The position numbers were made by a program, and so were the translations under genes. The notes under the pieces are model-generated. The model did not search any database and had not been told where the DNA came from. It saw nothing but the letters and a program-made list of their open reading frames with translations. Below are positions 1 to 64,000 of a DNA stretch of 64,000 nucleotides, in pieces. Positions within the stretch are counted from its first letter, which is position 1, and each line of letters begins with the position of its first letter. The stretch lies in the NCBI GenBank assembly GCA_045651405.1, contig JAZRSH010000029.1, forward strand, positions 97,960 through 161,959. Direction: 5' to 3'. This DNA is from Christensenellaceae bacterium. GTDB lineage: Bacteria > Bacillota > Clostridia > Christensenellales > Borkfalkiaceae.

Positions 1-136
1 TTTCAATTTCAAATTGTAAACGTCTTTTTTCAGCGTCTTTTTCAATAACTTCAGTAAAGTCTACTTCATAACCTTTTTTAAGTAAACGGGCTTTAATTAA
101 GTCAGGATTTTCAATAATAAGTTTAATGTCAAGCAT
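1..136 (-). CDS. serS: seryl-tRNA synthetase, N-terminal fragment (gene continues past window start)
   Basis: Reverse complement of 1-136 reads MLDIKLIIENPDLIKARLLKKGYEVDFTEVIEKDAEKRRLQFEIE, the typical SerRS N-terminal arm. ATG is at 136-134. Confidence 0.75.
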   Translation of the reverse strand, partial: MLDIKLIIENPDLIKARLLKKGYEVDFTEVIEKDAEKRRLQFEIE

Positions 137-242
137 AATAACTCCTAAAAAATTCTTAAGTTTGTAGAATAAGTATATACCATAAAAAATAATTTTGCAA
201 GTTTTTAGCCTACCAAATATATATTAAACTACATTAAAATAT

Positions 243-271
243 TTGCATTTATTTGTTTTTTGTGGTAATAT
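243..271 (+). promoter_or_regulatory. putative sigmaA-type promoter of the cysE-cysS leader
   Basis: TTGCAT (243-248), 17 nt spacer, TAATAT (266-271), preceded by TG at 263-264 (extended -10). Confidence 0.4.
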
Positions 272-284
272 ACTCATATAATAT

Positions 285-510
285 ATAAAACCGTTGCAAA
301 AAAGAGTAGTGTTTTTTGTTTTTCAGAGAGTAGGCGTATGGTGCAAGCCTATAAGATAAAAAGTATGAAAGTGCATTTTGCTATTAAGGGGAATTAACAG
401 TTCACGGGTTGCTCCGTTAACGGCAAATGAGTATTCTTATTTTTAAGAATAGAAGTAAAGTGGAACCACGCCAAGAACGTCTTTATATGTCTTGGCGATT
501 TTTTATTTTT
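285..510 (+). promoter_or_regulatory. T-box leader (candidate Cys specifier UGC) with intrinsic terminator
   Basis: AGAGAG at 325-330. UGC followed by A at 342-345 within GGUGCAAGCC. T-box core AAAGUGGAACCACGCC at 457-472 overlaps the terminator 5' arm CGCCAAGA (469-476), which pairs with TCTTGGCG (490-497) and is followed by a U-run to 510. It lies directly upstream of cysE-cysS, as in Bacillus. Confidence 0.75.
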
Positions 511-519
511 AGGAGTATT

Positions 520-1170
520 ATGTCAAAAGCATCAAGAATGGATATTGACGCCGCAATGGCTAACGACCCTGCTGCGAGAACGCGTTTTGAAGTGTGGCTT
601 ACCTATTCAGGCATAAAGGCGTTAAGGGCGCACAGGCTCGCTAACTTTTTCTACCGCCATAATATGAAATTACTTGCAAGGATAATAAGCCAAAACGCAA
701 AAAGGCGTACGGGTATAGAAATTCACCCTGCGGCAACAATTGAACCGGGCGTTTTTATCGACCACGGCGAAGGGGTTGTTATCGGCGAAACTGCGGTTGT
801 AGAAACGGGCGTTGTCATTTATCAAGGCGTAACGCTTGGCGGTACGGGTAAGGACAAAGGCAATAAGCGTCACCCAACTATCAAACGTGATTCCGTTATA
901 AGTGCGGGTGCGAAAATTTTAGGTGGAATTACCGTAAACGAAAACTGTAAAATTGGTGCAAGTAGCGTCGTGCTTTCTGACGTTCCTGCAAACTCTACGG
1001 TAGTTGGTATTCCAGGTAAAGTAGTAAAAACTAACGGTCAAAGGGTACACGATTTACTGCAAGATAAATCAGACCCAATAGCCGAAGAAATTAAAAACAA
1101 TAGAATTATCATTGAAAAATTATCTAAGCGAATAGACGAGCTTGAAAAGCAAATTAACGAGGTGAAATAA
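520..1170 (+). CDS. cysE: serine O-acetyltransferase
   Basis: Hexapeptide-repeat beta-helix (GIEIHPAATIEPGVFIDHGEGVVIGETAVVETGVVIYQGVTLGG). Start moved from track ORF 427 to in-frame ATG 520 (AGGAG at 511-515), because 427-519 is the T-box terminator. Confidence 0.9.
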   Translation: MSKASRMDIDAAMANDPAARTRFEVWLTYSGIKALRAHRLANFFYRHNMKLLARIISQNAKRRTGIEIHPAATIEPGVFIDHGEGVVIGETAVVETGVVIYQGVTLGGTGKDKGNKRHPTIKRDSVISAGAKILGGITVNENCKIGASSVVLSDVPANSTVVGIPGKVVKTNGQRVHDLLQDKSDPIAEEIKNNRIIIEKLSKRIDELEKQINEVK

Positions 1171-1171
1171 T

Positions 1172-2557
1172 ATGAAATTTTATAACACTTTAACGAGAAA
1201 AAAAGATGAATTTAAAACTGAAGACGGTTCAAAAACCGTAAGAATGTATTCTTGCGGTCCTACCGTTTATAACTATGCGCATATAGGTAACTTAAGAACG
1301 TACGTGTTTATGGATTTACTCCGTAGGGGTTTAGCGTTTGAAGGTTACAAACTTAAAGGGGTTATGAATATTACCGACGTAGGTCACTTAACCGACGATG
1401 GTGACGATGGTGAAGATAAAATGGCAACAGCCGCTCGCCGTGAAAAGAAAGACCCTTATAAAATTGCAGAGTTCTATACTCAAGTATTCTTTAAAGACTT
1501 TGAAAAACTCAACATTAAAAAGCCTGAAATCGTATGTAAGGCAACCGACCACATCAATGAAATGATTGATTACGTAGTTGGTCTTTGCGATAACGGTTTT
1601 GGTTACGAAACGGACGACGGTATTTATTACGATATCTCTAAATTCAAAGATTACGGTGCGTTATCTGGCAATTCCCTTGATGAACTTAAATCGGGCGCAA
1701 GGGTAGAAGTTAACGACGGCAAGCGTAATCCATACGACTTCGCTATTTGGAAAAAAGCTCCAAAGGAACACATTATGCAATGGCCAAGTCCTTGGGGTCA
1801 AGGTTATCCAGGTTGGCATATCGAATGTTCGGCAATGAGTAAAAAGTACCTTGGCGAAACTTTTGATATCCATACTGGCGGTGTAGACCATATTCCTATC
1901 CACCACGAAAACGAAATTGCACAAAGCACTGGTTTAACGGGTAAAAACCCTGCTAAATTCTGGCTTCACGGCGAATTTATGCTCGTTGACGGTGGTAAAA
2001 TGAGTAAGTCGCTTGGCAATACTTATACTATCGAACAACTTGAAAAAATGGGTTACAGCCCTATGGTGTTTAGATATTTCTGCTTAAACGCACATTACAG
2101 AAAGAAACTCAACTTTACTTTCGAAACGATGGATGCGGCTAAAGTTGCTTACGAAAGACTTGTTCAAGCCCTTTTAAAACACAAAAATTCAACAAACCTT
2201 TTAGGCGAAGAAAAAATCAACGCATACAAAAAAGAATTTGCTGATGATATTGCAGACGACCTTAATATTCCTTCTGCACTTGGCGTTTTATGGACTATGC
2301 TTAAAGAACCTGCGTCTAAAGACGTTTACGAAACAGCCCTTTACTTTGATAGTGTATTCGGTTTATCATTAAAGGACGCAAAAGAAGAAAAACAAGCAAT
2401 TGAAGTTCCTCAAGATATTATTGAAAAGGCAGAAAAAATGCAATCGGCAAGAAAGGAAAAAGATTACGCAACGGCTGATGCTATAAGGGCGGAACTTGCA
2501 GGTCTTGGCTATATCGTTAAAAACACTAAAGACGGTTACGAAATCGAAAAGAAATAA
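1172..2557 (+). CDS. cysS: cysteinyl-tRNA synthetase
   Basis: Class I motifs HIGN ([10 protein letters not shown]) and KMSKS ([10 protein letters not shown]). Starts 2 nt after the cysE stop. Confidence 0.95.
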
Positions 2558-2567
2558 TAGGTGAATT

Positions 2568-4358
2568 ATGAGAAAACTTACATCAGATAGTTTAAGGGAA
2601 TTATATTTAAAATTCTTTGAAAGCAAAGGTCATAAAATTATAAGCTCGGCAAGTTTAATACCTGAAAACGACCCATCGGTATTATTTACAACTGCTGGTA
2701 TGCACCCGCTTGTTCCTTACCTTTTAGGCGAAAAACACCCTGAAGGCACAAGGCTTACAGACGTTCAAAAATGTGTAAGAACTGGTGATATCGACGACGT
2801 TGGCGACCCATCACATTGTACTTTTTTTGAAATGCTTGGCAACTGGTCACTTGGCGATTATTTTAAAAAGGATATGATTTCTTGGAGTTATGAGTTTTTA
2901 ACAAGCGAAGAATATCTTGGTATTCCCGTTGAAAAACTTGCAGTTACCGTTTTTGAAGGTGACGAAGACGCACCAAGAGATGAAGAAAGCGCAGAATATT
3001 GGGCAAACGCAGGTATTCCAAGGGATAAAATCTTCTATCTTCCTAAAAAGAACAACTGGTGGATAGCAGGTAACGTTGGTCCTTGCGGTCCTGATACTGA
3101 AATGTTTATTGATAGGGGTACGCCTAAATGCTGTCCTGAATGTTCGCCTGCTTGCGATTGCGGTAAATACCTTGAAATTTGGAACGACGTATTTATGCAA
3201 TTTGAAAAGAAAGCGGACGGCACTTACGAAAAATTAAAACAAAAGAACGTAGATACTGGTATGGGTCTTGAAAGAACGCTTTCAATCTTAAGCGGTGTTC
3301 CTACCGTTTACGATACCGACGTATTTGAAGGCGCAAAAGCAAAAATCGAAGAACTTACTGGCAAAAAATACGATGAAAGCCCTGAAATTACAAAGGCGTT
3401 TAGAATTATTTTAGACCACACAAGAACTGCCACCTTTATGCTTGGCGACCAAAAGGGCGTAACCCCTTCTAACGTTGACCAAGGCTACGTTTTAAGAAGA
3501 CTTATAAGAAGAGCGGTTAGATACGGAAGACAACTTGGTTTAGAACAAGGCAGTTTATCTTTAATTGCCGTTACCTTTGTTGAAAAGTATAAACACGTTT
3601 ATACTGAACTTCAAGACAACCGTGAAAAAATTGTAACAGAACTCAATAAGGAAGAAGAAAAATTCTCTAAAACCTTAATTGACGGCTTAAAAGAATTCAA
3701 CAAAGTTATCACTTACATTAAAGGGGATATCTTCCCAGGTAAAACTGCGTTCAGGTTATTTGATACTTTCGGTTTCCCTATCGAAATCACTACCGAACTT
3801 GCCGAAGAGAAAGGCTTTAAAGTAGACGTTCAAGGTTATGAAGACGCTTTCAAAGCGCATAGGGAAAAATCTCAAGCGGGTTCAGAACAAAAATTCAAGG
3901 GCGGTCTTGCTGAACAAAACGAAACAACGCAAAGACTTCACACGGCAACCCACCTTTTAAACGCTGCACTTAAAGAAGTTTTAGGAGACCCTAATATCAA
4001 CCAATGCGGTTCAAACATTACCGTTGAAAGATTAAGATTTGACTTTAACTTCCCAAGAAAACTTACCCCTGAAGAACTTAAAGCCGTTGAAGATTGGGTA
4101 AACGACGCAATCAAGTCAAACGCGCCTGTAACAATGGAAGAAATGACCGTTGAAGAGGCAAAAGCACAAGGTGCGGTAGGTGTATTCACTAACAAGTACG
4201 GCGATAGGGTTAAAGTTTACACTATGGGCAGTTACAGTAAAGAAATTTGCGGTGGCCCACACGCTAACACTTTAGGCGAACTTAAACAATTCAAAATCAA
4301 AAAAGAAGAAGCAAGTTCCGCTGGCGTAAGACGTATTAAAGCTATAATCGTAGAATAA
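2568..4358 (+). CDS. alaS: alanyl-tRNA synthetase, short form (catalytic plus editing domains, no C-Ala domain)
   Basis: AlaRS catalytic core: LYLKFFESKGH, FTTAGM, FFEMLGNWSLGDYFK, GPCGPDTEMF, EIWNDVFMQF. Editing-domain motifs: HTATHLLNAAL and CGGPH. The ORF ends right after GVRRIKAII. Only 596 aa. Confidence 0.75.
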   Translation: MRKLTSDSLRELYLKFFESKGHKIISSASLIPENDPSVLFTTAGMHPLVPYLLGEKHPEGTRLTDVQKCVRTGDIDDVGDPSHCTFFEMLGNWSLGDYFKKDMISWSYEFLTSEEYLGIPVEKLAVTVFEGDEDAPRDEESAEYWANAGIPRDKIFYLPKKNNWWIAGNVGPCGPDTEMFIDRGTPKCCPECSPACDCGKYLEIWNDVFMQFEKKADGTYEKLKQKNVDTGMGLERTLSILSGVPTVYDTDVFEGAKAKIEELTGKKYDESPEITKAFRIILDHTRTATFMLGDQKGVTPSNVDQGYVLRRLIRRAVRYGRQLGLEQGSLSLIAVTFVEKYKHVYTELQDNREKIVTELNKEEEKFSKTLIDGLKEFNKVITYIKGDIFPGKTAFRLFDTFGFPIEITTELAEEKGFKVDVQGYEDAFKAHREKSQAGSEQKFKGGLAEQNETTQRLHTATHLLNAALKEVLGDPNINQCGSNITVERLRFDFNFPRKLTPEELKAVEDWVNDAIKSNAPVTMEEMTVEEAKAQGAVGVFTNKYGDRVKVYTMGSYSKEICGGPHANTLGELKQFKIKKEEASSAGVRRIKAIIVE

Positions 4359-4371
4359 TTTTATAAATACA

Positions 4372-4400
4372 AAAGCGTTGCGACAAAATCGCAACGCTTT
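4372..4400. terminator. bidirectional hairpin between convergent genes
   Basis: AAAGCGTTGCG / CGCAACGCTTT perfect 11-bp stem, flanked by A/T runs. Confidence 0.7.
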
Positions 4401-4404
4401 AGTT

Positions 4405-5223
4405 TTATTCCGGAAGTATATCGTCCTTATGTTTTTCAAGCCACTCACAGCAAACTTTATAGCCTTCGTGGTCAAGGTCTGCCATAGTGTTTGTGTGTAA
4501 ACAAATACCGTCAACTTCTTTATTTCTTAAAAGTTCGTAGTATCTGTCAAGTTGCCAAGCAACTTGTTTAGGGTCGGCTTTTTTATAGTCGCCAAAGTTG
4601 TATAAATACAAGCCTAAAATTCTCTTTTTGCCTTGTGTTTTTTCCTTATAAATTTTGAATTTATCCTCAAACTTCCAAAGGTTAGATTCACCCATAGTCC
4701 AAAGCATAATTCCGTCAAAAGGTTCTATATACGGCCAAAATTCCTTGTCTTTTTCAAGGTCAACGCCAAACTCGTCGGTGTATAAAACCATCCACATTTC
4801 AAGCGGTCTAACGTCGTTGTTGTGAAGTATATCCCTCGTTTTATAAATGTTTTCGATAGGGAAGTTTTTAAATCTTCCACCCGCGATAAAATCGTCGAAA
4901 ACACCGCAAGTGATATTTTTAAAATCCCTTGCTTCTTCAACGAGTTGCTTGGCAAAATCTGGGTTAGCGCCCGCGCCGTTTAAGGCTTCGCCACTTGCAT
5001 CGCGAAGTAAGTCCCAACCAACCCTTTGCATAGGTTTAAAAGAGTGGTTGTACTGCCTGCGGTTAACGTCTACGCCAACGGGTACCATAAATAGCCCCGT
5101 ACAGTCAAGATACATAGCCCCTTCAAGCGGAGTCATACGCGAAAGTTCCGTATTGCCGTATTCGTTATAATACTTGCCCTCTGGGTGCGCCCAAAGCCAA
5201 AGTTTATCCTTTAAAGTTGCCAT
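4405..5223 (-). CDS. hypothetical protein (272 aa)
   Basis: Long ORF with AAGGAGG just upstream of ATG 5223. No motif I can assign. Confidence 0.6.
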   Translation of the reverse strand: MATLKDKLWLWAHPEGKYYNEYGNTELSRMTPLEGAMYLDCTGLFMVPVGVDVNRRQYNHSFKPMQRVGWDLLRDASGEALNGAGANPDFAKQLVEEARDFKNITCGVFDDFIAGGRFKNFPIENIYKTRDILHNNDVRPLEMWMVLYTDEFGVDLEKDKEFWPYIEPFDGIMLWTMGESNLWKFEDKFKIYKEKTQGKKRILGLYLYNFGDYKKADPKQVAWQLDRYYELLRNKEVDGICLHTNTMADLDHEGYKVCCEWLEKHKDDILPE

Positions 5224-5287
5224 AAAAATCCTCCTTTATGAACTTTAAAAATAGTATAGTATGGTTTTTTAGTCTTGTCAATACTTT

Positions 5288-6214
5288 TTAGACAAAAAAC
5301 GTTTGTAAAATCCACAAAAATAGCGGTAAAGTAACAAGTGAAATTATAGTGCTTAAAGTTACCGTTTTTGCACCGATTTCACAAGTTTTGCCTATTGATT
5401 TAGGGTAAACAATAGTGTTCATACCGCCAGGCATTGATGCAAACATTACGGCTAAAATGGTTACCGTACTTGACTGATTTAAAAGTAAGCAGATACCTAA
5501 AACTATAAGTGGTAAGGCTATCATTTTAACAAGGGTAATTAAGTAAAATTTACCCCCTTTAAATATTTCTTTAATATTAAATCCACCGATAACTACGCCC
5601 GATAAAATCATTGCAAGTGGCGACATAGTGTTTCCTAAAGTTTCTAAAATTTCAACGGAAAAAGTTGGCAGTACTAAACCAGATAAACCTAAAATCATAC
5701 CTATAGGTATAGCTATTACAAACGGTACTAATAAACGCTTAAACTCTAAACGCTTTTGGTCGGTTAAAAGCCTATATCCTTCAACTGACGTAAACACCGT
5801 TACGAATATGCAAAACATCATAAAATCAAACATCATTTTTTCGCCGAAAAAGGCAAGGATTATAGGATAGGCAACGTAGCCGTAGTTGGGCACGGTAAAA
5901 ACGTATTTCAAAACGTTTCTTTCATAACCGTCTTTAGTGAATAATTTTGATATGAAAATCGCACCCACGTAAAGTATTGCTATTAAAATAATACCTTTAA
6001 GGGAGTATTCAATACTTGACGATAAATTTTCAAAGGTAAAATTCTTATAATACGATGCAACCGTAAAGCAAGGCGAAGACACGTAAAGCACCACTTTAGA
6101 TAGGGTGGTTGAAGAGTTTTCATCCAAAATTTTAAACCTTCTCAGCACAAAGCCTATCAAAACGTATATAAAAATTGTAAGTACGGGTGTAAAAACCACT
6201 AAATAATCGCCCAT
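5288..6214 (-). CDS. AEC (auxin efflux carrier) family permease
   Basis: Polytopic hydrophobic protein. N-terminus VLIGFVLRRFKIL and overall layout are typical of AEC/malate-permease-like transporters. AGGAG upstream. Confidence 0.65.
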   Translation of the reverse strand: MGDYLVVFTPVLTIFIYVLIGFVLRRFKILDENSSTTLSKVVLYVSSPCFTVASYYKNFTFENLSSSIEYSLKGIILIAILYVGAIFISKLFTKDGYERNVLKYVFTVPNYGYVAYPIILAFFGEKMMFDFMMFCIFVTVFTSVEGYRLLTDQKRLEFKRLLVPFVIAIPIGMILGLSGLVLPTFSVEILETLGNTMSPLAMILSGVVIGGFNIKEIFKGGKFYLITLVKMIALPLIVLGICLLLNQSSTVTILAVMFASMPGGMNTIVYPKSIGKTCEIGAKTVTLSTIISLVTLPLFLWILQTFFV

Positions 6215-6425
6215 CTTAACTCCTAAACACTTAGAAAATCAACCTTACGTTTAGCCGTAGCCTTATTCCTTAAATATAAAAACACTACTGCGTTGTAAAA
6301 GACACAATTTTTTAAAAGTGCAATACCATAATATGGTAATATAATAACTTTGTCAACGCTTTAGCAAATATTTAATAATTTTTTATTAAAAGGGTATAAA
6401 ATCGCTTTTCTTAAAAAAAATTTTG

Positions 6426-6490
6426 TGCTATAATGAACCCAAGTGGCGAAATACCACAAAAAAATGGTATTTTTGCCGACTAATTTTTTT
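6426..6490 (+). promoter_or_regulatory. extended -10 promoter followed by a terminator-like leader hairpin upstream of mdh
   Basis: TGcTATAAT at 6426-6434. Hairpin GGCGAAATACCA (6445-6456) / TGGTATTTTTGCC (6465-6477), then T7 at 6484-6490. The mdh ATG is at 6557. Confidence 0.45.
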
Positions 6491-6556
6491 GAAAGACTTT
6501 GTTAAAATTTTAACAAGCAAGACTAATTACTTAAATTAAGTAAAGGAGATAAATTT

Positions 6557-7504
6557 ATGAACAAGAAAATTACAATTATCGGTGCTGGTGCTGTTGGCTC
6601 TTCAATCGGCTACTTACTCGTTGCTGAATCTATCGCTTCAGAAGTAGTGTTTATTGACGTTAACAAAGATAAAGCTTCGGGCGAAGCAATGGATATTTAT
6701 CAATCTACTCCATTTTTATCGCCATCGGTAGTTCGTGCAGGCGAATATGAAGACGCTAAAGGTTCTGATATCGTAGTAATAACTTCAGGCGTAGCAAGAA
6801 AGCCAGGTCAAACACGTATTGACTTAGCAAAAATCAACGTTGGTATTATCAAGAGTATTGCTCCACAAATTACTGCAGTATGTCCTGACGCTATTTACGT
6901 TATCGTTGCTAACCCAGTTGACGTTTTAACTTACACATTCCACAAAGAAACTAATATCCCTGCAAACCGTATTATTGGTTCGGGTACAAGTTTAGATACT
7001 GCAAGATTAAGAACAAGACTTTCTGAAATCTACAAAGTATCTCCACTTCAAATCGAAGCTAACGTTTTAGGTGAGCACGGCGATACAATGTTCGTTGCTT
7101 GGTCAATGGCAAAAATCGCAGGTATTCCTATTGATGAATTCAAAAAGGTTACTACCGTTGAAAATAAGGACGTAGTTGCTTACGATAAAGAAGAAGTTGC
7201 TGAATACATTAGAAAATCAGGCGGTATTATCATTTCTAAAAAGGGCGCTACTTACAACGGTGTTGCCGCTGCAGTTGCACACATTTGTAAGAGCATCTAC
7301 TTAGGTATTGATAGCGTTATCTGTTTATCAGTACTTTTAAAAGGCGAATACGGTATTAACGACGTATGTATCAGTATTCCTACAATCGTAGGTAGAAACG
7401 GTATCGTTTCAACACTTACACCTACGTTAAGCGCAGAAGAACAAGCGCTTTTAGTTAAGAGTGCTGACGCAATGAAAAGCGTTATTGACCAAATTAAAGA
7501 ATAA
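6557..7504 (+). CDS. mdh: malate dehydrogenase (LDH-like family)
   Basis: Rossmann motif ITIIGAGAVGSS. Substrate loop GVARKPGQTR has Arg where L-LDH has Gln102, which is the MDH discriminator. Followed by fumarase. Confidence 0.8.
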   Translation: MNKKITIIGAGAVGSSIGYLLVAESIASEVVFIDVNKDKASGEAMDIYQSTPFLSPSVVRAGEYEDAKGSDIVVITSGVARKPGQTRIDLAKINVGIIKSIAPQITAVCPDAIYVIVANPVDVLTYTFHKETNIPANRIIGSGTSLDTARLRTRLSEIYKVSPLQIEANVLGEHGDTMFVAWSMAKIAGIPIDEFKKVTTVENKDVVAYDKEEVAEYIRKSGGIIISKKGATYNGVAAAVAHICKSIYLGIDSVICLSVLLKGEYGINDVCISIPTIVGRNGIVSTLTPTLSAEEQALLVKSADAMKSVIDQIKE

Positions 7505-7526
7505 TTATTGATAAGGAGATTTTGAT

Positions 7527-8891
7527 ATGGGTTATCGTATAGAAAGAGATACCATGGGCGAAATGAGGGTTCCTGACGATAAGTATTGGGCTGCTCAAAC
7601 GCAAAGAAGTTTAGAAAACTTCAAAATCGGTGGCGAAGTGATGCCAAGGGAAATTACCCACGCATTTGGTATTTTGAAAAAAGCAGCCGCTATTGCGAAT
7701 TTCCGCTTAGGTAAAATTAGCGAAGAAAAATTACAATACATCTCTAAAGCGAGTGATGAAGTTATCGAAGGAAAACTTAACGACCACTTCCCACTCGTTG
7801 TATGGCAAACGGGTTCTGGTACTCAATCAAACATGAACGCAAACGAAGTTATTGCGGGTAGGGGCAACGAACTTGCAGGCACTAAACTTTTACATCCAAA
7901 CGATGATATTAACAAAAGCCAATCAAGTAACGATACCTTCCCAACTGCAATGCACATTGCCGCAGTTATTGCCATCGAAGATAAATTAATTCCTGCAATG
8001 GATAAATTTATTGCAACGCTTGCTCGTTTAGAAGAAGAAAACAAAGACGTTGTAAAAAGTGGTAGAACTCACTTACAAGACGCTGTTCCTATTAGTTTCG
8101 GTCAAGAAATTAGCGGTTGGCGTGCAATGGTTGAAAAGAGCAGGGGTATGATTATCGCATCTCTTGACGGTCTTAGGGAACTCGCGCTCGGCGGTACTGC
8201 CGTTGGTACGGGTTTAAATGCTCCTAAGGGCTTTGCCGAAGCAGTTGCTGAAGAAGTAAGCAATATTTCTGGTAAAAAGTTCATTACTGCTCCTAACAAA
8301 TACCACTCTTTAACTTCTAAAGACGAACTCGTATTTGCACACGGCGCGTTAAAAGGCTTAGCCGCTAACATGATGAAGATAGCAAACGACGTTAGATGGC
8401 TTGCATCAGGCCCTCGTTGTGGTCTTGGCGAAATCTTTATTCCTGAAAACGAACCGGGTTCTTCAATCATGCCAGGTAAGGTTAACCCAACACAATGCGA
8501 ATCAATGACTATGGTTGCCGTTCAAGTTATGGCTAACGACGTAGCAGTTGGTATGGGTGCATCTCAAGGTAACTTTGAACTCAACGTATTTATGCCTGTA
8601 ATTATCTACAACTTCTTACAATCGGTAAGACTTCTTGCAGACGGTCTTGTTTCTTTCAACGACAACTGCGCGGTAGGTATTAAGGCAAACAAAGAAAAAA
8701 TGAACCACAATCTTTATAACTCTTTAATGTTAGTTACAGCACTTAACCCTTATATCGGTTATGAAAACGCTGCTAAAACTGCTAAAAAGGCTCATAAAGA
8801 AAATATAAGTTTAAAACAAGCCTGCGTGGAACTTGGATTCTTATCTGAAGAAGAATTTGACAAAGTATTCCACCCAGAGCAAATGATATAA
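7527..8891 (+). CDS. fumC: class II fumarate hydratase
   Basis: Signature GSSIMPGKVNPTQCE. 454 aa. Confidence 0.95.
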   Translation: MGYRIERDTMGEMRVPDDKYWAAQTQRSLENFKIGGEVMPREITHAFGILKKAAAIANFRLGKISEEKLQYISKASDEVIEGKLNDHFPLVVWQTGSGTQSNMNANEVIAGRGNELAGTKLLHPNDDINKSQSSNDTFPTAMHIAAVIAIEDKLIPAMDKFIATLARLEEENKDVVKSGRTHLQDAVPISFGQEISGWRAMVEKSRGMIIASLDGLRELALGGTAVGTGLNAPKGFAEAVAEEVSNISGKKFITAPNKYHSLTSKDELVFAHGALKGLAANMMKIANDVRWLASGPRCGLGEIFIPENEPGSSIMPGKVNPTQCESMTMVAVQVMANDVAVGMGASQGNFELNVFMPVIIYNFLQSVRLLADGLVSFNDNCAVGIKANKEKMNHNLYNSLMLVTALNPYIGYENAAKTAKKAHKENISLKQACVELGFLSEEEFDKVFHPEQMI

Positions 8892-8901
8892 TAGGTAGAT
8901 T

Positions 8902-9684
8902 ATGAAGTTTAGTTATTATCCGGGTTGTACCCTCAAAACAAAGGCAAAAGAACTTGATATCTACGGCAGAAAGGCTCTTGAAGCGCTTGGCGTAGATTTT
9001 GAAGAAGTAAAAGAATGGCAATGTTGCGGTGCTGTTTATCCAGTAGCGAAAGACGAAGTTGCAACTAAACTTTCAGCGGTAAGAACGCTTGCTTCTTCAA
9101 TGGAAGACGACGGCAAAGTATTAACTTTATGTTCGGCTTGTCACAACGTTTTAAAACGCGTTAACGACGATATGAAAAACGACGCTAATATCCGTTTTAA
9201 AGCAAATAACTATTTAGGTTTAGAAACTCCATATAACGGTGAGGCGGAAGTTATTCACTACTTGGAAGTGCTTAAAAACTACGTTGGTTTTGACAAAATT
9301 AAAGAAAAAGTTGTTAAACCTTTAAAAGACGTTAAAATTGGTGCTTACTACGGCTGTTTACTTCTTCGTCCAAGCGGTGTTTTAGCATTTGATAATCCTG
9401 AAAATCCTACAATCATTGAAGATTTCATCAAGGCTATCGGTGCTACGCCTGTAGTTTATCCGTTTAGAAACGAATGTTGCGGTGCTTACGTTTCTTTAAC
9501 TAAAAAGGAACTTGCAGAGGCAAAATGCAAATCAATAATTAACTCGGCAAAAGATGCTAAGGCAGATATGCTTGTAACGGCTTGTCCGTTATGTATGTAT
9601 AACTTAACTGAAAACGGCAAAAACGCTATTCCTGTTAAGTACTTTACTGAACTTTTAGCTGAGGCTTTGGGGGTTAAGGAGTAA
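8902..9684 (+). CDS. hdrB: heterodisulfide reductase subunit B-like protein (two CCG domains)
   Basis: N-terminus YYPGCTL. Two CCG motifs (WQCCGAVYP, NECCGAYVS). Confidence 0.85.
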   Translation: MKFSYYPGCTLKTKAKELDIYGRKALEALGVDFEEVKEWQCCGAVYPVAKDEVATKLSAVRTLASSMEDDGKVLTLCSACHNVLKRVNDDMKNDANIRFKANNYLGLETPYNGEAEVIHYLEVLKNYVGFDKIKEKVVKPLKDVKIGAYYGCLLLRPSGVLAFDNPENPTIIEDFIKAIGATPVVYPFRNECCGAYVSLTKKELAEAKCKSIINSAKDAKADMLVTACPLCMYNLTENGKNAIPVKYFTELLAEALGVKE

Positions 9685-9687
9685 GTT

Positions 9688-10074
9688 ATGGAAAAGAACG
9701 AACAAGTAAAACTCATTAAAGAAAGAAGTGGTACCGACGCTAAAAAATGTATGAAATGCGGTAAGTGTTCGGGTAGATGTCCAGCCTTTTCTGAAATGGA
9801 TATTAAACCACACCAATTCGTTAGTTATATAGAAAAGGGCGAAATTGACAAGTTACTTCAAAGCAAATCATTATTTACTTGCTTAACTTGTTTCGCTTGC
9901 GTAGAAAGATGTCCAAGGGGTGTTGCTCCTGGTGCGATTATCGAGGCTGTAAGACAAGAACTTATTAGAACGCAAGGTGAAAATCGCGTACAAGCTGAAG
10001 AAATTCCTTCACAAATTGATGAACAAATTCCTCAACAACTCTTAGTGAGTATGTTTAGAAAGTTTAATAAATAA
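9688..10074 (+). CDS. hdrC: heterodisulfide reductase subunit C-like 4Fe-4S protein
   Basis: CMKCGKCSGRCP and CLTCFACVERCP motifs. 128 aa. Confidence 0.8.
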   Translation: MEKNEQVKLIKERSGTDAKKCMKCGKCSGRCPAFSEMDIKPHQFVSYIEKGEIDKLLQSKSLFTCLTCFACVERCPRGVAPGAIIEAVRQELIRTQGENRVQAEEIPSQIDEQIPQQLLVSMFRKFNK

Positions 10075-10095
10075 TTTATATATAGGAAGTGAAAT

Positions 10096-12087
10096 ATGCA
10101 AAAAATAGGCGTATTCGTGTGTTGGTGTGGTACCAACATCGCAGCGACGGTTGACGTCGTTAAAGTTGCTGAAGCCCTTAGATTAGAACCAAACGTTGTA
10201 ATTTCAGAAAATTATCAATATATGTGTTCTGAAAACGGTCAAGCACTTATTAGAAATGCAATCAAAGAACACGGACTTACAGGTGTTGTAGTATGTTCTT
10301 GTTCTCCAAGAATGCACGAAGCAACATTTAGAAAAACTTGTGAATCTGCAGGTATTAACCCTTACATGGTTGAAATTGCAAACATTAGGGAACAATGTTC
10401 TTGGATTCATAAAGACATTGATGAAGCAACTGAAAAGGCTATCATCTTAGGTAGAACTGCTATCGCTAAGTTAAGACTTAACGCACCTCTTACTTCAGGT
10501 GAAAGCCCTGTTGTTAAAAGAGCACTCGTTATCGGCGGTGGTATCGCAGGTATTCAATCTGCCCTTGACATTGCAGAAGCAGGCTTTGAAGTTGATATCG
10601 TAGAACAATCGCCAACTATCGGCGGTAACATGGCTAAACTTGATAAAACTTTCCCAACCCTTGACTGTGCGGCTTGTATCTTAACGCCAAAAATGGTAGA
10701 CTGCGCTCAAAATGAAAAAATCGACATCATGACTTTCAGCGAAGTTGAAGCAGTTAAAGGTTTCGTAGGTAACTTCAAGGTTAAAATTAGAAGAAAAGCA
10801 AGATTCGTTAATGAAGATACTTGTACTGGTTGTGGTATTTGTACTCAAAAATGTCCTTCTAAGAAAGGTCTTAACGAATTCAATATGGGTCTTAATAACC
10901 GTCCAGCAATCTATATTCCGTTTGCTCAAGCAATTCCTAACGTTGCTATTATCGACCCTGAACAATGCTTAAAGATTAAAAATGGTAAGTGTGGTCTTTG
11001 CGCAATGCAATGTCCTACAAAGGCTATCGACTACACTATGCAAGATTCTTTCGTTGAAAGGGAATACGGCGCTATCGTAGTTGCTACTGGTTTTAAACCT
11101 ATCTCTCTTGAAAACTTCAACGAATACGGCTACTCTACTTATAAAGACGTAGTAACTTCACTTGAATTTGAAAGAATTATGAACGCTGCAGGTCCTACAA
11201 GCGGTAAACTCGTTCGTCCTTCAGACGGTAAACACCCAAGGGTTATTACCTTTATTCAATGCGTAGGTTCAAGGGATACTTCAGGTTGCGGTAAGCCATA
11301 CTGCAGTAAGATTTGCTGTATGTATACTGCAAAACACGCAATGCTCGTTAGAGAAAAATATCCTGATACCGAAGTACATATCTTCTATATCGACGTAAGA
11401 ACACCTGGTAAAAACTACGATGAATTCTTCCGCCGTGCAGTTGAACAATACGACGTTGACTATATTAAAGGTATGGTTGGTAAAGTTTATGCCGATGGCG
11501 ATAAACTTATGGTACAAGGCTCTGACCTTTTAAGCAACGAACAAATTATTATCCCTTCAGATATGGTTGTTCTTGCTGCGGCTATCGAACCTAATCCATC
11601 AGTTAGAAATATCGCAACAATGGTAACTGCAAGTATCGATACTAACAACTTCTTAACTGAAGCGCACGCTAAGTTAAAACCAGTTGAAAGCCCAACTGCA
11701 GGTATCTTCTTATCAGGCGTATGTCAAGGCCCTAAAGATATCCCTGAAACTGTATCTCAAGCAAGTGCTTGTGCTGCAAAGGTTATCGGCTTACTTGCTA
11801 AAGATAAACTTAAATGTAATGCTTGCGTTGCTCATTCGGACGAAATGATTTGTACAGGTTGTTCGGTATGTGAAAACGTATGTCCTTACGGTGCTATTAC
11901 TTACGTTGATAAAGAATATCGTATCGGCGGTGGTAAAACTGAAATTAGACGTGTTGCAACCGTTAACGAAGCAGTATGTCAAGGTTGTGGTGCTTGTACG
12001 GTTACTTGTCCTTCGGGCGCTATGGACCTTAAAGGCTTTGCAACTAAACAAATTATGGCGGAGGTAGATGCAGTATGCAAGAGATAA
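10096..12087 (+). CDS. hdrA: heterodisulfide reductase subunit A-like FAD/Fe-S protein
   Basis: N-terminal VFVCWCGTNI, dinucleotide fold LVIGGGIAGIQSAL, several CxxCxxCxxxCP ferredoxin motifs. 663 aa. Confidence 0.85.
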   Translation: MQKIGVFVCWCGTNIAATVDVVKVAEALRLEPNVVISENYQYMCSENGQALIRNAIKEHGLTGVVVCSCSPRMHEATFRKTCESAGINPYMVEIANIREQCSWIHKDIDEATEKAIILGRTAIAKLRLNAPLTSGESPVVKRALVIGGGIAGIQSALDIAEAGFEVDIVEQSPTIGGNMAKLDKTFPTLDCAACILTPKMVDCAQNEKIDIMTFSEVEAVKGFVGNFKVKIRRKARFVNEDTCTGCGICTQKCPSKKGLNEFNMGLNNRPAIYIPFAQAIPNVAIIDPEQCLKIKNGKCGLCAMQCPTKAIDYTMQDSFVEREYGAIVVATGFKPISLENFNEYGYSTYKDVVTSLEFERIMNAAGPTSGKLVRPSDGKHPRVITFIQCVGSRDTSGCGKPYCSKICCMYTAKHAMLVREKYPDTEVHIFYIDVRTPGKNYDEFFRRAVEQYDVDYIKGMVGKVYADGDKLMVQGSDLLSNEQIIIPSDMVVLAAAIEPNPSVRNIATMVTASIDTNNFLTEAHAKLKPVESPTAGIFLSGVCQGPKDIPETVSQASACAAKVIGLLAKDKLKCNACVAHSDEMICTGCSVCENVCPYGAITYVDKEYRIGGGKTEIRRVATVNEAVCQGCGACTVTCPSGAMDLKGFATKQIMAEVDAVCKR

Positions 12088-12515
12088 ATAAAGAACATAA
12101 ACCGCTTATCGTAGCATTTTGCTGTAACTGGTGTAGTTATGCTGGTGCTGACTTAGCAGGCTCTTCAAGACTTTCTTACCCTGCTAACGTTAAAATTATA
12201 AGAGTACCTTGCTCATGCAGGGTAAACCCAACTTTCGTATTAAAGGCTTTCCAAAAGGGTGCTGACGGCGTTATCTTATGTGGTTGTCACCCAGGCGACT
12301 GCCACTATACAACTGGTAACTACTATACAAGAAGAAGAATGTCTTTACTTTTCAGTATGCTTGACTATTTAGGTATTGAAAGGGAAAGAACAAGAGTTGA
12401 ATGGGTTTCTGCTGCGGAAGGTGCAAAATTTAGTAACGTAATGAACGATTTTGCTAAGACCATTACAGAACTCGGTGAAAATAAAAGGTTGGAGGATTTA
12501 AGATGCAAAGATTAG
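12075..12515 (+). CDS. mvhD: MvhD/FlxD-like (methyl-viologen-reducing hydrogenase delta-type) subunit
   Basis: FCCNWCSYAGADLAG, VPCSCRVNP and CGCHPGDCHY motifs. Overlaps the hdrA end by 13 nt. Confidence 0.85.
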   Translation: MQEINKEHKPLIVAFCCNWCSYAGADLAGSSRLSYPANVKIIRVPCSCRVNPTFVLKAFQKGADGVILCGCHPGDCHYTTGNYYTRRRMSLLFSMLDYLGIERERTRVEWVSAAEGAKFSNVMNDFAKTITELGENKRLEDLRCKD

Positions 12516-13468
12516 AAACTGCTGTTAAAAGTAAAGCAATCGAACTTTTAAATAATCAAACCGTAAACCGTGTTCTTGGTTGGACTAAAGGCGAATTTTG
12601 TTACGACGTATCGCCTGCAGTATTCTACAGTGAAAAGGATTTAGAAAACTTCGTTTACAACGGTTTCTGCGGTGCAAACCTTTCTAAATACCTTATCGAA
12701 GAAAGCAAAAAAGAAGGCAAGATTTTAGTTTTCTTAAAACCTTGCGACACTTACAGCTTTAACCAACTTATTAAAGAACACAGAATTAAAAGGGAAAACG
12801 TTTACATTGTTGGCGTAGAATGTCAAGGCAAGTTTGACGTTCAAAACCTTTACGCAAAGGGTATTGAGTTCGTTGATAGCGTTGAAGAAACTTTAGATAA
12901 AGTTACTGTAAACGGCAATATCGAACTTACAAGAGACGATATCAAACTTGAAAGATGTACAGTTTGCGATAAAAAACACGTTGTTTACGATGAAATCGTT
13001 GAAATCAACGAAAAAATCCCTTCAAACAAAGATAGATTTGAACTCGTTAAAAAACTTGAAGCAATGACTGCTGATGAAAGATACGCTTTCTGGAAGAGTG
13101 AACTTTCTAAATGTATTCGTTGTAACGCTTGTAGAAACGTATGTCCTGCATGTAACTGTACTAAATGCGTATTCGATAACGATAATTCAACAATCGCATC
13201 TAAAGCAAACTCGGATAGTTTTGAAGAAAAATTATTCCACATTATCAGGTCTTTCCACGTTGCAGGCCGTTGTACTGACTGTGGCGAATGTTCAAGGGTA
13301 TGCCCACAAAATATTCCACTTCACTTAATCAATAGAAAGTACATTAACGACGTTAACGAATTATACGGCGAATTCCATGCTGGTGAAGACGACCACTCTA
13401 AAGGTCCTTTAACAAGCTTTACTAAAGAGGATAAAGACCCATCTGAAGCAGTAAGGAGGGATAAATAA
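12503..13468 (+). CDS. 4Fe-4S dicluster subunit (FlxC-like)
   Basis: CIRCNACRNVCPAC and CTDCGECSRVCPQ motifs. Overlaps the previous gene by 13 nt. Confidence 0.6.
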   Translation: MQRLETAVKSKAIELLNNQTVNRVLGWTKGEFCYDVSPAVFYSEKDLENFVYNGFCGANLSKYLIEESKKEGKILVFLKPCDTYSFNQLIKEHRIKRENVYIVGVECQGKFDVQNLYAKGIEFVDSVEETLDKVTVNGNIELTRDDIKLERCTVCDKKHVVYDEIVEINEKIPSNKDRFELVKKLEAMTADERYAFWKSELSKCIRCNACRNVCPACNCTKCVFDNDNSTIASKANSDSFEEKLFHIIRSFHVAGRCTDCGECSRVCPQNIPLHLINRKYINDVNELYGEFHAGEDDHSKGPLTSFTKEDKDPSEAVRRDK

Positions 13469-14499
13469 TGAAGAGAATTTCTTACGATAAAATTAATTTA
13501 TTATATAATGAATTATCTCAAATTACTGAACTTTACTTACCTGTTAAAGAAAGCGGTGCTGTAAACTTCAAAAAGTACGACGAAACACAAACTCCTGATA
13601 TTGAAACTTTACAAACTGTAAAATCTGCTAAAGATTTATTCTTCCCACAATCGGAAGATATGGTAAAATTCAAAACTGATGGTAAAAACATTGAAATTAC
13701 CGATGCAAGAATTATAAAAGACAGTTTTGTTCTTTTTGGCGTTCGTGCTTGCGATATGCGTAGTTTTGAAATTTTAGATAAGGTATTTTTACAAGAACCT
13801 GTTGATACTATGTATCAAAACAAAAGGGAAGCAGGTATTATCTTTACCCTTGCTTGTAACAATCCACAACCTTCATGTTTTTGTAAAGTGTTTGGCATTG
13901 ATGCGTCAAAACCACAAGGTGACGTTGAATGCCGCTTAGTAGACGGCTACTTATACTTAGAAGGTAAAACTGAAAAAGGCAATGCTATCTTAGCAAAATT
14001 AACTTGCTTAGAAGATGCTAAAGACGGCGAAAAAGTAGCAGATAAAAACGCAAAAGAAATCCAAGAAAAAATTGAAAAACTTCCTTTCAGCAATTTAGAT
14101 TTATCTAACTTCAAAGGTGACAACTTAATGCCACTTTTCGATAGACCTGAATGGGAAGAATTAAGCAAAGCATGTTTAGGTTGCGGTACTTGTACTTTCG
14201 TATGTCCTACTTGCCAATGCTTTGATATTAGAGATTTCAAAACTAACGACGGCGTTAAAAGATTTAGATGTTGGGACTCTTGCATGTATTCAGAATTCAC
14301 AAAAATGGCTGCTGAAAACCCAAGAAAGAACCAACTTCAAAGATACCGTCAAAGATTTATGCACAAACTTGTATACTTCCCATCTAATAACGACGGTGTA
14401 TACAGCTGTGTAGGTTGCGGTAGATGTGTTAAAAAATGTCCACAATCACTCAACATAGTAAAAGTAATTAAAAAACTCGGGGGTAACAACAATGACTAA
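13468..14499 (+). CDS. AsrA/HydB-like 4Fe-4S subunit (FlxB-like)
   Basis: CLGCGTCTFVCPTCQC and CVGCGRCVKKCPQ motifs. ATG overlaps the preceding stop (TAATG). Confidence 0.6.
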   Translation: MKRISYDKINLLYNELSQITELYLPVKESGAVNFKKYDETQTPDIETLQTVKSAKDLFFPQSEDMVKFKTDGKNIEITDARIIKDSFVLFGVRACDMRSFEILDKVFLQEPVDTMYQNKREAGIIFTLACNNPQPSCFCKVFGIDASKPQGDVECRLVDGYLYLEGKTEKGNAILAKLTCLEDAKDGEKVADKNAKEIQEKIEKLPFSNLDLSNFKGDNLMPLFDRPEWEELSKACLGCGTCTFVCPTCQCFDIRDFKTNDGVKRFRCWDSCMYSEFTKMAAENPRKNQLQRYRQRFMHKLVYFPSNNDGVYSCVGCGRCVKKCPQSLNIVKVIKKLGGNNND

Positions 14500-15319
14500 T
14501 GAAGAATTGATTCCTAAAATCGGCGTCATAACTAATATTAGAAGAGATACGCCTGACGTTAAAACTTTTAGAGTTGTAGGCCTTGACGGTAAAAAATTAT
14601 TCGAACATTTACCTGGTCAATGTGCAATGATTTCAATTCCTGGCGTAGGCGAAGCGATGTTCTCAATCACTTCTTCTCCTACCAACACGGAATTTATGGA
14701 GTTCTCAATTAAAAAATGTGGTTGCGTAACTTCTTTCTTACACGCAATGGAAGAAGGTCAACAAATCACGGTAAGAGGACCTTACGGTAACGGTTTCCCA
14801 GTAAAAGGCGCATTTAAAGGCAAAAACATGCTCTTTATCGCTGGTGGTATCGGCTTAGCTCCACTCCGTTCAGTTATCAACTATATAAGAGATAACAGGG
14901 CAGACTACGGCACGGTTGATATCGTTTACGGTTCTCGTTCAATGGACGACCTTGTAGACTTTAGAGAAATTCAAGAAGAATGGGTAAACGAACCAGACTT
15001 CAACGTATATCTCACAATCGATAGACCACAAGACGGTTGGGACGGCCACGTAGGTTTCGTACCTGCATACGTTAAGGAAGTTAATATTCCTACAGACAGA
15101 ACGGCAGTTCTTTGCGGTCCACCTATCATGATTAAGTTTACACTTCAAGCACTTTTAGAACTCGGCTTTAATAAAGAGCAAGTTTACACCACGTTAGAAT
15201 TTAGAATGAAATGTGGTATCGGCAAATGCGGTCGTTGCAACGTTGGCGACAAGTACATTTGTAAAGACGGCCCTGTATTTAGAATGGACCAACTTCAAGA
15301 ACTCCCTTCAGAGTATTGA
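14492..15319 (+). CDS. AsrB/HydG/PyrK-like FAD-NAD(P)-binding subunit with 2Fe-2S (FlxA-like)
   Basis: Ferredoxin-reductase-type fold (MLFIAGGIGLAPLRS). C-terminal CGIGKCGRCNVGDKYICKDGPVF. Confidence 0.7.
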   Translation: MTNEELIPKIGVITNIRRDTPDVKTFRVVGLDGKKLFEHLPGQCAMISIPGVGEAMFSITSSPTNTEFMEFSIKKCGCVTSFLHAMEEGQQITVRGPYGNGFPVKGAFKGKNMLFIAGGIGLAPLRSVINYIRDNRADYGTVDIVYGSRSMDDLVDFREIQEEWVNEPDFNVYLTIDRPQDGWDGHVGFVPAYVKEVNIPTDRTAVLCGPPIMIKFTLQALLELGFNKEQVYTTLEFRMKCGIGKCGRCNVGDKYICKDGPVFRMDQLQELPSEY

Positions 15320-15339
15320 TTATATAGGAGAAAACTAAA

Positions 15340-16014
15340 ATGGAAAAAATGGTAAATGTATATTTTTTCGGTAAAAAATACCAAGTTCCACAAAGCCTTA
15401 CTATTATGAAGGCTATGGAATACGCAGGTTACAAATTAATTCGTGGTTGTGGTTGCCGTAACGGTTTCTGTGGCGCGTGCGCTACTTTATATAGAATTCA
15501 CGGCAAAACAGAACTTAAAACTTGTCTTGCATGTCAACAACAAGTAGAAGAAGGTATGTACGTAGCTACTCTTCCTTTCTTCCCACTCGTTAAACAAGTT
15601 TACGATATTCAAAAGGTAAAACCAACTGAACAAATCATGATGCAATTATATCCTGAAATTTATAGTTGTATCGGCTGTAACGCTTGTACTAAAGCTTGCC
15701 CACAAAGTTTAAAAACAATGCAATACATTGCTTACGCACAACGTGGTGAATACGATAAATGTGCTGAAGAATCTTTTGACTGCGTAATGTGCGGTATCTG
15801 TTCTTCAAGATGCCCAGCAGGTATTTCACACCCACAAGTAGCAATCCTTGCTCGTAGACTTTACGGTAAATACATAGCACCTGAATGCGAACACCTTTTA
15901 GATAGAGTTAAAGAAATCAACGAAGGTAAGCACGATGACAGCATGAGCGATATCATGAACAAATCTCTCGAAGAGCAAAAAGCCCTTTACAATACGAGAG
16001 ATATTGAAAAGTAA
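15340..16014 (+). CDS. frdB: SdhB/FrdB-like iron-sulfur subunit
   Basis: 2Fe-2S-type CGCRNGFCGACA..C motif plus CIGCNACTKACP and CVMCGICSSRCP. Confidence 0.7.
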   Translation: MEKMVNVYFFGKKYQVPQSLTIMKAMEYAGYKLIRGCGCRNGFCGACATLYRIHGKTELKTCLACQQQVEEGMYVATLPFFPLVKQVYDIQKVKPTEQIMMQLYPEIYSCIGCNACTKACPQSLKTMQYIAYAQRGEYDKCAEESFDCVMCGICSSRCPAGISHPQVAILARRLYGKYIAPECEHLLDRVKEINEGKHDDSMSDIMNKSLEEQKALYNTRDIEK

Positions 16015-16029
16015 TAGGGAGGAACTCAA

Positions 16030-17640
16030 ATGTATCAATATACTCAAGAACAACTTGATTCTATAAAGAAAGTAGAGGCTTCAAGAAAAGAAAGACTTGA
16101 AAACCTTCACCCAAGAATGACTGCTGATGAAAAAACTGCAGTATTACAAGAATTCCACCCAGACTATATCGAAGGTGCATACGAAACTTTAAAAATTGGT
16201 CCTAACAAAGGCGAAAAAGTTCTTCACGAACTCGCTGACCTTTTACAAGGTAAATCAAGGGTTGGTTCTCTTAAATTCGACCTTAAAAAACCTGATTATG
16301 ACGTAGACGTTTTAGTTATCGGTGGCGGTGGCGCAGGTTCTTCTGCAGCGGTTACAGCACACGCTAACGGCGCTAACGTTATGATTGTTACTAAACTTAG
16401 AATTGGTGACGCTAACTCAATGATGGCTGAAGGTGGTATCCAAGCGGCTGATAAGCCTAACGATAGCCCTGCTAGGCACTATCTTGATGCTTTTGGTGGC
16501 GGTCACTTTGCTGCTAAACCTTGCTTACTTGAAAAACTCGTTAAAGAAGCACCTGACGCTATCCGTTGGCTTTCTGACCTTGGCGTTATGTTCGATAAAG
16601 ACGAAAACGGTAACATGGTAACTACACACGGTGGCGGTACTTCAAGAAAGAGAATGCACGCTTGTAAAGACTATTCAGGTGCTGAAATCATGAGAACTCT
16701 TCGTGACGAAGTTATCAATAGGGGTATTCCTGTAATTGACTTTACTTCTGCTGTTGAAATCATTAAAGATGAAAACGGTAAAGCAGCCGGTGCAGTTTTA
16801 GTTAATATGGAAACTAACGAAGTTTTAATTGCTAAAGCAAAAACAGTTATCATCGCAACTGGTGGTGCTGGTAGACTTCACTATCAAGGCTTCCCAACTT
16901 CTAACCACTACGGTGCAACTGCCGACGGTTTAGTTCTTGCTTACCGTGCAGGCGCAAAACTTTTATACGCAGATACTTTACAATATCACCCAACTGGTGC
17001 TGCAGAACCTACACAAATTTACGGTGCGTTAGTTACTGAAAAAGTACGTTCACTTGGCGCACAACTCGTTAACAAAGATGGTAAACCTTTCGTTTACTCA
17101 CTTGAAACACGTGACGTAACTGCATCTACTATCATTAGAGAATGTAAAGGTCGTGGCAACGGTGTTAAAACTACTGACGGCGAAGGCGTATGGCTTGATA
17201 CACCAATGATTGAAATTATCGGTGGCGAAGGCACTATCGAAAAGAGAATCCCTGCAATGATGAGAATGTTCGGTAAATACGGTATCGATATTAGAAAAGA
17301 ACCTATCTTAATTTACCCAACACTTCACTACCAAAACGGTGGTATCGATATCAATGCTGACGGCGAAACTACAAACATAGAAAACCTTTACGTTGCAGGT
17401 GAGGCTGTTGGTGGTATCCACGGTAGAAACCGTCTTATGGGTAACTCACTTTTAGATATTATCGTATTCGGTAGAAATGCTGGTAAATATGCAAGTGAAA
17501 AGGTTAAAGCAGGCGTTAAAGTTGGCAAACTTACTTTAGACCACGTTAAAGCCTTTGAAAAAGAAAGAAAAGAAGCAGGTATTAAATCTGATATTCTTTC
17601 ACCAAAGCTTTTACCTGATTATACTCGCAAAGACCTTTAA
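16030..17640 (+). CDS. frdA: SdhA/FrdA-like flavoprotein (probable soluble fumarate reductase catalytic subunit)
   Basis: VLVIGGGGAGSSAAV FAD fold, LQYHPTG, GEAVGGIHGRNRLMGNSLLDIIVFG. The context of mdh, fumC and an Fe-S partner supports the call. Confidence 0.7.
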   Translation: MYQYTQEQLDSIKKVEASRKERLENLHPRMTADEKTAVLQEFHPDYIEGAYETLKIGPNKGEKVLHELADLLQGKSRVGSLKFDLKKPDYDVDVLVIGGGGAGSSAAVTAHANGANVMIVTKLRIGDANSMMAEGGIQAADKPNDSPARHYLDAFGGGHFAAKPCLLEKLVKEAPDAIRWLSDLGVMFDKDENGNMVTTHGGGTSRKRMHACKDYSGAEIMRTLRDEVINRGIPVIDFTSAVEIIKDENGKAAGAVLVNMETNEVLIAKAKTVIIATGGAGRLHYQGFPTSNHYGATADGLVLAYRAGAKLLYADTLQYHPTGAAEPTQIYGALVTEKVRSLGAQLVNKDGKPFVYSLETRDVTASTIIRECKGRGNGVKTTDGEGVWLDTPMIEIIGGEGTIEKRIPAMMRMFGKYGIDIRKEPILIYPTLHYQNGGIDINADGETTNIENLYVAGEAVGGIHGRNRLMGNSLLDIIVFGRNAGKYASEKVKAGVKVGKLTLDHVKAFEKERKEAGIKSDILSPKLLPDYTRKDL

Positions 17641-17763
17641 AAGTCTATAAGCGTCGCAATACTGCGTTTCTGCAAAGTGGTTTTAGACTTTGATGACCAA
17701 AAAGGTCTATCAAATCCTAAACCATTTGCGAGCCTTGTCTTGCTCGCTTCTATCCTTTTAAAG
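17635..17763 (+). repeat. family-1 long-hairpin intergenic repeat, copy A (overlaps the frdA stop codon)
   Basis: Shares the blocks GCAATACTGCGTTTCTGCAAA, GATGACCAAAA(A)GGTCTATCA and TTGCGAGCCTTGTCTTGCT with 46226-46350. Closing stem CTTTAAAAG / CTTTTAAAG. Confidence 0.85.
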
Positions 17764-17808
17764 TAGCACTTTATTTAAGTGTGGTATAAATTTTATTTAA
17801 AAAATTAT

Positions 17809-17836
17809 AATACGGACGTAATGCTACGTCCGTATT
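17809..17836 (+). other. perfect 12-bp hairpin in the 5' region of the AAE transporter gene
   Basis: AATACGGACGTA atgc TACGTCCGTATT. No U-run on the plus strand. 26 nt before ATG 17862. Confidence 0.6.
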
Positions 17837-17861
17837 AGTCCGTAAAAATATAGGAGATATT

Positions 17862-19259
17862 ATGGAAAAATCTAACAAAAAAAGCCTTAAATGGCTTTGG
17901 ATTACTCTTGCTATACTCGCAGTAGTAGCTCTTGCTGCTTGGTGTGTATATAATGCTTTAGAGGCACATAGTGTTAATAAAGTTTTTAAATTTAGTACAA
18001 CAGCATCATTATTTATTTTAATATTTATAATAACAGCTCTTGGTTACTTACTTGGTTCTATAACTATTAAAGGTGTTAACTTAGGTACTGCAGGCGTGTT
18101 CTTGGTTGCTATCTTATTTGGGTTTATATGCACTCTTAATTTTGGTAATGTTCCAGTTATTGGTTCTTTCCACGTTGAATCAGGCGATACTATTGTAGAA
18201 ACAATGGGTGGCTCTATTCAAAACTTAGGTCTTATTATGTTCGTAGGTTCAGTAGGTCTTATTGCAGGTCCTAACTTCTTTAAAAACCTTAAAAAGAACT
18301 TTAAAACCTATATCGTTTTAGGTGCAATAATTATTATATCATCAACTGCTGTTGCGGTATTATTTACTGCTATAACTGATTATGGCTCAGGTTTTTGGGC
18401 AGGTATTTTATCAGGTGCGTTAACTACTACCCCTGGTTTCTCTGCTGCACAAGAAGCAACTCTTTCAGTTCTTCAATCATTACCTCAATATGCTAATCTT
18501 ACTACTGAGGCTTTAAGACAACTTCCAGAGTACACCATTATTTCAGTAGGTCATGCTATTGCTTATCCTTTCGGTGTTGTAGGCGTAGTATTATTCGTTC
18601 AACTTCTTCCTAAACTTTTAAAAGCTGATATGGTTAAAGAACGTGAACTTTTAAGAATTGGTGGAGATGAGGGTGAAAAATCTTATTCAAATCTTTTCGA
18701 AGTTGAACCTTTTGGTCTTGTTCCCGTTGCTTTAACAGTAGTTTTAGGATTAGTATTAGGCGCTGTTAAAATTCCATTATTTGGTGGTTCTGCATTTAGT
18801 TTAGGAACAACTGGTGGTGTGCTTATTATCGGTTTAGTTTTAGGTCACTTTGGTAAAATTGGCAAAATATCTCTTCAAGTTCCAGCAACTACACTTAAAC
18901 TTTTAAGAGAATTTGGTTTAATGCTTTTCCTTTTAGGTGCAGGTTTTGAAGGTGGTGTAAGTTTAGTTGCATCATTATCAGGCAAAGGTGCTGATATTGT
19001 TATTTTAGGTTTTGTTGGTGGTGCATGTATGACTATTGCTCCAATGATTGTAGGTTTTATTTTAGCAAAACTTGTTATGAAACTTCCACTTTTAAATACT
19101 TTAGGTTCAATTACTGGTGGTATGACTTCTACTCCAGCACTTGGAACGCTTATCAACACTGCTAAAACTGAAGATGTAGCGTCTGCTTACGCATCAACTT
19201 ATCCAATTGCACTTGTGCTTGTAGTACTTGCTTGTCAATTAATGATTGTTTTTATGTAG
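17862..19259 (+). CDS. AAE (aspartate:alanine exchanger / YidE-YbjL) family transporter
   Basis: Two homologous halves with the family motif (GVNLGTAGVFLVAILFG and SLGTTGGVLIIGLVLG). Polytopic. No central TrkA-C domains apparent. Confidence 0.65.
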   Translation: MEKSNKKSLKWLWITLAILAVVALAAWCVYNALEAHSVNKVFKFSTTASLFILIFIITALGYLLGSITIKGVNLGTAGVFLVAILFGFICTLNFGNVPVIGSFHVESGDTIVETMGGSIQNLGLIMFVGSVGLIAGPNFFKNLKKNFKTYIVLGAIIIISSTAVAVLFTAITDYGSGFWAGILSGALTTTPGFSAAQEATLSVLQSLPQYANLTTEALRQLPEYTIISVGHAIAYPFGVVGVVLFVQLLPKLLKADMVKERELLRIGGDEGEKSYSNLFEVEPFGLVPVALTVVLGLVLGAVKIPLFGGSAFSLGTTGGVLIIGLVLGHFGKIGKISLQVPATTLKLLREFGLMLFLLGAGFEGGVSLVASLSGKGADIVILGFVGGACMTIAPMIVGFILAKLVMKLPLLNTLGSITGGMTSTPALGTLINTAKTEDVASAYASTYPIALVLVVLACQLMIVFM

Positions 19260-19418
19260 GGCTCTTCAATATCAACGGTCGATAAATTCCTAATGAAACG
19301 CGTCGTAATAGTGCGTTAAACCCGCTCGAAAATATGTAAACTATTATCTTCGGGGTTTGCCTTCTCTTACTTGCGTTTGATTAGTCCTTTTAAATCAACC
19401 TTATGGTATTTCATCGCC
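19260..19418 (+). repeat. family-2 long-hairpin intergenic repeat, copy A
   Basis: 159 bp starting 1 nt after stop TAG 19257-19259. Aligns end to end with 20806-20964 and 27161-27319. Confidence 0.9.
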
Positions 19419-19420
19419 TT

Positions 19421-19461
19421 GGCTCTTCAATATCAACGGTTGATAAAGACTTAATGAAACA
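19421..19461 (+). repeat. family-2 repeat, 5'-arm-only partial copy
   Basis: GGCTCTTCAATATCAACGGTTGATAAAGACTTAATGAAACA repeats the first ~41 nt of the element, then runs into the terminator. Confidence 0.85.
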
Positions 19462-19463
19462 AT

Positions 19464-19488
19464 AAAACACCCTTTTTAGGGTGTTTTT
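19464..19488 (+). terminator. intrinsic terminator
   Basis: AAAACACCC tttt(t)a GGGTGTTTTT. Confidence 0.8.
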
Positions 19489-19517
19489 ATATAACAAATC
19501 AAAATAAGGATAATAAA

Positions 19518-20804
19518 ATGGTTAACTTAAAAGATTTTATTAAAGGCGATGAAGTTTTACACACCAAAGCCTTTCAACAAGCGGTTGATTATTGTTACAG
19601 TAAAGGTGGCGAACCTTTATTTATTCCTTTTGGAACGTACACGCTTGGCACGGTTATTTTAAAAGCTAACACAACTTTAATATTTGAAGACGGCGCTAAA
19701 ATTTTAGGTTCTAAAAATATTGACGACTTTTTAGCCGATGATATCCCTTTAAACAAATATCAAGATATGTCGCACAGTAGTTATACAAGGTCACTTTTTT
19801 ATGCTAAAAACGCCAAAAACATAACTATTAAGGGTAAAGGTGTTATTGATATGCAATCGGCTTGGGACCACGATAACAAGCGTAATTCTAAGCATCGTGG
19901 GGCAAAGGTAATAGCGTTTGACCACGTTGACGGAGTAGTCATTGAAGATATTAAGTTATTTTATGCTACCGATATCGGCATTTTGCTTGGAAGATGTAAA
20001 AACTGCTTTGTTAAAGGGCTTTATATCGAAACGCATATTGACGGCATTAGTCCCGACGGATGTGAAAACGTTGTTATATCCGATTGTATTTTAAAATGCG
20101 GTGACGACGGCATTGTGTTAAAGTCTTCATACTACGATAACGAGTTAGTTGCTTGCGAAAGAATAACCATAACTAACTGTATTGTAAGTAGTAGATGTTC
20201 GGCTATTAAATTTGGAACGGAGTCTAACGGCGATTTTAGATACGTTACAATATCTAATTGTGTAGTTCACAATACCCGTTGCGCAGGGCTTGCAATAGAA
20301 AGTTGTGATGGCGGTAATATTTACGGTGTTACAATTACAAATATTACAATGCAAAACGTAGGTTGCCCTATATTTATTTTCGGCGGGCTTAGAATGCGCG
20401 GACCTAAAGAATTACAAGCAGGTAGCATTAACGATATAACCATTTCAAATATCTATGCAGACTGTCACGAAAACATTTATAAATCTATAGATTTCTATTA
20501 TGATTTAATTAAAGACGGCATTGATATTTCAAACGTATCCTTCCCAAGCTTAATTATTAATTATACAGAAAACGAAATGAAAAACATTAACTTATCTAAC
20601 GTAACAGTTAAATGTTACGGCGGTAAAAGTGCAAGTGGTGCGGAATTTAAAGATAATCCGCTTGGCTATCCATCGCACGAAATGTTTGGATTCCATCTTC
20701 CTGCATACGGGCTTATCGTTAAAAACTGCAAAGGCTTAAACTTAAATAACGTTAAGTTTGAACTTGTAAATCAAGACGAACGCCCAGAAAGAATAATTGA
20801 ATAA
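19518..20804 (+). CDS. glycoside hydrolase family 28-like (polygalacturonase-type beta-helix) protein
   Basis: N-terminal pectate-lyase-fold region (AFQQAVDYC..GGEPLFIPFGTYTLG). ISPDGCENV and CGDDGIVLKS resemble the GH28 NxDG and GDD motifs. The usual GHG motif is not evident. Confidence 0.6.
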   Translation: MVNLKDFIKGDEVLHTKAFQQAVDYCYSKGGEPLFIPFGTYTLGTVILKANTTLIFEDGAKILGSKNIDDFLADDIPLNKYQDMSHSSYTRSLFYAKNAKNITIKGKGVIDMQSAWDHDNKRNSKHRGAKVIAFDHVDGVVIEDIKLFYATDIGILLGRCKNCFVKGLYIETHIDGISPDGCENVVISDCILKCGDDGIVLKSSYYDNELVACERITITNCIVSSRCSAIKFGTESNGDFRYVTISNCVVHNTRCAGLAIESCDGGNIYGVTITNITMQNVGCPIFIFGGLRMRGPKELQAGSINDITISNIYADCHENIYKSIDFYYDLIKDGIDISNVSFPSLIINYTENEMKNINLSNVTVKCYGGKSASGAEFKDNPLGYPSHEMFGFHLPAYGLIVKNCKGLNLNNVKFELVNQDERPERIIE

Positions 20805-20805
20805 A

Positions 20806-20964
20806 GGCTCTTCAACGTCAACGGTTGATAAAGTCCTAATGAAACGCGGCGTAATAGTGCGTTAAAGCCCTTGAAAAGATGTAAACTCTTATCTTCGGGT
20901 GTTTGCCTTCTATTACTTGTGTTTGATTTGTCCTTTAGTATCAACCTTATGGTTTTTCATCACC
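20806..20964 (+). repeat. family-2 long-hairpin intergenic repeat, copy B
   Basis: Starts 2 nt after stop TAA 20802-20804. Near-identical to copy A over 159 bp. Confidence 0.9.
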
Positions 20965-20971
20965 TAATAAA

Positions 20972-20999
20972 AAAGACTAACGAATTATCGTTAGTCTTT
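20972..20999. terminator. bidirectional terminator (GH28-like / GNAT)
   Basis: AAGACTAACGA atta TCGTTAGTCTT with A-run before and T-run after. Confidence 0.8.
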
Positions 21000-21002
21000 A
21001 TT

Positions 21003-21488
21003 TTATATACTTTTTTGATAAGCAAGTCTTGGGTCACCGTTTGCAAGGTAAATAATACCGCAATACTTAAAGCCGTTTTTAGTTAGTGATTTTTGCATTA
21101 CTAAGTTTTCTTTGCTTGTGTCTATCCGCAAATTATTGCATTTAGAAAGGGCAAAATCATAGCAAATTTTAGCAACGCCTTTGCCGTGAACTACCGTGCC
21201 TATTCTGTGAATAACAACGTACTTTTCATCATTGAGCCAACTTCCTTCATAAATTTTTTCGTAAGTAGGGTCGTTGCCGATAAACATCATAAAAACGGCT
21301 ATAAGTTCACACTCTTCGTAAACGCCGTAAAGCCTATCGTTTTTTATATCTTCAAGTACCAATTCCCTTGAGGGATAACCGTTAGTCCATTGATGCATAT
21401 TACCGTTTTGGCGCATAAAATTACGCGCGTTATCGTAAATTTCCATTATTTTATCAATTTCACTAAGGGTGCAATGTTTTATTACCAT
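21003..21488 (-). CDS. GNAT family N-acetyltransferase
   Basis: 161 aa. HRIGTVVHGKGVAKICYDFAL and MQKSLTKNGFKY are typical GNAT motifs A/B. Confidence 0.75.
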   Translation of the reverse strand: MVIKHCTLSEIDKIMEIYDNARNFMRQNGNMHQWTNGYPSRELVLEDIKNDRLYGVYEECELIAVFMMFIGNDPTYEKIYEGSWLNDEKYVVIHRIGTVVHGKGVAKICYDFALSKCNNLRIDTSKENLVMQKSLTKNGFKYCGIIYLANGDPRLAYQKSI

Positions 21489-21499
21489 AATTTTTTATC

Positions 21500-23089
21500 C
21501 TAAAATTTGCCCGAAAGCAACATGTCTACAAGTTCTTTAATAGATTTACCTTTAATCATTTGTTTAATATCAAGTAATTCTTCTGCTATAATTTCGTCTA
21601 AAACCTTCATGCCTAAAACTTCAACAGGCGCTTTATCGTCCGTTAAAATCAAGTTAGTTTTTTCAACTTCAACAAGGTTGTTTTTTACCGTTGACATTAA
21701 ACTTCGTAATTGATTGTTTTTGATTTTATATATGTTTTTAGTAAGTTCTTCTTGAACGTTTGTATTTTCACTTGCTAAAAGTATTACGTTGCTACTTGCC
21801 ACGCAAGTATATACGCTTGAAAAACAACTTGAAATAGTTCCTTTTAAATAGTCGTTTATATTTTCTTTTTGTGAAGAAGGCATATTTAAGTTAACAACCA
21901 TAACGCCGTTTTCAGTTAAATGATTTTTAACGCTGTTAAAAAACTCTACCGACGACATTTGAAAGGGGATTGTTATATCCCTAAACGCGTCAACCATAAT
22001 TACGTCGTACTTTTTATCGCTTGAATCAATAAAGGCTCTGCCGTCCGCCTCAAAAGTGTTAACTTCTTTAGGTAAATCAAAATAAGTGTGAGCAAGTTCA
22101 ATAATTTTACCGTCAATCTCAACACCGTCAATCTCGCTGATATTAAAATACTTTAAACATTGTTCGCTATACGTACCCGTGCCAAGCCCTAAAATACAAA
22201 CGGAAATATCCTTTTCCGTTCCGCCTGCAATCAAGGGTGCGGAAAGGGCGTAATCGTAATACATACCGGTTAATCCACCGTTTTTCTTTTTGATTGACTG
22301 AACGCCAAACAGTACGTTTGTTGATAAAATTATGCTTGTATCAGTTTCTTCAACCCTCAAATAGTTATAAACGGATTCCCCTTCGTATACGATATTGTTT
22401 TTCCAAAAGGCAACACCGATATTGCTTGATAAAAGCCCAAGTGTAAGGGCGATAATAGTTACGATAGTAGTTTTAACTATATGCTTTTTTCTATATATAA
22501 AATAGATTAAGCAAACTATATAAAGTACGCTTGCAAAAATAACAAAGGTAAGTGCCGTTCCTACCGTTGGTATCGTAACAAAGGTAGGTAAAAATGTGCC
22601 GATAATACTACCAATTGTATTGCACGCCTCAATAATACCAACGGTTTTACCATTTTCGCTAATATCCTTAACTGCAAACTTTACAAGGTGAGGGGTTACC
22701 ATACCTAATACGAGAAGTGGGAAAACGAAAACCAAAAGGCAGGATAGTAACGCCGCCCAAATAAGATAATTTCTTGTAACAAAGGTTGCAAGTGTAATAG
22801 CAACGCCTGAAATTACGAATTTTCCAAACAACGGAATAAGCATAGTAAACGTTGCCGCAATAAAAAGCCAAATAAAAAGCCTTGTAGGGCTTTCGTACTT
22901 ATCCGCCATTTTACCGCCTATAACGTTGCCAAGCGCCATTGCTATCATAATTGTGCCTATGATTATAGTCCAAACTATTTGCGATGACGAGAAGTATGGA
23001 GCAAGTAGCCTTGACGCGCCAAGTTCTATTGCCATAACTGCCGTTCCTGAGAAAAACGCCGTTAAATAATATATCCATTTTTTATTCAT
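21500..23089 (-). CDS. fused membrane (MFS-like) / spermidine synthase-like protein
   Basis: About 220 aa of TM helices, then a SAM-MTase/spermidine-synthase fold (VCILGLGTGTY, DGVEIDGKIIELA, DVIMVDAFRD). Confidence 0.7.
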   Translation of the reverse strand: MNKKWIYYLTAFFSGTAVMAIELGASRLLAPYFSSSQIVWTIIIGTIMIAMALGNVIGGKMADKYESPTRLFIWLFIAATFTMLIPLFGKFVISGVAITLATFVTRNYLIWAALLSCLLVFVFPLLVLGMVTPHLVKFAVKDISENGKTVGIIEACNTIGSIIGTFLPTFVTIPTVGTALTFVIFASVLYIVCLIYFIYRKKHIVKTTIVTIIALTLGLLSSNIGVAFWKNNIVYEGESVYNYLRVEETDTSIILSTNVLFGVQSIKKKNGGLTGMYYDYALSAPLIAGGTEKDISVCILGLGTGTYSEQCLKYFNISEIDGVEIDGKIIELAHTYFDLPKEVNTFEADGRAFIDSSDKKYDVIMVDAFRDITIPFQMSSVEFFNSVKNHLTENGVMVVNLNMPSSQKENINDYLKGTISSCFSSVYTCVASSNVILLASENTNVQEELTKNIYKIKNNQLRSLMSTVKNNLVEVEKTNLILTDDKAPVEVLGMKVLDEIIAEELLDIKQMIKGKSIKELVDMLLSGKF

Positions 23090-23254
23090 TTAGTATTCCA
23101 CCCTAAAAATCCAATTTTTATTATTTTATTACATATAGCAAAGGTTGTCAACACATATTTAAAAAGACAAAATATTTTAATTTACTTATTGATTTTTTTC
23201 TTGCCACTTGATATAATAAAAATAAATAAACTAATTGATTTAAAAGAAGGCAAA

Positions 23255-24544
23255 ATGGCAACTATAAAGGTAAATTTAGATAAAATCATAGGCAAAATTA
23301 AACCTATGCACGGCGTTGGGCAACCGCCACTTGTTGGGCATAGCACCGCTTACTTTAAGTATATGAAAGACGCGGGTATACCATATTCAAGGTTACACGA
23401 CGTAGGCGGACCTTACGGCTGTAATAGATGGGTAGATATCCCTAATATCTTCCGTGATTTCGATGCCGACGAAGAAGACCCAAATTCATACGATTTCGCC
23501 TTTACCGATTTATTAATTAAAGCGCTTATCGATAACGGTGTAGAGCCGTATTACAGGCTTGGCATAACTATAGAAAACGCATCGCACATTAAGGCGTATA
23601 GAACTGCACCGCCAAAGGACTATGAAAAGTGGGCGCGCATTTGCGAGCATATCATTATGCATTACAACGAAGGTTGGGCAAACGGCTACCGTTATAATAT
23701 CAAGTATTGGGAAATTTGGAACGAGCCTGAAAGCGAAGACGAATACGTTGCATCTACTATGATGTGGGACGGCGTTCCTCAGCAGTTTTTTAGATTGTAT
23801 GACGTAGCAAGTAAGCATTTAAAATTCCGTTTTCCTAATATAAAAATAGGCGGATACGGTTCGTGCGGGTTTTATGCACTTCATAGCCCAGGGGCTAAGT
23901 GGCCTGAATTATGGCTTAGTTATTTTGAAAAGTTCTTCAAGTATATAAAGGAACATAATTCGCCAATTGATTTTTTCTCTTGGCACAGTTATTCAAAAAC
24001 GGCAACTAATATAGAATACGTTAAGTATTTAGAGAAAAAACTTATTGAGTTTGGCTATCCCGACTTAGAAACTCACTTAAACGAGTGGCATTGCGTTCGT
24101 GAAGATAGGGGAAATGCCCACCATAGCGCCGAGGCAATGGCTAATATGATAGCAATGCAAAATTCTAAAGTCGTTCAAATTTGTAACGTTTACGATATGA
24201 GAATAACGGGTGCAAGCGGTTATAACGCAATATTTAACCTTAACGATTATAAACCGTTTAAAACTTATTATTCCTTCGTTGCTTTTAATAAGTTATATCA
24301 ACTTAAAAATCAAGTAGAGACCTCGGTCGATAGTGAAAATATGTACGTTTTATGTGCTAAAGACGGGGATAAATCGGCACTTTTAGTAGTAAACTTAACG
24401 GGCGAAACTCAAATGCTTGACTATAGCGGTATAGACTTAACTAACGCTAAATTCCACTTAATAGACGAAGATAGAACCTTTACTTGGGTTAGCGATGCTT
24501 CAAGTATTGAAAACAACGGAGTACTACTTATAACTATAGATTAA
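23255..24544 (+). CDS. clan GH-A glycoside hydrolase (GH39-like)
   Basis: YWEIWNEPES acid/base-type motif in a TIM-barrel-like protein. Start moved to ATG 23255 (RBS AAGAAGG). Confidence 0.55.
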   Translation: MATIKVNLDKIIGKIKPMHGVGQPPLVGHSTAYFKYMKDAGIPYSRLHDVGGPYGCNRWVDIPNIFRDFDADEEDPNSYDFAFTDLLIKALIDNGVEPYYRLGITIENASHIKAYRTAPPKDYEKWARICEHIIMHYNEGWANGYRYNIKYWEIWNEPESEDEYVASTMMWDGVPQQFFRLYDVASKHLKFRFPNIKIGGYGSCGFYALHSPGAKWPELWLSYFEKFFKYIKEHNSPIDFFSWHSYSKTATNIEYVKYLEKKLIEFGYPDLETHLNEWHCVREDRGNAHHSAEAMANMIAMQNSKVVQICNVYDMRITGASGYNAIFNLNDYKPFKTYYSFVAFNKLYQLKNQVETSVDSENMYVLCAKDGDKSALLVVNLTGETQMLDYSGIDLTNAKFHLIDEDRTFTWVSDASSIENNGVLLITID

Positions 24545-24551
24545 TTTTTTT

Positions 24552-24582
24552 AAGGCGCGTAACTAAACGTGCCTTATTTTTT
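24552..24582 (+). terminator. intrinsic terminator
   Basis: AAGGCGCG taactaaa CGTGCCTT (one mismatch) followed by a T-run. Confidence 0.65.
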
Positions 24583-24684
24583 GTATTTAACTTAAAATTT
24601 TGTAAAAATCGTTGAAAATAATCTTTTCAAGATTAAATAAATGTGTTATACTACTATCATAAATATTTTTAAGAGGTTTTAATT

Positions 24685-25266
24685 ATGGCTTATAAAGTTA
24701 TTCCAGTAGTAGTAATTAAAGAATTACAAGATACAATACCTACGTTGCAAGCCCTTTGCGATGGTGACCTTCCCGTTGCTGAAATCACATTCAGAACGGC
24801 TTGTGCTGAAGAAGCAATCAAACTTGGCGTAGAAAAATTCCCTGATATGTATATCGGTGCAGGTACCGTTATCAATAAAGAGCAAGCCGTTAAAGCAATC
24901 AATGCGGGTGCAAAATTCATCGTTTCACCAGGCTTATCTGAAGAAGTTGCCCTTTACTGCAGTGAAAAAGGCGTTACTTACTATCCAGGTTGCGTAACTC
25001 CTACTGAAATTATGAAAGCCATTTCACTTGGCATTGAAGTTGTAAAATTCTTCCCTGCAAACGTATACGGTGGCCTTAAAGCAATCAAGGCTTTAGCAGG
25101 TCCTTTCCCACAAGTTAAATTCTTACCAACTGGCGGTGTAGACCTTTCTAACCTTAAAGAATTTTTAGAATTCGATAAAATCTACGCTATCGGTGGTAGT
25201 TTTATGATGAAAGGCGATATTACCCAAAACTGCAAAGAAATCAATAAAGTATTAGAAACATTATAA
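24685..25266 (+). CDS. eda: 2-dehydro-3-deoxyphosphogluconate (KDPG) aldolase
   Basis: VIPVVVI...LPVAEITFRT...GAGTV...GAKFIVSPG...KFFPA pattern of the Eda/DgoA family. Confidence 0.85.
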   Translation: MAYKVIPVVVIKELQDTIPTLQALCDGDLPVAEITFRTACAEEAIKLGVEKFPDMYIGAGTVINKEQAVKAINAGAKFIVSPGLSEEVALYCSEKGVTYYPGCVTPTEIMKAISLGIEVVKFFPANVYGGLKAIKALAGPFPQVKFLPTGGVDLSNLKEFLEFDKIYAIGGSFMMKGDITQNCKEINKVLETL

Positions 25267-25272
25267 AATATT

Positions 25273-26121
25273 ATGGAAGGAAATTTAAGAACTTTTTTAC
25301 GTTTTCCAAACTTTAAAACTAAAGCGGTAACCCTTAGTTACGACGATGGCGTTAGGCAAGACAAACGCTTAATTTCCATTATGCAAAAATACGGCATAAA
25401 GGGTACGTTTAATATCAATTCGGGTTTATTTTCGCAAGAGTTAAGCACCGAAGAAAAAGGTCGTATGACTAAGGAAGAATGCGTTGAGTTATACACTAAT
25501 TCGGGTATGGAAGTAGCAGTACACGGCTATAGGCATTTATCTCTTGGCGAAGTAGACCCAGCCTTAGCCACCGATGACGTTATAAAGGACAGAAAGGAAC
25601 TTGAAAGTATTTTCGGCGGTATTATTAAAGGTATGGCTTACGCTAACGGTTCGTATAATGATAGCGTTTGCAAGATTTTAGAATGTTGTGGTATTAATTA
25701 TTCCCGCACCACCGTTACTACCGAAAATTTTAGGATTCCTGAAAACTGGCTTAAATGGGATACCACTTGCCACCATAACAACCCTAAACTTATGGAACTT
25801 GCCAAAACCTTCGTTGAAAGAAATTTAGACGGATATTTGTGGCGCAATTACCCCGTACTTTTCTATTTATGGGGGCATAGTTACGAGTTTGATACCAACG
25901 ATAACTGGCAAGTTATTGAAGAATTTTGCAAGTACGTAGGTAACCGTGAAGATATTTGGTACGCAACGAACGGCGAAATTTATTCGTACGTAAAAGCGTA
26001 TGACTCGTTAGAGTTTTCCGCCGACGGAAACACCATATATAACCCAAGCGGACAAACCGTTTATATTTGCTATTTTCATAAAAATATAGCAATACAACCT
26101 AATCAAACAATAAAAATTTAA
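25273..26121 (+). CDS. polysaccharide deacetylase (CE4/NodB-like) family protein
   Basis: TLSYDDG and VHGYRH NodB-type motifs. Confidence 0.7.
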   Translation: MEGNLRTFLRFPNFKTKAVTLSYDDGVRQDKRLISIMQKYGIKGTFNINSGLFSQELSTEEKGRMTKEECVELYTNSGMEVAVHGYRHLSLGEVDPALATDDVIKDRKELESIFGGIIKGMAYANGSYNDSVCKILECCGINYSRTTVTTENFRIPENWLKWDTTCHHNNPKLMELAKTFVERNLDGYLWRNYPVLFYLWGHSYEFDTNDNWQVIEEFCKYVGNREDIWYATNGEIYSYVKAYDSLEFSADGNTIYNPSGQTVYICYFHKNIAIQPNQTIKI

Positions 26122-26140
26122 AATATATAGGAGATAAATT

Positions 26141-27160
26141 ATGAGAGTTATTACTTTCGGTGAATTAATGTTAAGACTTGCACCAGAAAACTATTTAAGA
26201 TTCGTTCAATCTGAAAAGTTTGAGGCTACTTTTGGCGGTGCTGAAGCAAACGTAGCAGTATCGCTTGCAAACTACGGTGTTGACGTATCATTCGTATCAA
26301 AACTTCCTTCGCACGAAATAGGTCAAATGGCAGTTAACAGCTTAAGAAAATTTGGCGTTGACACTTCACTTATCACTCGTGGTGGTGAAAGGGTAGGTAT
26401 TTACTACTGCGAAAAAGGTGCATCACAAAGACCTTCAAAAGTTATTTACGATAGAGCGTACGCTGCTATCGCTATGGCTAAAGCAAGTGACTTTAACTGG
26501 GCAAGAATTTTCAAAGGCGTTGATTGGTTCCACTTCACAGGTATCACACCAGCCCTTTCTGACAGTATGGCAAAAATTTGTTTAACTGCTTGTAAAGAAG
26601 CAAAAAAACGCGGTGTAAAAATCTCTTGCGACCTTAACTTTAGAAAGAAATTATGGTCTAAAGAAAAAGCAGGTCAAGTAATGGGCGAACTTTGTAATTA
26701 CATTGACTACTGTATCGCTAACGAAGAAGACGCTAAAGACGTATTCGGTATCGAAGCAGATAATACTGATATCTACAGCGGTAAACTTGATAGAAACGGC
26801 TACATTTCAGTTGCTCAAAAACTTACTGATAGATTTGGCTTTAAAGGTGTAGCAATCACTTTACGTGAAAGTTTATCTGCAAACGATAACAACTGGTCTG
26901 CAATGCTTTACACAGACGGTACTGCATACTTCTCTAAAAAATACGCAATGCACATCGTTGATAGAGTAGGCGGTGGCGATAGCTTTGGTGCTGGACTTAT
27001 TTATTCACTTCTTAATAATTACGATAGCCAAAGCGCTATTGAATTTGCTGTTGCTGCAAGTTGCTTAAAACACTCTATCGAAGGCGACTATAACATGGTT
27101 TCTGTTGACGAAGTTAAAAAACTTGCCGAAGGCGACGCATCTGGTAGAGTACAAAGATAA
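26141..27160 (+). CDS. kdgK: 2-dehydro-3-deoxygluconokinase (PfkB family)
   Basis: VITFGELMLRL...FGGAEANVAV N-terminus and C-terminal VDRVGGGDSFGAG PfkB motif. Next to eda. Confidence 0.85.
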   Translation: MRVITFGELMLRLAPENYLRFVQSEKFEATFGGAEANVAVSLANYGVDVSFVSKLPSHEIGQMAVNSLRKFGVDTSLITRGGERVGIYYCEKGASQRPSKVIYDRAYAAIAMAKASDFNWARIFKGVDWFHFTGITPALSDSMAKICLTACKEAKKRGVKISCDLNFRKKLWSKEKAGQVMGELCNYIDYCIANEEDAKDVFGIEADNTDIYSGKLDRNGYISVAQKLTDRFGFKGVAITLRESLSANDNNWSAMLYTDGTAYFSKKYAMHIVDRVGGGDSFGAGLIYSLLNNYDSQSAIEFAVAASCLKHSIEGDYNMVSVDEVKKLAEGDASGRVQR

Positions 27161-27319
27161 GGCTTAGTTGCTTGTTCAATTGATAAAGCCCTAATGAAAT
27201 ACTGCGTAATACTTTGTTAAACCCGCTTGGCAATACGGCAAGTATAGCCTTCGGGGTTTGCCTAGTCTTACTTGTATTTGATTAGTCCTTTTGTATCAAT
27301 CTCACTTCGCACCTGCGCC
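27161..27319 (+). repeat. family-2 long-hairpin intergenic repeat, copy C (diverged)
   Basis: Starts immediately after stop TAA 27158-27160. Same 159-bp architecture with many paired substitutions. Confidence 0.85.
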
Positions 27320-27389
27320 TAAAAATAAAATACAAAAAGTATTATAAAAATTTTAAAATCGCACACCCTTGTAGTAAGGGGTGTGCGAT

Positions 27390-27530
27390 ATGTATAATAA
27401 TGATAATAATGATGATTTTTCTTTCTTGGCGTGGCAACTTTTTGTAAGAACGGGTGCGGTTAATTATTATATTCTGCACAAAAAAACTAAAAGTGAAAAG
27501 AAAGAAGAAATAGAAAAACAAAAGCGTTAG
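27390..27530 (+). CDS. YqzL-like small protein (46 aa, below the ORF-track cutoff)
   Basis: Reads MYNNDNNDDFSFLAWQLFVRTGAVNYYILHKKTKSEKKEEIEKQKR. RBS AAGGGG 8 nt upstream. Stop TAG lies 1 nt before the recO ATG. yqzL precedes recO in Bacillus. Confidence 0.6.
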   Translation: MYNNDNNDDFSFLAWQLFVRTGAVNYYILHKKTKSEKKEEIEKQKR

Positions 27531-27531
27531 T

Positions 27532-28251
27532 ATGGAAATAAAGGTTAATGCGATAGTAATTAAAACGGTGGATTATAAAGATAACGATAAAATTTTAACT
27601 TTATACTCCCTTGAATACGGCAAGATAACGGCAACTATTAAAGGCGTTAAAAAATCGGGTGCAAAATTAAAATTTGCCTCCGAGCCTTTTTGCTTTTGCG
27701 AATATATCTTAGCGGTAAAAGGGGATAGGTACACCGTTATTAATGCCTCGCATATAGATACCTTTTACAATTTGCGTTTAGACTTAAAAAAATACTATTC
27801 CGTAGCCGTTGTTGGCGAGTTTGTTAATAAACTTATTGAAGACGGTATTTGTGATGAGTATTTTTTTGACTTACTAATCAATACCGTTAAAAATATATGC
27901 TATCAAAATAGCGAACTTTTTTACCTTTGCAATTTTTTAATTCAAACGATAAAGATTTTAGGTTACGGAATAACCGATTATAATTGTTTTAAGTGTGGAG
28001 AAGAAATATCAAATAGAGTATTTTTCAGTTTTAAAAATGCAGAGTTTGCTTGTGGTAACTGTTTTGAAGACGGTTTTAGGGAAATTATGCCGTCTACCTA
28101 CAACGCATTTAAGCTTGTAGAAAACGGTGAAACACCAAACGATAACGGTATGCAAAAACTTGTAAAGTTTTTAGTGTATTACATAAATTACAAAACGGAA
28201 GTAAGTTTAAAAAGCGCCGATGCGCTATATCAAATTTTTAATGAAGAGTAA
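27532..28251 (+). CDS. recO: DNA repair protein RecO
   Basis: OB-fold N-terminus (AIVIKTVDYKDNDKILTLYSLEYGK) and Cys4 zinc motif CFKCGE...CGNC. Confidence 0.9.
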   Translation: MEIKVNAIVIKTVDYKDNDKILTLYSLEYGKITATIKGVKKSGAKLKFASEPFCFCEYILAVKGDRYTVINASHIDTFYNLRLDLKKYYSVAVVGEFVNKLIEDGICDEYFFDLLINTVKNICYQNSELFYLCNFLIQTIKILGYGITDYNCFKCGEEISNRVFFSFKNAEFACGNCFEDGFREIMPSTYNAFKLVENGETPNDNGMQKLVKFLVYYINYKTEVSLKSADALYQIFNEE

Positions 28252-28254
28252 AGT

Positions 28255-28286
28255 AAAAGAAGTGGGGTTACCCACTTCTTTTTTTC
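28255..28286. terminator. bidirectional terminator (recO / hup)
   Basis: AAAAGAAGTGGG gtta CCCACTTCTTTT followed by a T-run. Confidence 0.85.
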
Positions 28287-28288
28287 GA

Positions 28289-28561
28289 TTAGTTAAATTT
28301 TGCTTTGTAAGATTTAGAAAATTTAGCGTTTGGTGATTTGCATGCAGGAATAATAACCTTTTCATGAGTTAAAGGATTAACGCCTTCGCGCGCTTTCTTT
28401 TCGCGAAGTTCAAATGTAGCAAAGTTAGAAATGTGTACGTATTCCCCGTTTTCAAGGCACTCAGTTACCGTGTCAATAAATTTAGCAACAAAATATTCAG
28501 CTTCTTTGATAGTAACGCCAAGTCTATCCGCATAAACTCTAGTAAATTCACTTTTGTTCAT
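28289..28561 (-). CDS. hup: HU family DNA-binding protein
   Basis: 90 aa, MNKSEF...FELREKKAREGVNPLT...IPA...KFS pattern of HU/IHF. Confidence 0.9.
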   Translation of the reverse strand: MNKSEFTRVYADRLGVTIKEAEYFVAKFIDTVTECLENGEYVHISNFATFELREKKAREGVNPLTHEKVIIPACKSPNAKFSKSYKAKFN

Positions 28562-28796
28562 AAAAGCCCCCTTTTTAACGTTTTTTTAACGTTTTATAAA
28601 AATCTAACTTCATTATAGCATAAAAAAAAATAATTTCAAGGGGGTTTTTAAAAAATATATCAAAAAAGCACCATTTTTTTTAATTTTTGCACTATTTTTA
28701 TCATAAAACACTTCAATACACCTAATTATATTGACAAATTTTATTATAAATATTAAAATATTATGTAACAATTTTACTTAAAAGGGGGATATGGCA

Positions 28797-29984
28797 ATGA
28801 AGAATAAAGAAAAATTAACCGATGCGTTAAATCATTCGTCTTTATTTGTTAAAAGACTTGCACTTAAAGAACTTGTTAAGCTGGAAAAGACTAATCAAGA
28901 ACATCTTCCAGTCGTAAAAGATATAGTTCCCCTTCATTTTGCATCATCTAAAAGTTATTCCCTTTATTCGCCTACGATGTGTGCTTACATTGCCCACCGT
29001 TCTGGTGCTTTTGGCATTGGCATTTGTGATTATGCAACACTTTCTTACTCTCAAGAACTTAAAAATGCTTGTAAAATTTTAAATATACCTTACGCTTGCG
29101 GTTATAGGGTAGACGGTACGTCTATTTTTAACGACGATAGCACTACAATACTTTACGGTTTAGGTATTCCAGTTGAGTTTGAGCCTTATTACAACGAACT
29201 TTTTAAAAGCGTGCAAACTCAAAAAACTAAAAACACCCTTGAACTTATTGAAAAGGTTAATGGCGAATTAAAAAGTCAAGGAATTTTTGTAAACGTAAAA
29301 CAATTACAAAAGGAAGCAAAAAAACGCAAGGCTATTTTTACTGAAAAACACGTTGCTAAAAACTTAGCGGAAAATATCGTTGATACGTTTGGTAAAGGCA
29401 AAGGTCTTTTAGACTTTATCGATAAATACATGGGTATCGTTTCGTGTGAAGGAGAAACAAGGTTTTTACACGAAAGCGAAAATATGTATTTCACCGAAGA
29501 CTTGGCTAAAGTAATTTATAACAACTACTTAAAACCAATGCTCAAAAAGGAAGAAACGGATTTATCTAAGTTTGTAAAACTTAACGAAGAATTAGGCGTA
29601 ATTTCTTCTTGCGGGTTAGAGATTAAAGAGTATAACGAAGAAGAACTTACTAAAATAGTAAAAGTATTACGCAAAAACGGATTTAACTCTGTAACCATAA
29701 GAAATAAATTATTAACAGAAGAAGAATATTTAAAGATAGTAAACTTTTTTAACGAAAACGAAATGCTTGTTATTTCATTGTACGGCGTTGGTCTTCCAAG
29801 ACAACACGTGCCTACTTCCGCACTTGATATTGACTATAAAACTTCGCTTGCGGTAATAGGTAATTCCGTATCTATTGCTTACGATAAAAAAGACGGATTG
29901 TTTACCAACCGCACTATTTCTAAATGTCCTAACTTTGAAAAAAGATTAGTGCTTTTTGCAAATATTGGAAAGCGTGGAAGATAA
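28797..29984 (+). CDS. hypothetical protein with degenerate PHP-like N-terminal region
   Basis: PLHFASSKSYSLYSP..GIGICDYATL resembles a PHP-domain start but lacks the HxH motif. ATG 28797 is preferred over 28791 on RBS spacing (AGGGGG 28783-28788). Confidence 0.4.
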   Translation: MKNKEKLTDALNHSSLFVKRLALKELVKLEKTNQEHLPVVKDIVPLHFASSKSYSLYSPTMCAYIAHRSGAFGIGICDYATLSYSQELKNACKILNIPYACGYRVDGTSIFNDDSTTILYGLGIPVEFEPYYNELFKSVQTQKTKNTLELIEKVNGELKSQGIFVNVKQLQKEAKKRKAIFTEKHVAKNLAENIVDTFGKGKGLLDFIDKYMGIVSCEGETRFLHESENMYFTEDLAKVIYNNYLKPMLKKEETDLSKFVKLNEELGVISSCGLEIKEYNEEELTKIVKVLRKNGFNSVTIRNKLLTEEEYLKIVNFFNENEMLVISLYGVGLPRQHVPTSALDIDYKTSLAVIGNSVSIAYDKKDGLFTNRTISKCPNFEKRLVLFANIGKRGR

Positions 29985-31223
29985 ATGATAGAAAAAAAGG
30001 TTTTTGATTACAAAGTGGAAATGCAAAACTGCTTTTCCATAAATACAGGGGATAGTTTGCCTAAATTCATAACGGATAGTCTGTATGATGCGGTTTATGC
30101 TATTGCCCTTAAAGTAGCCGATAAAAAAATGGATTTCGTTTGTTTAGAAAGTGATTTTTTAAGGTTTGGCGGAATTGTTAAAAAGGCGCTTAAAGATGCC
30201 GAAACGGAAGTTAACGTTTTGCTTGTCGAAGATAGTGAGTTTTATCACGCACACTTAAAAAGTTTCTTTTCTTCCTCAACTAATGAAGTTATAGTAATTG
30301 GAAGTTCTAATTTACTTGCTATTACCGCGTACTATGCATCAATGCAAAAAATACCTTGTCACGCAGTAGTTACCGAGCCTAACTTTGAAAACGTGCTTTC
30401 AAGTAAAATGCCAATGCTACTAAACGGCGTACCGGTGGACGCAGAAGTAATTCCTTTTAAAACGGTTATTTGCGATATTGAAGTTATAAATAAAGCCCCG
30501 CGTGAAAGTTTGGCTGAAAGTTATATCCGTACCGTTTCTAAACTTTTAACTTTAATTGATTACAAGTTAAGGGTGTATACCGATGGTGTTAGTGCTGATA
30601 AAACTTTGTATACCGAAATAAAAAACGTTATACAAAAGGTAATTTTAATAAATACTTATCAAAATCCTAAGGAAGTTTTAATTTACGCCCAAGCCGTTAT
30701 CGCTAAAATAAACGCATTATCGGATATGTTAAAGGAAGGCGGGGTAGAACTTTTTTGCGATACTTTAGGTGTGTTTTTCCCAAACTTATCTTACGGCGAT
30801 AGGCTTATGATGGCTTTTTCTAAACTCGTTAAAGTTTATCATATGTTTTGGAATAACAGTTTTGATGATTTAATAAGTTTACCTGACTATAATGCCGATA
30901 TCTTCCTGCTTGAAAAAACTACGGGTAAAAACGGAAGTTATTATAGAAAAAAACTAAAAATCCCAAGCGAAAAAAGGCGCATACTTATTAATGCGTTAAT
31001 AAGTAAAACTAAAGACGGTTTTTTAAAAGAAACGTCATCTTTACTTTCCGTACTCTATAGTGTGGAAAAAATTTATTCGGGCTTAAATAAAACCGCTAAG
31101 GACAAGCCCCCAATCAAATACGAAATTATAAAAAATTCATTAACGTTATGTACATATTTTTCTGACAAGACGTCAATTTTAACTCTTTGCAGGGATATGG
31201 GTATTTTGAGGTGTATACAATGA
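29985..31223 (+). CDS. hypothetical protein, possibly a DHQS/Fe-ADH (AraM-like) fold with degenerate motifs
   Basis: VIVIGSSNLLAITAYYA...IPCHAVVTEP resembles the glycine-rich and PT-S segments of G1P dehydrogenase-like proteins. The following HAD gene mirrors araL-araM adjacency. Weak call. Confidence 0.3.
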   Translation: MIEKKVFDYKVEMQNCFSINTGDSLPKFITDSLYDAVYAIALKVADKKMDFVCLESDFLRFGGIVKKALKDAETEVNVLLVEDSEFYHAHLKSFFSSSTNEVIVIGSSNLLAITAYYASMQKIPCHAVVTEPNFENVLSSKMPMLLNGVPVDAEVIPFKTVICDIEVINKAPRESLAESYIRTVSKLLTLIDYKLRVYTDGVSADKTLYTEIKNVIQKVILINTYQNPKEVLIYAQAVIAKINALSDMLKEGGVELFCDTLGVFFPNLSYGDRLMMAFSKLVKVYHMFWNNSFDDLISLPDYNADIFLLEKTTGKNGSYYRKKLKIPSEKRRILINALISKTKDGFLKETSSLLSVLYSVEKIYSGLNKTAKDKPPIKYEIIKNSLTLCTYFSDKTSILTLCRDMGILRCIQ

Positions 31224-32020
31224 ACGAAAATTTAAAACAAGCATTAAAAGACGTTAAGTACGTTTTACTTGACATGGACGGAACAATCTACCTTGGCAAC
31301 AGCCCAATCGGCGATATGCCTAACACATTGAAGTTTTTAAGGGAACAAGGCAAAAAAATCATTTACCTTTCTAACAACACTTCAAAAAGTGCGGATACTT
31401 ATATCGAAAAGTTAACTAAACTTGGCTTTTATGATGAAAGGGACGAAATTTATTCAGCAGGCGTTGCTACTTGCGAATATTTAAATAAATTCTACCCAGG
31501 TAAAAAAGTTTACGCTATGGCAACTAAATCATACAAGGCAGAACTTTTAAAATACGGCATCAACCTTTCGGAAGATGAAGACTGCGATATCGCCCTTATC
31601 ACTTACGATACGGAACTTAACTACAAAAGTTTATGCGCTTTAGTTAAAAACCTTGATAACGGTGCGTTATATATAGCAACTCACCCTGATAACCGTTGCA
31701 ATACTGAAGATGGATTTATCCCTGATATCGGTTCTTTCATTAAGATGATTGAAGTGTCTAACGGCTATACACCTATTCTCGCTATTGGTAAACCTAATAC
31801 CATTATGGGTGACAACTTAAAGGAAAGACTTCACGTTGAAAGTAAAAACTTCCTTATGGTTGGCGATAGACTTGATACGGATATTTGTTTCGGCTTAAAC
31901 AACAAGTTTAATACTATGCTCGTTTTAAGTGGCGAAACTACTATGGAAGACGTGCAAAAATATCCACGTAAACCAGATTTTATTTTAGATTCGCTTAACG
32001 ATATAAAAAATTATTTCTAA
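31220..32020 (+). CDS. HAD-IIA family hydrolase (NagD/AraL-like sugar phosphatase)
   Basis: LLDMDGTIYLG motif I, LSNNTS motif II, MVGDRLDTDI motif IV. ATG 31220 overlaps the upstream stop (ATGA). Confidence 0.8.
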   Translation: MNENLKQALKDVKYVLLDMDGTIYLGNSPIGDMPNTLKFLREQGKKIIYLSNNTSKSADTYIEKLTKLGFYDERDEIYSAGVATCEYLNKFYPGKKVYAMATKSYKAELLKYGINLSEDEDCDIALITYDTELNYKSLCALVKNLDNGALYIATHPDNRCNTEDGFIPDIGSFIKMIEVSNGYTPILAIGKPNTIMGDNLKERLHVESKNFLMVGDRLDTDICFGLNNKFNTMLVLSGETTMEDVQKYPRKPDFILDSLNDIKNYF

Positions 32021-32084
32021 AATGCGTATAGAAAAATTTAATAGTGTAAATAATTCTCACTGTAAAGGCGGTGAGAATTTTTTT

Positions 32085-32465
32085 ATGCTCAAAAAGTTAC
32101 TAAGTTTAACTCTTTTGCTTTCAACAATGGCAATTTATTTTTATAGCGTGCCGTTTATCGTTGAAAAAAGCACGGTAACTTGCGTGGGCGGTAAATCTTC
32201 GGGTAGGTTTATACAAGAAATAGTTTTTTATCAAAACGACGGGTATATGGTAACGCTAAGCGCCAAAGATGCTACTAAGTTTATAAAAAGATTAAATTGC
32301 ACCCAAGTTTATAGCCAAGAAATAAACGGAATAACTAATTATTATTTTTACACCGATAAACTACCTAAAAAACAAGTGGTAAAGGGGGAAAAGATTAATA
32401 TACACTTGGCGGTAAAAGGCGGGGTAGTTACTTTAGGGTATCCTTTCATTTACGGAAGTTATTAA
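32085..32465 (+). CDS. hypothetical membrane-anchored/secreted protein
   Basis: Start moved to MLKKLLSLTLLLSTMAIYF (signal/anchor) with a GGTGAG RBS-like sequence. Confidence 0.5.
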   Translation: MLKKLLSLTLLLSTMAIYFYSVPFIVEKSTVTCVGGKSSGRFIQEIVFYQNDGYMVTLSAKDATKFIKRLNCTQVYSQEINGITNYYFYTDKLPKKQVVKGEKINIHLAVKGGVVTLGYPFIYGSY

Positions 32466-32485
32466 ATACATAAACGGAGGTTAGT

Positions 32486-33172
32486 ATGACACAAAGAAAA
32501 GGTAAAGCAATTAATTTTATTCGTAAAAATATATACTATTTTATATTTTTAATATGTTTGTCAATCGTCACTTTAATTACGATAGCGTTAGTGGTTGCAA
32601 CAAACGATAACTCGCCAGTTTTAGATAGTGGCGGTAGCAATAACGTTATAGAAAAACCAAACGAAACCCCTAACGAAAAGCCAAATGAAACACCAAATGA
32701 AACTCCTAATGAAACCCCAAGCGAAACACCTGATGAAAAGCCGACTGTAACGGTAATAGTTTTTGATATGCCTGTTGCCGGTACTATTATTAAGGAGTAC
32801 GTTTCTGCAGGCGTTGTTTATAACCAAACTTTAGGTGTTTATTCGGGGCATAAAGCCATTGATTTTGGTGCGGAAGAGGGGGCTAACGTAATTGCTTGCT
32901 ATGACGGAACTATTGAAAGTATTACAAGTGGCAAGTTAGACGGAACTACGGTAATTATCGACCACGGCAACGGGCTTAAATCGGTGTATAACAGCATAGA
33001 AGTAAGCGAAGATTTGCAGGCGGGTGATTTAATTAAAAGGGGTAACGTTTTAGGTACCGTTTCAACAAACAACCGCAAGGAATTTAAAGACGGTGCACAC
33101 CTACACTTTGAAGTTTTAGAAAACGGTGTAAAAGTCGACCCTAAAAAGTATCTTTTAGTAGAAGAAAAGTAA
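32486..33172 (+). CDS. M23 family metallopeptidase with TM anchor and Pro/Asn/Glu/Thr linker
   Basis: HKAIDF, IIDHGNGLKSVYNS and HLHFEV are M23 motifs. Confidence 0.85.
   Translation: MTQRKGKAINFIRKNIYYFIFLICLSIVTLITIALVVATNDNSPVLDSGGSNNVIEKPNETPNEKPNETPNETPNETPSETPDEKPTVTVIVFDMPVAGTIIKEYVSAGVVYNQTLGVYSGHKAIDFGAEEGANVIACYDGTIESITSGKLDGTTVIIDHGNGLKSVYNSIEVSEDLQAGDLIKRGNVLGTVSTNNRKEFKDGAHLHFEVLENGVKVDPKKYLLVEEK
32654..32743 (+). repeat. in-frame 12-nt tandem repeat encoding (K/T)PNE(T) linker
   Basis: KPNETPNEKPNETPNETPNETPSETPDEKP. Confidence 0.9.
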
Positions 33173-33220
33173 TAAATTGTAAAACTTTCAAGTATAAATA
33201 TTATACTTGGGAGTTTTTTT

Positions 33221-34666
33221 ATGAAAAAAATTATTCTTACAATTTGTATTTTTCTTTTAACTTTAGCAAGCGTTGGCTGTAAAAATAACGATGAAAAGGA
33301 ACTTAATCTTTACGAGATTAATATAGTTTTAAACGAAGATATGACGGCGGATTGCCGTTTGCGTTTACACTATAAAAACGATATAGAAAATCTTGATTAT
33401 TTGCTTTTTAATTTATACCCCAACGCCTTTAACGAAGGGGCTAATTTGCCTATATACGTAGAGTATTATTTTAAAGCCTTTCCTAGTGGGTTAAGTTATG
33501 GCGGAATTGATATAATCAACGTAATAATAGATGGTAAAAATTGTGAGTTTAGTTATTTAAATCAATCAAAAACCCACTTAAAAGTACCTTTTGAAAAGCC
33601 TTTAAAAAAGGGTGAAGAAAGGCAGGTTTGTATAGATTTTAAACTGACTATCCCTAACGTAAAACACAGGTACGGATACGGCGAAAATACCATTAATTTA
33701 ACGGGGTTTTATCCTATACTTTGCGTGTATGAAGAAGGGGAATATTATCAAAACGAGTACTATCCTTCGGGCGACCCTTTTTATTCAAATTGTGCCGATT
33801 ATAACCTTTCACTTACCCTTCCGTCTACTTACGTAGTGGCGTCTTCTATGTCGCCAGTTTTTACTAAAATTTCAAGCGGAACTACTAAGTATGAATATCA
33901 AAGAAAATGCGTTAGAGATATAGCCTTCGTGCTGTCTGAAAAATTCAACGTAAAAAGTCGTGTGGTAGGGGATATTTGCGTATATTACTACTATTTTAAC
34001 GATAAAAACCCCGAAAAATCTTTAAATACCGCAGTTGAAAATATCAAGTATTTTTCCCGAGAGTTTATGGAATATCCGTACCCCGAATACGTAGTTTGCG
34101 AATCTGATTTTATATACGGCGGAATGGAATATCCCTGCCTTTCTATGATAGACGCCACCCTTAAAGATTTCGATAGGGATTATTGCATAACTCACGAAAC
34201 GGCACATCAATGGTGGTACGGGATAGTGGGTGGTAACGAAGTTGAAGAGTCTTATATCGACGAAGGTTTAACGGAATATTCTACCCTTATGTTTTTTGAT
34301 GAGTACAAAGATTACGGATACACAAAAAATGAGCTGCTTAACGTGGTAAAAACTTTATACGCCGATATAAGAAAAGCCCTTGCAAATAAGGGGGTTACAA
34401 ATTCAGTTATGAAAAAGAGTTTAAAAGAATTTAAAAGCGATATGGAATACGTATCAATAGCCTATTACCGCTCGCAAATAATGTTTAACGATTTTCATGA
34501 AAGCATCGGCAATAAAAAGTTTAAAAAGTTCCTAAAAGAACTTATAAAAAACTACAAATATAAAACGCTAAATACCAAAAGTTTATTGCTAACGGCAAAA
34601 AAGATTAAAAGTGGTAGTGACAAATTGCTTGAAAATTATATAAACGGCAAGGAAGTTATAGGGTAA
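33221..34666 (+). CDS. M1 family metallopeptidase lipoprotein
   Basis: Lipobox LTLASVGC, GGMEYP (GxMEN-like), HETAHQWWYG...EGLTEY zinc motif. Confidence 0.8.
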   Translation: MKKIILTICIFLLTLASVGCKNNDEKELNLYEINIVLNEDMTADCRLRLHYKNDIENLDYLLFNLYPNAFNEGANLPIYVEYYFKAFPSGLSYGGIDIINVIIDGKNCEFSYLNQSKTHLKVPFEKPLKKGEERQVCIDFKLTIPNVKHRYGYGENTINLTGFYPILCVYEEGEYYQNEYYPSGDPFYSNCADYNLSLTLPSTYVVASSMSPVFTKISSGTTKYEYQRKCVRDIAFVLSEKFNVKSRVVGDICVYYYYFNDKNPEKSLNTAVENIKYFSREFMEYPYPEYVVCESDFIYGGMEYPCLSMIDATLKDFDRDYCITHETAHQWWYGIVGGNEVEESYIDEGLTEYSTLMFFDEYKDYGYTKNELLNVVKTLYADIRKALANKGVTNSVMKKSLKEFKSDMEYVSIAYYRSQIMFNDFHESIGNKKFKKFLKELIKNYKYKTLNTKSLLLTAKKIKSGSDKLLENYINGKEVIG

Positions 34667-34723
34667 TTTCGTGAAATTATATTATACATAATATATTTTA
34701 ACTAAAAAGTTGGTTAAGAGTAA

Positions 34724-34752
34724 TTGACATAAACATCTTTAAATGTTAAAAT
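34724..34752 (+). promoter_or_regulatory. sigmaA-type promoter
   Basis: TTGACA (34724-34729), 17 nt spacer, TAAAAT (34747-34752) with TGt extended -10. Confidence 0.55.
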
Positions 34753-34803
34753 ATACATCGTAGACGTTTGTCTTGTATAGATAAATCAAGGAGAAACCTT
34801 TTA

Positions 34804-36003
34804 ATGAAAAAACTTTTATTAAAAATTACCATTTTAATTTTAACTCTTTCATTGTCGGCATTCTTTATTGCTTGTGGCGATAATGAAGGTGACGATACCG
34901 TTCAAGTAACGGGTACTGTTGAATACCAAATTATGACGGGTACTCGTGAAAATGAAAACGGTGAAGAGGAAGAATACAAATACTACAAAGTTACTGGTTA
35001 CCAAGTTTCAGTTGAAGATGCTGAAAAAATCAGTAATGGCGAGTATGACAAAATTGATTCTAAATACCGTGAATTAAAAATCGAAGAAACTTACGAAGGT
35101 CTTCCTGTAGAAGAAATCGATGCTGCTGCTTTTGCTAACCAATTAATTTTAACAAAAGTAGTTATCGGTAAACATATCAAAACTATCGGCGCAGGTGCTT
35201 TCAGCGGTTGTACAAACCTTGAATATTTAGAAATTCCTTTCGTTGGTAAAACTGCAGACGCTACTGATAGCGAAAGGGTATTCGGTCACTTATTCGGTTC
35301 AGGTGCTACAAACGAAGGCAATACGGAAATTACTTCTAAAATACACGCAAGAATGAGTTCTATCGATGGTAGCGAAGTTGTTGCTGGTGAAGATGCAACT
35401 TTCGTAGTTCCTACTTCATTAAAAGAAGTTAGAATTACTGAAGCAACGGTTGTTACTGAATGTGCTTTTTATGGTATGACTACTTTACAAAAAATCACTT
35501 TTGATAAAGCAACTGAAATTGAATCACACGCATTCTACGGCTGTACTGCATTACAATCGTTTGATATCTCTAACATCACAAGTATTTATCAATATGCATT
35601 CTCTAACTGCAGTGCACTTAAAACTGTAGATTTTGAAAATGCATCTAACTTAGAATTTATTGATAGAAATGCTTTCTCTGCTTGTCAATCATTATTTAGC
35701 AACCTTGTTAGCGACAATAAAGAATTTGCAGTTTTAAAATTTAACTCAGCATTAAAAGAAATAGGTAGCAATGCGTTTGCTGACTGTTCTGCTATTAAAT
35801 TCGTAGATTTAACAAATGCTAAAAAAGTTGGCGTAATGGCGTTTGCAAACTGTTTCTCTATCGAAGGTGTTACACTTAATGCCGATGGCGTTTACGGCGA
35901 TTCAATCTTTATGGGTTGTGTTGCTTTAGAAGAAGATAAAGTTGAAAACCTTAACGGTAAAGACGTTAAAAAACTTTTTGGCAAAACTGATACCGAAGAA
36001 TAA
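34804..36003 (+). CDS. BspA-type leucine-rich-repeat surface lipoprotein
   Basis: Start at MKKLLLKITILILTLSLSAFFIACGD (lipobox). Repeated AF..C..L..(I/V) LRR units (IGAGAFSGCTNLEYLEIP, ECAFYGMTTLQKITF and others). Confidence 0.8.
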   Translation: MKKLLLKITILILTLSLSAFFIACGDNEGDDTVQVTGTVEYQIMTGTRENENGEEEEYKYYKVTGYQVSVEDAEKISNGEYDKIDSKYRELKIEETYEGLPVEEIDAAAFANQLILTKVVIGKHIKTIGAGAFSGCTNLEYLEIPFVGKTADATDSERVFGHLFGSGATNEGNTEITSKIHARMSSIDGSEVVAGEDATFVVPTSLKEVRITEATVVTECAFYGMTTLQKITFDKATEIESHAFYGCTALQSFDISNITSIYQYAFSNCSALKTVDFENASNLEFIDRNAFSACQSLFSNLVSDNKEFAVLKFNSALKEIGSNAFADCSAIKFVDLTNAKKVGVMAFANCFSIEGVTLNADGVYGDSIFMGCVALEEDKVENLNGKDVKKLFGKTDTEE

Positions 36004-36017
36004 TTAATGCAAAAATC

Positions 36018-36045
36018 AAGTGGCTACCTTTTTCGGTAGCCACTT
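36018..36045. terminator. bidirectional terminator
   Basis: AAGTGGCTACC tttttc GGTAGCCACTT. Confidence 0.8.
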
Positions 36046-36049
36046 TAGT

Positions 36050-36685
36050 TTAGTTTTTAGTAGGTGTTTCGGGTTTCGATTTTATAACCTTTATTATAAA
36101 GAATATTAGCATTATAAGTGCTATAATAAAAAGGCCAAGAATAATTAAATCTACGTAATCTTTAAAAAAGAAGGTTAAAAGTGTAATTATAGTTCCTGCT
36201 ATAAGATTGCCAAGTGTTAGTGGGATAAAACTGTCTTTAAAACTTAAGCCTGTAAATACTGCTATTGCGGTACCCGTCCAAACACCGGTAACGGGGAAAG
36301 GTACTGCCACAAAAATTAAAAGTGCCGTGCTTAAAAACTTAATTTTTACGTCATCCGTTTTACCGTTATGTTTTTTTGCGAAGTTTTCGGCTTTGTGCAT
36401 AAGCACGCTTTCAATTTTTTCGATAATCTTTTTAATAAACTTAATCTTTTTTAAAAGATTAAATATAGGGATTAATAGAAAGTAAATTGGGATGCATATC
36501 ACGGTAGAACCAACGTAGGCAAGTAGTGCCGACGTTACTAAGTCTTCCCCAAGTAAAGTCCCAATAGGTATAGCACCTTTAAGTTCTATTAGCGGAAACA
36601 TAGAAATCAGCAAGGTTATTACCTTTCCGTTATCCGTTATTCCCTTTAAAAAAGTTAACAAAAATTCAGTTAAAATTTCACTCAT
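36050..36685 (-). CDS. small multidrug export-like (COG2426/PF06695-type) membrane protein
   Basis: PLIELKGAIPIG motif and 5-6 TM helices. Confidence 0.5.
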   Translation of the reverse strand: MSEILTEFLLTFLKGITDNGKVITLLISMFPLIELKGAIPIGTLLGEDLVTSALLAYVGSTVICIPIYFLLIPIFNLLKKIKFIKKIIEKIESVLMHKAENFAKKHNGKTDDVKIKFLSTALLIFVAVPFPVTGVWTGTAIAVFTGLSFKDSFIPLTLGNLIAGTIITLLTFFFKDYVDLIILGLFIIALIMLIFFIIKVIKSKPETPTKN

Positions 36686-36761
36686 ATAAACCTACTTTAT
36701 GTTATAATTAAATAAAGTATACCACAGTATATTTTTTTTGTAAAGTGATAAGGAAAATACT

Positions 36762-37511
36762 ATGAACTTACAACAAATAATGTCCCCTATAAGAAGGGCG
36801 ATAGACGATTACAATATGATAGAAGACGGGGATAGGATAGGCGTTGGTTTGTCCGGCGGTAAAGACAGTATAACTTTACTTGCAGGTCTTGCCGGTTTAA
36901 GACGTTTTTATCCTAAAAAATTTGATATCGTAGCAATCAGGGTAGACACGGGCTTGGATTTTGACAAAGAAGAATGTGAAAACCTTAAAAAATTCGTTGA
37001 AGATTTAGGTGTTGAATACGTTGTAGAAAAAACTGAGATTGCCGAAGTTGTTTTTAACGTAAGAAAGGAAAGTAACCCTTGCTCCCTCTGTGCAAATATG
37101 CGTAGGGGTGCGCTTAATTCCGCCGTTAAAAACGCGGGGTGTAATAAGGTAGCGCTTGGCCACCATGCAGACGATTTAATTGAAACTTTCTTTTTATCTA
37201 TGATGTATGAAGGTAGGCTTTCAACTTTCCACCCTGTAACGGTTATGTCCCGCATGGATTTAGCAGTTATTCGCCCTATGATTTACATGCGTGAAAGGGA
37301 CGTTGCGTCATTTGCAAAAGGCAAGCCTATACTTCATAATCCTTGCCCTGCAGACAAGCACACCAAACGCGAATACGTTAAAGATTTACTTAAAGAGATA
37401 AGAAAGGAAATCCCTTTTGTAAACGATAACGTTTTAAATGCTTTAACCCACTCTGAAAGAACTAATTTATTCGAAAAACCACCTAAAAATGAAAAAGGTA
37501 TAGACAATTAG
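36762..37511 (+). CDS. ttcA: tRNA 2-thiocytidine biosynthesis protein TtcA-like PP-loop ATPase
   Basis: SGGKDS PP-loop, CSLCANMRRG, GHHADD. Confidence 0.8.
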   Translation: MNLQQIMSPIRRAIDDYNMIEDGDRIGVGLSGGKDSITLLAGLAGLRRFYPKKFDIVAIRVDTGLDFDKEECENLKKFVEDLGVEYVVEKTEIAEVVFNVRKESNPCSLCANMRRGALNSAVKNAGCNKVALGHHADDLIETFFLSMMYEGRLSTFHPVTVMSRMDLAVIRPMIYMRERDVASFAKGKPILHNPCPADKHTKREYVKDLLKEIRKEIPFVNDNVLNALTHSERTNLFEKPPKNEKGIDN

Positions 37512-37548
37512 TTTTTAAAATGTTAATATAATTAAAAGGAGAAAATTT

Positions 37549-38934
37549 ATGTATTATCTTGCAGTTGATATTGGTGCGTCAAGTGGTAGACATATTCTTG
37601 GCAAACTTGAAAACGGAAAGTTAGAACTTACTGAAATTTATCGTTTTGAAAACGGTTACGAAAAACAAGGGGATAAGCTTGTTTGGAATATTGAAAAACT
37701 TTTTAACAACGTTGTTGAAGGTATTAAAGAATGTAAAAAATACGGTGTTGTGCCTTACTCTATCGGTATTGATACTTGGGGCGTTGACTATGCACTTTTA
37801 GATGAAAACGGCAACATCATTGATGAAGTTTATTCGTATAGGGATAACCGCCATAGCGAAGTTGTTAAAGACGTTGAAGATATTATTCCGTTCAGCGAAC
37901 TTTACAAAGAAACGGGTATTCAAAAAGCATCGTATAATACCATTTATCAATTATATTGCGATAAAAAGTCTGGTAAACTTGCTAAGGCAAAACGCATTTT
38001 ATCAGTACCTGATACCCTTCATTATCTTTTAACAGGCGTTATGAAAAACGAATATACCCACGCATCAACAACGGGTATGTTAAATGCTAAAACGGGTACT
38101 TGGTCTGAAATGATTATCGAAAAACTTGGCTACCCAAGGGAAATTTTTGGTCAAATTTACCCAGCGGGCGAAATTTCTGGTCACCTTAAAAAAGAAATTC
38201 AAGAAATCGTTGGTTTTGACTGTTTAGTAGTATTACCTGCATCTCACGATACTGCAAGTGCAGTAATGGCTGTTCCATCTGATAGCGAGTTTCCACTTTA
38301 CATTTCAAGCGGTACTTGGTCACTTTTAGGTACCGAACTTAAAGCACCTGTTACCGATGAAAAAGCATATGAATTTAACGCGACTAACGAAGGCGGTTTT
38401 GGTGGAACTATTAGGTTCTTAAGAAACATCACGGGTATGTGGACTATTCAAAGCATTAAACGTGAACTTGAAAATAAATTTGGCTACCAAGAACTTATGT
38501 ATTTTGCTATGGATGAAAAGGATTTTGATAGCACGGTTGACCTTAACGACGAAAGATTTTTAGCACCTGATAGCATGATTAACACTATCAAAGATTACTG
38601 CAAAGAAAAAGGTCAAAAAGTCCCTGAAAACATCGGCCAAGTAATGAACGTTGTTTATAGAAGTTTAGCAGGTATCTATAAAGAAACTATCGAGCAAATG
38701 GAAGAAGTTACCGGTCAAAAATTCGATACTATCAATATCGTAGGTGGCGGTAGTAAAGACGAATACCTTAACACTTTAACTAAAAACTATACGGGTAAAC
38801 GCGTTATCGCAGGCCCAACCGAAGGTACAGCAGTCGGCAACCTTTTATCTCAAGCAATCTCTTCTGGCGAAGTTAAAGACCTTAAAGATGGAAGAAAGAT
38901 TGTAACAAACTCATTTAAAGTAAAAGAAATTTAA
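37549..38934 (+). CDS. rhaB: rhamnulokinase (FGGY family)
   Basis: YLAVDIGASSGRHILG N-terminus, FENG...W motif, GGGSKDEYLN. Confidence 0.8.
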   Translation: MYYLAVDIGASSGRHILGKLENGKLELTEIYRFENGYEKQGDKLVWNIEKLFNNVVEGIKECKKYGVVPYSIGIDTWGVDYALLDENGNIIDEVYSYRDNRHSEVVKDVEDIIPFSELYKETGIQKASYNTIYQLYCDKKSGKLAKAKRILSVPDTLHYLLTGVMKNEYTHASTTGMLNAKTGTWSEMIIEKLGYPREIFGQIYPAGEISGHLKKEIQEIVGFDCLVVLPASHDTASAVMAVPSDSEFPLYISSGTWSLLGTELKAPVTDEKAYEFNATNEGGFGGTIRFLRNITGMWTIQSIKRELENKFGYQELMYFAMDEKDFDSTVDLNDERFLAPDSMINTIKDYCKEKGQKVPENIGQVMNVVYRSLAGIYKETIEQMEEVTGQKFDTINIVGGGSKDEYLNTLTKNYTGKRVIAGPTEGTAVGNLLSQAISSGEVKDLKDGRKIVTNSFKVKEI

Positions 38935-38938
38935 TAAA

Positions 38939-38969
38939 AAAAGAGTTTGGATTTTGTCCAAACTCTTTT
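38939..38969. terminator. bidirectional terminator
   Basis: AAAGAGTTTGGA ttttg TCCAAACTCTTT. Confidence 0.85.
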
Positions 38970-38972
38970 AAA

Positions 38973-39845
38973 TTATATTGATTTATTTTCAGCGATTTCT
39001 TTAAGTTGAGCCACGTAGTTTTGCTCTACGTATTTATTGTTTTTATTAAGGTCGAATTTAGAAATAACTCTATCAATCAACTCGTAAGCGTACTTCATTG
39101 CGCGGTTTGATTTTATCCTTAAAAACGCAGGTACTTGTTCGTATGATTTAACGCCACCTTGGTCGATAATATTAAAGCGTGATTCTATGTGTTTAACGTC
39201 AAGGTTAAGATAAAGTTTAAGTGATTTGCCAGAGGTGGAAAGTTTAAAGAGTTGGTCTCTACCAATATTAAAAGTATCCGCCGTGTTAGAAACCCTTGAT
39301 TTAATCTTTTTAAAGGACATAATGTAATTTTTAAGTTCGTTATATCTTTCTAAAATTACAGGGTCTGTTTCAAACATTTTAACGGCAAACGGTTTTTTAA
39401 TAACTTTAACTGTTTCAAGGCTACTAAAGTCATCGCTAAGCATACCGTCTAAGTCTGATTGAAGGGTGTTGTCGGCAGAAAGTGTTTCTTCTTCAATGCT
39501 TGATTGAAGAGCGATAGTAATATCTTCGCTTAAAATAGGCTCGTCAATAGTTAAAGCATCGTCAAAAAACGGAAGGTCTTCGCCTTCGTCTTTAAACAAA
39601 ACTTCTTCGCTAACGTATTCGGGCTCAACGGGTTCAATAAACTCAAGGCTTTCTTCTAAAATTCCTGCGCTTTCATCAGCAGTAATATCTTCACAGCCTC
39701 CTTCGCTTTTAAAGGATTCGCCAGCCTTTGCTATTTGCTTGTTGATAATATTTGATTCGTCTGGTTCCATGTAGTCAAGTTCTTCAGCAACCGTGTTTTT
39801 AAATAAATCTTCAGATTTCATAATAATTTTCCTTCTTGATATCAA
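38973..39845 (-). CDS. hypothetical protein, acidic N-terminal half
   Basis: Long ORF. D/E-rich first ~140 aa, basic C-terminal domain. No motif recognised. Start uncertain (M1 or M9). Confidence 0.5.
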   Translation of the reverse strand: MISRRKIIMKSEDLFKNTVAEELDYMEPDESNIINKQIAKAGESFKSEGGCEDITADESAGILEESLEFIEPVEPEYVSEEVLFKDEGEDLPFFDDALTIDEPILSEDITIALQSSIEEETLSADNTLQSDLDGMLSDDFSSLETVKVIKKPFAVKMFETDPVILERYNELKNYIMSFKKIKSRVSNTADTFNIGRDQLFKLSTSGKSLKLYLNLDVKHIESRFNIIDQGGVKSYEQVPAFLRIKSNRAMKYAYELIDRVISKFDLNKNNKYVEQNYVAQLKEIAENKSI

Positions 39846-39883
39846 TTATATACTAAAAGTTTACAAATTTCAAGTAAAACAAA

Positions 39884-39915
39884 AAAACCTTTTGAAAGCA
39901 ATTTCAAAAGGTTTT
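39884..39915 (-). terminator. terminator downstream of yqeY-like gene
   Basis: AACCTTTTGAAA gcaa TTTCAAAAGGTT flanked by A and T runs. Confidence 0.8.
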
Positions 39916-39920
39916 AATTA

Positions 39921-40343
39921 TTAAAATTCTTTAGCGATTGTAGATACGACTTTCATATCCGCTTTGCCTTGGTAATTGATTTTAAAATGTTTCATTACCG
40001 ATGGTAAAGTTTTATCTTCAAGTCCTGCTATAATTTCGCGGATTTTATCTTCAGAAAGCATTTCAGGAAGATATTTTTTAATAACTTCAATTTGTTTTGA
40101 TAAAGATGCAACGTTTTCCATTCTGCCCGCTTTTTCAAAACCTTCTTTTTCTTCAATAAGTTCCTTTTCTGCCTTTTTAAGAAGGGTATCGATATCCGCT
40201 TCGCTAACCGTTTCATTGGTAGCGCGTTTTTCAATAGTTAAACTCATAATCTTAGTGATGATTACGTTAAGTGCCGAAACGGTATCCTTATCGTGATTTT
40301 TCATCGCTTCAACTTTTTCTTTCTTAAATTGTTCTAAAGTCAT
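39921..40343 (-). CDS. GatB/YqeY domain protein
   Basis: 140 aa. MTLEQFKKEKVEAMKNHDKDTVSALNVI matches the YqeY family N-terminus. Confidence 0.8.
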   Translation of the reverse strand: MTLEQFKKEKVEAMKNHDKDTVSALNVIITKIMSLTIEKRATNETVSEADIDTLLKKAEKELIEEKEGFEKAGRMENVASLSKQIEVIKKYLPEMLSEDKIREIIAGLEDKTLPSVMKHFKINYQGKADMKVVSTIAKEF

Positions 40344-41170
40344 TTTTTAAGCTCCTTGATAATTTTAATAGTGTCATTAAATACCGAAACGTCAATATCT
40401 TCAATTTGACCGCCGTCAACAAGTTTACGCGTGTTTGTGTCAAGCGGGATTTCAGCAAGTACGGGTAAGTTCCACTTATCCGCAACTTCTTTAGTTTTAC
40501 CCGTGCCGAAGATATATTCTTTTTCGCCACACTTAGGGCATTTATAATAACTCATATTCTCAATGATACCAAGCACAGGCACGTTCATCATATTTGCCAT
40601 ATTAAGTGCCTTTTCTACTATCATAGAAACAAGGTCTTGCGGGGTTGTTACTATAATAATACCGCTGATTGGTAAACTTTGGAAGACGGTAAGCGGTACG
40701 TCACCCGTTCCAGGTGGCATATCTATAAACATAACGTCGTTATCTTTCCATAAAACGTCGGTATAAAATTGTTTAACTACCGCCGAAATAACTGGGCCAC
40801 GCCAAACAACCGGTTTTGTGCTTTCTTCTAAAAGAAGGTTAATCGACATTACTTTAATTCCGCCTTTAGTGGTTACGGGGATAAGGCCTTCTTCCGAACC
40901 AATGGCTCTATCGTTTGCAGTAAAGCCAAAAGTTTTAGGGATAGATGGGCCTGTAATATCGGCGTCCATTATCGCGGTTTTAAGACCTTGCTTATTTGAA
41001 GCCACGGCAAGCATTGACGATACAAGCGATTTGCCTACGCCACCTTTACCGCTAACAACGGCAATAATCTTATCGATTTTGGAATTTTTGTTTTGTTCTA
41101 CTAATAATGACGTTCTATCCTTGCATGATGATTGACTGCAAGTTGAACAATTGTGGTTACATTCACTCAT
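40340..41170 (-). CDS. Mrp/NBP35 (ApbC) family Fe-S cluster carrier ATPase
   Basis: Deviant Walker A VVSGKGGVGKS, CPKCGE motif, N-terminal Cys-rich CNHNCSTCSQSSC. Confidence 0.85.
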   Translation of the reverse strand: MSECNHNCSTCSQSSCKDRTSLLVEQNKNSKIDKIIAVVSGKGGVGKSLVSSMLAVASNKQGLKTAIMDADITGPSIPKTFGFTANDRAIGSEEGLIPVTTKGGIKVMSINLLLEESTKPVVWRGPVISAVVKQFYTDVLWKDNDVMFIDMPPGTGDVPLTVFQSLPISGIIIVTTPQDLVSMIVEKALNMANMMNVPVLGIIENMSYYKCPKCGEKEYIFGTGKTKEVADKWNLPVLAEIPLDTNTRKLVDGGQIEDIDVSVFNDTIKIIKELKK

Positions 41171-41249
41171 ACCGTATATTATACTCCATTGTCAATTATA
41201 AGTAAACATTTTTTAGATAATATTTTATAAAATATTTCTTTGTTTTGGG

Positions 41250-41278
41250 TTGATTTAACTCCTTTTTTATGGTATTAT
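41250..41278 (+). promoter_or_regulatory. sigmaA-type promoter
   Basis: TTGATT, 17 nt spacer, TATTAT, with TGg extended -10. Confidence 0.45.
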
Positions 41279-41307
41279 AGTTAGGTAGTAAAAACAAGGA
41301 CGTGCTT

Positions 41308-42801
41308 ATGATGAAATTCGGGTTTAATAGTGACAAATATTTATCCGTTCAAACTGAACAAATCCTTAAAAGGATAGATAAGTTTGGCGGTAAATTATAT
41401 CTTGAGTTCGGCGGTAAACTTTTTGATGATTTTCACGCTTCAAGGGTTCTTCCGGGTTTCGCGCCTGATAGTAAAATCAAAATGCTTAACAAACTTAAAG
41501 ATAGGGCGGAAATTGTAATCGTAATCAATTCTTGCGATATTGCTAAAAATAAAGTGCGTGCCGACCTTGGTATTACCTACGACGTTGACGTTTTAAGGCT
41601 CATCGATATCTTTAGGGGTTACGGCTTGTACGTTGGTAGCATTGTTCTTTCAAGATTTGAAGATGGAAACGATAGCGCTATTTCTTTCAAGAAGAAACTT
41701 GAAAAGTTAGGCTTAAAGGTTTACGTTCACTATCCAATCAAAGGCTATCCAAATAACGTGCCTTTAATTTTAAGTGACGAAGGCTACGGTAAAAACGAAT
41801 ATATAGAAACTTCGCGTGATTTAGTGGTTGTTACCGCACCGGGTCCAGGTAGCGGAAAGATGGCAACCTGCCTTTCTCAACTTTATCACGAATATAAAAA
41901 GGGTGTAAAAGCAGGCTATGCTAAGTACGAAACCTTCCCTATATGGAATCTTCCGTTAAATCACCCTGTCAATATGGCGTACGAATCTGCAACTGCCGAT
42001 TTAAACGACGTTAATATGATAGACCCTTGGCATTTATCCGCGTATGGTGAAACTGCGGTTAACTACAATAGGGATATTGAAATCTTCCCCGTACTCAACA
42101 ACCTTTTCGAAAAGATTATGGGAAGCAACCCTTACAAGTCGCCAACCGATATGGGTGTAAACATGGCGGGCTTTGCTATTAGTGACGATGCTATTTGTAG
42201 GGAAGCGTCTAAGCAAGAAATTATCAGGCGTTATTTCAAAGCGCTTGAAAACGAAAGAAGAAACAACTTAGACCCTGTAGAGTCTGAAAAGATTTTACTT
42301 TTAATGAACAGCATTAATTTATCCGTTGAAGATAGGGCGGTGTATAGCGCTTGTATGGAAAAGCAAGCAAAAACCGGTGTGCCTTGTAGTGCGATGCAAC
42401 TTAGCGACGGTACTATTATTACGGGTAAGACTTCGGAACTCTTTGAAAGTCAAAGTGCAATGATACTTAACGCGCTTAAGTTCTTGGCAAATATTCCTGA
42501 TGACGTAAACTTACTTCTTCCAGAAAGTATCGTGCCTATCACCGAACTTAAAGTTAAGTACTTGGCGTCTTTAACACCAAGGTTGCATATTGACGAAATG
42601 CTTATTGCGTTGTCGTCAAGTAGTGCTACTAACGAAAACGCAAGCCGTGCAATTAAAGAACTTCCAAAACTTATGAATGCTCAAGTTCATAGTTCTATAA
42701 TGTTACCGCATATCGATGCTAAAATGCTTAGAAAGTTAGGTGTAAACTTAACAAGTTCTCCTGTGTATGAAGACAAGGTTCCAAAGCAAGTAACAAACTA
42801 A
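41308..42801 (+). CDS. DUF1846 (UPF0371) family protein
   Basis: MKFGFNSDKYL..QTEQILKRI...LYLEFGGKLFDDFHASRVLPGF is the conserved UPF0371 N-terminus. First ATG at 41308. Confidence 0.8.
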   Translation: MMKFGFNSDKYLSVQTEQILKRIDKFGGKLYLEFGGKLFDDFHASRVLPGFAPDSKIKMLNKLKDRAEIVIVINSCDIAKNKVRADLGITYDVDVLRLIDIFRGYGLYVGSIVLSRFEDGNDSAISFKKKLEKLGLKVYVHYPIKGYPNNVPLILSDEGYGKNEYIETSRDLVVVTAPGPGSGKMATCLSQLYHEYKKGVKAGYAKYETFPIWNLPLNHPVNMAYESATADLNDVNMIDPWHLSAYGETAVNYNRDIEIFPVLNNLFEKIMGSNPYKSPTDMGVNMAGFAISDDAICREASKQEIIRRYFKALENERRNNLDPVESEKILLLMNSINLSVEDRAVYSACMEKQAKTGVPCSAMQLSDGTIITGKTSELFESQSAMILNALKFLANIPDDVNLLLPESIVPITELKVKYLASLTPRLHIDEMLIALSSSSATNENASRAIKELPKLMNAQVHSSIMLPHIDAKMLRKLGVNLTSSPVYEDKVPKQVTN

Positions 42802-42849
42802 GTATTTTATGTTGATAAATGGTCAAAAAATGTTGATAACTTTTTATAG

Positions 42850-42878
42850 CCGTTAGAATCAGTAATCTTTTCTAACGG
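42850..42878 (+). terminator. hairpin terminator after the DUF1846 gene
   Basis: CCGTTAGAA (11-nt loop) TTCTAACGG followed by an AT-rich tail. Confidence 0.55.
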
Positions 42879-43022
42879 TTATATATATTATATATAGATA
42901 GGGGAATAGTCAATAATTAGCAATTTTTATTAAAAATTCTTTATGTTGATAACTTTTTGGCTAAATATTTATAAAATCCCTATTTCTTTTGCTAAAAACA
43001 ACTAAAAAATTAAGAAAAATAC

Positions 43023-43051
43023 TTGACAATAAAAAAAATATAATTTATAAT
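43023..43051 (+). promoter_or_regulatory. perfect-consensus sigmaA promoter
   Basis: TTGACA (43023-43028), exactly 17 nt spacer, TATAAT (43046-43051). About 200-nt leader before ATG 43263. Confidence 0.7.
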
Positions 43052-43262
43052 TACAGTACCAATGTGTAGTATTGGCTTTATTTTGCGTAGAGTCAATTAT
43101 TTAAGGAGGTATTAATCGGCAAGCAAAACATAAGAATTTTTTAAAATTAAGTAACATTAACCCCACCTGACTAAGCAGTATTTCCGTTAGCTGTTTGGTC
43201 CAAACAAAACAAAATTTAAACAAAAAAGAAAATTAAAACATTTATTTAAGGAGAAAATAAAA

Positions 43263-46079
43263 ATGCAAGGAAACAAAACTAAGACAATGCTTGTTAAAAT
43301 TTTAAGCATCATTTGTTCTTTCTGCTGTTGTTTCGCACTTTGCTTCGGCTTAATCGGCTGTGGTGAAGAAGATCCTGTTGTTGTTTCAATTATCGTTGAA
43401 AATGATATTCTTAAAGTTACATATTCAAACGGTGACGTTAAGACTATCGGTTCTGTAAAAGGCGATAAAGGTGACAAAGGTGAAGACGGCGCTCAAGGCG
43501 AAAAAGGTGACAAAGGCGACAAAGGCGATAAAGGCGAACAAGGCGAACAAGGTATTCAAGGTGAAACTGGTGCTACTGGTGCTACTGGTGCTGCTGGTGA
43601 AGACGGTGAAGATTACAACTCTTTCGCTAAAGACTGCGTACACAACCGTGTTGAATACGTATTAGCTTACCCTACATGTTCAACTGAAGGTATCATGATT
43701 AGTGCATGTATCGAATGTAACGGTATGGAAACTATCGTTCTTGAAAAAGAAGAAGATTTACACGGTCAAATCGTAACATCTTACATTCTTGGTCCTGAAG
43801 ATGCACTCGTTCCTGCTTTAACATTTGAAGCATACGCAACTGAAAAAGGCGCTAACTACGTTGCACCTACTTGTACATCAAAAGGTAAAAACGATGAAAT
43901 TTGTGCTGAATGTAAAGCAGTATTAAATACTGATGAAATCGACATTCTTGATCACAAGAACGAAGACGGTACTTCTGCTCGTATCCACTTCAGAGGTCCT
44001 AGAGAAAATGGTAACATCTGTATGGATGGTATCTACGAAGGCGATTTATGCTTACTTTGTGGCGATGTAAACAACACAGCTTATACTCCAGCTGCTGGTC
44101 ACCACACTGCTGATGATACTTGGACTTACGTTGATGGCGTTAAACCTGCTATTGGTGCTGGCGCTCAAGCAACTGGTACATGTACTGAATGTAAAGAAAC
44201 TATCGTTATCGATCTCCCTGCTTTAGACGCTAAAGTTAACGGTGAATTCGTTTACGATATTGACGTAACTGTTCCTGCATCTTGTTTTGCTGCTGGTAAC
44301 ACTAACTACACTTATGAAGATATCACTGGTTTCGTAGCTGACGTTGACGTTGCTACAAGCACAGCTCACAAATTTGCTGGTCAAGATATCGATTTAGGTT
44401 ATGTATTTACAGAAGCTGAAGTTACTGCATTAGGATTTGATATTATTTCTAACGTTCCATCTTCTTGCTTAGAAAAAGGTGAAGCAGTATTTGAATGTAC
44501 AGTTTGTGCAAAAACTAATAAAGTATTCTTCATTGGTAACCACAAAGCTGTTGAAGGTAAAGACGTTGTTACTGCTCCTACATGTCTTGCTAAAGGTTAC
44601 ACAACTCACACATGTTCTGTTTGTGCCGTTGAATACAAAGACACTTATGTTGACAAACTTCCACACAGCTTCGTTGTAGAAAGTGAAAAAGTTAACGAAG
44701 AAGACGATACTAAACTTGACGTTGTATTTGCTTGTACAACTCCAGGTTGCACAGAAAAACTTTCTATTACTGGTACAGTTAACACTGCTGAAAGCTATGC
44801 TGCTGACTGTGGTAAAGATGGTAAAGTTGTTTACGACTACATTGACCTCGAAGGCGCACCTCAAAAATTCGTTGTAGTTCTTCCTAAACTTACTGACCAC
44901 ACAATCGTAGCTGGTACAACTCTTAAAGACTTCAATGCTAAACCAGAAGGTTACACTTACAGTGCTATTAAAGCATTTGAAACAGCTGGTACTCTTAGAT
45001 TCATTGATAACGTTCCTACAGCATGTAACGTTAAAGGTGAAGCAGTATTCGAATGTATTGACTGTCATAAGACAATTAAGATTAACGTTTACGCTGACCA
45101 CGACTTCGGTACTAACGAAGAAGTTTACCACAAACATACTCAAACTGCAGTTGGTTACACTACTAAATTATGTAACTCTTGTGGTGAAGATATTGTTATC
45201 GCAAAAGACCCTGCTATCGTTCACACTTGGAAATTCCTTTCTAAAGTTAAAAACGAAAACGAAGATACTTACACTGTAGCATTCGAATGTACTGTTTGTG
45301 GCAAACAAGAATCTGACGTTATCGCTACATTAACAAATACTGTTCCTGCAACTTGCGAAGGTCCTGGTAAATACGTTTACAGCTACACAGATAAAGACGG
45401 TAACCCTCAATCATTTGATATTGAAATCCCAGCTCTTACAGACCATACAATCGTAACTGATGTAACTCTTAAAGATTTCAATGCTAATCCAGAAGGTTAT
45501 ACTTACAGCGCAATCGAAGCTTACGTAACAGCTGGTGTTCTTAGATTCATTGATAACGTTCCTACAGCATGTAACGTAAAAGGTGAAGCAGTATTTGAAT
45601 GCTTATCTTGCACTAAGACTATTAAGATTAACGTTTATGCTGACCACGATTATGAACTTCAACCAGTTGTAGAACCTACTCACGCAACTATCGGTGAAAA
45701 ATTCGAAATCTGTAAAGATTGTGGTGACAAACACGTTATCGAAACTTATGACGTAGTTCCTCACGTTTACGGTGATCCAGTTCTCAATGCAGACGGTAAA
45801 TTCGAATTTACATGTGCTTGCGGTCACGTTGAAGTAGTTAACGCTGTTAAAGTTGTAGTTACTGCTCCTACTTGTACAGCTGGTGGTTACACTGATTACT
45901 ACTTAGATGCAACTAACTTCGTTCGTGCTAACTACACAGATGCTCTTGGTCACGACTATGAAGAAGACGTTATCGTTAACTTCGAAGTTGAAATCAACGG
46001 TATCATGCGTAAATGTAAAGCAATCTTATGTAAAGTTTGCGGCGAAGCATTAATCATTGAAGTTGAACCAGAACTTTAA
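43263..46079 (+). CDS. large secreted lipoprotein with collagen-like triple-helix repeat and multiple Cys-rich modules
   Basis: Lipobox LIGCGEE, 17 G-X-Y triplets, recurrent (A/V)P(T/S)C..KG....C..C modules. RBS AAGGAGAA upstream. Confidence 0.85.
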   Translation: MQGNKTKTMLVKILSIICSFCCCFALCFGLIGCGEEDPVVVSIIVENDILKVTYSNGDVKTIGSVKGDKGDKGEDGAQGEKGDKGDKGDKGEQGEQGIQGETGATGATGAAGEDGEDYNSFAKDCVHNRVEYVLAYPTCSTEGIMISACIECNGMETIVLEKEEDLHGQIVTSYILGPEDALVPALTFEAYATEKGANYVAPTCTSKGKNDEICAECKAVLNTDEIDILDHKNEDGTSARIHFRGPRENGNICMDGIYEGDLCLLCGDVNNTAYTPAAGHHTADDTWTYVDGVKPAIGAGAQATGTCTECKETIVIDLPALDAKVNGEFVYDIDVTVPASCFAAGNTNYTYEDITGFVADVDVATSTAHKFAGQDIDLGYVFTEAEVTALGFDIISNVPSSCLEKGEAVFECTVCAKTNKVFFIGNHKAVEGKDVVTAPTCLAKGYTTHTCSVCAVEYKDTYVDKLPHSFVVESEKVNEEDDTKLDVVFACTTPGCTEKLSITGTVNTAESYAADCGKDGKVVYDYIDLEGAPQKFVVVLPKLTDHTIVAGTTLKDFNAKPEGYTYSAIKAFETAGTLRFIDNVPTACNVKGEAVFECIDCHKTIKINVYADHDFGTNEEVYHKHTQTAVGYTTKLCNSCGEDIVIAKDPAIVHTWKFLSKVKNENEDTYTVAFECTVCGKQESDVIATLTNTVPATCEGPGKYVYSYTDKDGNPQSFDIEIPALTDHTIVTDVTLKDFNANPEGYTYSAIEAYVTAGVLRFIDNVPTACNVKGEAVFECLSCTKTIKINVYADHDYELQPVVEPTHATIGEKFEICKDCGDKHVIETYDVVPHVYGDPVLNADGKFEFTCACGHVEVVNAVKVVVTAPTCTAGGYTDYYLDATNFVRANYTDALGHDYEEDVIVNFEVEINGIMRKCKAILCKVCGEALIIEVEPEL
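43461..43613 (+). repeat. collagen-like (G-X-Y)17 coding repeat
   Basis: GDKGDKGEDGAQGEKGDKGDKGDKGEQGEQGIQGETGATGATGAAGEDGED. Confidence 0.95.
44721..45830 (+). repeat. intragenic tandem duplication (two ~180-aa modules)
   Basis: LTDHTIVAGTTLKDFNAKPEGYTYSAIKAFETAGTLRFIDNVPTACNVKGEAVFECIDCHKTIKINVYADHD aligns with LTDHTIVTDVTLKDFNANPEGYTYSAIEAYVTAGVLRFIDNVPTACNVKGEAVFECLSCTKTIKINVYADHD. Boundaries are approximate. Confidence 0.85.
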
Positions 46080-46100
46080 TAAGATCTTAAACTAACTAAA

Positions 46101-46128
46101 TATCGTTCCTGCCTAAGCAGGAACGATA
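46101..46128 (+). terminator. 12-bp perfect hairpin just after the lipoprotein gene (no U-tail on plus strand)
   Basis: TATCGTTCCTGC ctaa GCAGGAACGATA. Confidence 0.5.
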
Positions 46129-46194
46129 CCCAAAAAATTAATTCTGCAAAGTTAGCAGTTATACTAACTTAAGGTGGTTTTAAATAGCGGAACA

Positions 46195-46228
46195 GAACGC
46201 TCGACATTAAGTCGGGCGTTCTCTTTTT
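46195..46228 (+). terminator. intrinsic terminator
   Basis: GAACGCTCGAC attaa GTCGGGCGTTC followed by TCTTTTT. Confidence 0.7.
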
Positions 46229-46350
46229 AAAGGCGTATAACCTTTGCAATACTGCGTTTCTGCAAAAAAAGTTTGACTATGATGACCAAAAGGTCTATCA
46301 TATCCACACTTTTTTGCGAGCCTTGTCTTGCTTGGTTCTACGCCTTTAAA
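46226..46350 (+). repeat. family-1 long-hairpin intergenic repeat, copy B
   Basis: Closing stem TTTAAAGGCGTA / TACGCCTTTAAA. Same conserved blocks as 17635-17763. Confidence 0.85.
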
Positions 46351-46362
46351 TAATGTTTTACT

Positions 46363-46487
46363 ATACTTTGTAAGTCTTGTCTAACTTGCTTCTGCACTCT
46401 TAAAATGCCGCTATATTAAGCAAAGGTCTACCAGTCAACTAAACTTTACGAGCCTATCCCAACTTGCTTTTACGCCTTTAAAATATT
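46363..46487 (+). repeat. degenerate partial family-1 units (3'-arm-like, two copies)
   Basis: CTTTGTAAGTCTTGTCTAACTTGCTTCTGCACTCTTAAAA and AAAGGTCTACCAGTCAACTAAACTTTACGAGCCTATCCCAACTTGCTTTTACGCCTTTAAAA parallel the right half of copy B. Confidence 0.6.
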
Positions 46488-46503
46488 ACTTTACTAAACT
46501 TAA

Positions 46504-46533
46504 TAAAAAAAGGATTGTAACTTTTACAATCCT
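46504..46533 (-). terminator. second (tandem) minus-strand terminator downstream of rpmA
   Basis: AGGATTGTAA ctt TTACAATCCT with an A7 run on the plus strand, which is a U-run on the minus strand. Confidence 0.6.
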
Positions 46534-46551
46534 ATCCTATAAAATCTAAAT

Positions 46552-46581
46552 AAAAAAAGTTCGACAACGTCGAACCTTTTT
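46552..46581 (-). terminator. rpmA terminator
   Basis: GTTCGAC aac GTCGAAC flanked by A7 and T5. Confidence 0.8.
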
Positions 46582-46587
46582 CTTTAA

Positions 46588-46860
46588 TTATGCTTCGTAA
46601 ACCGAAACTTGTTTGCGGTCTTTGCCAAGTCTTTCGAATCTAACAACACCGCTTACCGTTGCAAACAAAGTATCGTCTTTACCCATACCAACACCAGTAC
46701 CTGGGTAGAATTTAGAACCTCTTTGTCTTACAAGGATTGAGCCTGCTGAAACTTTTTGACCGTCAGCGCGTTTAATACCTAAACGTTTAGCAGCGCTATC
46801 ACGACCGTTTCTACTGCTACCTACACCTTTCTTATGAGCAAATAATCTGAATAAAAACAT
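46588..46860 (-). CDS. rpmA: 50S ribosomal protein L27 (with N-terminal propeptide-like extension)
   Basis: [28 protein letters not shown]. The Firmicutes-type extension precedes the conserved AHKK. Confidence 0.95.
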
Positions 46861-46872
46861 AAAATTTCCTCC

Positions 46873-47181
46873 TTATTTAGCAGCGATTTCAACAATCTTT
46901 ACTTGAGTGAAAGGTTGTCTATGACCTTGTTTTTTCCTTTCATTCTTTTTTGCTTTGTATTTAAACACGATAATCTTTTTAGCTTTATCTTGTTTAATAA
47001 CTTCGCCAGTTACTTTGAATGCATCAGCATCCTTACCTACCTTGATACCGTTTTCATCAGATACGAGTAATACGTTGAAATCAACTTTATCACCAGCAAC
47101 TGCATTAAGTTTTTCAAACTTAACAGTATCGCCTACAGCAACTTTGTATTGTTTATTGCCGTTTTCAATAATTGCGTACAT
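46873..47181 (-). CDS. rplU: 50S ribosomal protein L21
   Basis: MYAIIENGNKQYKV...KKQGHRQPFT. Confidence 0.95.
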   Translation of the reverse strand: MYAIIENGNKQYKVAVGDTVKFEKLNAVAGDKVDFNVLLVSDENGIKVGKDADAFKVTGEVIKQDKAKKIIVFKYKAKKNERKKQGHRQPFTQVKIVEIAAK

Positions 47182-47294
47182 CTTAAATGTACCTCCTAAA
47201 TAATCTCGCCGAAACCAAGGCGACGCTGTGGTACTTTGATAGCCTTTTTCGTGCGGTTCCTATATATATTACAGTTTTTTTACTATTTTGTCAA
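47182..47294 (-). promoter_or_regulatory. rplU-rpmA promoter and ~75-nt leader (possible L21-leader-type element)
   Basis: On the minus strand: TTGACA (47294-47289), 17 nt spacer, TAATAT (47271-47266). The leader contains the hairpin TCGCC..GGCGA just before AGGAGG. Confidence 0.55.
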
Positions 47295-47350
47295 CTGTTT
47301 AAGCATACTTTTTATCTTGATACGCAAACTGTAGTAAAAGGAGAGTGGAA

Positions 47351-47788
47351 ATGAGTCAAAAAGATATTAATTTAGATACCGTTAATGAAATATACAAAAA
47401 CGCAAGCGTTGCCTTGCTTTCAATTTCTAACGTACTATCTGATACTGAAAATTTAGAGCTTAAAAAAGAACTTCAAGAAGAGTATGACGGGTATGAAAAA
47501 TTACTTGGTGAAATTACCGCGTATATGTCAGAAAAGGGTTACGAGGCAAAGGAACTTGGTGCTGTTAAGAAAATGTTTATGTCTTCGGGAATTAAAATGA
47601 ATACCGCTATGGATAATACCGAAGGGCATATCGCTCAAATTATGATAAAGGGCACGGTAATGGGCATCACTGAACTTTGTAGACTTCTTAATAATACCGA
47701 GTGTAACGATAGTAAAATCATGGAACTCGGCGAAAGGCTTAAACAGCTTGAAGAAAACTACGAAGAGCGCCTAAAGAAATTTTTATGA
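47351..47788 (+). CDS. hypothetical helical protein
   Basis: ATG 47351 with AAAGGAGAG upstream. No motif recognised. Confidence 0.55.
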   Translation: MSQKDINLDTVNEIYKNASVALLSISNVLSDTENLELKKELQEEYDGYEKLLGEITAYMSEKGYEAKELGAVKKMFMSSGIKMNTAMDNTEGHIAQIMIKGTVMGITELCRLLNNTECNDSKIMELGERLKQLEENYEERLKKFL

Positions 47789-47819
47789 GAAATCTTTATA
47801 TGCTAACTAAATCCACAAC

Positions 47820-47916
47820 CATTTTGCTTGCAAAATGATATAACCGTTTTGAATACAAAACGATATAACGCAAGACTTGTCTTGCATATAACTCTTTACG
47901 AAGTAAAGAATATAAC
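47820..47916 (+). repeat. array of four different perfect 7-bp hairpins, each followed by invariant ATATAAC
   Basis: CATTTTGcttgCAAAATG-ATATAAC-CGTTTTGaataCAAAACG-ATATAAC-GCAAGACttGTCTTGC-ATATAAC-TCTTTACgaaGTAAAGA-ATATAAC. Confidence 0.9.
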
Positions 47917-47947
47917 TAAAAACAAGACTAACTTAGTCTTGTTTTTT
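47917..47947. terminator. bidirectional terminator overlapping the stop of the minus-strand ORF
   Basis: AAAAACAAGACT aactt AGTCTTGTTTTTTT. The stop of 47933..48859 lies in the loop/3' arm. Confidence 0.8.
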
Positions 47948-48859
47948 TATTATTTCGCCAGTTTTTGCCTCTTGAAAAATCATGCAAAAGCCCTTGCCTT
48001 TTAAATCGTAATTTGATAAAGGAATAAAAGAAAATTTATCTAATATCTCGTTAGGAATTTCGTTAAAATGCCTTTCTACACCGTAGCAAATGAATTTAAC
48101 TTGGCTATTTTCATAAATTTTTCCAACGTAATAAAACTTGTTTTCCGCGTAATGAATTTTAACAAATTTACCATTTGGTAGCCTTTCATTAAGGTCGTTA
48201 CATTGCTCAAAATTTACAAAAAGGTCGTCAAGTTTATCTTTTATTTTTTCGTAAAAATCCCCCCTTTCGAAAGGGTGTAAATCCGTTTCATACTTTCCAA
48301 ACTCAACTTCATTTTCTTCGATTTTTTCTGCTTTTTTAGTTGTTTGATGCAAAGCAACATCTTGGTTATATAAACTTTTTGGTTCATCGTTTAATTCGTA
48401 GTAATTTTCTTCGGCGATGCACTCGTCGTCGTAGCTGGTGATTCCTTCTTTTTTAAAAAGTAACGCACCTTCTTCCGCCTTGAAATTTTGCTCCTTTCCA
48501 TTTTCCTTAAATTTCTTCTTTGCATAACTTGTAATACCGTTTATATCATAAAAACTTTTGCCGTATATTCCATAGCAAATTAATTCTTCATTATTAAATA
48601 ACGCAACGCAAAAACCTAAACTAACTTTAAAATTTTGATAAACAATTTTAAACTTTTCCTTATCGGTTACCTTTTCTACTTTAATATCCTTTTCTTCGCC
48701 CGAAATAAACAGGGTGTAATCATAACCTAATTTGCCTGAAAAATTAAAGTTTAAAGTCGTTTTATCATCTAAACTTTCTACAATTACTAACCCTTTTATC
48801 TGGCTTGTTGAATTAAATGCGTTTTTAATAGCAACAACTTTTTTAAAGTAATTTATCAT
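47933..48859 (-). CDS. hypothetical protein (308 aa)
   Basis: Long ORF. N- and C-terminal halves share a (L/F)ICYG(I/V) segment. No clear RBS seen. Confidence 0.5.
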   Translation of the reverse strand: MINYFKKVVAIKNAFNSTSQIKGLVIVESLDDKTTLNFNFSGKLGYDYTLFISGEEKDIKVEKVTDKEKFKIVYQNFKVSLGFCVALFNNEELICYGIYGKSFYDINGITSYAKKKFKENGKEQNFKAEEGALLFKKEGITSYDDECIAEENYYELNDEPKSLYNQDVALHQTTKKAEKIEENEVEFGKYETDLHPFERGDFYEKIKDKLDDLFVNFEQCNDLNERLPNGKFVKIHYAENKFYYVGKIYENSQVKFICYGVERHFNEIPNEILDKFSFIPLSNYDLKGKGFCMIFQEAKTGEIIKKQD

Positions 48860-48969
48860 ATATATAATATATTAATTTTAGCCGATAAAAATAACGTAAT
48901 TTATCGAAAACTATTTAATTTTGCCGTAAAAACCAAAGCAAAATAAAAATAAATTTTACTTAAAAACTA

Positions 48970-48998
48970 TTTACATATTGTTATAATTATGATAAAAT
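48970..48998 (+). promoter_or_regulatory. putative promoter of pck
   Basis: TTTACA (48970-48975), 17 nt spacer, TAAAAT (48993-48998). Confidence 0.35.
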
Positions 48999-49093
48999 AG
49001 TATTGGTGTAATTTGATTTCTTTTAAACTATGTTTAAAATAGCAAAATTACTTTAAAATCTTAACGTTAAAAATTATTTAGGAGGCATTATAA

Positions 49094-50887
49094 ATGACTA
49101 ATAACAAACAAGTATTAAAGTTTGTAAACGACGCTGTAGAACTTTGTCAACCTGAAAAAGTTGTTTGGATTACAGGCGAAGAAGCTCAACTTGAAGAACT
49201 CAGAAAAGAAGCATTATCAACAGGCGAACTCATCAAACTTAACGATGAAAAACTCCCTGGTTGTTACCTTCACCGTTCTGACGTTAACGACGTTGCTCGT
49301 GTAGAAGGAAGAACTTTCATTTGTTGCAAAAACAAAGAAGACGCAGGCCCTATCAATAACTGGATGGACCCACAAGAAGCTTACTCAAAAGTAGGTGAAA
49401 TCTTCAAAGGTAGCATGAAAGGTAAAACAATGTACGTTATCCCTTACTCTATGGGTGCCGTTGGTTCTACTTTCAGTAAAGTTGGTATCGAAGTTACTGA
49501 CTCTATCTACGTAGTAGTTTCTATGAAAATTATGACAAGAATTGGCAAAGCAGTTCTTGACGTTCTTGGCGATAGCAACGATTTCGTTCGTGGTCTTCAC
49601 TCTAAAGCAGACCTTGACGCTGAAAAGAGATATATTCTTCACTTCCCTGAAGACAATACTATCTGGTCAGTTAACTCTGGTTACGGCGGAAACGTATTAT
49701 TAGGTAAAAAATGTTTCGCTCTTCGTATTGCATCTTACCAAGGTAAGAAAGAAGGCTGGATGGCAGAACACATGCTTATCTTAGGCGTTCAAAAACCTAA
49801 CGGCGAAATTAACTACATTTCAGCTGCATTCCCATCAGCTTGTGGTAAAACTAACCTTGCAATGCTTATTCCTCCTGCTGAATACCTTGAAAAAGGCTAT
49901 AAAGTATGGTGCGTAGGTGACGATATTGCTTGGATTAGAGTTGGTAAAGATGGTAGACTTTGGGCAATTAACCCTGAAAACGGTTTCTTCGGTGTTGCTC
50001 CTGGTACTAACAATCACTCTAACCCTAACGCTTTAGCATCAACTATGAAAAATGCTATCTTCACAAACGTTGGTTACAACGAAGAAGATAACACAGTTTG
50101 GTGGGAAGGTATGGAAAAAGACGTTCCTGGCAAAGTTAAACCTGCTAAACTTATTGACTGGAAAGGCAACCCTTGGACTCCTGATACCGTAGATGCTGAT
50201 GGTAAGCCAGTTAAAGCTGCTCACCCTAACAGCAGATTTACAGCTCCTGCAATCAACTGTCCTTGCATTTCTTCTGAATTTGAAGCTCCAGAAGGCGTTC
50301 CACTTACTGCAATCGTATTTGGTGGTCGTCGTGCTAAAACTGCTCCGCTCGTATACGAAGCAAGAGATTGGAACAGCGGTGTATTCGTAGGTTCTATCAT
50401 GGCATCTGAAACAACTGCTGCTGCAACTGGTGCTGTTGGTGTTGTTAGACGTGACCCTATGGCAATGCGTCCATTCGTTGGTTACAATATGGCTGACTAC
50501 TTCGCTCACTGGATTGATATGGGTGAAAAGATTGGCAAACAGCCTAAAATCTTCAACGTTAACTGGTTCAGAACTGATGATGAAGGCAACTTCATTTGGC
50601 CAGGTTTCGGTGATAACATCCGTGTTCTTGACTGGATTTTAAAGAGATGCAACGGCGAAGTTGAAGCAAGAGAAGTAGCTATCGGTTACATCCCTTACGC
50701 TAAAGACATCAACGTTGAAGGCCTTGATATCGATGAAAAGGTTATTGAAGACCTCCTTTCTGTTGATAAAGCAACTTGGCTTGAAGAAGTTAAAGGTATT
50801 AAAGAATTCTACGCTCAATTCGGTGCAAGACTTCCTAAAGAACTTGAAGTTAAACTTGCTGAACTTGAAGCTAACCTTTCTAAGTAA
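49094..50887 (+). CDS. pck: phosphoenolpyruvate carboxykinase (GTP)
   Basis: 597 aa. FPSACGKTN kinase-1a loop, WMAEHMLILG, GDDIAWI, FNVNWFR. Confidence 0.95.
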   Translation: MTNNKQVLKFVNDAVELCQPEKVVWITGEEAQLEELRKEALSTGELIKLNDEKLPGCYLHRSDVNDVARVEGRTFICCKNKEDAGPINNWMDPQEAYSKVGEIFKGSMKGKTMYVIPYSMGAVGSTFSKVGIEVTDSIYVVVSMKIMTRIGKAVLDVLGDSNDFVRGLHSKADLDAEKRYILHFPEDNTIWSVNSGYGGNVLLGKKCFALRIASYQGKKEGWMAEHMLILGVQKPNGEINYISAAFPSACGKTNLAMLIPPAEYLEKGYKVWCVGDDIAWIRVGKDGRLWAINPENGFFGVAPGTNNHSNPNALASTMKNAIFTNVGYNEEDNTVWWEGMEKDVPGKVKPAKLIDWKGNPWTPDTVDADGKPVKAAHPNSRFTAPAINCPCISSEFEAPEGVPLTAIVFGGRRAKTAPLVYEARDWNSGVFVGSIMASETTAAATGAVGVVRRDPMAMRPFVGYNMADYFAHWIDMGEKIGKQPKIFNVNWFRTDDEGNFIWPGFGDNIRVLDWILKRCNGEVEAREVAIGYIPYAKDINVEGLDIDEKVIEDLLSVDKATWLEEVKGIKEFYAQFGARLPKELEVKLAELEANLSK

Positions 50888-50888
50888 T

Positions 50889-51063
50889 AAGTTTTGATTT
50901 TTCACCTTGTTGGTTTTTAATGGCAAAACACGATAAAATCCTTTGCGTTTTTTTCAGTTTCGTACCATACAGGTACGCGCCTTCAAAATAACGCGTGGCT
51001 TTTCCCGCGTTTTATCCCTTAAAACGTGACAAGTCACTAATCAACAATTTTCAAACTCAAAAC
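50889..51063 (+). other. ~175-nt highly structured 3' region of pck (single copy in this window)
   Basis: Outer stem AAGTTTTGA (50889-50897) / TCAAAACTT (51055-51063). Inner pairs TTGTTG/CAACAA, GATAAAA/TTTTATC, CGTACC/GGTACG. Lies between the stop and the terminator. Confidence 0.5.
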
Positions 51064-51087
51064 TTAAGAGTTGAAAAACTAAAACAC

Positions 51088-51127
51088 AAAAGCGATTTCG
51101 TTACTGAAATCGCTTTTAGTTTTTTTA
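51088..51127 (+). terminator. pck intrinsic terminator
   Basis: AAAAGCGATTTC gttact GAAATCGCTTTT followed by AGTTTTTTT. Confidence 0.85.
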
Positions 51128-51180
51128 TAAATAAAAAATTTGTGAAAGGTATTGAATTTTTAATAAAATAATGTTAATAT

Positions 51181-51327
51181 AAACTATATGAAGTTAAATA
51201 TTTTGCTAACCGCAAAATCTTTGCAAAACTAACGTTTTGCCGTAAAAACTATCATTTTTACACTTCAAGTTTGAAATACTACGAAGTTTCAAACCCTTGC
51301 AAGCAAGTTTTCAACTTTTTACATATT
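51181..51327 (+). repeat. family-3 multi-hairpin repeat, copy A
   Basis: Aligns with 54203-54347. About ten substitutions in ~125 nt by hand alignment. Confidence 0.9.
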
Positions 51328-51345
51328 TAAATTAAGGTGATATAA

Positions 51346-52134
51346 ATGGCAAAAAAATTATGTTTAGCATTAGGTGCAGGCGGTTCACGCGGGATAGCAC
51401 ACGTAGGTTTTTTACAAGCCTTAGATGAAAACGGAATAAAACCAGACGCAATTGTTGGTTGTTCAATGGGTGCAGTAGTTGGCGCTTGTTATTCGGCTGG
51501 CATTACCCCTAAAGAAATGATGGAAACTGTAGATTCTTTAAAGTTTAAAGACATTGTTGATATCCATCTTTTCCCTTTCACTAAAAAGGGGCTTTTAAGG
51601 TCTGCGAAAATGCGTAAAAAAATTAATACTCTTCTTGGTCATACCAACTTTCAAGACTTAAAGATACCTTTTGCGTGTATTGCGGTTGACTTGGTAAGCG
51701 GTGAAGTTGTTACTTTAAAAGACGGGGATATTTGTGAGGCGGTAAGTGCAAGCTCGTCTATTCCAACAGTTTTTAGACCTGTAGAAATAGGAAATATGGA
51801 ACTTATTGACGGTGGCGTAATAGAAAGGGTTCCTATTCGTGTTGGCAAAGAGGAGTTTAAAGCTGACGTTATAGTTGCCGTTGACGTGCTTGGGGAACTT
51901 CGTGAATATAAACCTTTAAATAACTTACTTTCACTTCTTTTAAAAGTTATTGAAGTTAGCGATTGTCATCAGGCAAGACGTTATTATAAAAAATATCCAC
52001 CAGACTTGCTTATCGAACCAGAACTTGGCGATATGCAACAATTTAAAGTAGAAAACCTTGATTTTGCCTATGAGGAAGGCTATAAAGCAGGTTTAAAATA
52101 TATTGATAAAATTAAAGAGTTATTACAAGATTAG
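51346..52134 (+). CDS. patatin-like phospholipase
   Basis: GAGGSRG oxyanion motif, GCSMGA (GxSxG), IDGG (catalytic Asp). Confidence 0.85.
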   Translation: MAKKLCLALGAGGSRGIAHVGFLQALDENGIKPDAIVGCSMGAVVGACYSAGITPKEMMETVDSLKFKDIVDIHLFPFTKKGLLRSAKMRKKINTLLGHTNFQDLKIPFACIAVDLVSGEVVTLKDGDICEAVSASSSIPTVFRPVEIGNMELIDGGVIERVPIRVGKEEFKADVIVAVDVLGELREYKPLNNLLSLLLKVIEVSDCHQARRYYKKYPPDLLIEPELGDMQQFKVENLDFAYEEGYKAGLKYIDKIKELLQD

Positions 52135-52385
52135 TGCTTTTTGTTGTCGTTATCTATTTGCATTGACAATAAGTCGTGCTTTTTGATAACGTTTAAAATT
52201 GCTTGACTTTTAAAATAAGGCGGTGGCTCGGTTATATTTGGGCTTTCGTCTTTTTTTACGTTAGATTCTTGGTTTTTTTGTGTTTTTGTATTCAAAAAAC
52301 TACTAAGCAAGTTTTGCAAAAGGTCATTTTGTTTATCGTTATTTTGTAGTTTGCTTAGTATATCAAATAGCCCAAATTTATTCAA
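52131..52385 (-). CDS. hypothetical small protein (84 aa, TTG start)
   Basis: AAGGAGAA RBS 5-6 nt upstream of TTG at 52385. Overlaps the patatin stop by 4 nt (convergent). Confidence 0.45.
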   Translation of the reverse strand: MNKFGLFDILSKLQNNDKQNDLLQNLLSSFLNTKTQKNQESNVKKDESPNITEPPPYFKSQAILNVIKKHDLLSMQIDNDNKKH

Positions 52386-52576
52386 TATATTCTCCTTTAT
52401 TAATTAACCTATTAAAAAAACAAAAAACTCGTAAAATATCGTTAAATGAAAATGTTTTTTTGCTTTAAAATTATTGATTATTAGTTAAAATTAGTGTATA
52501 ATATATGCGTGTATACGTTATTTATAACTATGCGTTAAATTTAAATTATATTCCAATACAAAAAGGGAGTTTTTTA

Positions 52577-54172
52577 ATGAAAAAATTATTAGTAACTTTA
52601 ATTACCGCAATACTTGTTTTAACAATGGCAATCGGTTGTGGTGAAGATGCAGCTACCCCAGTATCAGGGGTTAACGGCAACGTTAAGTCTGACAATGGCT
52701 CTTTCGCTGTAGAAATGGACGATTACGTTTATTTTATCAACGGTAAAAGCTCAAATACTGAAGATAACACTTTCGGTAAACCTGAAAAAGCATCTTTAAT
52801 GCGTGTTAAAACTTCAGACCTTGCAAACCCTGAAAATGCTACAGCGGAAATGGTTATTCCTAAACTCATTTTAACTGATTCATATAAAACAGGCGTATAC
52901 TTCTACGACCATTATGTTTATTATGCAACTCCTTCACTTAAAAAGGATAAAAAGGGTAACATTAAAGTTGACCAAACTGAATTTTACAAGTTTAACTTAA
53001 AAACTGGTAAAAACGAAGGTTCTGAAATTGCTATCAGCGTTGATGATTCAGTAGAATATAGATTTATCCAAGTAGATGGTAAAGTATATCTTTTATTCGT
53101 TGAAACTGAAACTCATGACGAACACTCTCACTCAACTTTAAAAGTTTACAATGCTACTGATAAAAAAGAAGTTTACACTTCTCCTGAATTTGCAGAAATG
53201 CTTATGCCTGAAGATAACAGCGCTAACGTTTACTTCACAAAATTAAGCGAAGGTATTAAAGAAGATTCTGAAGCAGCATTCCACGACTTATATCGTTATA
53301 CTGTAGGTAGTGATTCTGCAACTTTAGTTCGTTCTGGTACTGGTACTGTTGATTTAGAGTATAATGACAGAAAGAATACTGTTAGCGATAAACGTTTTGA
53401 TGAAAGCGGTTTCCAAGGTGTAACAATCAATCTTATTAAAAATACAGGTAAGTATTTAATTACTAAGATTTCTACACTTGACTCTTCTAACAAAGCAACA
53501 GTTTACTACGGTTTTGAACTTGAAACAGATGCTGACTTAAAAAATGAAGTTAGACTTGGTGCATCTGAAACTAACAGTACTGATAAAGCGTTTACTGCTA
53601 CGTCTTACTATAAATCACTTGAAGAAGTTTACTACATTGAATCAAGTGCAACTGGTCCTAAAGGTTTAATTTTATTCGAATACGAAAAAATTAACGACGC
53701 AGACAAAACTAAAGGTAGAACTATTATCAGTAGTAAATGTAGCGATTTAGCTATCCAATTCGTTCAAGGCAACTATATGTATCTTGCTAAAACAGCTGAA
53801 GGTATTTACTATAGATTAGACCTTAGCGATGCTAAGGCAGAACCTAAACAAATTAACGGCGTATCAATGGCAACTTCAACAAGTTGGTTTTCACCAGTTG
53901 TAGTAGGCAATAGATACTTTATCGGTTCGTATACTAAAGATTTCTACAAAAACTACGTTTACGTTATCGATATGGATGGCATTGATGCTGAACCAGCAGA
54001 AGGCGAAGATGATAATGAATTTACTAAAAAATACATCACTCCGTTTGCTGATGCTGAAAACATTGAAAGGGAATCTATTGAAAACCTTTTAAAAACTCGT
54101 ATTGGTAAAATAACTGATGCTGATAAAACAGCTATTGAAGAACTTTTAGAAGATACTTATTCTGAAGATTAA
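52577..54172 (+). CDS. lipoprotein, beta-propeller-like (DUF5050-like) hypothetical
   Basis: Start moved to MKKLLVTLITAILVLTMAIGCGED (lipobox, RBS AAGGGAG). Recurrent YVYF/YVYY-type motifs. Confidence 0.6.
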   Translation: MKKLLVTLITAILVLTMAIGCGEDAATPVSGVNGNVKSDNGSFAVEMDDYVYFINGKSSNTEDNTFGKPEKASLMRVKTSDLANPENATAEMVIPKLILTDSYKTGVYFYDHYVYYATPSLKKDKKGNIKVDQTEFYKFNLKTGKNEGSEIAISVDDSVEYRFIQVDGKVYLLFVETETHDEHSHSTLKVYNATDKKEVYTSPEFAEMLMPEDNSANVYFTKLSEGIKEDSEAAFHDLYRYTVGSDSATLVRSGTGTVDLEYNDRKNTVSDKRFDESGFQGVTINLIKNTGKYLITKISTLDSSNKATVYYGFELETDADLKNEVRLGASETNSTDKAFTATSYYKSLEEVYYIESSATGPKGLILFEYEKINDADKTKGRTIISSKCSDLAIQFVQGNYMYLAKTAEGIYYRLDLSDAKAEPKQINGVSMATSTSWFSPVVVGNRYFIGSYTKDFYKNYVYVIDMDGIDAEPAEGEDDNEFTKKYITPFADAENIERESIENLLKTRIGKITDADKTAIEELLEDTYSED

Positions 54173-54202
54173 AATACATTTCCACCGAATTTCAAGTAGT
54201 GT

Positions 54203-54347
54203 AAACTATAAGAAGTTAAAGATTTTGCGAAACGCAAAATCTTTGCAAAACTTCCGTTTTGCTGTAAAAACTAAAGTTTTTACACTTCAAGTTTGAAATA
54301 CCACGAAGTTTCAAACCCTTGCAAGCAAGTTTTCATCTTCTTATATT
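54203..54347 (+). repeat. family-3 multi-hairpin repeat, copy B (outer stem extends to ~54181-54375)
   Basis: Closing helix TATAAGAAG / CTTCTTATA. An additional flanking inverted repeat TCCACCGAA (54181-54189) / TTCGGTGGA (54367-54375). Confidence 0.9.
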
Positions 54348-54386
54348 ATCGATTATTTACTTGCGTTCGGTGGATTTTAGTTTGTT

Positions 54387-55445
54387 ATGAAAATTTTAGC
54401 ATATGATATTGAAAGTACTACGGGTAGCCATACCGACGGTAGTATGTGTTCTTTTGGTTACTGCTCGATTGATGAGGGTTTAAACATTATCAAGCAAGAA
54501 GACTTGGTAATGCGCCCTAACACAAGGCGGTTTGAAACCAAAATAAAACTTCATTATGAAAAAGACTATATCAAAAAGTGTGAGAGATTCCCACACTTTT
54601 ATGAGCATATAGTAAATCTTTTTAAAGAACACGATTATATCATAGGTTTTTCCGTTTTAAACGACGTAGAGTTTTTAAACAATGCTTGCCACGTTTATAA
54701 CCTTAAAGAAATTGAATACGATTTTATTGATATTCAACTTTTATACAAAACGGTATACAATAGGCCTTCTTTAACGGCACTTTCAACTATAGCTGAAGAG
54801 TTAAATATAGAATATTTAGCGCATCGTTCTGATGAAGATGCCAGGGTAACCTTTTTAATATTAAAACACATTTTAAAGGACAAAAATTTAACGGTTGAAG
54901 AACTTCTTAAAAAGTACCACATTACCCCTGGTCTTAATAGAGTTGGCGACGTTACGCCTTGTTCTAACGGTGTGTTTACAAAACGCGAAATGAATTACCT
55001 TATCTTAGATTTCGTGCAAAAATACTATAAACATTCAAGGCGATATAAAGGTGGGTTATCTCAAAAAACTTTTGCCTTTACCGATGAATTTAAGTTTGGC
55101 GATATCGATAAATTTAGGCGAATTTTAAAAAGGATTTATGAACTTAACGGTAGGGTTAGTTCAATAGAAACTTCTAACGTTTTAGTTAGTAGCGAAGAAG
55201 TTTTAGCCCCTAAATATCAAAAAGCCGTTGATGCAAGAAATACAGGTAAAACTCGCATAGAAGTAATAAACGAAGAAAAATTTATGAAAATGCTTGGTAA
55301 TACTATTCCATATATAGATTTTTCTAACGATATTACCTTGATTAAAGACCATAGGCACGAACTTAAAAGGCAAAGGGTTGAAAATAGAAAAAAGAGGATT
55401 GCTGAAACAAAACAGCAAAATCAAAATAAAACAGAAAATAAATAA
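54387..55445 (+). CDS. DEDDh 3'-5' exonuclease domain protein with C-terminal extension
   Basis: ILAYDIEST (Exo I), GFSVLNDVEFL (Exo II), HRSDEDARV (Exo III H-x4-D). Lys/Arg-rich tail. Confidence 0.75.
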   Translation: MKILAYDIESTTGSHTDGSMCSFGYCSIDEGLNIIKQEDLVMRPNTRRFETKIKLHYEKDYIKKCERFPHFYEHIVNLFKEHDYIIGFSVLNDVEFLNNACHVYNLKEIEYDFIDIQLLYKTVYNRPSLTALSTIAEELNIEYLAHRSDEDARVTFLILKHILKDKNLTVEELLKKYHITPGLNRVGDVTPCSNGVFTKREMNYLILDFVQKYYKHSRRYKGGLSQKTFAFTDEFKFGDIDKFRRILKRIYELNGRVSSIETSNVLVSSEEVLAPKYQKAVDARNTGKTRIEVINEEKFMKMLGNTIPYIDFSNDITLIKDHRHELKRQRVENRKKRIAETKQQNQNKTENK

Positions 55446-55458
55446 AAGGGGAGTTTTT

Positions 55459-56550
55459 ATGCAATCTAAAATTTATTTATATGAAAAATTCTTTACTGAA
55501 AAGGAAACTGAAATCTTTAAAGCAAACGGTTTAAGTGCAAGTATTTTTACTTACTCTACCGGCGTAAAAGCAGTTAAGATTAAAAACGAAAAGGGTAGTG
55601 CTACACTTCTTCCTTATATGGGTCAAATGATTTGGCGTGCCGACTTTAACGGTTACGAACTCACAATGAAATCAATTCACGATGAGCCTATTCAAGCCAA
55701 AGAATGCTATGCTGAAACTTACGGTTGCTTTTTAATGCATTGTGGTTTAACTGCTATGGGTAACCCAACAAGTGAAGACACTCATACACCACACGGCGAA
55801 CTTCCTGTATGTAAATACGACAGCGTTTATTTAATTTACGGCAACGATGAAAAGGGTAATTATATCGGTTTATCGGGTGTTTATACTAATAAAGCGGCTT
55901 TCGAAAGAAACTACGAATTTATCCCTGTTATCAAGTTATACGAAAACCAAACTTATTTTGATATCGAAGTTAAATTCACTAACAATAAAGACGTTCCACT
56001 TGAATATTACTATCTTTGCCATATCAACCACCGCCCTGTTGACGGTGCAAAACTTGAATATACTGCAGATAGAAAAACTATTAAGGTTAACCATGAAGTT
56101 CCTGAAGGATACTTTGATGAAAAGGGCGCTAAAGCCACTAACGATTACCTTGATAGGTTAGATAAAAACCCTGCATTAATGGACGAAATTGGTGCGGAAG
56201 GTCAAGCGTATAGACCTGAAATCGTATTCAGTATGAAATATACTGCAGATGAAAACGGCAACGCATACACAATGCAAATCAACCCTGATAAAACGGCAAC
56301 TTACGTTATCCACAATCCTAACGAATTACCTTACGGCGTAAGGTGGATTACAAGAACTGACGATGAAGACGCTATCGGTATGGTGCTTCCTGCAACTGCT
56401 GAACATTTTGGTAAGCTTTACTGCCAAAGAAACAACCAACAACGCTACCTTAAACGCGGTGAAACTGTAACTTACAAAATGCAAACGGGCTGGCTTGATA
56501 AAGAACAAGCAAGTGAAATGCTTGCTAAGATTAAGTCAATGAAATTTTAA
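55459..56550 (+). CDS. aldose-1-epimerase-like (DUF4432-type) protein
   Basis: Start moved to MQSKIYLYE (RBS AAGGGGAG). Overall resemblance to DUF4432/mutarotase-fold proteins, recalled from memory only. Confidence 0.45.
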   Translation: MQSKIYLYEKFFTEKETEIFKANGLSASIFTYSTGVKAVKIKNEKGSATLLPYMGQMIWRADFNGYELTMKSIHDEPIQAKECYAETYGCFLMHCGLTAMGNPTSEDTHTPHGELPVCKYDSVYLIYGNDEKGNYIGLSGVYTNKAAFERNYEFIPVIKLYENQTYFDIEVKFTNNKDVPLEYYYLCHINHRPVDGAKLEYTADRKTIKVNHEVPEGYFDEKGAKATNDYLDRLDKNPALMDEIGAEGQAYRPEIVFSMKYTADENGNAYTMQINPDKTATYVIHNPNELPYGVRWITRTDDEDAIGMVLPATAEHFGKLYCQRNNQQRYLKRGETVTYKMQTGWLDKEQASEMLAKIKSMKF

Positions 56551-56561
56551 TAAAAACAACA

Positions 56562-56591
56562 AAAAACAGTCGCGATTAGCGACTGTTTTTT
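56562..56591. terminator. bidirectional terminator with the minus-ORF stop codon in its loop
   Basis: AAAAACAGTCGC gatta GCGACTGTTTTT. Confidence 0.85.
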
Positions 56592-57562
56592 AATATTTCG
56601 TTATATAAATTTTCTACGTAAATGCTAAATCCAAGGTCGTTTGGGTGAAGGTATTTATCCGAATAAAATTCTTCTAAATGTGGTGTTAAATTGGTGCCCT
56701 TTATCACTTTAAAGTTAGGATAATCTTTGCAAAAATCATTGATTATATCGTGCATTTTGAAAAAGGGTATATCAATAAGCGGAAGCCTATCGTTATCACC
56801 GCGCCAAATAGGTGTGATAACGAAAACGGGCGTGTTTTTAAAGTTCAAATACACGTTTTCTAAAAACTGTTTAGCATGCTCTATAAATAGTTCTTTACAG
56901 CAAATACTCCAGTCGTTAGTGCCGTAAGCAATGGTAACATAATCGTAATTTCTACTTGGTTTGCAAGCCGAAAGTTCAGGGAAGAAAATTTCACCGCCGA
57001 TAGCCTTGTTATAAATATCCGCATTTAATTTTTTAGCAAGTTTACTTGAGTATGAAAGTGACGGATAAATAGCGTCGTAACCGTGTGTTATCGAATCGCC
57101 GTAGCAAAGGATATTTTTGTCTCTTTTAATAGGTGTTAAAATAGCACCGTCATCAACTACAACGTCCTTAAAATCTACCTTTACCGCCCAAGGGAAGTAC
57201 ACTTCAACGTGCTTTTCGCCAGATGATAATTTAGCGGTAAAAGTTGCGATTTCGCCTTCAATATTATCTATTCCAAAGTGGTTTGTTAATACGCCGTTTT
57301 CGTAAACGTCAAAGTAGCCGAACGGACGGCTTGAGGACTTAAAACACCTAAATGTAATACCAAAATTTTGGCTATCCGTTATAAAAGAAAGCCTTACGCC
57401 TGCAGGTGATAAAGTTTTTAAGTTCAAGTCTTGATTTCTATACGTTTGATACGCTTTAAATTCTTCTTCGTTAAAGCGGTAAAAGTTATAATAACCGTCA
57501 TTTTCTATAAGTTGTTCATAACCAAAAGCCACGTCTTGTAATTGTTGTTTTGAAAGTATCAT
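56576..57562 (-). CDS. SGNH/GDSL hydrolase (carbohydrate esterase-like) with N-terminal beta-sandwich domain
   Basis: ILCYGDSITHG (block I), AYGTNDW (block III), DKYLHPND (block V). Confidence 0.8.
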   Translation of the reverse strand: MILSKQQLQDVAFGYEQLIENDGYYNFYRFNEEEFKAYQTYRNQDLNLKTLSPAGVRLSFITDSQNFGITFRCFKSSSRPFGYFDVYENGVLTNHFGIDNIEGEIATFTAKLSSGEKHVEVYFPWAVKVDFKDVVVDDGAILTPIKRDKNILCYGDSITHGYDAIYPSLSYSSKLAKKLNADIYNKAIGGEIFFPELSACKPSRNYDYVTIAYGTNDWSICCKELFIEHAKQFLENVYLNFKNTPVFVITPIWRGDNDRLPLIDIPFFKMHDIINDFCKDYPNFKVIKGTNLTPHLEEFYSDKYLHPNDLGFSIYVENLYNEILKNSR

Positions 57563-57621
57563 AATACATTTATTTTAGTATAAAAATGCATTAAAGTCAA
57601 TAAAAACAACTCTCTTTACCC

Positions 57622-57650
57622 TTGATTTAATATCTTTAAAGTGATATAAT
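57622..57650 (+). promoter_or_regulatory. sigmaA-type promoter
   Basis: TTGATT (57622-57627), 17 nt spacer, TATAAT (57645-57650) with TGa extended -10. Confidence 0.55.
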
Positions 57651-57667
57651 TTACGTGGGAGAATATT

Positions 57668-59173
57668 ATGAAAAACAAAATCTTAAAAATTTTAACTATC
57701 ACAACACTTTTAACTTTAAGTTTATGTATTATTACTGCTTGTGGCGGTAGTTCTCATACCCACGAATTTAAAAATATCAAAAGCGATGCTACTAACCATT
57801 GGTACGCGTGCGATTGCGGTGAAACTACTTCAAAAGACCATCACAAGGGCGGAACTGCTACATGCAAAAGCAAAGCCGTTTGTAGTGAATGTGGTGTAGA
57901 GTATGGCGATTTAGCGCAAAACCACCTTGATAACGGCGATGGCATTTGTTCGCTATGCGATGCAATTTTATACTCAACCCAAGGTTTAAAGTTTGAATTA
58001 TCAAGCGACCAAACCTATGTGGAGGTTGTTGGGTATGAAGGCGATAGCCAAAATATAATCATTGCAAACCATTATAACAATTTGCCGATAACAACCATTT
58101 GTGAAAAGGCTTTTTATGGCAATACAAGTATTGTTAGCGTTGTTATGTCTAACTTTATTACTAATATAGAATCTCAAGCTTTTACGGGTTGTACAGGGCT
58201 TAAAAGCATAGAAATTAAAGGGGATAATGCTAATTATACTTCAATAGACGGCAGTTTATATTCTAAGGATAAAAAGACCTTAATTCAATACGCTATTGGT
58301 AATGAAGAAGAATCTTTTAAACTGGCTGATACGGTAACGGAAATAGGCGATTACGCCCTTGCTTATTCAAGATTTAACAATCTTTTAACCTTGCCAAACA
58401 CCATTAATAAAATAGGTAAATACGCGTTTAAAGGCACTTATTTATATTCGGGTATAGAACTTCCTACAAACTTAACTGCAATTAACGAATACGCGTTTAG
58501 CGAAGTAGAGTGGCTTACTGAAATAAAAATTCCAAGTGCGGTAAAAACTATCGAAAGCAACGCCTTTTGTAAATGTGCAAGGTTAAGCAAAGTAACTTTT
58601 AATAGCGATAGTCAACTTCAAACCATTTCGGAATACGCGTTTAGCGAAACGAGTTTATACTACGGCATACAATTGCCAAACTCGCTGACAATTATCGGTA
58701 ATAACGCCTTTAACGAGTGTAAATATCTTTCAAACATAACTATACCAAGTAGTGTAACTAATATAGGTTATTACGCATTTTATAAATGTGAAGAACTTAA
58801 AACGGTAACCGTTCAAAAGGACTCTCAATTAAAAATAATAGAGTTTTACGCTTTTGGGGTATGCAGTAAACTTACAACGTTTGATTTTGGAGAAAATAGC
58901 ATCTTAGAAATTATTGACGATAGAGTTTTTTACGCTTGCGACTCACTTAAAAATATAACTTTACCAAGCACTTTAAAAAATATAGGTAATAGTGCCTTCC
59001 ATTTCTGTCAATCGCTTGATTATATTTATATACCAAAAAGCGTAGAAGTTATGGGCGTTAACGTTTTCCATAACTGTAATTGGACGATAATTTACTGCGA
59101 AGCACTAAGCGAGCCTAAAGATTGGAACGTTGCTTGGAACTCATCAAACTGCACGGTATACTGGGGCTGTTAA
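57668..59173 (+). CDS. BspA-type leucine-rich-repeat lipoprotein with N-terminal Cys/His-rich module
   Basis: Lipobox LCIITACGG, HTHEF...CDCG...ATCKSKAVCSECGVEYG, then many AF..C..L LRR units. Confidence 0.8.
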   Translation: MKNKILKILTITTLLTLSLCIITACGGSSHTHEFKNIKSDATNHWYACDCGETTSKDHHKGGTATCKSKAVCSECGVEYGDLAQNHLDNGDGICSLCDAILYSTQGLKFELSSDQTYVEVVGYEGDSQNIIIANHYNNLPITTICEKAFYGNTSIVSVVMSNFITNIESQAFTGCTGLKSIEIKGDNANYTSIDGSLYSKDKKTLIQYAIGNEEESFKLADTVTEIGDYALAYSRFNNLLTLPNTINKIGKYAFKGTYLYSGIELPTNLTAINEYAFSEVEWLTEIKIPSAVKTIESNAFCKCARLSKVTFNSDSQLQTISEYAFSETSLYYGIQLPNSLTIIGNNAFNECKYLSNITIPSSVTNIGYYAFYKCEELKTVTVQKDSQLKIIEFYAFGVCSKLTTFDFGENSILEIIDDRVFYACDSLKNITLPSTLKNIGNSAFHFCQSLDYIYIPKSVEVMGVNVFHNCNWTIIYCEALSEPKDWNVAWNSSNCTVYWGC

Positions 59174-59199
59174 ATATAACTAAACAATAATTAATAATA

Positions 59200-59230
59200 A
59201 AAAACACTACGGAAATCCGTAGTGTTTTTG
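59200..59230. terminator. bidirectional terminator
   Basis: AAAACACTACGG aaat CCGTAGTGTTTT. Confidence 0.85.
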
Positions 59231-59244
59231 TTTTGCATTATATC

Positions 59245-61215
59245 TTATTTATTAAGCATTTCTTCTGCAGTTTTAACAACGTTTTCAGCAGTAAAGCCGT
59301 AGTAGTTGAAAAGTTCTTTAGCAGGACCTGATGCGCCAAATTCATCGATACCGATAACTTTACCATCTAAGCCTGCGTATTTATACCAGCTGTATTTTGA
59401 ACCAGCTTCGATACAAATTCTATTTCTAACTTTTGCTGGGATAACGCTGTTTTTGTAGCTTTGGCTTTGTGCTTCGAAAAGTTCGATACATGGCATTGAA
59501 ACAACCCTTGTTGCAATACCTTTTGCTTCTAATTCGTCACTTGCCTTCATTGCTACTGCAACTTCAGAGCCAGATGCAATTAAAATCATATCAGGTGTCT
59601 TTTTAGATGCTTCTTTTAAGATGTAACCACCCTTAAGTGCGTTTTTAGCAGTACCTTCATAGTTAGGTAATGTTTGACGTGAAAGGATAATGCTTGTAGG
59701 ACCTTTCTTAGTAAATGCAGTAATGTAAGCGCAAGAAGTTTCGTTACCGTCGCAAGGTCTAAATACCTTCATGTTAGGGATAGTTCTAAGTGCGATAAGG
59801 TGTTCGATAGGTTGGTGGGTAGGACCGTCTTCACCAACACCGATAGAGTCGTGTGTTAAAACGTAAGTTACGTTTACGTTCATAAGTGCTGATAAACGCA
59901 TTGCGTTTTTCATGTAATCGCTAAATACCATGAAAGTAGAGCAGAAAGGAAGAATACCGCCGTGTGTAGCCATACCGTTACAGATAGCGCTCATAGCGTG
60001 TTCCCTAATACCAAAGTGAATGTTTTTGCCTTGTGGATTTTCTGCGTTAAAGTCAGCAACACCTTTAAGTGTAGTTTTGCATGAAGGACCAAGGTCGGCA
60101 GAACCACCTAAAAGGTTAGGAAGTTTTTTAGCAATTTTGTTAAGAACGTTACCACCGTGATTTCTTGTAGCATCGTCTTTTTCAAAGTTGAATAAATCGC
60201 TATCGTCGATTGTTGGAAGTTTACCGCTATTGATTTCTAAGAATTGTTTAGCAAGTTCAGGGTATTCAGCGCTGTATGCTTTGAACATAGCCTTCCAAGC
60301 CCTTTCAGCCTTAGCGCCACGGCGACCTGCTGATTTAGCGTGTTTGTAAACTGCTTCGTCTACTGTGAATGGGTCATAGTTATAGTCAAGGTTTTTCTTT
60401 AATGCAACGATACCGTCTGCACCAAGAGGAGCACCGTGTGTAGATGCAGAACCTTGGTTAGGTGCACCGTAACCTATAGTAGTGTGGCAAACGATAAGTG
60501 AAGGTTTTTCAGTTTCAGCTTTTGCTTTATTGATTGCTTTTTTAATAGCTTTAACGTCGTTACCATCTTTAACGTCAATAACTTGCCAGCCTTGTGCGAT
60601 ATGGCGTTTTCTAACGTCTTCAGTAAAGGCAAGGTCTGTGCTACCTTCGATAGTGATGTTGTTTTCATCATATAAAACGATAAGTTTACCAAGTTTTAAA
60701 GTACCTGCAAGTGAAGCTGCTTCGTATGCGATACCTTCCATTAAACAACCGTCGCCACAAAGTGCGTAAGTGTAGTGGTCAACAACAGGGAAACCTTCTT
60801 TATTGTAGATAGATGCAAGGTGTTTTTCAGCAATAGCCATACCTACTGCGTTAGCAATACCTTGACCAAGTGGGCCCGTTGAAGTTTCAATACCATCTGT
60901 GTGGTTGTATTCAGGGTGACCTGGAGTTTTAGAACCAAATTGACGGAAGCCTTTTACGTCTTCCATAGATAATTTGTATCCGTAAAGGTGAAGTAAAGAA
61001 TAGTTAAGTGCAGAGCCGTGACCTGCGGATAAAATAAAACGGTCACGGTTTAACCATTTACTATTTTTTGGGTTAAATTTAAGTGCGTTTTGCCAAAGTG
61101 AATAAGCAATAGGTGCAGCACCAAGCGCAATACCTGGGTGGCCAGAATTTGCTTTTTCTACGGCTTCTGCCGAAAGTACACGAATAGCATTAATTGTAAG
61201 CTTTGAAGCGTCCAT
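59245..61215 (-). CDS. tkt: transketolase
   Basis: 656 aa. [19 protein letters not shown] (ThDP motif), GEDGPTHQP. Confidence 0.95.
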
Positions 61216-61416
61216 AAAAATTATCTCCTTAATTTTTCATTAATATTAATTATAGCACACTTTTTGGCTGAAATAAAGTAATAATAGTAAAAAAATCAAG
61301 GTTTTTAAAATCTTTGTGATAATTTCACGATTATTGCAAGAGAGAATTGGCTATAATTATTAAAACGCTTTACTTTTTAGGCATTTACAATTATAATAAA
61401 TAATACGGTAATATAT

Positions 61417-62556
61417 ATGAAACCAATAAAAAATGAACTTTCTAAGAGCTTAAAAGGCAATAAATACTACAATCCTAATACCTTCAATGCAATTGATGGT
61501 TTACTTGCGTATTTTACTATTTTGATAGCCTTTTTTGCGGTGGGTAAACTATTACAGCCTTGCGTTAACTATATTGTTGATAGAAAAATTATTGGCGACT
61601 ATTTTTTGCTTGAAATACTTCTTGGGTTGATTTCACAAGGCATTATATTAGCCGTTGCTATAACTTTTTTCAAGATAAAAAAGGTGGGATTTTTTAGCGG
61701 AGAAGGTTATACCTTCAATGTAAATGCCATTGATTTATTAATGTCGGTTATGCTTATTTTAGCAATAGGCTTATGTTTTTATTCGTTGCACGTTAGTTTT
61801 CTTGATGATATGACGGGTATTTTTGGCGATTTAGGTTTAACAATCCCCGAAAGCGTAGTAAAAAACAGCAATATTTTTTACATGGCGTTTTATACTTTTA
61901 TAATTGTGCCTATATTCCCAGCAATTATTGAAGAATTGCTTTTTAGGGGTATAGTTATGCGCGGTATGGCAAAAAACGGCGTTGTTTTTTCCATAATAGG
62001 CTCATCGATTTTATTCGCAACAATGCACGGTAGCGTAGGCATGCTTATTCTTCAGTTCCTCGTAGGATTATCAATAGGCATAGTTGTTACTATTACTAAA
62101 AACCACTTCTACGGCGTGGCAATGCATTTTACAAACAATTTATTTTTAAGCATAATACTTACCCTTCCTGATATGGCAGGGGGTATAGCACCGCATTTAG
62201 AATTCGTTGTATCGGCATTTGTAACGATATACGGCATTGTATTCTTAATAATTTCAGCCTACTATTTCTTGAAGAAATATATGGCTAAATATAAGGCTGA
62301 AATCTTAGGTGTTAAAAAACAAAAATCTCAGTTTGAAAAAACGCCTTTGGTATGTTATTCTTTTTTAAATTATTGCGATAGGGAATATTATTTAAAAGAA
62401 TACGCCTCTTTGGATAAAGACTTAATTGAAAATACTAACACGGTGTTTTTATATAAAGATAAATTTGTTAAATTTAATAAAAATTCAAGCGCAAAACTTA
62501 CGTATATTCTCTATGCGTTAGCCCTTGTTGTATCTTGCGTTATGATTTTTATTTAA
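61417..62556 (+). CDS. CPBP family intramembrane glutamic endopeptidase
   Basis: EELLFRG, FATMHG and HFTNN motifs in a polytopic protein. Confidence 0.8.
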   Translation: MKPIKNELSKSLKGNKYYNPNTFNAIDGLLAYFTILIAFFAVGKLLQPCVNYIVDRKIIGDYFLLEILLGLISQGIILAVAITFFKIKKVGFFSGEGYTFNVNAIDLLMSVMLILAIGLCFYSLHVSFLDDMTGIFGDLGLTIPESVVKNSNIFYMAFYTFIIVPIFPAIIEELLFRGIVMRGMAKNGVVFSIIGSSILFATMHGSVGMLILQFLVGLSIGIVVTITKNHFYGVAMHFTNNLFLSIILTLPDMAGGIAPHLEFVVSAFVTIYGIVFLIISAYYFLKKYMAKYKAEILGVKKQKSQFEKTPLVCYSFLNYCDREYYLKEYASLDKDLIENTNTVFLYKDKFVKFNKNSSAKLTYILYALALVVSCVMIFI

Positions 62557-62569
62557 TAGGAGAAAATAT

Positions 62570-63448
62570 ATGTATTTAAATGGACTTTTACAAAGTACTA
62601 CTGATATCCTTCAAGGCTTAATGGAAGATTCTGCAGTTATGGAATTAGGTGCTAATATTTTTACAATATTAATCACCATCGTTCTTTTTGTTTTTAAAGC
62701 AATTGCTATTTACACTATGGCAAAAAGACGTTCTTTTAATAATCTTTGGATGGCTTTTGTACCATTTTTAAACTACGTTTTACTTGGTAAACTTATAGGT
62801 AACGTCGTTGTTTGGGGTAAAAAGGTTAAAAACTTAGGTTTACTCCTTTGCATTGTATCGGCAGTTTCTTCAGTTTTATACTATGCTATAAATGCTGGTT
62901 ATTATATTTCAGTTATCGAAGCAACCTTCCAAGTTAAGTTTGCGTTTGCAAGCGCCTTTATTACAAGCTGGGTTCAACAAACTACTATCGTTTGGGATAT
63001 TTTCCGCTACGTTTACTACGTAGTAAGTATAATCACTACAATTTTAGAATGTTGGGTTATCTTTTCTATCTTTAGAAAATACGCTCCTGAAAGGTCGCTT
63101 ATGTACTCTTTAATTTCGATTTTTACAGACCTTCTTTTATTCCCAATCTTCCTTTTCGTGATAAGGAATAGAAAAGTTGTTACGTTTGAAGACTTTTTAA
63201 GAACGCGTAATAGATATTACACGCAAAACCCTAACGGTGGATATAACCAAAATTCAAACGGTGGCTATAACGGTGGATATTATTCTAACCCAACCCCACC
63301 TACTAACGAGGTAGACCCTTTCCCTGAATTTTCTAACAAACCTAAAAACACGGATAATGGTTACTCTTCAACAAACCCTTACGAAAGGGCTAACGAAACA
63401 CAAAACTCTAACACAAACGATTCAAAAGAAGACGATTTATTTAATTAA
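62570..63448 (+). CDS. hypothetical membrane protein with Asn/Gly/Tyr-rich C-terminal tail
   Basis: 5-6 TM helices. Tail QNPNGGYNQNSNGGYNGGYYSNP. RBS AGGAGAA upstream. Confidence 0.55.
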   Translation: MYLNGLLQSTTDILQGLMEDSAVMELGANIFTILITIVLFVFKAIAIYTMAKRRSFNNLWMAFVPFLNYVLLGKLIGNVVVWGKKVKNLGLLLCIVSAVSSVLYYAINAGYYISVIEATFQVKFAFASAFITSWVQQTTIVWDIFRYVYYVVSIITTILECWVIFSIFRKYAPERSLMYSLISIFTDLLLFPIFLFVIRNRKVVTFEDFLRTRNRYYTQNPNGGYNQNSNGGYNGGYYSNPTPPTNEVDPFPEFSNKPKNTDNGYSSTNPYERANETQNSNTNDSKEDDLFN

Positions 63449-63453
63449 TTACT

Positions 63454-64000
63454 ATGGAAGAAATTATCTCAGCAATATCAACGGCAAGTGGTACGGGCGG
63501 TGTTGCAATCATAAGGGCAAGCGGTGAAAACGTTTTAGGTCTTGCCGAAAAAATGTTCAAGCCTTTATCAAAAACGGTAAAAGTTAAAGACTTTGAACCA
63601 TATAAAATGTATGTTGGCGAAATTGACGCGGGTGATTTTACCGATTTTGGTATGATGGTTTTCTTTAAAGCACCTAAAAGCTATACCGGCGAAGATATGA
63701 TAGAATTCCATTGTCACGGCGGTGTAATTATTACGCAAGGCATACTTAAAAGAACGTATGAACTTGGCGCAATACCTGCAACTCGTGGTGAGTTTACTAA
63801 GCGTGCCTTTGTTAACGGCAAACTTTCTTTAGATAGTGCCGAAGGCTTAATCAATATGATTAATAGTGAATCAACCGCATCGCTTAAAGTTGGCTATAAC
63901 TTATATCGTGAAAAATTATACGCTAAAATCAACGAACTTCAAGACGATTTAACCTACGCCTTAGCAAGTGTTGACGCGGATATTGACTATCCTGAAGAAG
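63454..64000 (+). CDS. mnmE: tRNA modification GTPase MnmE, N-terminal part (continues past window end)
   Basis: MEEIISAISTASGTGGVAIIRASG...FKAPKSYTGEDMIEFHCHGG. Confidence 0.9.
   Translation, partial: MEEIISAISTASGTGGVAIIRASGENVLGLAEKMFKPLSKTVKVKDFEPYKMYVGEIDAGDFTDFGMMVFFKAPKSYTGEDMIEFHCHGGVIITQGILKRTYELGAIPATRGEFTKRAFVNGKLSLDSAEGLINMINSESTASLKVGYNLYREKLYAKINELQDDLTYALASVDADIDYPEE

Follow-up and report, generated by a model that had tools for sequence, protein, structure and literature searches.

An eleven-gene Christensenellaceae cluster predicted to encode a soluble fumarate reductase linked to Hdr and Flx subunits

Gene content and flanking elements of the locus

The window, a 64,000 nucleotide stretch of a Christensenellaceae genome (GCA_045651405.1 JAZRSH010000029.1:97960-161959), carries eleven ORFs on the + strand between positions 6557 and 17640, in the order mdh, fumarase, hdrB, hdrC, hdrA, mvhD/flxD, flxC, flxB, flxA, frdB and frdA. 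These are either separated by short gaps (mdh to fumarase, 22 nt; fumarase to hdrB, 10 nt; hdrB to hdrC, 3 nt; hdrC to hdrA, 21 nt; flxA to frdB, 20 nt; frdB to frdA, 15 nt) or overlap (hdrA/mvhD and mvhD/flxC by 13 nt each, flxC/flxB by 1 nt, flxB/flxA by 8 nt). ORF positions and domain searches bore out the block, its spacing and its order exactly as first set out in a sequence-only reading of this DNA, together with the assignment of CCG-domain, HdrA, MvhD and AsrA/AsrB-like subunits. Two absences reported in that reading also held. No strong internal terminator is found across 6557-17640, the terminator-like + strand sites within the block being three short stems of 6-7 pairs, all in frdB, with a regional total of 16, little above the 11.5 +/- 3.8 averaged over shuffled sequences. 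Likewise, the eleven genes include no ORF resembling a membrane anchor of the FrdC/D or SdhC/D type, the sole membrane proteins being flanking transporters.

The order of the nine genes from hdrB to frdA is kept in 80/80 related Christensenellaceae loci with enough flanking sequence, with median gaps between operon genes of -10 to +21 nt, an arrangement far from chance. A survey of hdrA-frdA neighbourhoods, which the same reading had suggested, found the two genes together in every one of these loci, and the link of Hdr to FrdBA in Maledivibacter and Bathyarchaeota as well.

The first gene (6557..7504, +; Ldh_1_N/C) encodes a predicted LDH-like malate dehydrogenase (MDH), which would convert oxaloacetate to malate. 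The Arg at the LDH-Gln102/MDH-Arg102 position (GVARKPGQTR), initially noticed in this one protein, is present in 37/37 orthologues. The protein passes the NCBIfam MDH model PRK06223 (290 vs 283) but also L-LDH models, so that automated annotation could call the gene LDH. It is followed by a class II fumarase, FumC (7527..8891, +), matching TIGR00979 (740 bits; cutoff 665).

The HdrB-like protein (8902..9684, +) matches PF02754 twice, its two complete CCG motifs predicting two non-cubane 4Fe-4S clusters; residues 1-235 align with methanogen HdrB 8rvv_B (E = 2e-34) with 10/10 Cys kept, and its top NCBIfam match, the SdhE model, scores 147 bits, far under the cutoff of 500. The HdrC-like protein (9688..10074, +; Fer4_8/Fer4_17), predicted to hold two 4Fe-4S clusters, has CoB-CoM heterodisulfide reductase subunit C as its best NCBIfam model. 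HdrA (10096..12087, +; HdrA2 model, 781 bits), of the flavin-based bifurcating type with FAD and several 4Fe-4S clusters predicted, aligns end-to-end over residues 3-659 with residues 5-648 of the solved bifurcating HdrA 5odc_A (E = 1e-196), and this full-length match suggests that it is competent for bifurcation. Next come an MvhD/FlxD-like 2Fe-2S subunit (12075..12515, +; PF02662 FlpD, 190 bits) and two FeS subunits: FlxC-like (12503..13468, +), with only Fer4-type dicluster matches and 24% identity to the C-terminal part of its FlxB-like neighbour, and FlxB-like (13468..14499, +; Fer4_22, 108 bits), of the AsrA/HydB/ShyB family, although its ShyB (177 bits) and AsrA (139 bits) scores are both under the cutoffs. 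The FlxA-like protein (14492..15319, +; FAD_binding_6, NAD_binding_1, DHODB_Fe-S_bind) is an AsrB/HydG-like NAD(P)H-binding flavoprotein with a C-terminal 2Fe-2S site, the predicted point of NADH entry.

Upstream of mdh lies a candidate extended -10 promoter, TGcTATAAT (6426..6434, +), read from the sequence, whose counterparts (TGnTATAAT) occupy the same place in orthologous leaders. It precedes a candidate terminator- or attenuator-like element (6442..6490, +), consisting of a hairpin at 6442-6481 (-15.1 kcal/mol, z = -3.7) and a T-run at 6484-6490; ten orthologous leaders fold alike despite differing inner-stem sequences. At 6499..6516 stands a perfect 18-bp palindrome, TTGTTAAAATTTTAACAA, a candidate operator for the NADH/NAD+-sensing repressor Rex. 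Its single exact match in the 64-kb window compares with 0.03 expected. Each of 14 related loci holds one exact copy, 32-65 nt before mdh in 10/14 and, in the other four, at the 5' end of the locus, upstream of the operon; no further exact copies were found in the ~1.1 Mb searched. The box is limited to one sub-clade, that of the window's operon. A Rex-type site before the operon would mean that surplus NADH induces it, and in this sub-clade a high NADH/NAD+ ratio probably switches the operon on via Rex.

Downstream of frdA is a 13-bp palindromic hairpin (17808..17837), which on the + strand is not followed by a T-run. About 20 nt upstream, a TGgTATAAA element suggests that the following gene (17862..19259, +; Asp-Al_Ex, 218 bits), an AspT/YidE/YbjL (AAE) family transporter and putative succinate exporter, may have its own promoter. 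This gene follows frdA in the majority of related loci though not in every one, an AEC-family permease taking its place in one relative.

The FrdBA pair

The last two products of the block had been described as SdhA/SdhB-like; the relatedness holds, but the plain label does not, as the pair forms a distinct, shorter subfamily. Twelve Cys of the FrdB-like protein (15340..16014, +) are invariant in seven diverse orthologues, comprising C39/C44/C47/C65 and two full CxxCxxCxxxCP motifs, and predict [2Fe-2S] + 2x[4Fe-4S]. Its best PDB match is the RnfC dicluster domain, and matches to the 2Fe-2S regions of TfrB, SdhB and W. succinogenes FrdB are weak, so judged it is only a remote SdhB relative.

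The FrdA-like flavoprotein (16030..17640, +), with FAD_binding_2 at residues 93-474, has a conserved N-terminal extension of ~92 residues and is without Succ_DH_flav_C. Its predicted fumarate-reducing site keeps dicarboxylate residues H320, T336/E337, R361, H433 and R468, matching H242, T254/E255, R286, H354 and R399 of E. coli SdhA and showing little or no variation within the subfamily, while N129 stands where the covalent-FAD His would be. The AF2 model (pLDDT 85) has E. coli FrdA, 1kf6_A, as its top fold match. All NCBIfam scores are under cutoff: TfrA is best, at 332 against an equivalog cutoff of 718 and with the C-terminal ~140 positions of the model (407-546) unmatched, and the SdhA/FrdA and NadB models score 275 and 272 bits. 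Clustering with L-aspartate oxidase, which would have told against a fumarate reductase, was not seen in the tree, where the protein is separate from E. coli NadB; it also has His in place of the NadB-specific Glu121. Hdr-linked FrdA proteins form one clade (99% bootstrap). These sequence comparisons place the flavoprotein in a short subfamily of its own, distinct from NadB, from true TfrA and from FrdA of the quinol type.

The FrdA-like protein is always accompanied by its FeS partner, and the two form a portable module. In Clostridia the companions of FrdBA are Hdr and Flx, in Bathyarchaeota they are Hdr and a 2-oxoacid:ferredoxin oxidoreductase, and in Gammaproteobacteria (loci L081 and L085) FrdBA stands with a NuoF-like subunit and no CCG protein. 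Maledivibacter, where the genes are ordered differently, shares the link to Hdr, as do Bathyarchaeota; the archaeal clusters have no Flx, so that the electron donor would not be universal. Each cluster with a CCG protein has one, never on the Frd side.

Proposed function and its alternatives

A moderately probable reading of the operon is a reductive C4 fermentation branch built around a soluble fumarate reductase, which is coupled to an Hdr/Flx assembly that oxidises NADH and reduces ferredoxin. The coupled route from malate through fumarate to succinate envisaged in the sequence-only reading is plausible and the best account of the evidence, but cannot count as new, the gene set having been described already. 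Oxaloacetate would probably be supplied by a GTP-type PEP carboxykinase (PEPCK) encoded outside the operon, 31 kb downstream (49094..50887, +; PEPCK_GTP, PEPCK_N), and be converted to malate by the LDH-like MDH and then to fumarate by FumC. In the associated subunits, FlxA would oxidise NADH and pass electrons via the FeS centres of FlxB, FlxC and MvhD to the HdrA FAD, where the pair would be bifurcated. The downhill electron would move along HdrC and the clusters of HdrB, reach FrdB and pass on to the short FrdA, whose non-covalent FAD would reduce fumarate, and the uphill electron would reach ferredoxin through the ferredoxin-like domains of HdrA, giving 2 NADH + fumarate + Fd(ox) -> 2 NAD+ + succinate + Fd(red). 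Reduced ferredoxin could then power an ion pump or the formation of H2, and succinate may exit by the AAE-family transporter. The step from NADH to fumarate releases about -58 kJ/mol (table in PMC13147460), which would be enough for ferredoxin reduction.

Fumarate is suggested as the substrate by the dicarboxylate residues, the FrdA/SdhA fold and a fumarase adjoining FrdBA in three independent architectures, class II beside the Hdr-Flx form (the window, L083 and L087) and class I beside the NuoF-like form (L085). The invariant nine-gene order, the overlaps, the recurrence in Maledivibacter and Bathyarchaeota and the 99% clade argue for the Hdr link, and the NAD-binding domain of FlxA and the Rex-type operator for NADH. 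Direct transfer from HdrB to FrdB, rather than a thiol shuttle, is favoured by the single CCG protein, by the NuoF-like form lacking one, and by FrdB, HdrC and HdrB jointly covering the regions of TfrB (positions 19-94, 131-222 and 263-487 of the NCBIfam model). Counting against it, no characterised case in which the non-cubane clusters of HdrB simply relay electrons could be verified.

The gammaproteobacterial pairing with a single NuoF-like NADH module makes a simple NADH:fumarate reductase viable for FrdBA, and a soluble five-subunit NADH-dependent enzyme is described as characterised in Hydrogenobacter (cited in PMC13147460). A non-bifurcating enzyme here, with Hdr/Flx a mere wire from NADH to FrdBA and ferredoxin not reduced, is nevertheless unlikely: it would be costly, needing seven extra redox subunits, among them a complete HdrA with ferredoxin-like domains, and all seven are strictly kept across hundreds of species, arguing that they pay their way.

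Thiol/disulfide cycling between HdrB and FrdAB, offered initially as an alternative, is disfavoured by the distribution of CCG proteins. As a two-enzyme cycle, in which Flx-Hdr reduces a disulfide and ferredoxin from NADH and FrdBA re-oxidises the thiol (a small thiol or DsrC-like protein) in the manner of TfrAB, it is improbable. HdrB does keep every ligand of the disulfide-reducing clusters, TfrA is the best model for the flavoprotein and a DsrC-like route has been suggested for Endoriftia (PMC11636981); but thiol oxidation by TfrAB is assigned to TfrB CCG domains, which FrdB lacks, the TfrA score is far under its cutoff, NuoF-linked FrdBA operates without any CCG protein, and the operon, with gaps of at most 22 nt, has no thiol-carrier gene.

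FAD_binding_2 reductases of gut anaerobes act on diverse substrates. With all model scores under cutoff and NadB nearly level with SdhA/FrdA, L-aspartate or another unsaturated acid might be the substrate and the fumarase neighbourhood incidental, yet this is very improbable against the complete dicarboxylate-binding set, the His and tree position separating the protein from NadB, the constant FeS partner and the recurrent fumarase. Least probable is the oxidative direction, from succinate and reduced ferredoxin to NADH (confurcation), or a reversible valve: bifurcating enzymes are reversible in principle and the archaeal oxidoreductase association suits a TCA-type pathway either way, but the window carries sugar and pectin fermenter genes, PEPCK, MDH and an exporter-type transporter, and the Rex-type operator points to induction at NADH excess.

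Relation to described systems

The preferred reading, NADH-driven fumarate reduction with ferredoxin reduction, is plausible but not new, as several genome-based predictions of such an enzyme have appeared since 2019. The system had been thought undescribed, but Koendjbiharie et al. (PMC7282089, and the 2019 preprint cited there) report the same gene set from the Firmicute Pseudoclostridium thermosuccinogenes under the name 'succinate operon'. It consists of a fumarase gene, seven genes for Flx-Hdr, a pair of fumarate reductase genes and a gene for a putative succinate transporter, which are co-regulated in RNA-seq; transfer from NADH to fumarate plus ferredoxin was proposed, with GTP-PEPCK feeding the succinate branch. 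Compared by published description, the two agree in inventory, order, reaction, Firmicute host and GTP-PEPCK; the window adds mdh in front, and its hosts are uncultured gut and rumen Christensenellaceae. Both are predictions only.

A Flx-Hdr/fumarate-reductase complex has likewise been proposed for gammaproteobacterial symbionts, from the tfrAB-flxABCD-hdrABC-korABCD clusters of Ca. Endoriftia persephone and Thioflavicoccus mobilis (PMC6315080, PMC11636981, PMC13147460). By description these share the soluble AB-type reductase beside Flx-Hdr and the bifurcation hypothesis, but in an autotrophic rTCA setting with OGOR, ATP-citrate lyase, Pnt and Rnf instead of a fermentative succinate branch. 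The Ca. Endoriftia genes are co-regulated apart from tfrAB, whose expression pattern is unlike the rest (PMC11636981), which counts against the model. Unlike these clusters, the gammaproteobacterial relatives retrieved here (L081, L085) have a NuoF-like subunit and not Hdr. The literature found holds no purification, assay or other biochemistry of any Hdr/Flx-FrdAB member, so the earlier statement that none is characterised stands. What is added here is the short FrdA subfamily, the portable FrdBA module, the single CCG protein per cluster and the Rex-type operator of the window's sub-clade.

Desulfovibrio vulgaris FlxABCD-HdrABC has the same seven subunit types (FlxA, FlxB/C, FlxD/MvhD, HdrABC), with a disulfide (DsrC) as proposed acceptor and a role in ethanol metabolism, as Ramos et al. 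2015 is cited (PMC7282089, PMC6315080). The window differs in having its own terminal reductase, FrdBA, and the order hdrBCA-flxDCBA. Its HdrA, HdrB, HdrC and MvhD also align near full length, with ligands kept, to methanogen MvhAGD-HdrABC and Fdh-Hdr (5odc, 7bkb, 8rvu), where by contrast electrons come from H2 or formate and go to CoM-S-S-CoB. Bacteria of the window's kind are not known to make either CoM or CoB. Methanothermobacter TfrAB is similarly soluble, and TfrB unites FrdB-like 2Fe-2S, dicluster and CCG domains that the window splits over FrdB, HdrC and HdrB; by contrast, the window's FrdB has no CCG domain, and its flavoprotein has an N-terminal extension instead of the TfrA C-terminal region. 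In type E succinate:quinone reductase/methylmenaquinol:fumarate reductase (SdhABE), SdhAB is partnered directly by SdhE, an HdrB-like CCG protein. As predicted for the window's FrdB, a second 4Fe-4S cluster replaces 3Fe-4S in the FeS subunit of such enzymes, which, unlike the window's, are membrane-associated and quinone-linked.

The Hydrogenobacter thermophilus enzyme, of which FrdA and FrdB are the catalytic subunits, was purified (Miura et al. 2008, as referred to by PMC13147460); unlike the window's genes, its genes are dispersed, and it has not been reported to bifurcate. A check for Hdr-like subunits in this enzyme gave no support for them. Bcd-EtfAB shares the logic of NADH oxidation with reduction of a positive-potential C=C bond and of ferredoxin, but its proteins are unrelated to those of the window and its bifurcating flavin is of the Etf type rather than the HdrA type.

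Gene content and conservation of the operon

The operon occupies positions 6557-17640 on the + strand, and its eleven ORFs lie exactly where the sequence-only reading had placed them, with profile searches backing every assignment. It opens with an LDH-like malate dehydrogenase (MDH, start 6557) and a class II fumarase (7527), continues through an HdrB-like protein with two CCG domains (8902), an HdrC-like protein (9688), HdrA (10096), MvhD (12075), two iron-sulphur proteins (FlxC and FlxB, 12503 and 13468) and an AsrB/HydG-like NAD/FAD/2Fe-2S protein (FlxA, 14492), and closes with a 2Fe-2S plus dicluster protein (FrdB-like, 15340-16014) and a FAD_binding_2 flavoprotein (FrdA-like, 16030-17640). 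Moving downstream, the first four junctions are gaps of 22, 10, 3 and 21 nt, the next four are overlaps of 13, 13, 1 and 8 nt, and the last two are gaps of 20 and 15 nt; the spacing is similarly tight, and conserved, in orthologous loci. Two absences claimed from the sequence also held: terminator-like matches within the operon block are weak and close in number to the expectation from shuffling, and neither the operon nor the related loci contain an anchor-type ORF. The gene overlaps and the weakness of any internal terminator are indirect evidence of a shared transcript.

The MDH has Arg in place of the Gln102 of LDH (GVARKPGQTR), as do 37 of 37 orthologues. The gene passes the PRK06223 model (290 against a cutoff of 283) and two L-LDH NCBIfam models as well, so that pipelines may label it LDH. 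FlxA has FAD_binding_6, NAD_binding_1 and DHODB_Fe-S_bind domains, as expected of a protein that binds NAD(P)H and FAD and carries a 2Fe-2S cluster; FlxB matches Fer4_22 and the ShyB model (177 bits), and FlxC, which has generic Fer4 matches only, is 24% identical to the C-terminus of FlxB. Also present are FlxD/MvhD, HdrC, HdrB with its two CCG motifs and a full-length HdrA, which matches 5odc_A, a bifurcating HdrA of solved structure, from one end to the other (E = 1e-196). Residues 1-235 of the HdrB-like protein align with methanogen HdrB and retain ten of ten CCG cysteines, and its top NCBIfam match is the SdhE model, far below the cutoff of that model. In type E enzymes a CCG protein, SdhE, is the direct partner of the SdhAB module.

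One genome per species was scanned, and at least 551 of 600 matching stretches were confirmed. Synteny was assessed in the 80 closest loci among the matches listed, and the order hdrB-hdrC-hdrA-mvhD-flxC-flxB-flxA-frdB-frdA is kept in all of these that have enough flank; fumarase lies upstream nearly always, MDH upstream often, and an AspT-family transporter downstream often. The closest relatives among the matches listed are uncultured Christensenellaceae/Clostridia known from metagenome-assembled genomes (MAGs), originating from the guts of humans, sheep, goats, yaks and deer. The divergent AEC-family permease upstream (5288-6214) was left out of the system because it is not conserved in related loci.

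Affinities of the FrdA-like and FrdB-like subunits

The FrdA-like protein is 536 residues long, with FAD_binding_2 spanning residues 93-474 and no match to Succ_DH_flav_C (PF02910) in the Pfam search. Alignment to E. coli SdhA and NadB places its H320 at SdhA H242, T336/E337 at T254/E255, H433 at H354, R468 at R399 and R361 at the proton donor R286, while N129, which is invariant, falls at the covalent-FAD site H45 and H200 at NadB E121. Alignments of both close and distant relatives show little or no variation at the mapped positions; the dicarboxylate site is therefore complete, FAD is predicted to be bound non-covalently, and the NadB-specific residue is absent. An AlphaFold model built on an 80-sequence alignment (pLDDT 85, pTM 0.87; an earlier AF2 model from a shallow alignment, pLDDT 66, was not used) has E. 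coli FrdA as its best structural match (1kf6_A, E = 9e-33, with ~454 columns aligned); other SdhA/FrdA proteins and flavocytochrome c3 rank next. A conserved N-terminal extension of ~92 residues, helical in the model, is without counterpart in those structural alignments, and an exhaustive search of 1.84 billion representatives recovered only about nine full-length clusters that possess it.

The FrdB-like protein (224 aa) has twelve invariant cysteines, comprising an SdhB-type C-x4-C-x2-C...C motif and two complete CxxCxxCxxxCP motifs, from which one [2Fe-2S] and two [4Fe-4S] clusters, and no 3Fe-4S cluster, are predicted. Versions linked to Hdr share a C-terminal tail of ~20 residues, absent from those linked to NuoF, which may serve in docking.

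A bootstrapped distance tree of the FrdA-like proteins (387 columns, outgroups labelled by NCBIfam) groups the window's protein with Hdr-linked proteins of Clostridia and Bathyarchaeota at 99% support. The clade so formed is nested in a wider group that includes NuoF-linked proteins, for which support is weak (45%), and the sister group consists of short proteins of ~410 aa (84%). Outside fall the SdhA/FrdA proteins and the true TfrA used as an outgroup (P0219, 765 bits).

Three known enzyme types can be weighed against this placement. The quinol-type FrdABCD/SdhABCD enzymes have the catalytic residues of the dicarboxylate site in common with the FrdA-like protein, but the window's enzyme lacks their membrane anchor, covalent-FAD histidine and Succ_DH_flav_C domain, and whereas their iron-sulphur subunit has 2Fe-2S, 4Fe-4S and 3Fe-4S clusters, both ferredoxin-type motifs of the FrdB-like protein have four cysteines. 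Methanogen TfrA is the best curated NCBIfam model for the FrdA-like protein, and FrdB, HdrC and HdrB together resemble a split TfrB, since the curated TfrB model is matched by each in a separate region (positions 19-94, 131-222 and 263-487, respectively). Membership of the true TfrAB family was nevertheless rejected on the TfrA score (332 bits against a cutoff of 718) and its partial length (model positions 6-406 of 546), the position of P0219 elsewhere in the tree and the absence of a CCG domain from the FrdB-like protein. Clustering with L-aspartate oxidase, named in the sequence-only reading as an outcome that would count against a fumarate reductase, was not found: the tree sets E. coli NadB apart, the NadB model scores 272 bits against a cutoff of 453 (SdhA/FrdA, 275), Glu121 is replaced by His, and an iron-sulphur partner is always present.

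Distant relatives show the FrdBA pair in several gene contexts. In the cultured Maledivibacter halophilus (L083) the order is fumC-frdB-frdA-hdrB-hdrC-hdrA-mvhD-flxC-flxB-flxA, and a MAG labelled Bacteroidaceae (L087) has the window's order with an AEC-family permease in place of the AspT-type transporter. Two Bathyarchaeota-type contigs have no Flx: in one (L082, 744-9415) a 2-oxoacid:ferredoxin oxidoreductase is followed by hdrA-mvhD-hdrC-hdrB-frdB-frdA, and in the other (L086, 2497-11659) the oxidoreductase and an hdrA-mvhD fusion lie on the opposite strand beside hdrC-hdrB-frdB-frdA. Their FrdA sequences and a clostridial one fall together in the tree (97% support), a placement suggestive of transfer between the domains. 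Two gammaproteobacterial-type contigs (L081, 9366-12891; L085, 9363-13320) have no Hdr, and carry frdB-frdA followed by a NuoF-like (Complex1_51K) gene, in L085 adjoining a class I fumarase and a dicarboxylate-type transporter; the arrangement looks like a three-subunit soluble NADH:fumarate reductase. A short contig (L084, 5250-7433) encodes a natural FrdB-FrdA fusion of 727 residues, with no Hdr genes in the 5 kb upstream. Because the donor modules differ between Clostridia and the Bathyarchaeota-type and gammaproteobacterial-type contigs, FrdBA is, by gene context, a portable terminal module, and fumarate as its substrate is supported by the fumarase that adjoins it in independent architectures.

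Proposed electron path, precedents and significance

The best-supported model is a single cytoplasmic bifurcating system that would pass electrons from NADH to both fumarate and ferredoxin. NADH would enter at FlxA, from which electrons would travel through FlxB, FlxC and MvhD to the flavin of HdrA; bifurcation at this flavin would send one branch through HdrC, HdrB, FrdB and FrdA to fumarate and the other to ferredoxin. Reduction of fumarate by NADH yields about -58 kJ/mol (PMC13147460), and after one electron pair has been lifted to ferredoxin roughly -40 kJ/mol would be left, by our own estimate from standard potentials. The sequence-only reading had proposed conversion of malate through fumarate to succinate with such NADH/ferredoxin coupling, and this part remains plausible, having withstood the comparison with NadB; its claim of novelty fails, and its alternative in which a thiol/disulphide would cycle between HdrB and FrdBA is disfavoured. 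The cycle would need disulphide-reducing and thiol-oxidising sites, and direct protein-to-protein transfer is favoured over it because each cluster has only one CCG protein, because the operon leaves no room for a carrier gene and because FrdBA also occurs beside a partner that lacks one. A supposed precedent for Hdr-like subunits, the five-subunit NADH-fumarate reductase (FrdABCDE) of Hydrogenobacter, was dropped, being unsupported by the A. aeolicus homologues aq_116, nox and dmsB2 (PMC10052474).

A more inclusive version of the bifurcating model, tentative and held with rather more doubt than confidence, would make the nine redox subunits one cytoplasmic HdrA-type supercomplex in which the high-potential acceptor is the C=C bond of fumarate and not a disulphide. 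The non-cubane clusters of HdrB would then be repurposed as a plain relay docking FrdB/FrdA, FrdBA would be interchangeable among Hdr plus Flx, Hdr plus OGOR and NuoF-like donors across Bacteria and Archaea, and in Christensenellaceae succinate formation would be tied to ferredoxin-driven H2 release.

Systems of this kind are not undescribed, as had first been supposed, since they already appear in four reports. In the Firmicute Pseudoclostridium thermosuccinogenes, a 'succinate operon' comprises fumarate hydratase, a seven-gene NADH dehydrogenase/heterodisulphide reductase (Flx-Hdr), a two-gene fumarate reductase and a putative succinate transporter, jointly up-regulated about four-fold under CO2 limitation (PMC7282089); a 2019 preprint, as cited there, proposed electron bifurcation. 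The window's cluster fits the same description: its fumarase gene, seven Flx/Hdr genes, frd pair and transporter gene all point the same way. Among tubeworm symbionts and in Thioflavicoccus mobilis, the rTCA cluster has tfrAB interspersed with flxABCD-hdrABC and korABCD, and a complex handing electrons straight to fumarate reductase has been suggested (PMC6315080); co-expression data exist for the symbiont cluster, in which tfrAB is the exception to the common pattern (PMC11636981). The proposal of electron flow from NADH to fumarate and ferredoxin is repeated in PMC13147460. A literature search found no report of the purification or assay of an Hdr/Flx-linked fumarate reductase. The window operon is a new example, from a gut lineage that is very widespread, of a repeatedly predicted but uncharacterised system. 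To earlier work the present analysis adds a defined subfamily of short FrdA/FrdB proteins, the modular way in which this subfamily is distributed, and the Rex-type operator.

If the model is true, fermenters that form succinate without quinones would gain reduced ferredoxin, and hence more H2 or ion-motive force, at a step that, to our knowledge, is usually thought to need a membrane respiratory chain. It would also represent the first Hdr-class bifurcating enzyme with an organic, non-sulphur acceptor, and a second role for CCG/non-cubane clusters. Few gut taxa are as widespread and heritable as Christensenellaceae, and with the gene set in at least 551 stretches among species-representative genomes, the enzyme could be a significant overlooked route to succinate and H2 in human and ruminant guts. 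In practical terms, tractable targets are available, for example the cultured M. halophilus and P. thermosuccinogenes, and the NuoF-linked form provides a natural control.

Leader, transporter and neighbouring genes

The 342 nt leader of the operon contains three elements: a conserved TGnTATAAT, a terminator-like hairpin with a T-run (6442-6490; -15.1 kcal/mol, z = -3.7) and a perfect 18-bp palindrome, TTGTTAAAATTTTAACAA, at 6499-6516, 41 nt before the MDH start codon. Lying downstream of the candidate -10 element and upstream of the Rex-type box, the hairpin matches no Rfam family. When ten orthologous leaders were each folded separately, the fold was kept while the inner-stem sequences differed; RNAalifold returned no structure from the aligned leaders, in which MAFFT had put the variable stems out of register.

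The palindrome is the sole exact match in the window (0.03 expected) to TTGTTAAnnnnTTAACAA, which we take to be the clostridial Rex operator consensus, and the same intergenic region holds a weaker copy, with 2 mismatches, 150 nt further upstream (6350-6367). The box occurs once per locus in 14 related loci, always upstream of the operon and, in the ten for which distance was measured, 32-65 nt before mdh; no other exact copy exists in about 1.1 Mb, and the box is not present in more distant loci. The site at 6499-6516 is thus a candidate Rex operator; if correct, this would link expression to NADH excess, which fits NADH as the donor. All window ORFs of at least 150 aa were scanned and none is a rex gene, a 211-aa ORF considered as a candidate (36050-36685) being a small multidrug export protein.

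Downstream, 221 nt from frdA, lies a transporter of the AspT/YidE/YbjL family, to which the Corynebacterium succinate exporter SucE belongs. The gap contains a strong 13-bp palindromic hairpin (17808-17837) with no T-run on the + strand, and because a TGgTATAAA element lies just upstream of this hairpin, the transporter gene may be a separate transcription unit with a possible promoter of its own.

Elsewhere in the window, a GTP-type PEP carboxykinase (49094-50887) probably supplies the succinate branch with oxaloacetate, the role that the same type has in P. thermosuccinogenes (PMC7282089). The operon is followed by a pectin/uronate utilisation cluster (19518-27160) with GH28, GH39, KDPG aldolase, a polysaccharide deacetylase and a PfkB-family kinase, which fits a gut organism fermenting plant fibre. 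ORFs of 272, 397, 412 and 555 aa at 4405-5223 (-), 28791-31223 (+) and 52505-54172 (+) match no Pfam family at the thresholds used. A T-box leader (290-487; Rfam RF00230, 102 bits) precedes a hexapeptide-repeat transferase and a cysteinyl-tRNA synthetase-like gene (427-2557), and two BspA-type leucine-rich-repeat proteins and a 938-residue protein with collagen triple-helix repeats (34768-36003, 43263-46079 and 57668-59173) are probably surface proteins.

Follow-up and report, generated by a model that had tools for sequence, protein, structure and literature searches.

A family of long imperfect hairpins behind genes of uncultured gut Clostridia, probably a mobile DNA repeat

What keeps the two arms of a hairpin complementary when the sequence of both arms has been rewritten? 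The question is raised by a 64,000-nucleotide stretch of the genome of a Christensenellaceae bacterium (the window), in which an earlier note had described two copies, A and B, of a nested hairpin with near-identical blocks and differing helices. An RNA structure was implied, and copy A was proposed as the 3' end of the upstream operon.

Architecture and distribution of the family

Both copies were recovered where they had been reported, 17635-17763 and 46226-46350, with the following parts:

17635..17763, + strand: copy A, full family-1 element (model R1, 132 bits, E 9e-30)
+ strand: copy A, outer stem, CTTTAAAAG.../...CTTTTAAAG (sequence and fold)
17663..17671, + strand: copy A, 5' side of the conserved asymmetric internal loop (TGCGTTTCT)
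17692..17711, + strand: copy A, apical hairpin GATGACC-AAAAA-GGTCTATC, with 1 bulged base
17730..17736, + strand: copy A, 3' side of the conserved asymmetric internal loop (GAGCCTT)
46226..46350, + strand: copy B, full family-1 element (model R1, 144 bits, E 1e-32)
46253..46261, + strand: copy B, 5' core loop TGCGTTTCT
46318..46324, + strand: copy B, 3' core loop GAGCCTT

Two of the blocks said to be shared, GCAATACTGCGTTTCTGCAAA and TTGCGAGCCTTGTCTTGCT, are identical and occur exactly twice each in the window (chance expectation 0.00-0.01), while the third carries one extra A in copy A. Alignment and folding agree that the helices between the blocks differ from A to B yet remain complementary. 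Each copy is computed to form a single long imperfect hairpin of -44.2 kcal/mol (A) or -48.0 kcal/mol (B) on the + strand, with z-scores against shuffles of -6.5 and -9.0, respectively, which supports the common architecture for which folding of each copy had been proposed as a check; the - strand of both folds equally well or better.

The genome-wide search and covariance model that the earlier note had called for supplied further copies with the same structure. A search for the exact core returned 72 matches in 68 loci, all of them in Clostridia/Christensenellaceae metagenome-assembled genomes (MAGs), and the covariance model produced 91 matches in those loci and 5 in the window. Taken together, the genome scan and the model place about 100 copies in about 40 MAG species, which belong to a clade of uncultured Clostridia from gut and rumen variously labelled Christensenellaceae, Clostridia or Clostridiales, and the architecture of conserved blocks and rewritten helices holds over all of these copies. 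In the 70 exact-core copies 85% of cells pair, as against 31-44% with a slid partner, and 38 of 49 pairs vary on both sides; the 90 distinct copies aligned with the model give 86.6% as against 31-45%, with both-sided change in 43 of 49 pairs. The covariation thus lies well above both the shuffled and the slid controls, includes the apical helix (pairs 70-77 with 89-96 in the model-aligned copies) and is systematic across the family, contrary to the possibility, raised earlier, that additional copies would reveal haphazard changes. The 12+12 "invariant" core bases of the exact-core copies are imposed by the search pattern and their invariance is not read from those copies; true core variability was judged from about 20 further copies that the model recovered and the pattern had not selected, in which the consensus of the 5' core loop is YGTTW(A)CT and that of the 3' core loop G(A/T)GCCTN.

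The window harbours related elements as well:

19277..19400, + strand: family-2 element (R1, 43 bits, E 9e-8), ~18 nt past the stop of the Asp-Al_Ex gene
20823..20946, + strand: family-2 element (R1, 35 bits, E 9e-6), ~19 nt past the stop of the Glyco_hydro_28 gene
27178..27301, + strand: family-2 element (R1, 40 bits, E 5e-7)

The element at 19277-19400 has the same kind of outer stem, a shorter loop (TGCGTT/GCCTT) and a different interior, and the one at 27178-27301 follows a gene (...DASGRVQR*) whose orthologue in locus L024 has a family-1 copy. The outer stem TTTAAnnnnTTATAAACnnCGCAA / TTGCyyGTTTCTAAnnnnTTAAA takes the same form in families 1 and 3, and that of family 2 is related but diverged (GGTTGATAAAG...CCTAATGAAACGCGGCGTAAT). 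The elements are thus modular, with outer stems of the family-1 type enclosing differing interiors in families 2 and 3; they constitute a superfamily of at least three families with a common outer stem, and terminal inverted repeats common to several families are a feature of MITEs. A further R1 match at 47844-47915 (E 2.4) and a left-arm-like match within coding sequence at 31685-31706 were taken as chance.

At the gathering level of Rfam 15 the window has a single hit, a T-box at 290-487, and none at the elements, and a permissive scan of 17550-21000 gave nothing centred on any element. The best permissive hit, Phe_leader at 19360-19493 (31 bits, gathering score 55), reaches only into the 3' end of the element at 19277-19400 (family 2). 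The family was without a match in IMG/VR viral contigs, GenBank phages and PLSDB plasmids, and a literature search for a described equivalent returned only papers that treat REPINs, MITEs and stem-loop families in general terms. The family is considered previously uncatalogued, and adds an abundant, well-defined repeat to a poorly studied clade of uncultured gut bacteria.

Position relative to genes, and the question of termination

As had been noted, copy A overlaps the stop codon of the upstream gene: TAA (17638-17640) of ORF 16030..17640, a FAD_binding_2 gene, lies within the 5' arm of the outer stem. Copy B has a collagen-repeat gene (+) on one side and rpmA/rplU (-) on the other. In the family, the stop codon of the upstream ORF falls inside the first 23 nt of the match in 48 of 61 cases, and other copies stand directly after the T-run of a terminator. 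The left junctions read TAA|TTTAA..., or else the TTTAA of the element coincides with the stop codon; any insertion motif at this junction is inseparable from the element's own TTTAA end. The elements therefore land at or after TAA/TTTAA, that is, at a stop codon or the end of a terminator T-run. There is one dominant orientation, that of the upstream gene: between same-direction genes 46 copies follow the genes and 2 oppose them, a bias in which gene direction and replication direction are not separable in these data. Convergent gene pairs account for 16 copies and divergent pairs for 4.

The neighbours are housekeeping genes, namely queA, tgt, purF, an acs-like gene, rpmA and a FAD oxidoreductase gene, and the same orthologous genes (acs-like, purF, queA-tgt) carry the element in several species. 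This recurrence and the very conserved loops would equally fit a function in the host. In the case of queA, the outer 5' arm in four species is the natural C-terminal coding sequence of the gene (...FGDAM[LF]I[IL]*), a reading confirmed against PDB 1yy3 and 1wdi, and the 3' arm, which differs in each of the four species, complements it. Such repeats fragment MAG assemblies and can move annotated stop codons. Two promoter-like motifs were set aside: an outward-facing TTGTCT-N18-TAAAAT occurs in only 17 of 82 copies, and a TTGACT-N17-TATCAT match within copy B is not general in the family.

The proposal that copy A forms the 3' end of the operon drew on a very stable hairpin right after the last codon of the FAD_binding_2 gene, and a simple scan indeed detects no other + strand terminator within 17640-17862. 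Nevertheless, neither strand has a T-run after the hairpin: in copies A and B and in the family consensus the T-run stands before the stem, and after the stem comes an A-run; the terminator scan called neither whole element. (The sole call inside an element is a 5-pair mini-stem at 46316-46331, in the core loop of copy B, with a weak tail.) Nor does the family mark the ends of transcription units, since at queA-tgt and other same-direction pairs the element is intercistronic, with the next gene only 12-60 nt away. In relatives that lack the element at the copy A site, the Asp-Al_Ex permease gene begins 32-76 nt after the upstream stop; therefore the two genes appear to form one continuing unit that the element entered by insertion. 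At true ends of transcription units a canonical terminator, stem and T-run, follows the element or sits just before it, as in the case of copy B:

46194..46228, + strand: terminator-like hairpin and T-run, host feature directly upstream of copy B

The site itself (46194-46222), whose 12-pair stem includes 7 G-C pairs and whose tail reads CTTTTT, is outside the element and marks its insertion context. It is hardly credible, then, that copy A is a Rho-independent terminator of the upstream operon.

Spread, replacement and breakage of copies

The elements spread within genomes and are present or absent at orthologous sites. Copies at unrelated loci of one genome match at 118-120 of 120 positions (about 98-99%) with unrelated flanks. 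In relatives with 90-97% identity in the upstream protein the copy A site is occupied; in those with 83-89% identity it is empty, with an intergenic distance of 32-76 nt. The closest relative genome found was GCA_045613025.1. Small, non-coding and multi-copy, with near-identical copies and presence/absence polymorphism, the elements behave as MITEs do.

They are also replaced or converted much faster than their flanks diverge. The protein encoded is the same at loci L070 and L071 and the flanks are 98.6% identical, whereas their first elements are only about 80% identical and differ by three compensated swaps in one 7-bp helix; L078 and L079 display the same pattern. No target-site duplication is definable because the ends, TTTAA...TTAAA, are palindromic, and a TA or TTAA duplication would look identical to the inverted repeat.

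Finally, the elements form arrays and leave remnants of single arms. The two right-arm-like units previously seen 3' of copy B are both detectable with a profile of the right arm, although weakly:

46373..46404, + strand: degenerate right-arm remnant 1, 3' of copy B (nhmmer right-arm profile, E 6.5e-4)
46440..46482, + strand: degenerate right-half remnant 2, reaching from the 3' side of the apex to the end (nhmmer right-arm profile, E 0.04; sequence)

The decay or duplication suspected there is real and typical of the family, as many loci hold arrays of full copies together with arm remnants. Left-arm remnants end at the 5' core loop (17663-17671 in copy A), right-arm remnants begin at GCGAGCC/GAGCC, and orphan arms of the two kinds are roughly equal in number (18 left, 22 right); the excess of 5'-truncated copies expected of an RNA/reverse-transcription route is thus absent, and this route was rejected.

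No recurrent transposase was found among 422 crude ORFs flanking the copies, where the recurrent neighbours are orthologous housekeeping genes, and no autonomous parent element with the same ends and a transposase was found in the ~560 kb of sampled loci. A tblastn search of these loci with an approximate E. coli RAYT sequence as query gave nothing. The IS200-type Y1 transposase gene beside the copy in L011 has end hairpins unrelated to the family and was regarded as a coincidence.

From the above, the copies are probably (at a rough probability of 0.6) a non-autonomous mobile DNA repeat, a single hairpin of ~125 bp broadly of the MITE/REPIN kind.

Strand of action and relation to known systems

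The mRNA-structure reading implied by the covariation is doubtful, given how the arms mispair. Among unique helix variants read on the + strand, 35 cells are G·U and 71 are A·C, and 262 are pyrimidine·pyrimidine as against 46 purine·purine. With RNA parameters 70 of 79 copies fold more stably on the minus strand, and with DNA parameters 78 of 79 do. To judge from the sequences, rare wobbles and a better antisense hairpin favour single-stranded DNA over mRNA as the form in which the structure acts.

An alternative of this kind, in which the repeat would be a cis-acting structured RNA of the sense mRNA, a 3'-UTR or intercistronic module protecting against 3' exonucleases, serving as a processing site or binding a protein through the conserved internal loop, and domesticated in the way that REP and ERIC elements have been proposed to be, does account for several observations: the 46:2 orientation with the upstream gene and the position at the stop codon, the retention behind the same orthologous genes in several species, the strong conservation of non-palindromic loops, the two invariant core U·G cells, which exist on the sense strand only, and the maintenance of the outer stem against changing queA codons. 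The sense strand is, however, the weaker hairpin in 70 of 79 copies, and its two-to-one preference for A·C over G·U, together with its pyrimidine·pyrimidine mismatches, is the reverse of what selection on RNA would be expected to leave. Sites empty in close relatives, the lack of an Rfam match, and the selfish look of copy replacement in near-identical strains and of broken-copy arrays add to these objections, and a sense RNA seems unlikely.

Under the mobile-repeat reading, the hairpin would matter as single-stranded DNA and not as mRNA, its arms being kept Watson-Crick complementary and showing hardly any wobble intermediates. Relative to the upstream gene, it is consistently the antisense strand that forms the better hairpin, with G·T and purine·purine mismatches. 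The conserved asymmetric internal loop (5' YGTTWCT / 3' GWGCCTN), the place at which the arm remnants break, is the most likely recognition or cleavage site of a putative structure-specific enzyme. Complementarity may be kept by the structure requirement of the enzyme, by templated correction during fold-back, or by both, and the stem could lengthen into host coding sequence by copying that sequence. The elements of the window would then be passengers, transcribed in 3' UTRs or between cistrons, and any effect on the mRNA would be secondary. Clostridia commonly possess Y1 HUH enzymes, which act on single strands in folded form (PMC6006769, PMC5581495).

A more specific proposal is tentative, and we consider it possible but somewhat doubtful: the family may be the substrate of a structure-specific single-stranded DNA transposition or recombination system undescribed in Firmicutes, whose enzyme would recognise the bottom-strand hairpin by the conserved internal loop and cut at that loop. 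The element would insert beside stop codons in one orientation and lengthen its own stem by fold-back copying of the flanking gene end; in a variant, it would serve the host, after domestication, as a standard module of 3' ends. With its strict orientation, its position at the stop codon, its breakage at the conserved loop and a stem that tracks the queA codons of the host, the family is well suited to the search for an enzyme that recognises hairpins in Firmicutes and to the study of how palindromes extend into coding sequence. There is also a warning here for the discovery of RNA motifs: the strong "compensatory" covariation is most simply explained at the DNA level, where mobile palindromes, copy replacement and fold-back templating may all generate it, and covariation by itself is insufficient evidence for a structured RNA or a terminator.

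Among known systems, the ends of IS200/IS605 elements and PATEs resemble the family in strand-specific behaviour, in apparent insertion by a short A/T-rich motif (here TAA/TTTAA), in DNA hairpins with specific mismatches and in a tendency to insert beside an existing copy. Those elements have two separate subterminal hairpins in direct orientation, whereas here a left arm and a right arm pair along their whole length into one. With the positive GC skew of the + strand, the better-folding antisense strand of replication-codirectional genes is the leading-strand template; the better-folding strand is thus the opposite of the one predicted by the IS608 model, which counts against the mobile single-stranded DNA reading.

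ERIC/IRU, BOX and Correia MITEs (~100-150 bp, transcribed in mRNAs) share with the family their size, intergenic or intercistronic site, co-transcription, long stem-loop, A/T-rich TA targets and presence or absence between strains. They differ in that here the termini vary in sequence with pairing kept, the conserved blocks are asymmetric internal loops and not terminal inverted repeats, and a 46:2 orientation bias is untypical of those MITEs. No sequence relationship to their consensus sequences is known.

REPINs, the REP doublets mobilised by RAYT Y1-HUH enzymes, are likewise short, non-coding, extragenic and multi-copy, with a long imperfect hairpin, several subfamilies per genome and arms kept complementary; copies of both persist at orthologous sites while moving, presumably by way of folded single-stranded DNA. 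Unlike REPINs, the elements have arms without a REP-type sub-hairpin bearing a GTAG head, a strong single orientation abutting the stop codon, no RAYT in the sampled loci, and hosts in a Firmicute clade instead of Proteobacteria. REP-like sub-hairpins (e.g. GCCGTT-ATA-AACGGC) occur in one subfamily only and do not covary, so that the two-unit organisation of REPINs is not seen.

By analogy with integron attC sites, the element might instead be a structure-specific recombination site of the bottom strand, or else an RNA made from that strand, but this appears improbable. The attC consensus RYYYAAC/GTTRRRY (R''/R') is unmatched beyond the AAC/GTT triplets of the boxes TTATAAAC and GTTTCTAA, the neighbours are housekeeping genes with neither cassette arrays nor an integrase, and the downstream flank has no conserved promoter for an antisense transcript; integrons are not known to have been reported in Firmicutes, the host phylum. 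In favour of the analogy, 78 of 79 copies make the better hairpin on the bottom strand under DNA parameters, the conserved internal mismatches turn into tandem G·A pairs and G·T wobbles on that strand, and the AAC/GTT triplets close the second helix, followed by a small unpaired spacer. As in attC sites, which are imperfect palindromes of ~60-140 nt, structure and not sequence is conserved, certain unpaired or extrahelical positions are kept, and the element, folded on its bottom strand, lies directly 3' of ORFs in a fixed orientation that matches the attC geometry.

Family-1 hairpins and their relatives

Both copies of family 1, a hairpin repeat of ~125 nt whose helices are rewritten from copy to copy, were found where the earlier note had placed them:

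Copy A: 17635-17763, + strand, family-1 element
Copy B: 46226-46350, + strand, family-1 element

The outer blocks occur exactly twice each in the window (~0 by chance), and the middle block differs between the copies by a single A. Both copies form a single hairpin, long and imperfect (-44 and -48 kcal/mol; z-scores -6.5 and -9.0), with the reverse complements folding at least equally well.

A scan for the exact pattern CTGCGTTTCTGC-N30-60-GCGAGCCTTGTC, with one genome per species, gave 72 matches at 68 loci, all hosted by gut and rumen MAGs labelled Clostridia, Clostridiales or Christensenellaceae. Over the 70 full, distinct copies that align well, a 49-pair structure drawn by hand has 85% of its cells paired (31-44% with the 3′ partner shifted along), and both sides change in 38 of the 49 pairs. 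The covariance model of the family, R1, yielded 91 matches within the scanned loci; in its alignment 86.6% of cells are paired and 43/49 pairs show both-side change. The shared nested-hairpin architecture, proposed earlier from copies A and B, is thus supported by both alignments. True conservation was judged from the ~20 R1 matches without the exact scan pattern. Among these, the helix GCAATAC/GTCTTGC covaries (e.g. GTTGGGC/GCCCAAC, GCACAAG/CTTGTGC). Constant features are the core loop, which is internal and asymmetric (5′ YGTTW(A)CT / 3′ G(A/T)GCCTN), the apical hairpin and the GAC/YCC loop. Family 1 has no match in Rfam, nor among viral contigs, phages and plasmids. The kind of element is known, the family (and superfamily) is new, and some of its properties are unusual.

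Weaker R1 matches in the window represent family 2:

19277-19400, + strand, family-2 relative
20823-20946, + strand, family-2 relative
27178-27301, + strand, family-2 relative

Here the outer stem is related to that of family 1 but diverged, the core loop is shorter (TGCGTT/GCCTT) and the interior is different. Each element begins ~18-19 nt past the stop of a + strand gene, and the gene upstream of the one at 27178 is orthologous to a gene bearing a family-1 copy in another MAG locus, L024. Family 3 (...CGCAAATCGGCTATTTAGCC...GGCTATAATATCCGCCTTGCTTGTTTCTAAC), a third interior type on the same outer stem as family 1, is located at L080:2809-2920, with right halves in L006 and L052. Elsewhere in the window, a T-box leader at 290-487 (+) scores 102 bits against an Rfam gathering score of 93.

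Gene context and the copy A site

According to crudely called ORFs around each match, the upstream gene is co-oriented with the element in 76/82 cases. Between genes of the same direction, 46 copies share the gene orientation and 2 oppose it; 16 copies lie in convergent and 4 in divergent pairs. The orientation bias could be tied to genes or to replication. In 48/61 cases the upstream ORF ends within nt 1-23 of the match. Its stop codon is the TAA contained in the element's TTTAA or in TTATAAAC, or it lies immediately 5′ of the stem. Alternatively, some copies, copy B included, lie immediately after a terminator T-run. The upstream genes are ordinary, with orthologues recurring across species (acs-like ligase, purF, queA then tgt), and at transcription-unit ends the canonical stem and T-run terminator is located 3′ of the element.

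The end of the acs-like ligase gene (...RNKL*, AGAAACAAGTTATAA) also serves as the outer 5′ arm at L012, L013, L027, L051, L008 and L029, and is repeated ahead of downstream tandem copies. At L029, a newer full copy has apparently inserted at the TTATAA of this gene end, leaving an older right arm farther downstream. Since the last codons double as the outer arm and recur before tandem copies, and in view of the L029 insertion, the last residues of the gene may derive from the element.

Copy A was said to overlap a stop codon, and indeed the stop of ORF 16030..17640 (PF00890, FAD_binding_2) sits within its 5′ arm. The overlap resembles a 5-nt slippage deletion (window 17635-17647 compared with L070/L071), the junction at the stop (slash) reading gaccTTTAA/TTTAAAG... 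in relatives and gaccTTTAA/AAG... in the window. The site is occupied in the window, where the intergenic region is 221 nt, and in L069-L071 and L078-L080 (upstream protein 90-97% identical).

Relatives with an empty copy A site (locus; identity of upstream protein; intergenic length)
L081; 89%; 73 nt
L072/L073; 87%; 76 nt
L074; 84%; 55 nt
L075-L077; 83%; 32 nt

The gap of 32-76 nt at the orthologous empty sites places the Asp-Al_Ex permease gene close behind and shows that the element has inserted between the two genes. Because of this proximity in element-free relatives, and because no T-run is found 3′ of the copy A stem, the proposal that copy A forms the 3′ end of the operon is not supported.

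A native hairpin, TAATACGGACG...CGTCCGTATTA, precedes the permease gene (window 17808-17837) and is kept in L070, L078 and L079; the same place in L072/L073, L080 and L081 holds a different one, TTAGCGTTCG...CGAACGCTAA, and L080 does carry elements. The hairpin upstream of the permease gene gives a terminator call on the minus strand only and may act as a leader or in regulation. Window 17766-17782 holds a small hairpin, (G)CACTTTATTTAAGTG, which recurs after every unit in L069-L071, L078 and L079. In this lineage it trails elements and remnants alike, in a way that resembles duplication of the flank along with the right arms.

A terminator-like site (46194-46222), then CTTTTT, directly precedes copy B. 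The protein encoded by the gene upstream of copy B, 43263-46079 (+), is 938 aa long and contains a collagen triple-helix repeat (PF01391). This gene is convergent with rpmA and rplU, both on the minus strand.

Mobility and turnover

Family 1 is best read as a non-autonomous mobile palindromic repeat acting through a folded single DNA strand. Copies at unrelated loci within single genomes are identical at 118-120 of 120 positions. The loci L070 and L071 encode an identical upstream protein and share 98.6% identity over 3.1 kb of flank, but identity falls to only ~80% between their first elements, where one 7-bp helix carries three compensated swaps; this difference reflects copy replacement or gene conversion rather than stepwise mutation. 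The same pattern is seen between L078 and L079, where the newest full copy adjoins the stop codon and the older copies are right arms starting at GCGAGCC or GAGCC. Left-arm remnants terminate at CTGCGTTT, and the two kinds of orphan arms are about equally frequent (18 vs 22).

The putative site of recognition or cleavage by the mobilising enzyme would be the conserved core loop. No recurrent transposase adjoins the copies among the neighbouring ORFs. As background, Clostridia commonly carry Y1 HUH enzymes (PMC6006769, PMC5581495). The single IS200-type Y1 transposase gene, L011:496-966 (+), lies ~200 nt 3′ of an element copy (153-298). It was rejected as the mobiliser, its own ends (hairpins CCACCAC...GTGGTGG, at ~388-406 and 1073-1093) being unrelated to the element. 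The start of L011 contains the C-terminal end of a second ORF, transposase-like by eye.

The folding strand

Wobble pairs are rare (42 G·U vs 87 A·C cells, two invariant core cells left out; 35 vs 71 among unique helix variants), and mismatches on the sense strand, i.e. that of the upstream gene, comprise 262 pyrimidine·pyrimidine vs 46 purine·purine cells. The antisense hairpin is the stabler in 70/79 copies under RNA parameters (mean -45.3 vs -38.5 kcal/mol) and in 78/79 under DNA parameters (mean -26.1 vs -20.9 kcal/mol). The strand and mismatch pattern is opposite to that expected under selection for mRNA structure. The element may have a role for the host as part of the 3′ UTR.

In the four queA-tgt copies, the natural queA C-terminal coding sequence, compared with QueA of B. 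subtilis and T. thermophilus, forms the outer 5′ arm, and the 3′ arm is complementary to it with a species-specific sequence. Since the 3′ arm matches a changing queA end, the stem has been copied from the flank or kept matched to it; the inferred causes are fold-back templating at the DNA level and selection for a closed hairpin, singly or together. If these genes run with replication, the strand that folds better would serve as the leading-strand template, which conflicts with the IS608 model.

Follow-up and report, generated by a model that had tools for sequence, protein, structure and literature searches.

Mobile long-hairpin repeats at gene ends in an uncultured Christensenellaceae clade

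Repeat copies and neighbouring genes in the 64-kb window

The 64-kb window (the whole stretch of DNA that was analysed) comes from a member of the Christensenellaceae, a health-associated, poorly studied gut lineage, and carries two related kinds of repeat, Family 1 and Family 2, together with the following genes and hairpins:

17637–17765, plus strand: Family-1 copy, overlapping the TAA stop codon (17638–17640) of a FAD_binding_2 gene, with a core helix common to Family 2
19260–19418, plus strand: Family-2 copy A, forming a long imperfect hairpin and adjoining the TAG stop codon (19257–19259) of an Asp-Al_Ex (AAE) permease gene (ORF 17862–19259)
19421–19461, plus strand: partial second 5' arm of about 40 nt, directly 3' of copy A
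19464–19487, no strand assigned: terminator-like hairpin 3' of copy A, already there in the empty allele
20806–20964, plus strand: Family-2 copy B, 1 nt past the TAA stop codon (20802–20804) of a GH28 gene (ORF 19518–20804)
20972–20999, no strand assigned: bidirectional terminator-like hairpin, separating copy B from the convergent gene 21003–21488
27161–27319, plus strand: Family-2 copy C, directly 3' of the TAA stop codon (27158–27160) of a PfkB/kdgK gene (ORF 26141–27160)
27358–27389, plus strand: conserved hairpin without a T-run, 3' of copy C and just 5' of a small ORF (27390–27530) and recO
46226–46353, plus strand: Family-1 copy, directly behind the T-run of an intrinsic terminator
46362–46490, plus strand: tandem pair of partial Family-1 3'-arm copies (about 46362–46407 and 46422–46490)

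Searched by nhmmer with a profile built from copies A, B and C, the window yields Family-2 matches at 19256–19422, 20803–20969 and 27157–27324 and the fragment at 19421–19460, all on the plus strand, and no others. This is in agreement with the sequence-only reading that preceded this analysis, in which three copies of about 159 bp and a 5'-arm fragment of about 40 nt had been placed here, right behind the stop codons of plus-strand genes; the stop-to-element gaps are 0, 1 and 0 nt for copies A, B and C, respectively. The separate hairpin or terminator that had been noted downstream of every copy is terminator-like after copies A and B and is a T-run-free hairpin after copy C, where it is found in copy-C-free genomes too. 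Trailing 5'-arm pieces like the one at 19421–19461 are also seen behind the copies at loci L006, L002, L007 and L001.

In total, 17 full copies at 17 independent sites, plus remnants, are spread over four or more genomes or assemblies, and their occurrence is restricted to MAGs of 'Christensenellaceae bacterium' and one metagenome. A pattern scan gives about 4–6 hits per genome, and the copy number judged by pattern appears low, at about 5–10 per genome. The element is 159–165 nt long and A+T-rich, and stop codons close all its frames within about 60 nt, leaving no coding capacity; ORFs extend a few codons into the element in three of the 17 cases. The perfect terminal inverted repeats are just 4–5 bp long (AAGGC...GCCTT), the imperfect terminal matches reach 9–12 of 14–15 bases (for example at L001, L012 and L014), and the ends are ragged, with 0–2 A ahead of GGC and 0–2 T behind GCC. 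The outer and apical modules reassort among copies, and truncated, rearranged remnants are present. Several contigs terminate within copies. Family 1 is a shorter member of the same superfamily, having in common with Family 2 the core helix GYAATAC/GTCTTRC, including its T × C mismatch.

The copies, taken from independent assemblies, match the profile with E-values of 1e-41 to 1e-56. Chance similarity, an assembly artefact or the resemblance of ordinary terminators, which the AT-rich context and nothing else would favour, is thereby made extremely improbable, and is already refuted by these profile matches, by the independence of the assemblies and by the covariation test described below; moreover, the hairpin lacks a T-run and measures about 160 nt, and copies A and B are each trailed by a terminator of their own. 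No Rfam, plasmid, phage or literature counterpart of Family 2 was found. The cmscan comparison that had been proposed returned no family matching the element: Rfam yields a T-box only for the whole window at the gathering threshold, terminator-driven noise only for 19200–21050 at E ≤ 10, and tRNAs and AdoCbl riboswitches only for seven other loci. Family 2 is a previously undescribed family, within a superfamily newly added for the Christensenellaceae and occurring in an uncultured clade of this lineage, but it is a known kind of element and not a new type of system.

Hairpin pairing and covariation

All three copies in the window form a single long imperfect hairpin on folding (RNA MFE z-scores of -3.45 for A, -2.42 for B and -4.73 for C), and copy C folds under DNA parameters too, on both strands. 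The fold, which had been proposed for every copy, is borne out by the alignment of the 17 copies from at least four genomes, where pairing is found in 95.0% of the cells, compared with 38–49% when the partners are slid. Both-sided changes occur in 22 of the 47 pairs, versus 4–6 with slid partners and 10.8 ± 1.8 after shuffling, and none of 500 shuffles reaches 22. All four examples of covariation that had been picked out by eye are present in this alignment, and the pattern extends over the 17 copies. As pairing is kept while the sequence changes, selection, or a correcting process, acts on the hairpin, as was suggested for either the RNA or the single-stranded DNA level.

A preference for the plus-strand RNA finds no support. 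The G opposite T in copy B, read previously as a pair in the plus-strand RNA only, is indeed present, but a strand-specific trend is absent: over the 17 copies, G-U occupies 12 cells and A-C 17 (with one invariant U-G left out), and the minus-strand RNA has the higher predicted stability in 13 of the 17. With no G-U excess over A-C, and with the minus strand folding at least as well, the argument for plus-strand RNA is not supported. The compensatory changes go from one Watson-Crick pair to another, and pairing is almost wholly Watson-Crick. A palindrome at the DNA level would account for this pattern no less well than an RNA. Three irregular positions are invariant, being T57 × C115 (common to Family 1), G43 × G128 and U64–G108; the invariant U-G wobble (or wobbles) occupies the same place in both families, and the internal loops of Family 2 are conserved.

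It is possible, if unlikely, that the hairpin is the substrate of single-stranded DNA mobility, either by an HUH/Y1 transposase, as in the REPIN/RAYT and IS200/IS605 systems, or by a tyrosine recombinase, as for integron attC, with insertion beside a short motif and without target duplication. The Watson-Crick-only compensation, the lack of a G-U excess and the folding of both DNA strands agree with this explanation, and the three invariant irregular positions recall the asymmetric marks read by enzymes of this kind. There is also a likeness to REPINs, having two inverted arms that form a hairpin, a location at gene 3' ends and co-evolving arms, and a likeness to attC, an imperfect palindrome that begins at the stop codon of a gene in the same orientation, in which structure is kept more than sequence. 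However, REPs are described as 20–40 bp, G+C-rich, GTAG/CGTC-tagged and high-copy (PMC3733652, PMC2817692), whereas Family 2 is A+T-rich, 160 nt long, low-copy and without such a tag, and its arms are without REP-like sub-palindromes. It is not an IS200/IS605-derived PATE either, since both ends pair together in one element-long hairpin and the separate subterminal hairpins are missing at both ends. Inspection of the alignment reveals no attC core sites (RYYYAAC...GTTRRRY) and shows TCAAC/GTTGA in the reversed orientation; the neighbours are core chromosomal genes, such as dnaK-dnaJ, and not cassette arrays. No Y1, RAYT or IntI integrase gene is present in any locus examined.

The invariant wobble and the conserved internal loops would be in line with a host cis-acting RNA, in which a 3'-UTR hairpin at the stop codon, its base opened by terminating ribosomes, controls mRNA decay, processing or downstream translation, its spread being secondary. 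The lack of G-U enrichment in the variable pairs, the more stable predicted minus strand and the missing Rfam match speak against this explanation, which is likewise possible but unlikely.

Gain, loss and placement at gene ends

Family 2 is mobile. In L017 and L035, site A carries no element, and the C-terminus of the permease and the position of its stop codon are unchanged; the insertion point lies between this stop codon and the hairpin 19464–19487, and the total insert relative to the empty allele comprises 19259–19461. The filled and empty alleles align perfectly, with a duplication of at most 1 nt, as single-stranded DNA mobility would also predict. At site B, L018 lacks the element and L017 has a 296-nt segment of other DNA in its place; site C is empty precisely at the stop codon in L025–L033, whose alleles read CAAAGATAA, followed by the spacer. 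The stop codon of the AAE permease is followed by Family 2 in the window, by a divergent Family-2-like hairpin in L034 and by a Family-1 copy in L036, and the copies at L013 and L015, which lie at different loci, are identical over 101 nt.

The 5' end is preceded by TA in most copies, and TA is found at both ends of all Family-1 copies but the divergent L004 and at eight independent Family-2 sites; excision of the element with one TA restores TAA at sites A, B and C. Among the features usual in bacterial MITEs are 5'-TA-3' termini and long stem-loops (PMC2229807). A TA duplication would agree with the empty sites, as would its absence, TA being common in this AT-rich DNA; the comparison of filled and empty sites excludes an 8-bp target duplication.

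As was suspected, the orientation of the copies relative to transcription is not random: the element is co-oriented (sense) with the adjacent gene at 17 of 17 independent sites. In three convergent intergenic regions the co-oriented gene is the one adjoined by the element, and at L001 and L005 the adjoined gene opposes both its neighbours and the local GC skew. Orientation-specific insertion would agree with single-stranded DNA mobility, but an orientation that tracks the adjoining gene even against neighbours and skew is not predicted by a lagging-strand rule. Both orientations occur for ERIC. The GGC core lies within -23 to +7 nt of the stop codon at 14 of the 17 sites (0, 1, 0, 4, 7, 5, 6, -14, -23, -1, 0, 3, -8 and 0 nt). 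The exceptions are the youngest copies, L013 and L015, together with L014; a terminator precedes those at L013 and L014, and the one at L015 occupies a divergent spacer 5' of a pyrH-like gene. Stop-codon targeting is therefore no strict rule, and these three copies fit a selection filter.

Copies sit ahead of terminators or between genes of an operon (dnaK-dnaJ, dGTPase-dnaG), and copy C is retained at the same position in two other species, where it is 92.5–95.0% identical, compared with 75–83% for the third codon positions of kdgK and 78–82% for the following spacer. Both the strict sense orientation inside transcription units and this purifying selection favour a cis-acting RNA. On the other hand, the adjoining genes have no function in common (they include dnaK and genes for a dGTPase, an AraC regulator and a HAD hydrolase), close relatives dispense with the element at the same genes, and the copies at L013, L014 and L015 lie outside 3' UTRs.

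Relation to known elements and a possible route of insertion

The element bcr1, about 155 bp long and found in the Bacillus cereus group, is mobile, strain-variable in location and transcribed, and its fold is kept by compensatory changes (PMC3184786). It resembles Family 2 in being a mobile Firmicutes element of the same size with compensatory base changes, but the sequences are dissimilar and Family 2 forms one hairpin from end to end, with no repeat beyond TA or TAA; no report was found of bcr1 being confined to the sense orientation at stop codons. The enterobacterial ERIC/IRU, YPAL/RU-2 and RU-3 are whole-length imperfect palindromes of 100–170 bp in transcribed intergenic regions, with contiguous TIRs of 4–7 bp and TA termini; they are co-transcribed with upstream genes, and effects on mRNA stability have been proposed (PMC2229807). 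The palindrome, the short TIRs and the terminal TA are also seen in Family 2, whereas the phylum is another one, no sequence is common, and the gene-fusing ORFs of these elements contrast with the closed frames of Family 2. Correia/NEMIS of Neisseria and RUP of S. pneumoniae are MITEs with TA as target or termini, whose transcripts form long hairpins, those of NEMIS being cut by RNase III and modulating neighbouring mRNAs (PMC2229807). Their TIRs (24 and 9 bp) and TA duplication are clear, whereas the TIRs of Family 2 are minimal; RUP has a candidate parent IS and none is known for Family 2, there being no transposase domain in the window or in about 400 kb of related loci. ISL3 inverted repeats begin GGCTCTTCG (PMC11448079) and the 5' end of Family 2, GGCTCTTCAAC, resembles them, but mobilization by ISL3 is rejected: it is the 5' end alone that resembles the GGCTCTT... 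repeat, the 3' end (reverse complement GGCGATG...) fits poorly, and the 8-bp duplications made by ISL3 elements are not found at Family 2 sites.

Family 2 shares with MITEs its small size, dispersed copies, absent coding capacity and precise presence or absence at orthologous sites. The earlier proviso that the elements might match a known MITE with TIRs and target-site duplications thus applies in part: presence/absence, short imperfect TIRs and TA junctions are seen, but no known family is matched. With moderate confidence, Family 2 is interpreted as a low-copy, non-autonomous, TA-targeting, MITE-like hairpin element of about 160 bp, carried in predicted 3' UTRs. An enzyme encoded elsewhere, presumably a transposase acting in trans, would put the element into a TA dinucleotide of AT-rich DNA, and in surviving copies this TA would mostly be that of a TAA or TAG stop codon or lie a few nt past it, upstream of the terminator of the gene. 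The first base of the element being a purine (A/G-GGC), TA plus R would remake the stop codon and leave the protein unaltered. The element would then be transcribed as the start of the 3' UTR, where the hairpin of about 47 bp could form, and sense copies inside transcription units alone would persist, the old ones held by purifying selection. This persistence and selection suggest that the hairpin is perhaps useful to the mRNA, or orientation-sensitive for it, possibly as a 3'-end protector or a processing site. A DDE transposase needs no complementarity over the whole length, so the hairpin itself is left unexplained by the MITE-like interpretation.

Quite unlikely, but of consequence, is placement at gene ends by the insertion machinery, with an enzyme that reads stop sites or 3' ends, inserts in the sense orientation and rebuilds the stop codon, or else a related translation-sensing 3'-UTR device, its base opened by the terminating ribosome; three family members at one stop codon would in that case be the outcome of genuine targeting. 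Should targeting prove to underlie the sense-only placement next to stop codons, it would provide a new rule for the choice of insertion sites; if selection underlies it, the copies are ready natural 3'-UTR hairpin insertions for studies of mRNA ends in Clostridia. This is an unusually clean natural data set on why whole-length hairpins persist in bacterial interspersed repeats, offering families nested in one another, alleles with and without the element, and a stop codon at which three different members occur. A practical effect is that the repeats break assemblies. They also flank a variable gene (GH28) and may in this way contribute to differences in gene content among species.

Copies, pairing and the shorter homolog

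Family 2, the approximately 159-nt long-hairpin repeat present in the window as copies A, B and C, is a new family of MITE-like hairpin repeats that pair over their whole length, and together with Family 1, the shorter related hairpin repeat of the window, it forms a new superfamily. A profile of the three copies matches the window only at 19256-19422, 20803-20969 and 27157-27324, and at a fragment (19421-19460). The copies of both families in the window are as follows.

17637-17765: Family-1 copy, at the stop codon of the FAD_binding_2 gene
19260-19418, plus strand: Family-2 copy A, 0 nt past the stop codon of the Asp-Al_Ex permease gene (17862-19259)
19421-19460, plus strand: Family-2 fragment
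20806-20964, plus strand: Family-2 copy B, 1 nt past the stop codon of the GH28 hydrolase gene (19518-20804)
27161-27319, plus strand: Family-2 copy C, 0 nt past the stop codon of the PfkB/kdgK kinase gene (26141-27160)
46226-46353: Family-1 copy, after a T-run
46362-46490: partial Family-1 copies

Copies A, B and C each fold as a single long imperfect hairpin (z = -3.45, -2.42 and -4.73, respectively). Terminator-like hairpins are present downstream of copies A and B, and the hairpin downstream of copy C is conserved and has no T-run. The profile search, the folding z-scores and the ORF ends are in agreement with the sequence-only reading, which had described the copies, their adjacency to stop codons, their hairpin folding and the separate downstream hairpins. 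Neither a promoter nor a terminator was found within the Family-2 element, and a hairpin census 3' of all 53 genes of the window gave nothing beyond the already known families.

In the genome collection, a 3'-arm pattern gave 10 loci, all from two "Christensenellaceae bacterium" MAGs (JAZLAE01 and JAZURK01); an independent 5'-half pattern gave six loci from a single metagenome assembly, and more loci came from contigs with homologs of GH28, kdgK and the permease. The full Family-2 copies number 17 (nhmmer E = 1e-31 to 1e-56), and remnants are also found. RNAalifold predicts for these 17 copies one hairpin of 47 pairs, in which 95.0% of cells are paired, compared with 38-49% after sliding the 3' partners by 1-3 columns. 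Pairing is kept through two-sided changes in 22 of the 47 pairs, compared with 4-6 after sliding and 10.8 +/- 1.8 after shuffling, and none of 500 shuffles reaches 22. Clearly, the Family-2 pairing is real, and the proposal that it is preserved by compensatory change holds across the 17 copies. The sequence-only reading had also argued for plus-strand RNA from a G-U pair that exists on that strand only. This argument fails as a trend, because the pairing is nearly purely Watson-Crick (731 of 799 cells), there is no G-U excess (12 G-U cells, not above the 17 A-C cells, when the invariant U64-G108 is set aside), for 13 of the 17 copies the minus-strand RNA has the higher predicted stability, and both DNA strands of copy C fold. 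The T57 x C115 and G43 x G128 mismatches and a pyrimidine-rich internal loop are invariant, so the two arms are kept deliberately unequal.

Family 1 also folds as one long hairpin (z from -5.8 to -9.8), with compensatory changes in 28 of 44 pairs among 10 copies. The 5' motif CGCAATACTGCGTT and the 3' motif GCCTTGTCTTGCT are common to both families, forming an identical helix with an identical T x C mismatch, and so is the closing AAAG/CTTT helix; a Family-1 copy is weakly detected by the Family-2 profile (E = 0.007). As judged from these sequences, Family 1 is a shorter homolog of Family 2, and Family 2 resembles a core of the Family-1 type to which an outer arm has been added. Three types of outer arm and two types of apical stem are reassorted between copies. 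Family 1 is found at the FAD_binding_2 stop codon in at least six related genomes, with a varying number of tandem partial copies.

Junctions, empty sites and copying

A TA precedes the 5' end of most copies, and TA is present at both ends of eight independent Family-2 sites. The Family-1 termini are TTTAAAGGC...GCCTTTAAA, and all Family-1 copies except the divergent one of the related locus L004 have TA at both ends, in the form T-TA-AAGGC...GCCTT-TA-A. When the element and one TA are removed, a TAA stop codon is restored at sites A, B and C (the permease, GH28 and kdgK stop codons). It is possible that the element inserts into the TA of a stop codon with duplication of this TA, in which case the first purine of the element would remake the stop as TAA or TAG. 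The junctions fit such an insertion, and 5'-TA-3' termini are typical of bacterial MITEs (PMC2229807). The putative TA duplication is unproven, because the element has ragged ends, TA occurs often in this DNA, and site A can be aligned without any duplication as well. The 5' start GGCTCTTC is ISL3-like; the 8-bp duplication that would be expected if this likeness were meaningful is absent.

Site A is empty in two related loci (L017 and L035), where the stop codon is followed directly by the terminator; the filled and empty alleles have the same protein C-terminus and the same stop position, and the GH28 protein of L017 is 85% identical. Site C is empty in nine contigs from relatives, whose KdgK is 87-97% identical, and reads CAAAGATAA with the spacer and hairpin immediately after it. 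Immediately 3' of this conserved hairpin, between kdgK and recO, a small conserved ORF of about 46 aa (27390-27530) is also present in relatives without copy C, whose gene calls give it a length of 35-41 aa. In L018, site B has no element, and in L017 a stretch of 296 nt (1397-1692) lies between the GH28 stop and the terminator, exactly where copy B would be. These 296 nt carry a 77-aa ORF, whose putative product looks like an XRE-type helix-turn-helix protein.

The same permease stop codon is occupied by Family 2 in the window, by a divergent Family-2-like hairpin in L034 and by a Family-1 copy in L036, and therefore this site has been hit more than once. Gene content 3' of the permease gene varies by species (GH28, DUF4430 genes, or nothing), and AdoCbl-II riboswitches are located upstream of the DUF4430 genes, a short distance 3' of the permease site (L034 4159-4239, L036 9577-9657).

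The copies of L013 and L015, at unrelated loci, share 101 nt without a difference, a sign of recent copying. A partial extra 5' arm trails copy A and the copies of L006, L002, L007 and L001, and Family-1 sites have a variable count of partial 3' arms. A rearranged Family-2 remnant, with a 3'-arm segment joined straight to a 5'-arm segment, is observed at L004 6689-6741, with a Family-1 copy about 130 nt upstream of it. The copy at positions 1-200 of L006 (JAZLAE010000029.1) adjoins the B-site terminator, has the trailing fragment of copy A, and matches A at 94.6% identity and B at 86.0%, so that it is not taken as an ortholog of copy B. This pattern suggests either a loss or gain of GH28 between two direct copies or gene conversion among copies.

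Position, orientation and identity

The GGC core is located from -23 to +7 nt of the stop-codon end of a co-oriented gene at 14 of the 17 independent Family-2 sites, and three upstream ORFs end a few codons within the element. The exceptions are the copies of L013 and L014, after a terminator, and of L015, which is 5' of a pyrH-like gene in a divergent spacer. L013 and L015, neither of them adjacent to a stop codon, are the youngest copies, and this hints that selection rather than targeting is behind much of the pattern. All 17 Family-2 copies run in the same sense as the gene next to them, and in the three convergent spacers the element adjoins the co-oriented gene. A rule by which orientation is set by the replication strand is weakened by L001 and L005, where the co-oriented gene opposes its neighbours and the local GC skew; orientation is therefore tied to the gene and not to replication, with the reservation that skew and gene strand are confounded. 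An A- or T-tract as the determinant is ruled out, as copies after T-runs (L013, L014 and the Family-1 copy at 46226) and copies before A-runs are oriented alike relative to the gene. A regulon or riboswitch-like role is also ruled out, since the host genes are functionally unrelated (among them dnaK before dnaJ, a dGTPase gene before dnaG, and AraC regulator, HAD hydrolase and peptidase genes) and copy B faces a convergent gene.

When orthologous copy C is compared among three species, it is 92.5-95.0% identical, compared with 75-83% for the third-codon positions of kdgK and 78-82% for the spacer after copy C. This comparison indicates that the resident copy C is under purifying selection, or homogenised.

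Family 2 is the same kind of element as bcr1, ERIC/YPAL, Correia and RUP. Less usual are its strict sense orientation, the systematic abutment of stop codons with the stop preserved, the recurrent occupation of one stop codon and, for at least one copy, strong conservation between species. Membership of attC, REP/REPIN, PATE and ISL3 is ruled out, each by the lack of a defining feature. The Rfam comparison proposed earlier gave no family for the element, in a gathering-threshold scan of the whole window, in a scan of 19200-21050 at E <= 10 and at seven other loci. In viral contigs, the five pattern matches are all due to chance and nhmmer finds no element; in the plasmid collection, blastn gives one chance match of 23 nt. 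The literature searched holds no report of repeats in Christensenellaceae and no match to Family 2. Transposase, integrase and reverse transcriptase domains are absent from the window ORFs scanned and from the genes called in the related loci. An enzyme that mobilises the element, a reason for its pairing from end to end and any role at the mRNA level are inferred.

Other features of the window

The G+C content of the window is 36%. Rfam identifies a T-box leader at 290-487 (102 bits, above the gathering score), upstream of a hexapeptide-transferase gene (listed as ORF 427-1170) and a cysteinyl-tRNA synthetase gene (1172-2557); the true start of the former is probably downstream of the leader. 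A third repeat family (51175-51324 and 54197-54346, 89% identity across 150 nt) forms four to five short hairpins in a row, not one long hairpin; one copy lies 5' of a patatin-like gene, and the other begins 25 nt past the stop of ORF 52505-54172. The intergenic stretch 50902-51091, just 3' of the PEPCK stop codon, is conserved, being 77% identical to L004 2606-2793 (a JAZLAE contig). At 43263-46079, a 938-aa protein is encoded that has a collagen-like triplet repeat (43459-43575) and, internally, repeats of 546-558 nt with Cys-rich motifs.
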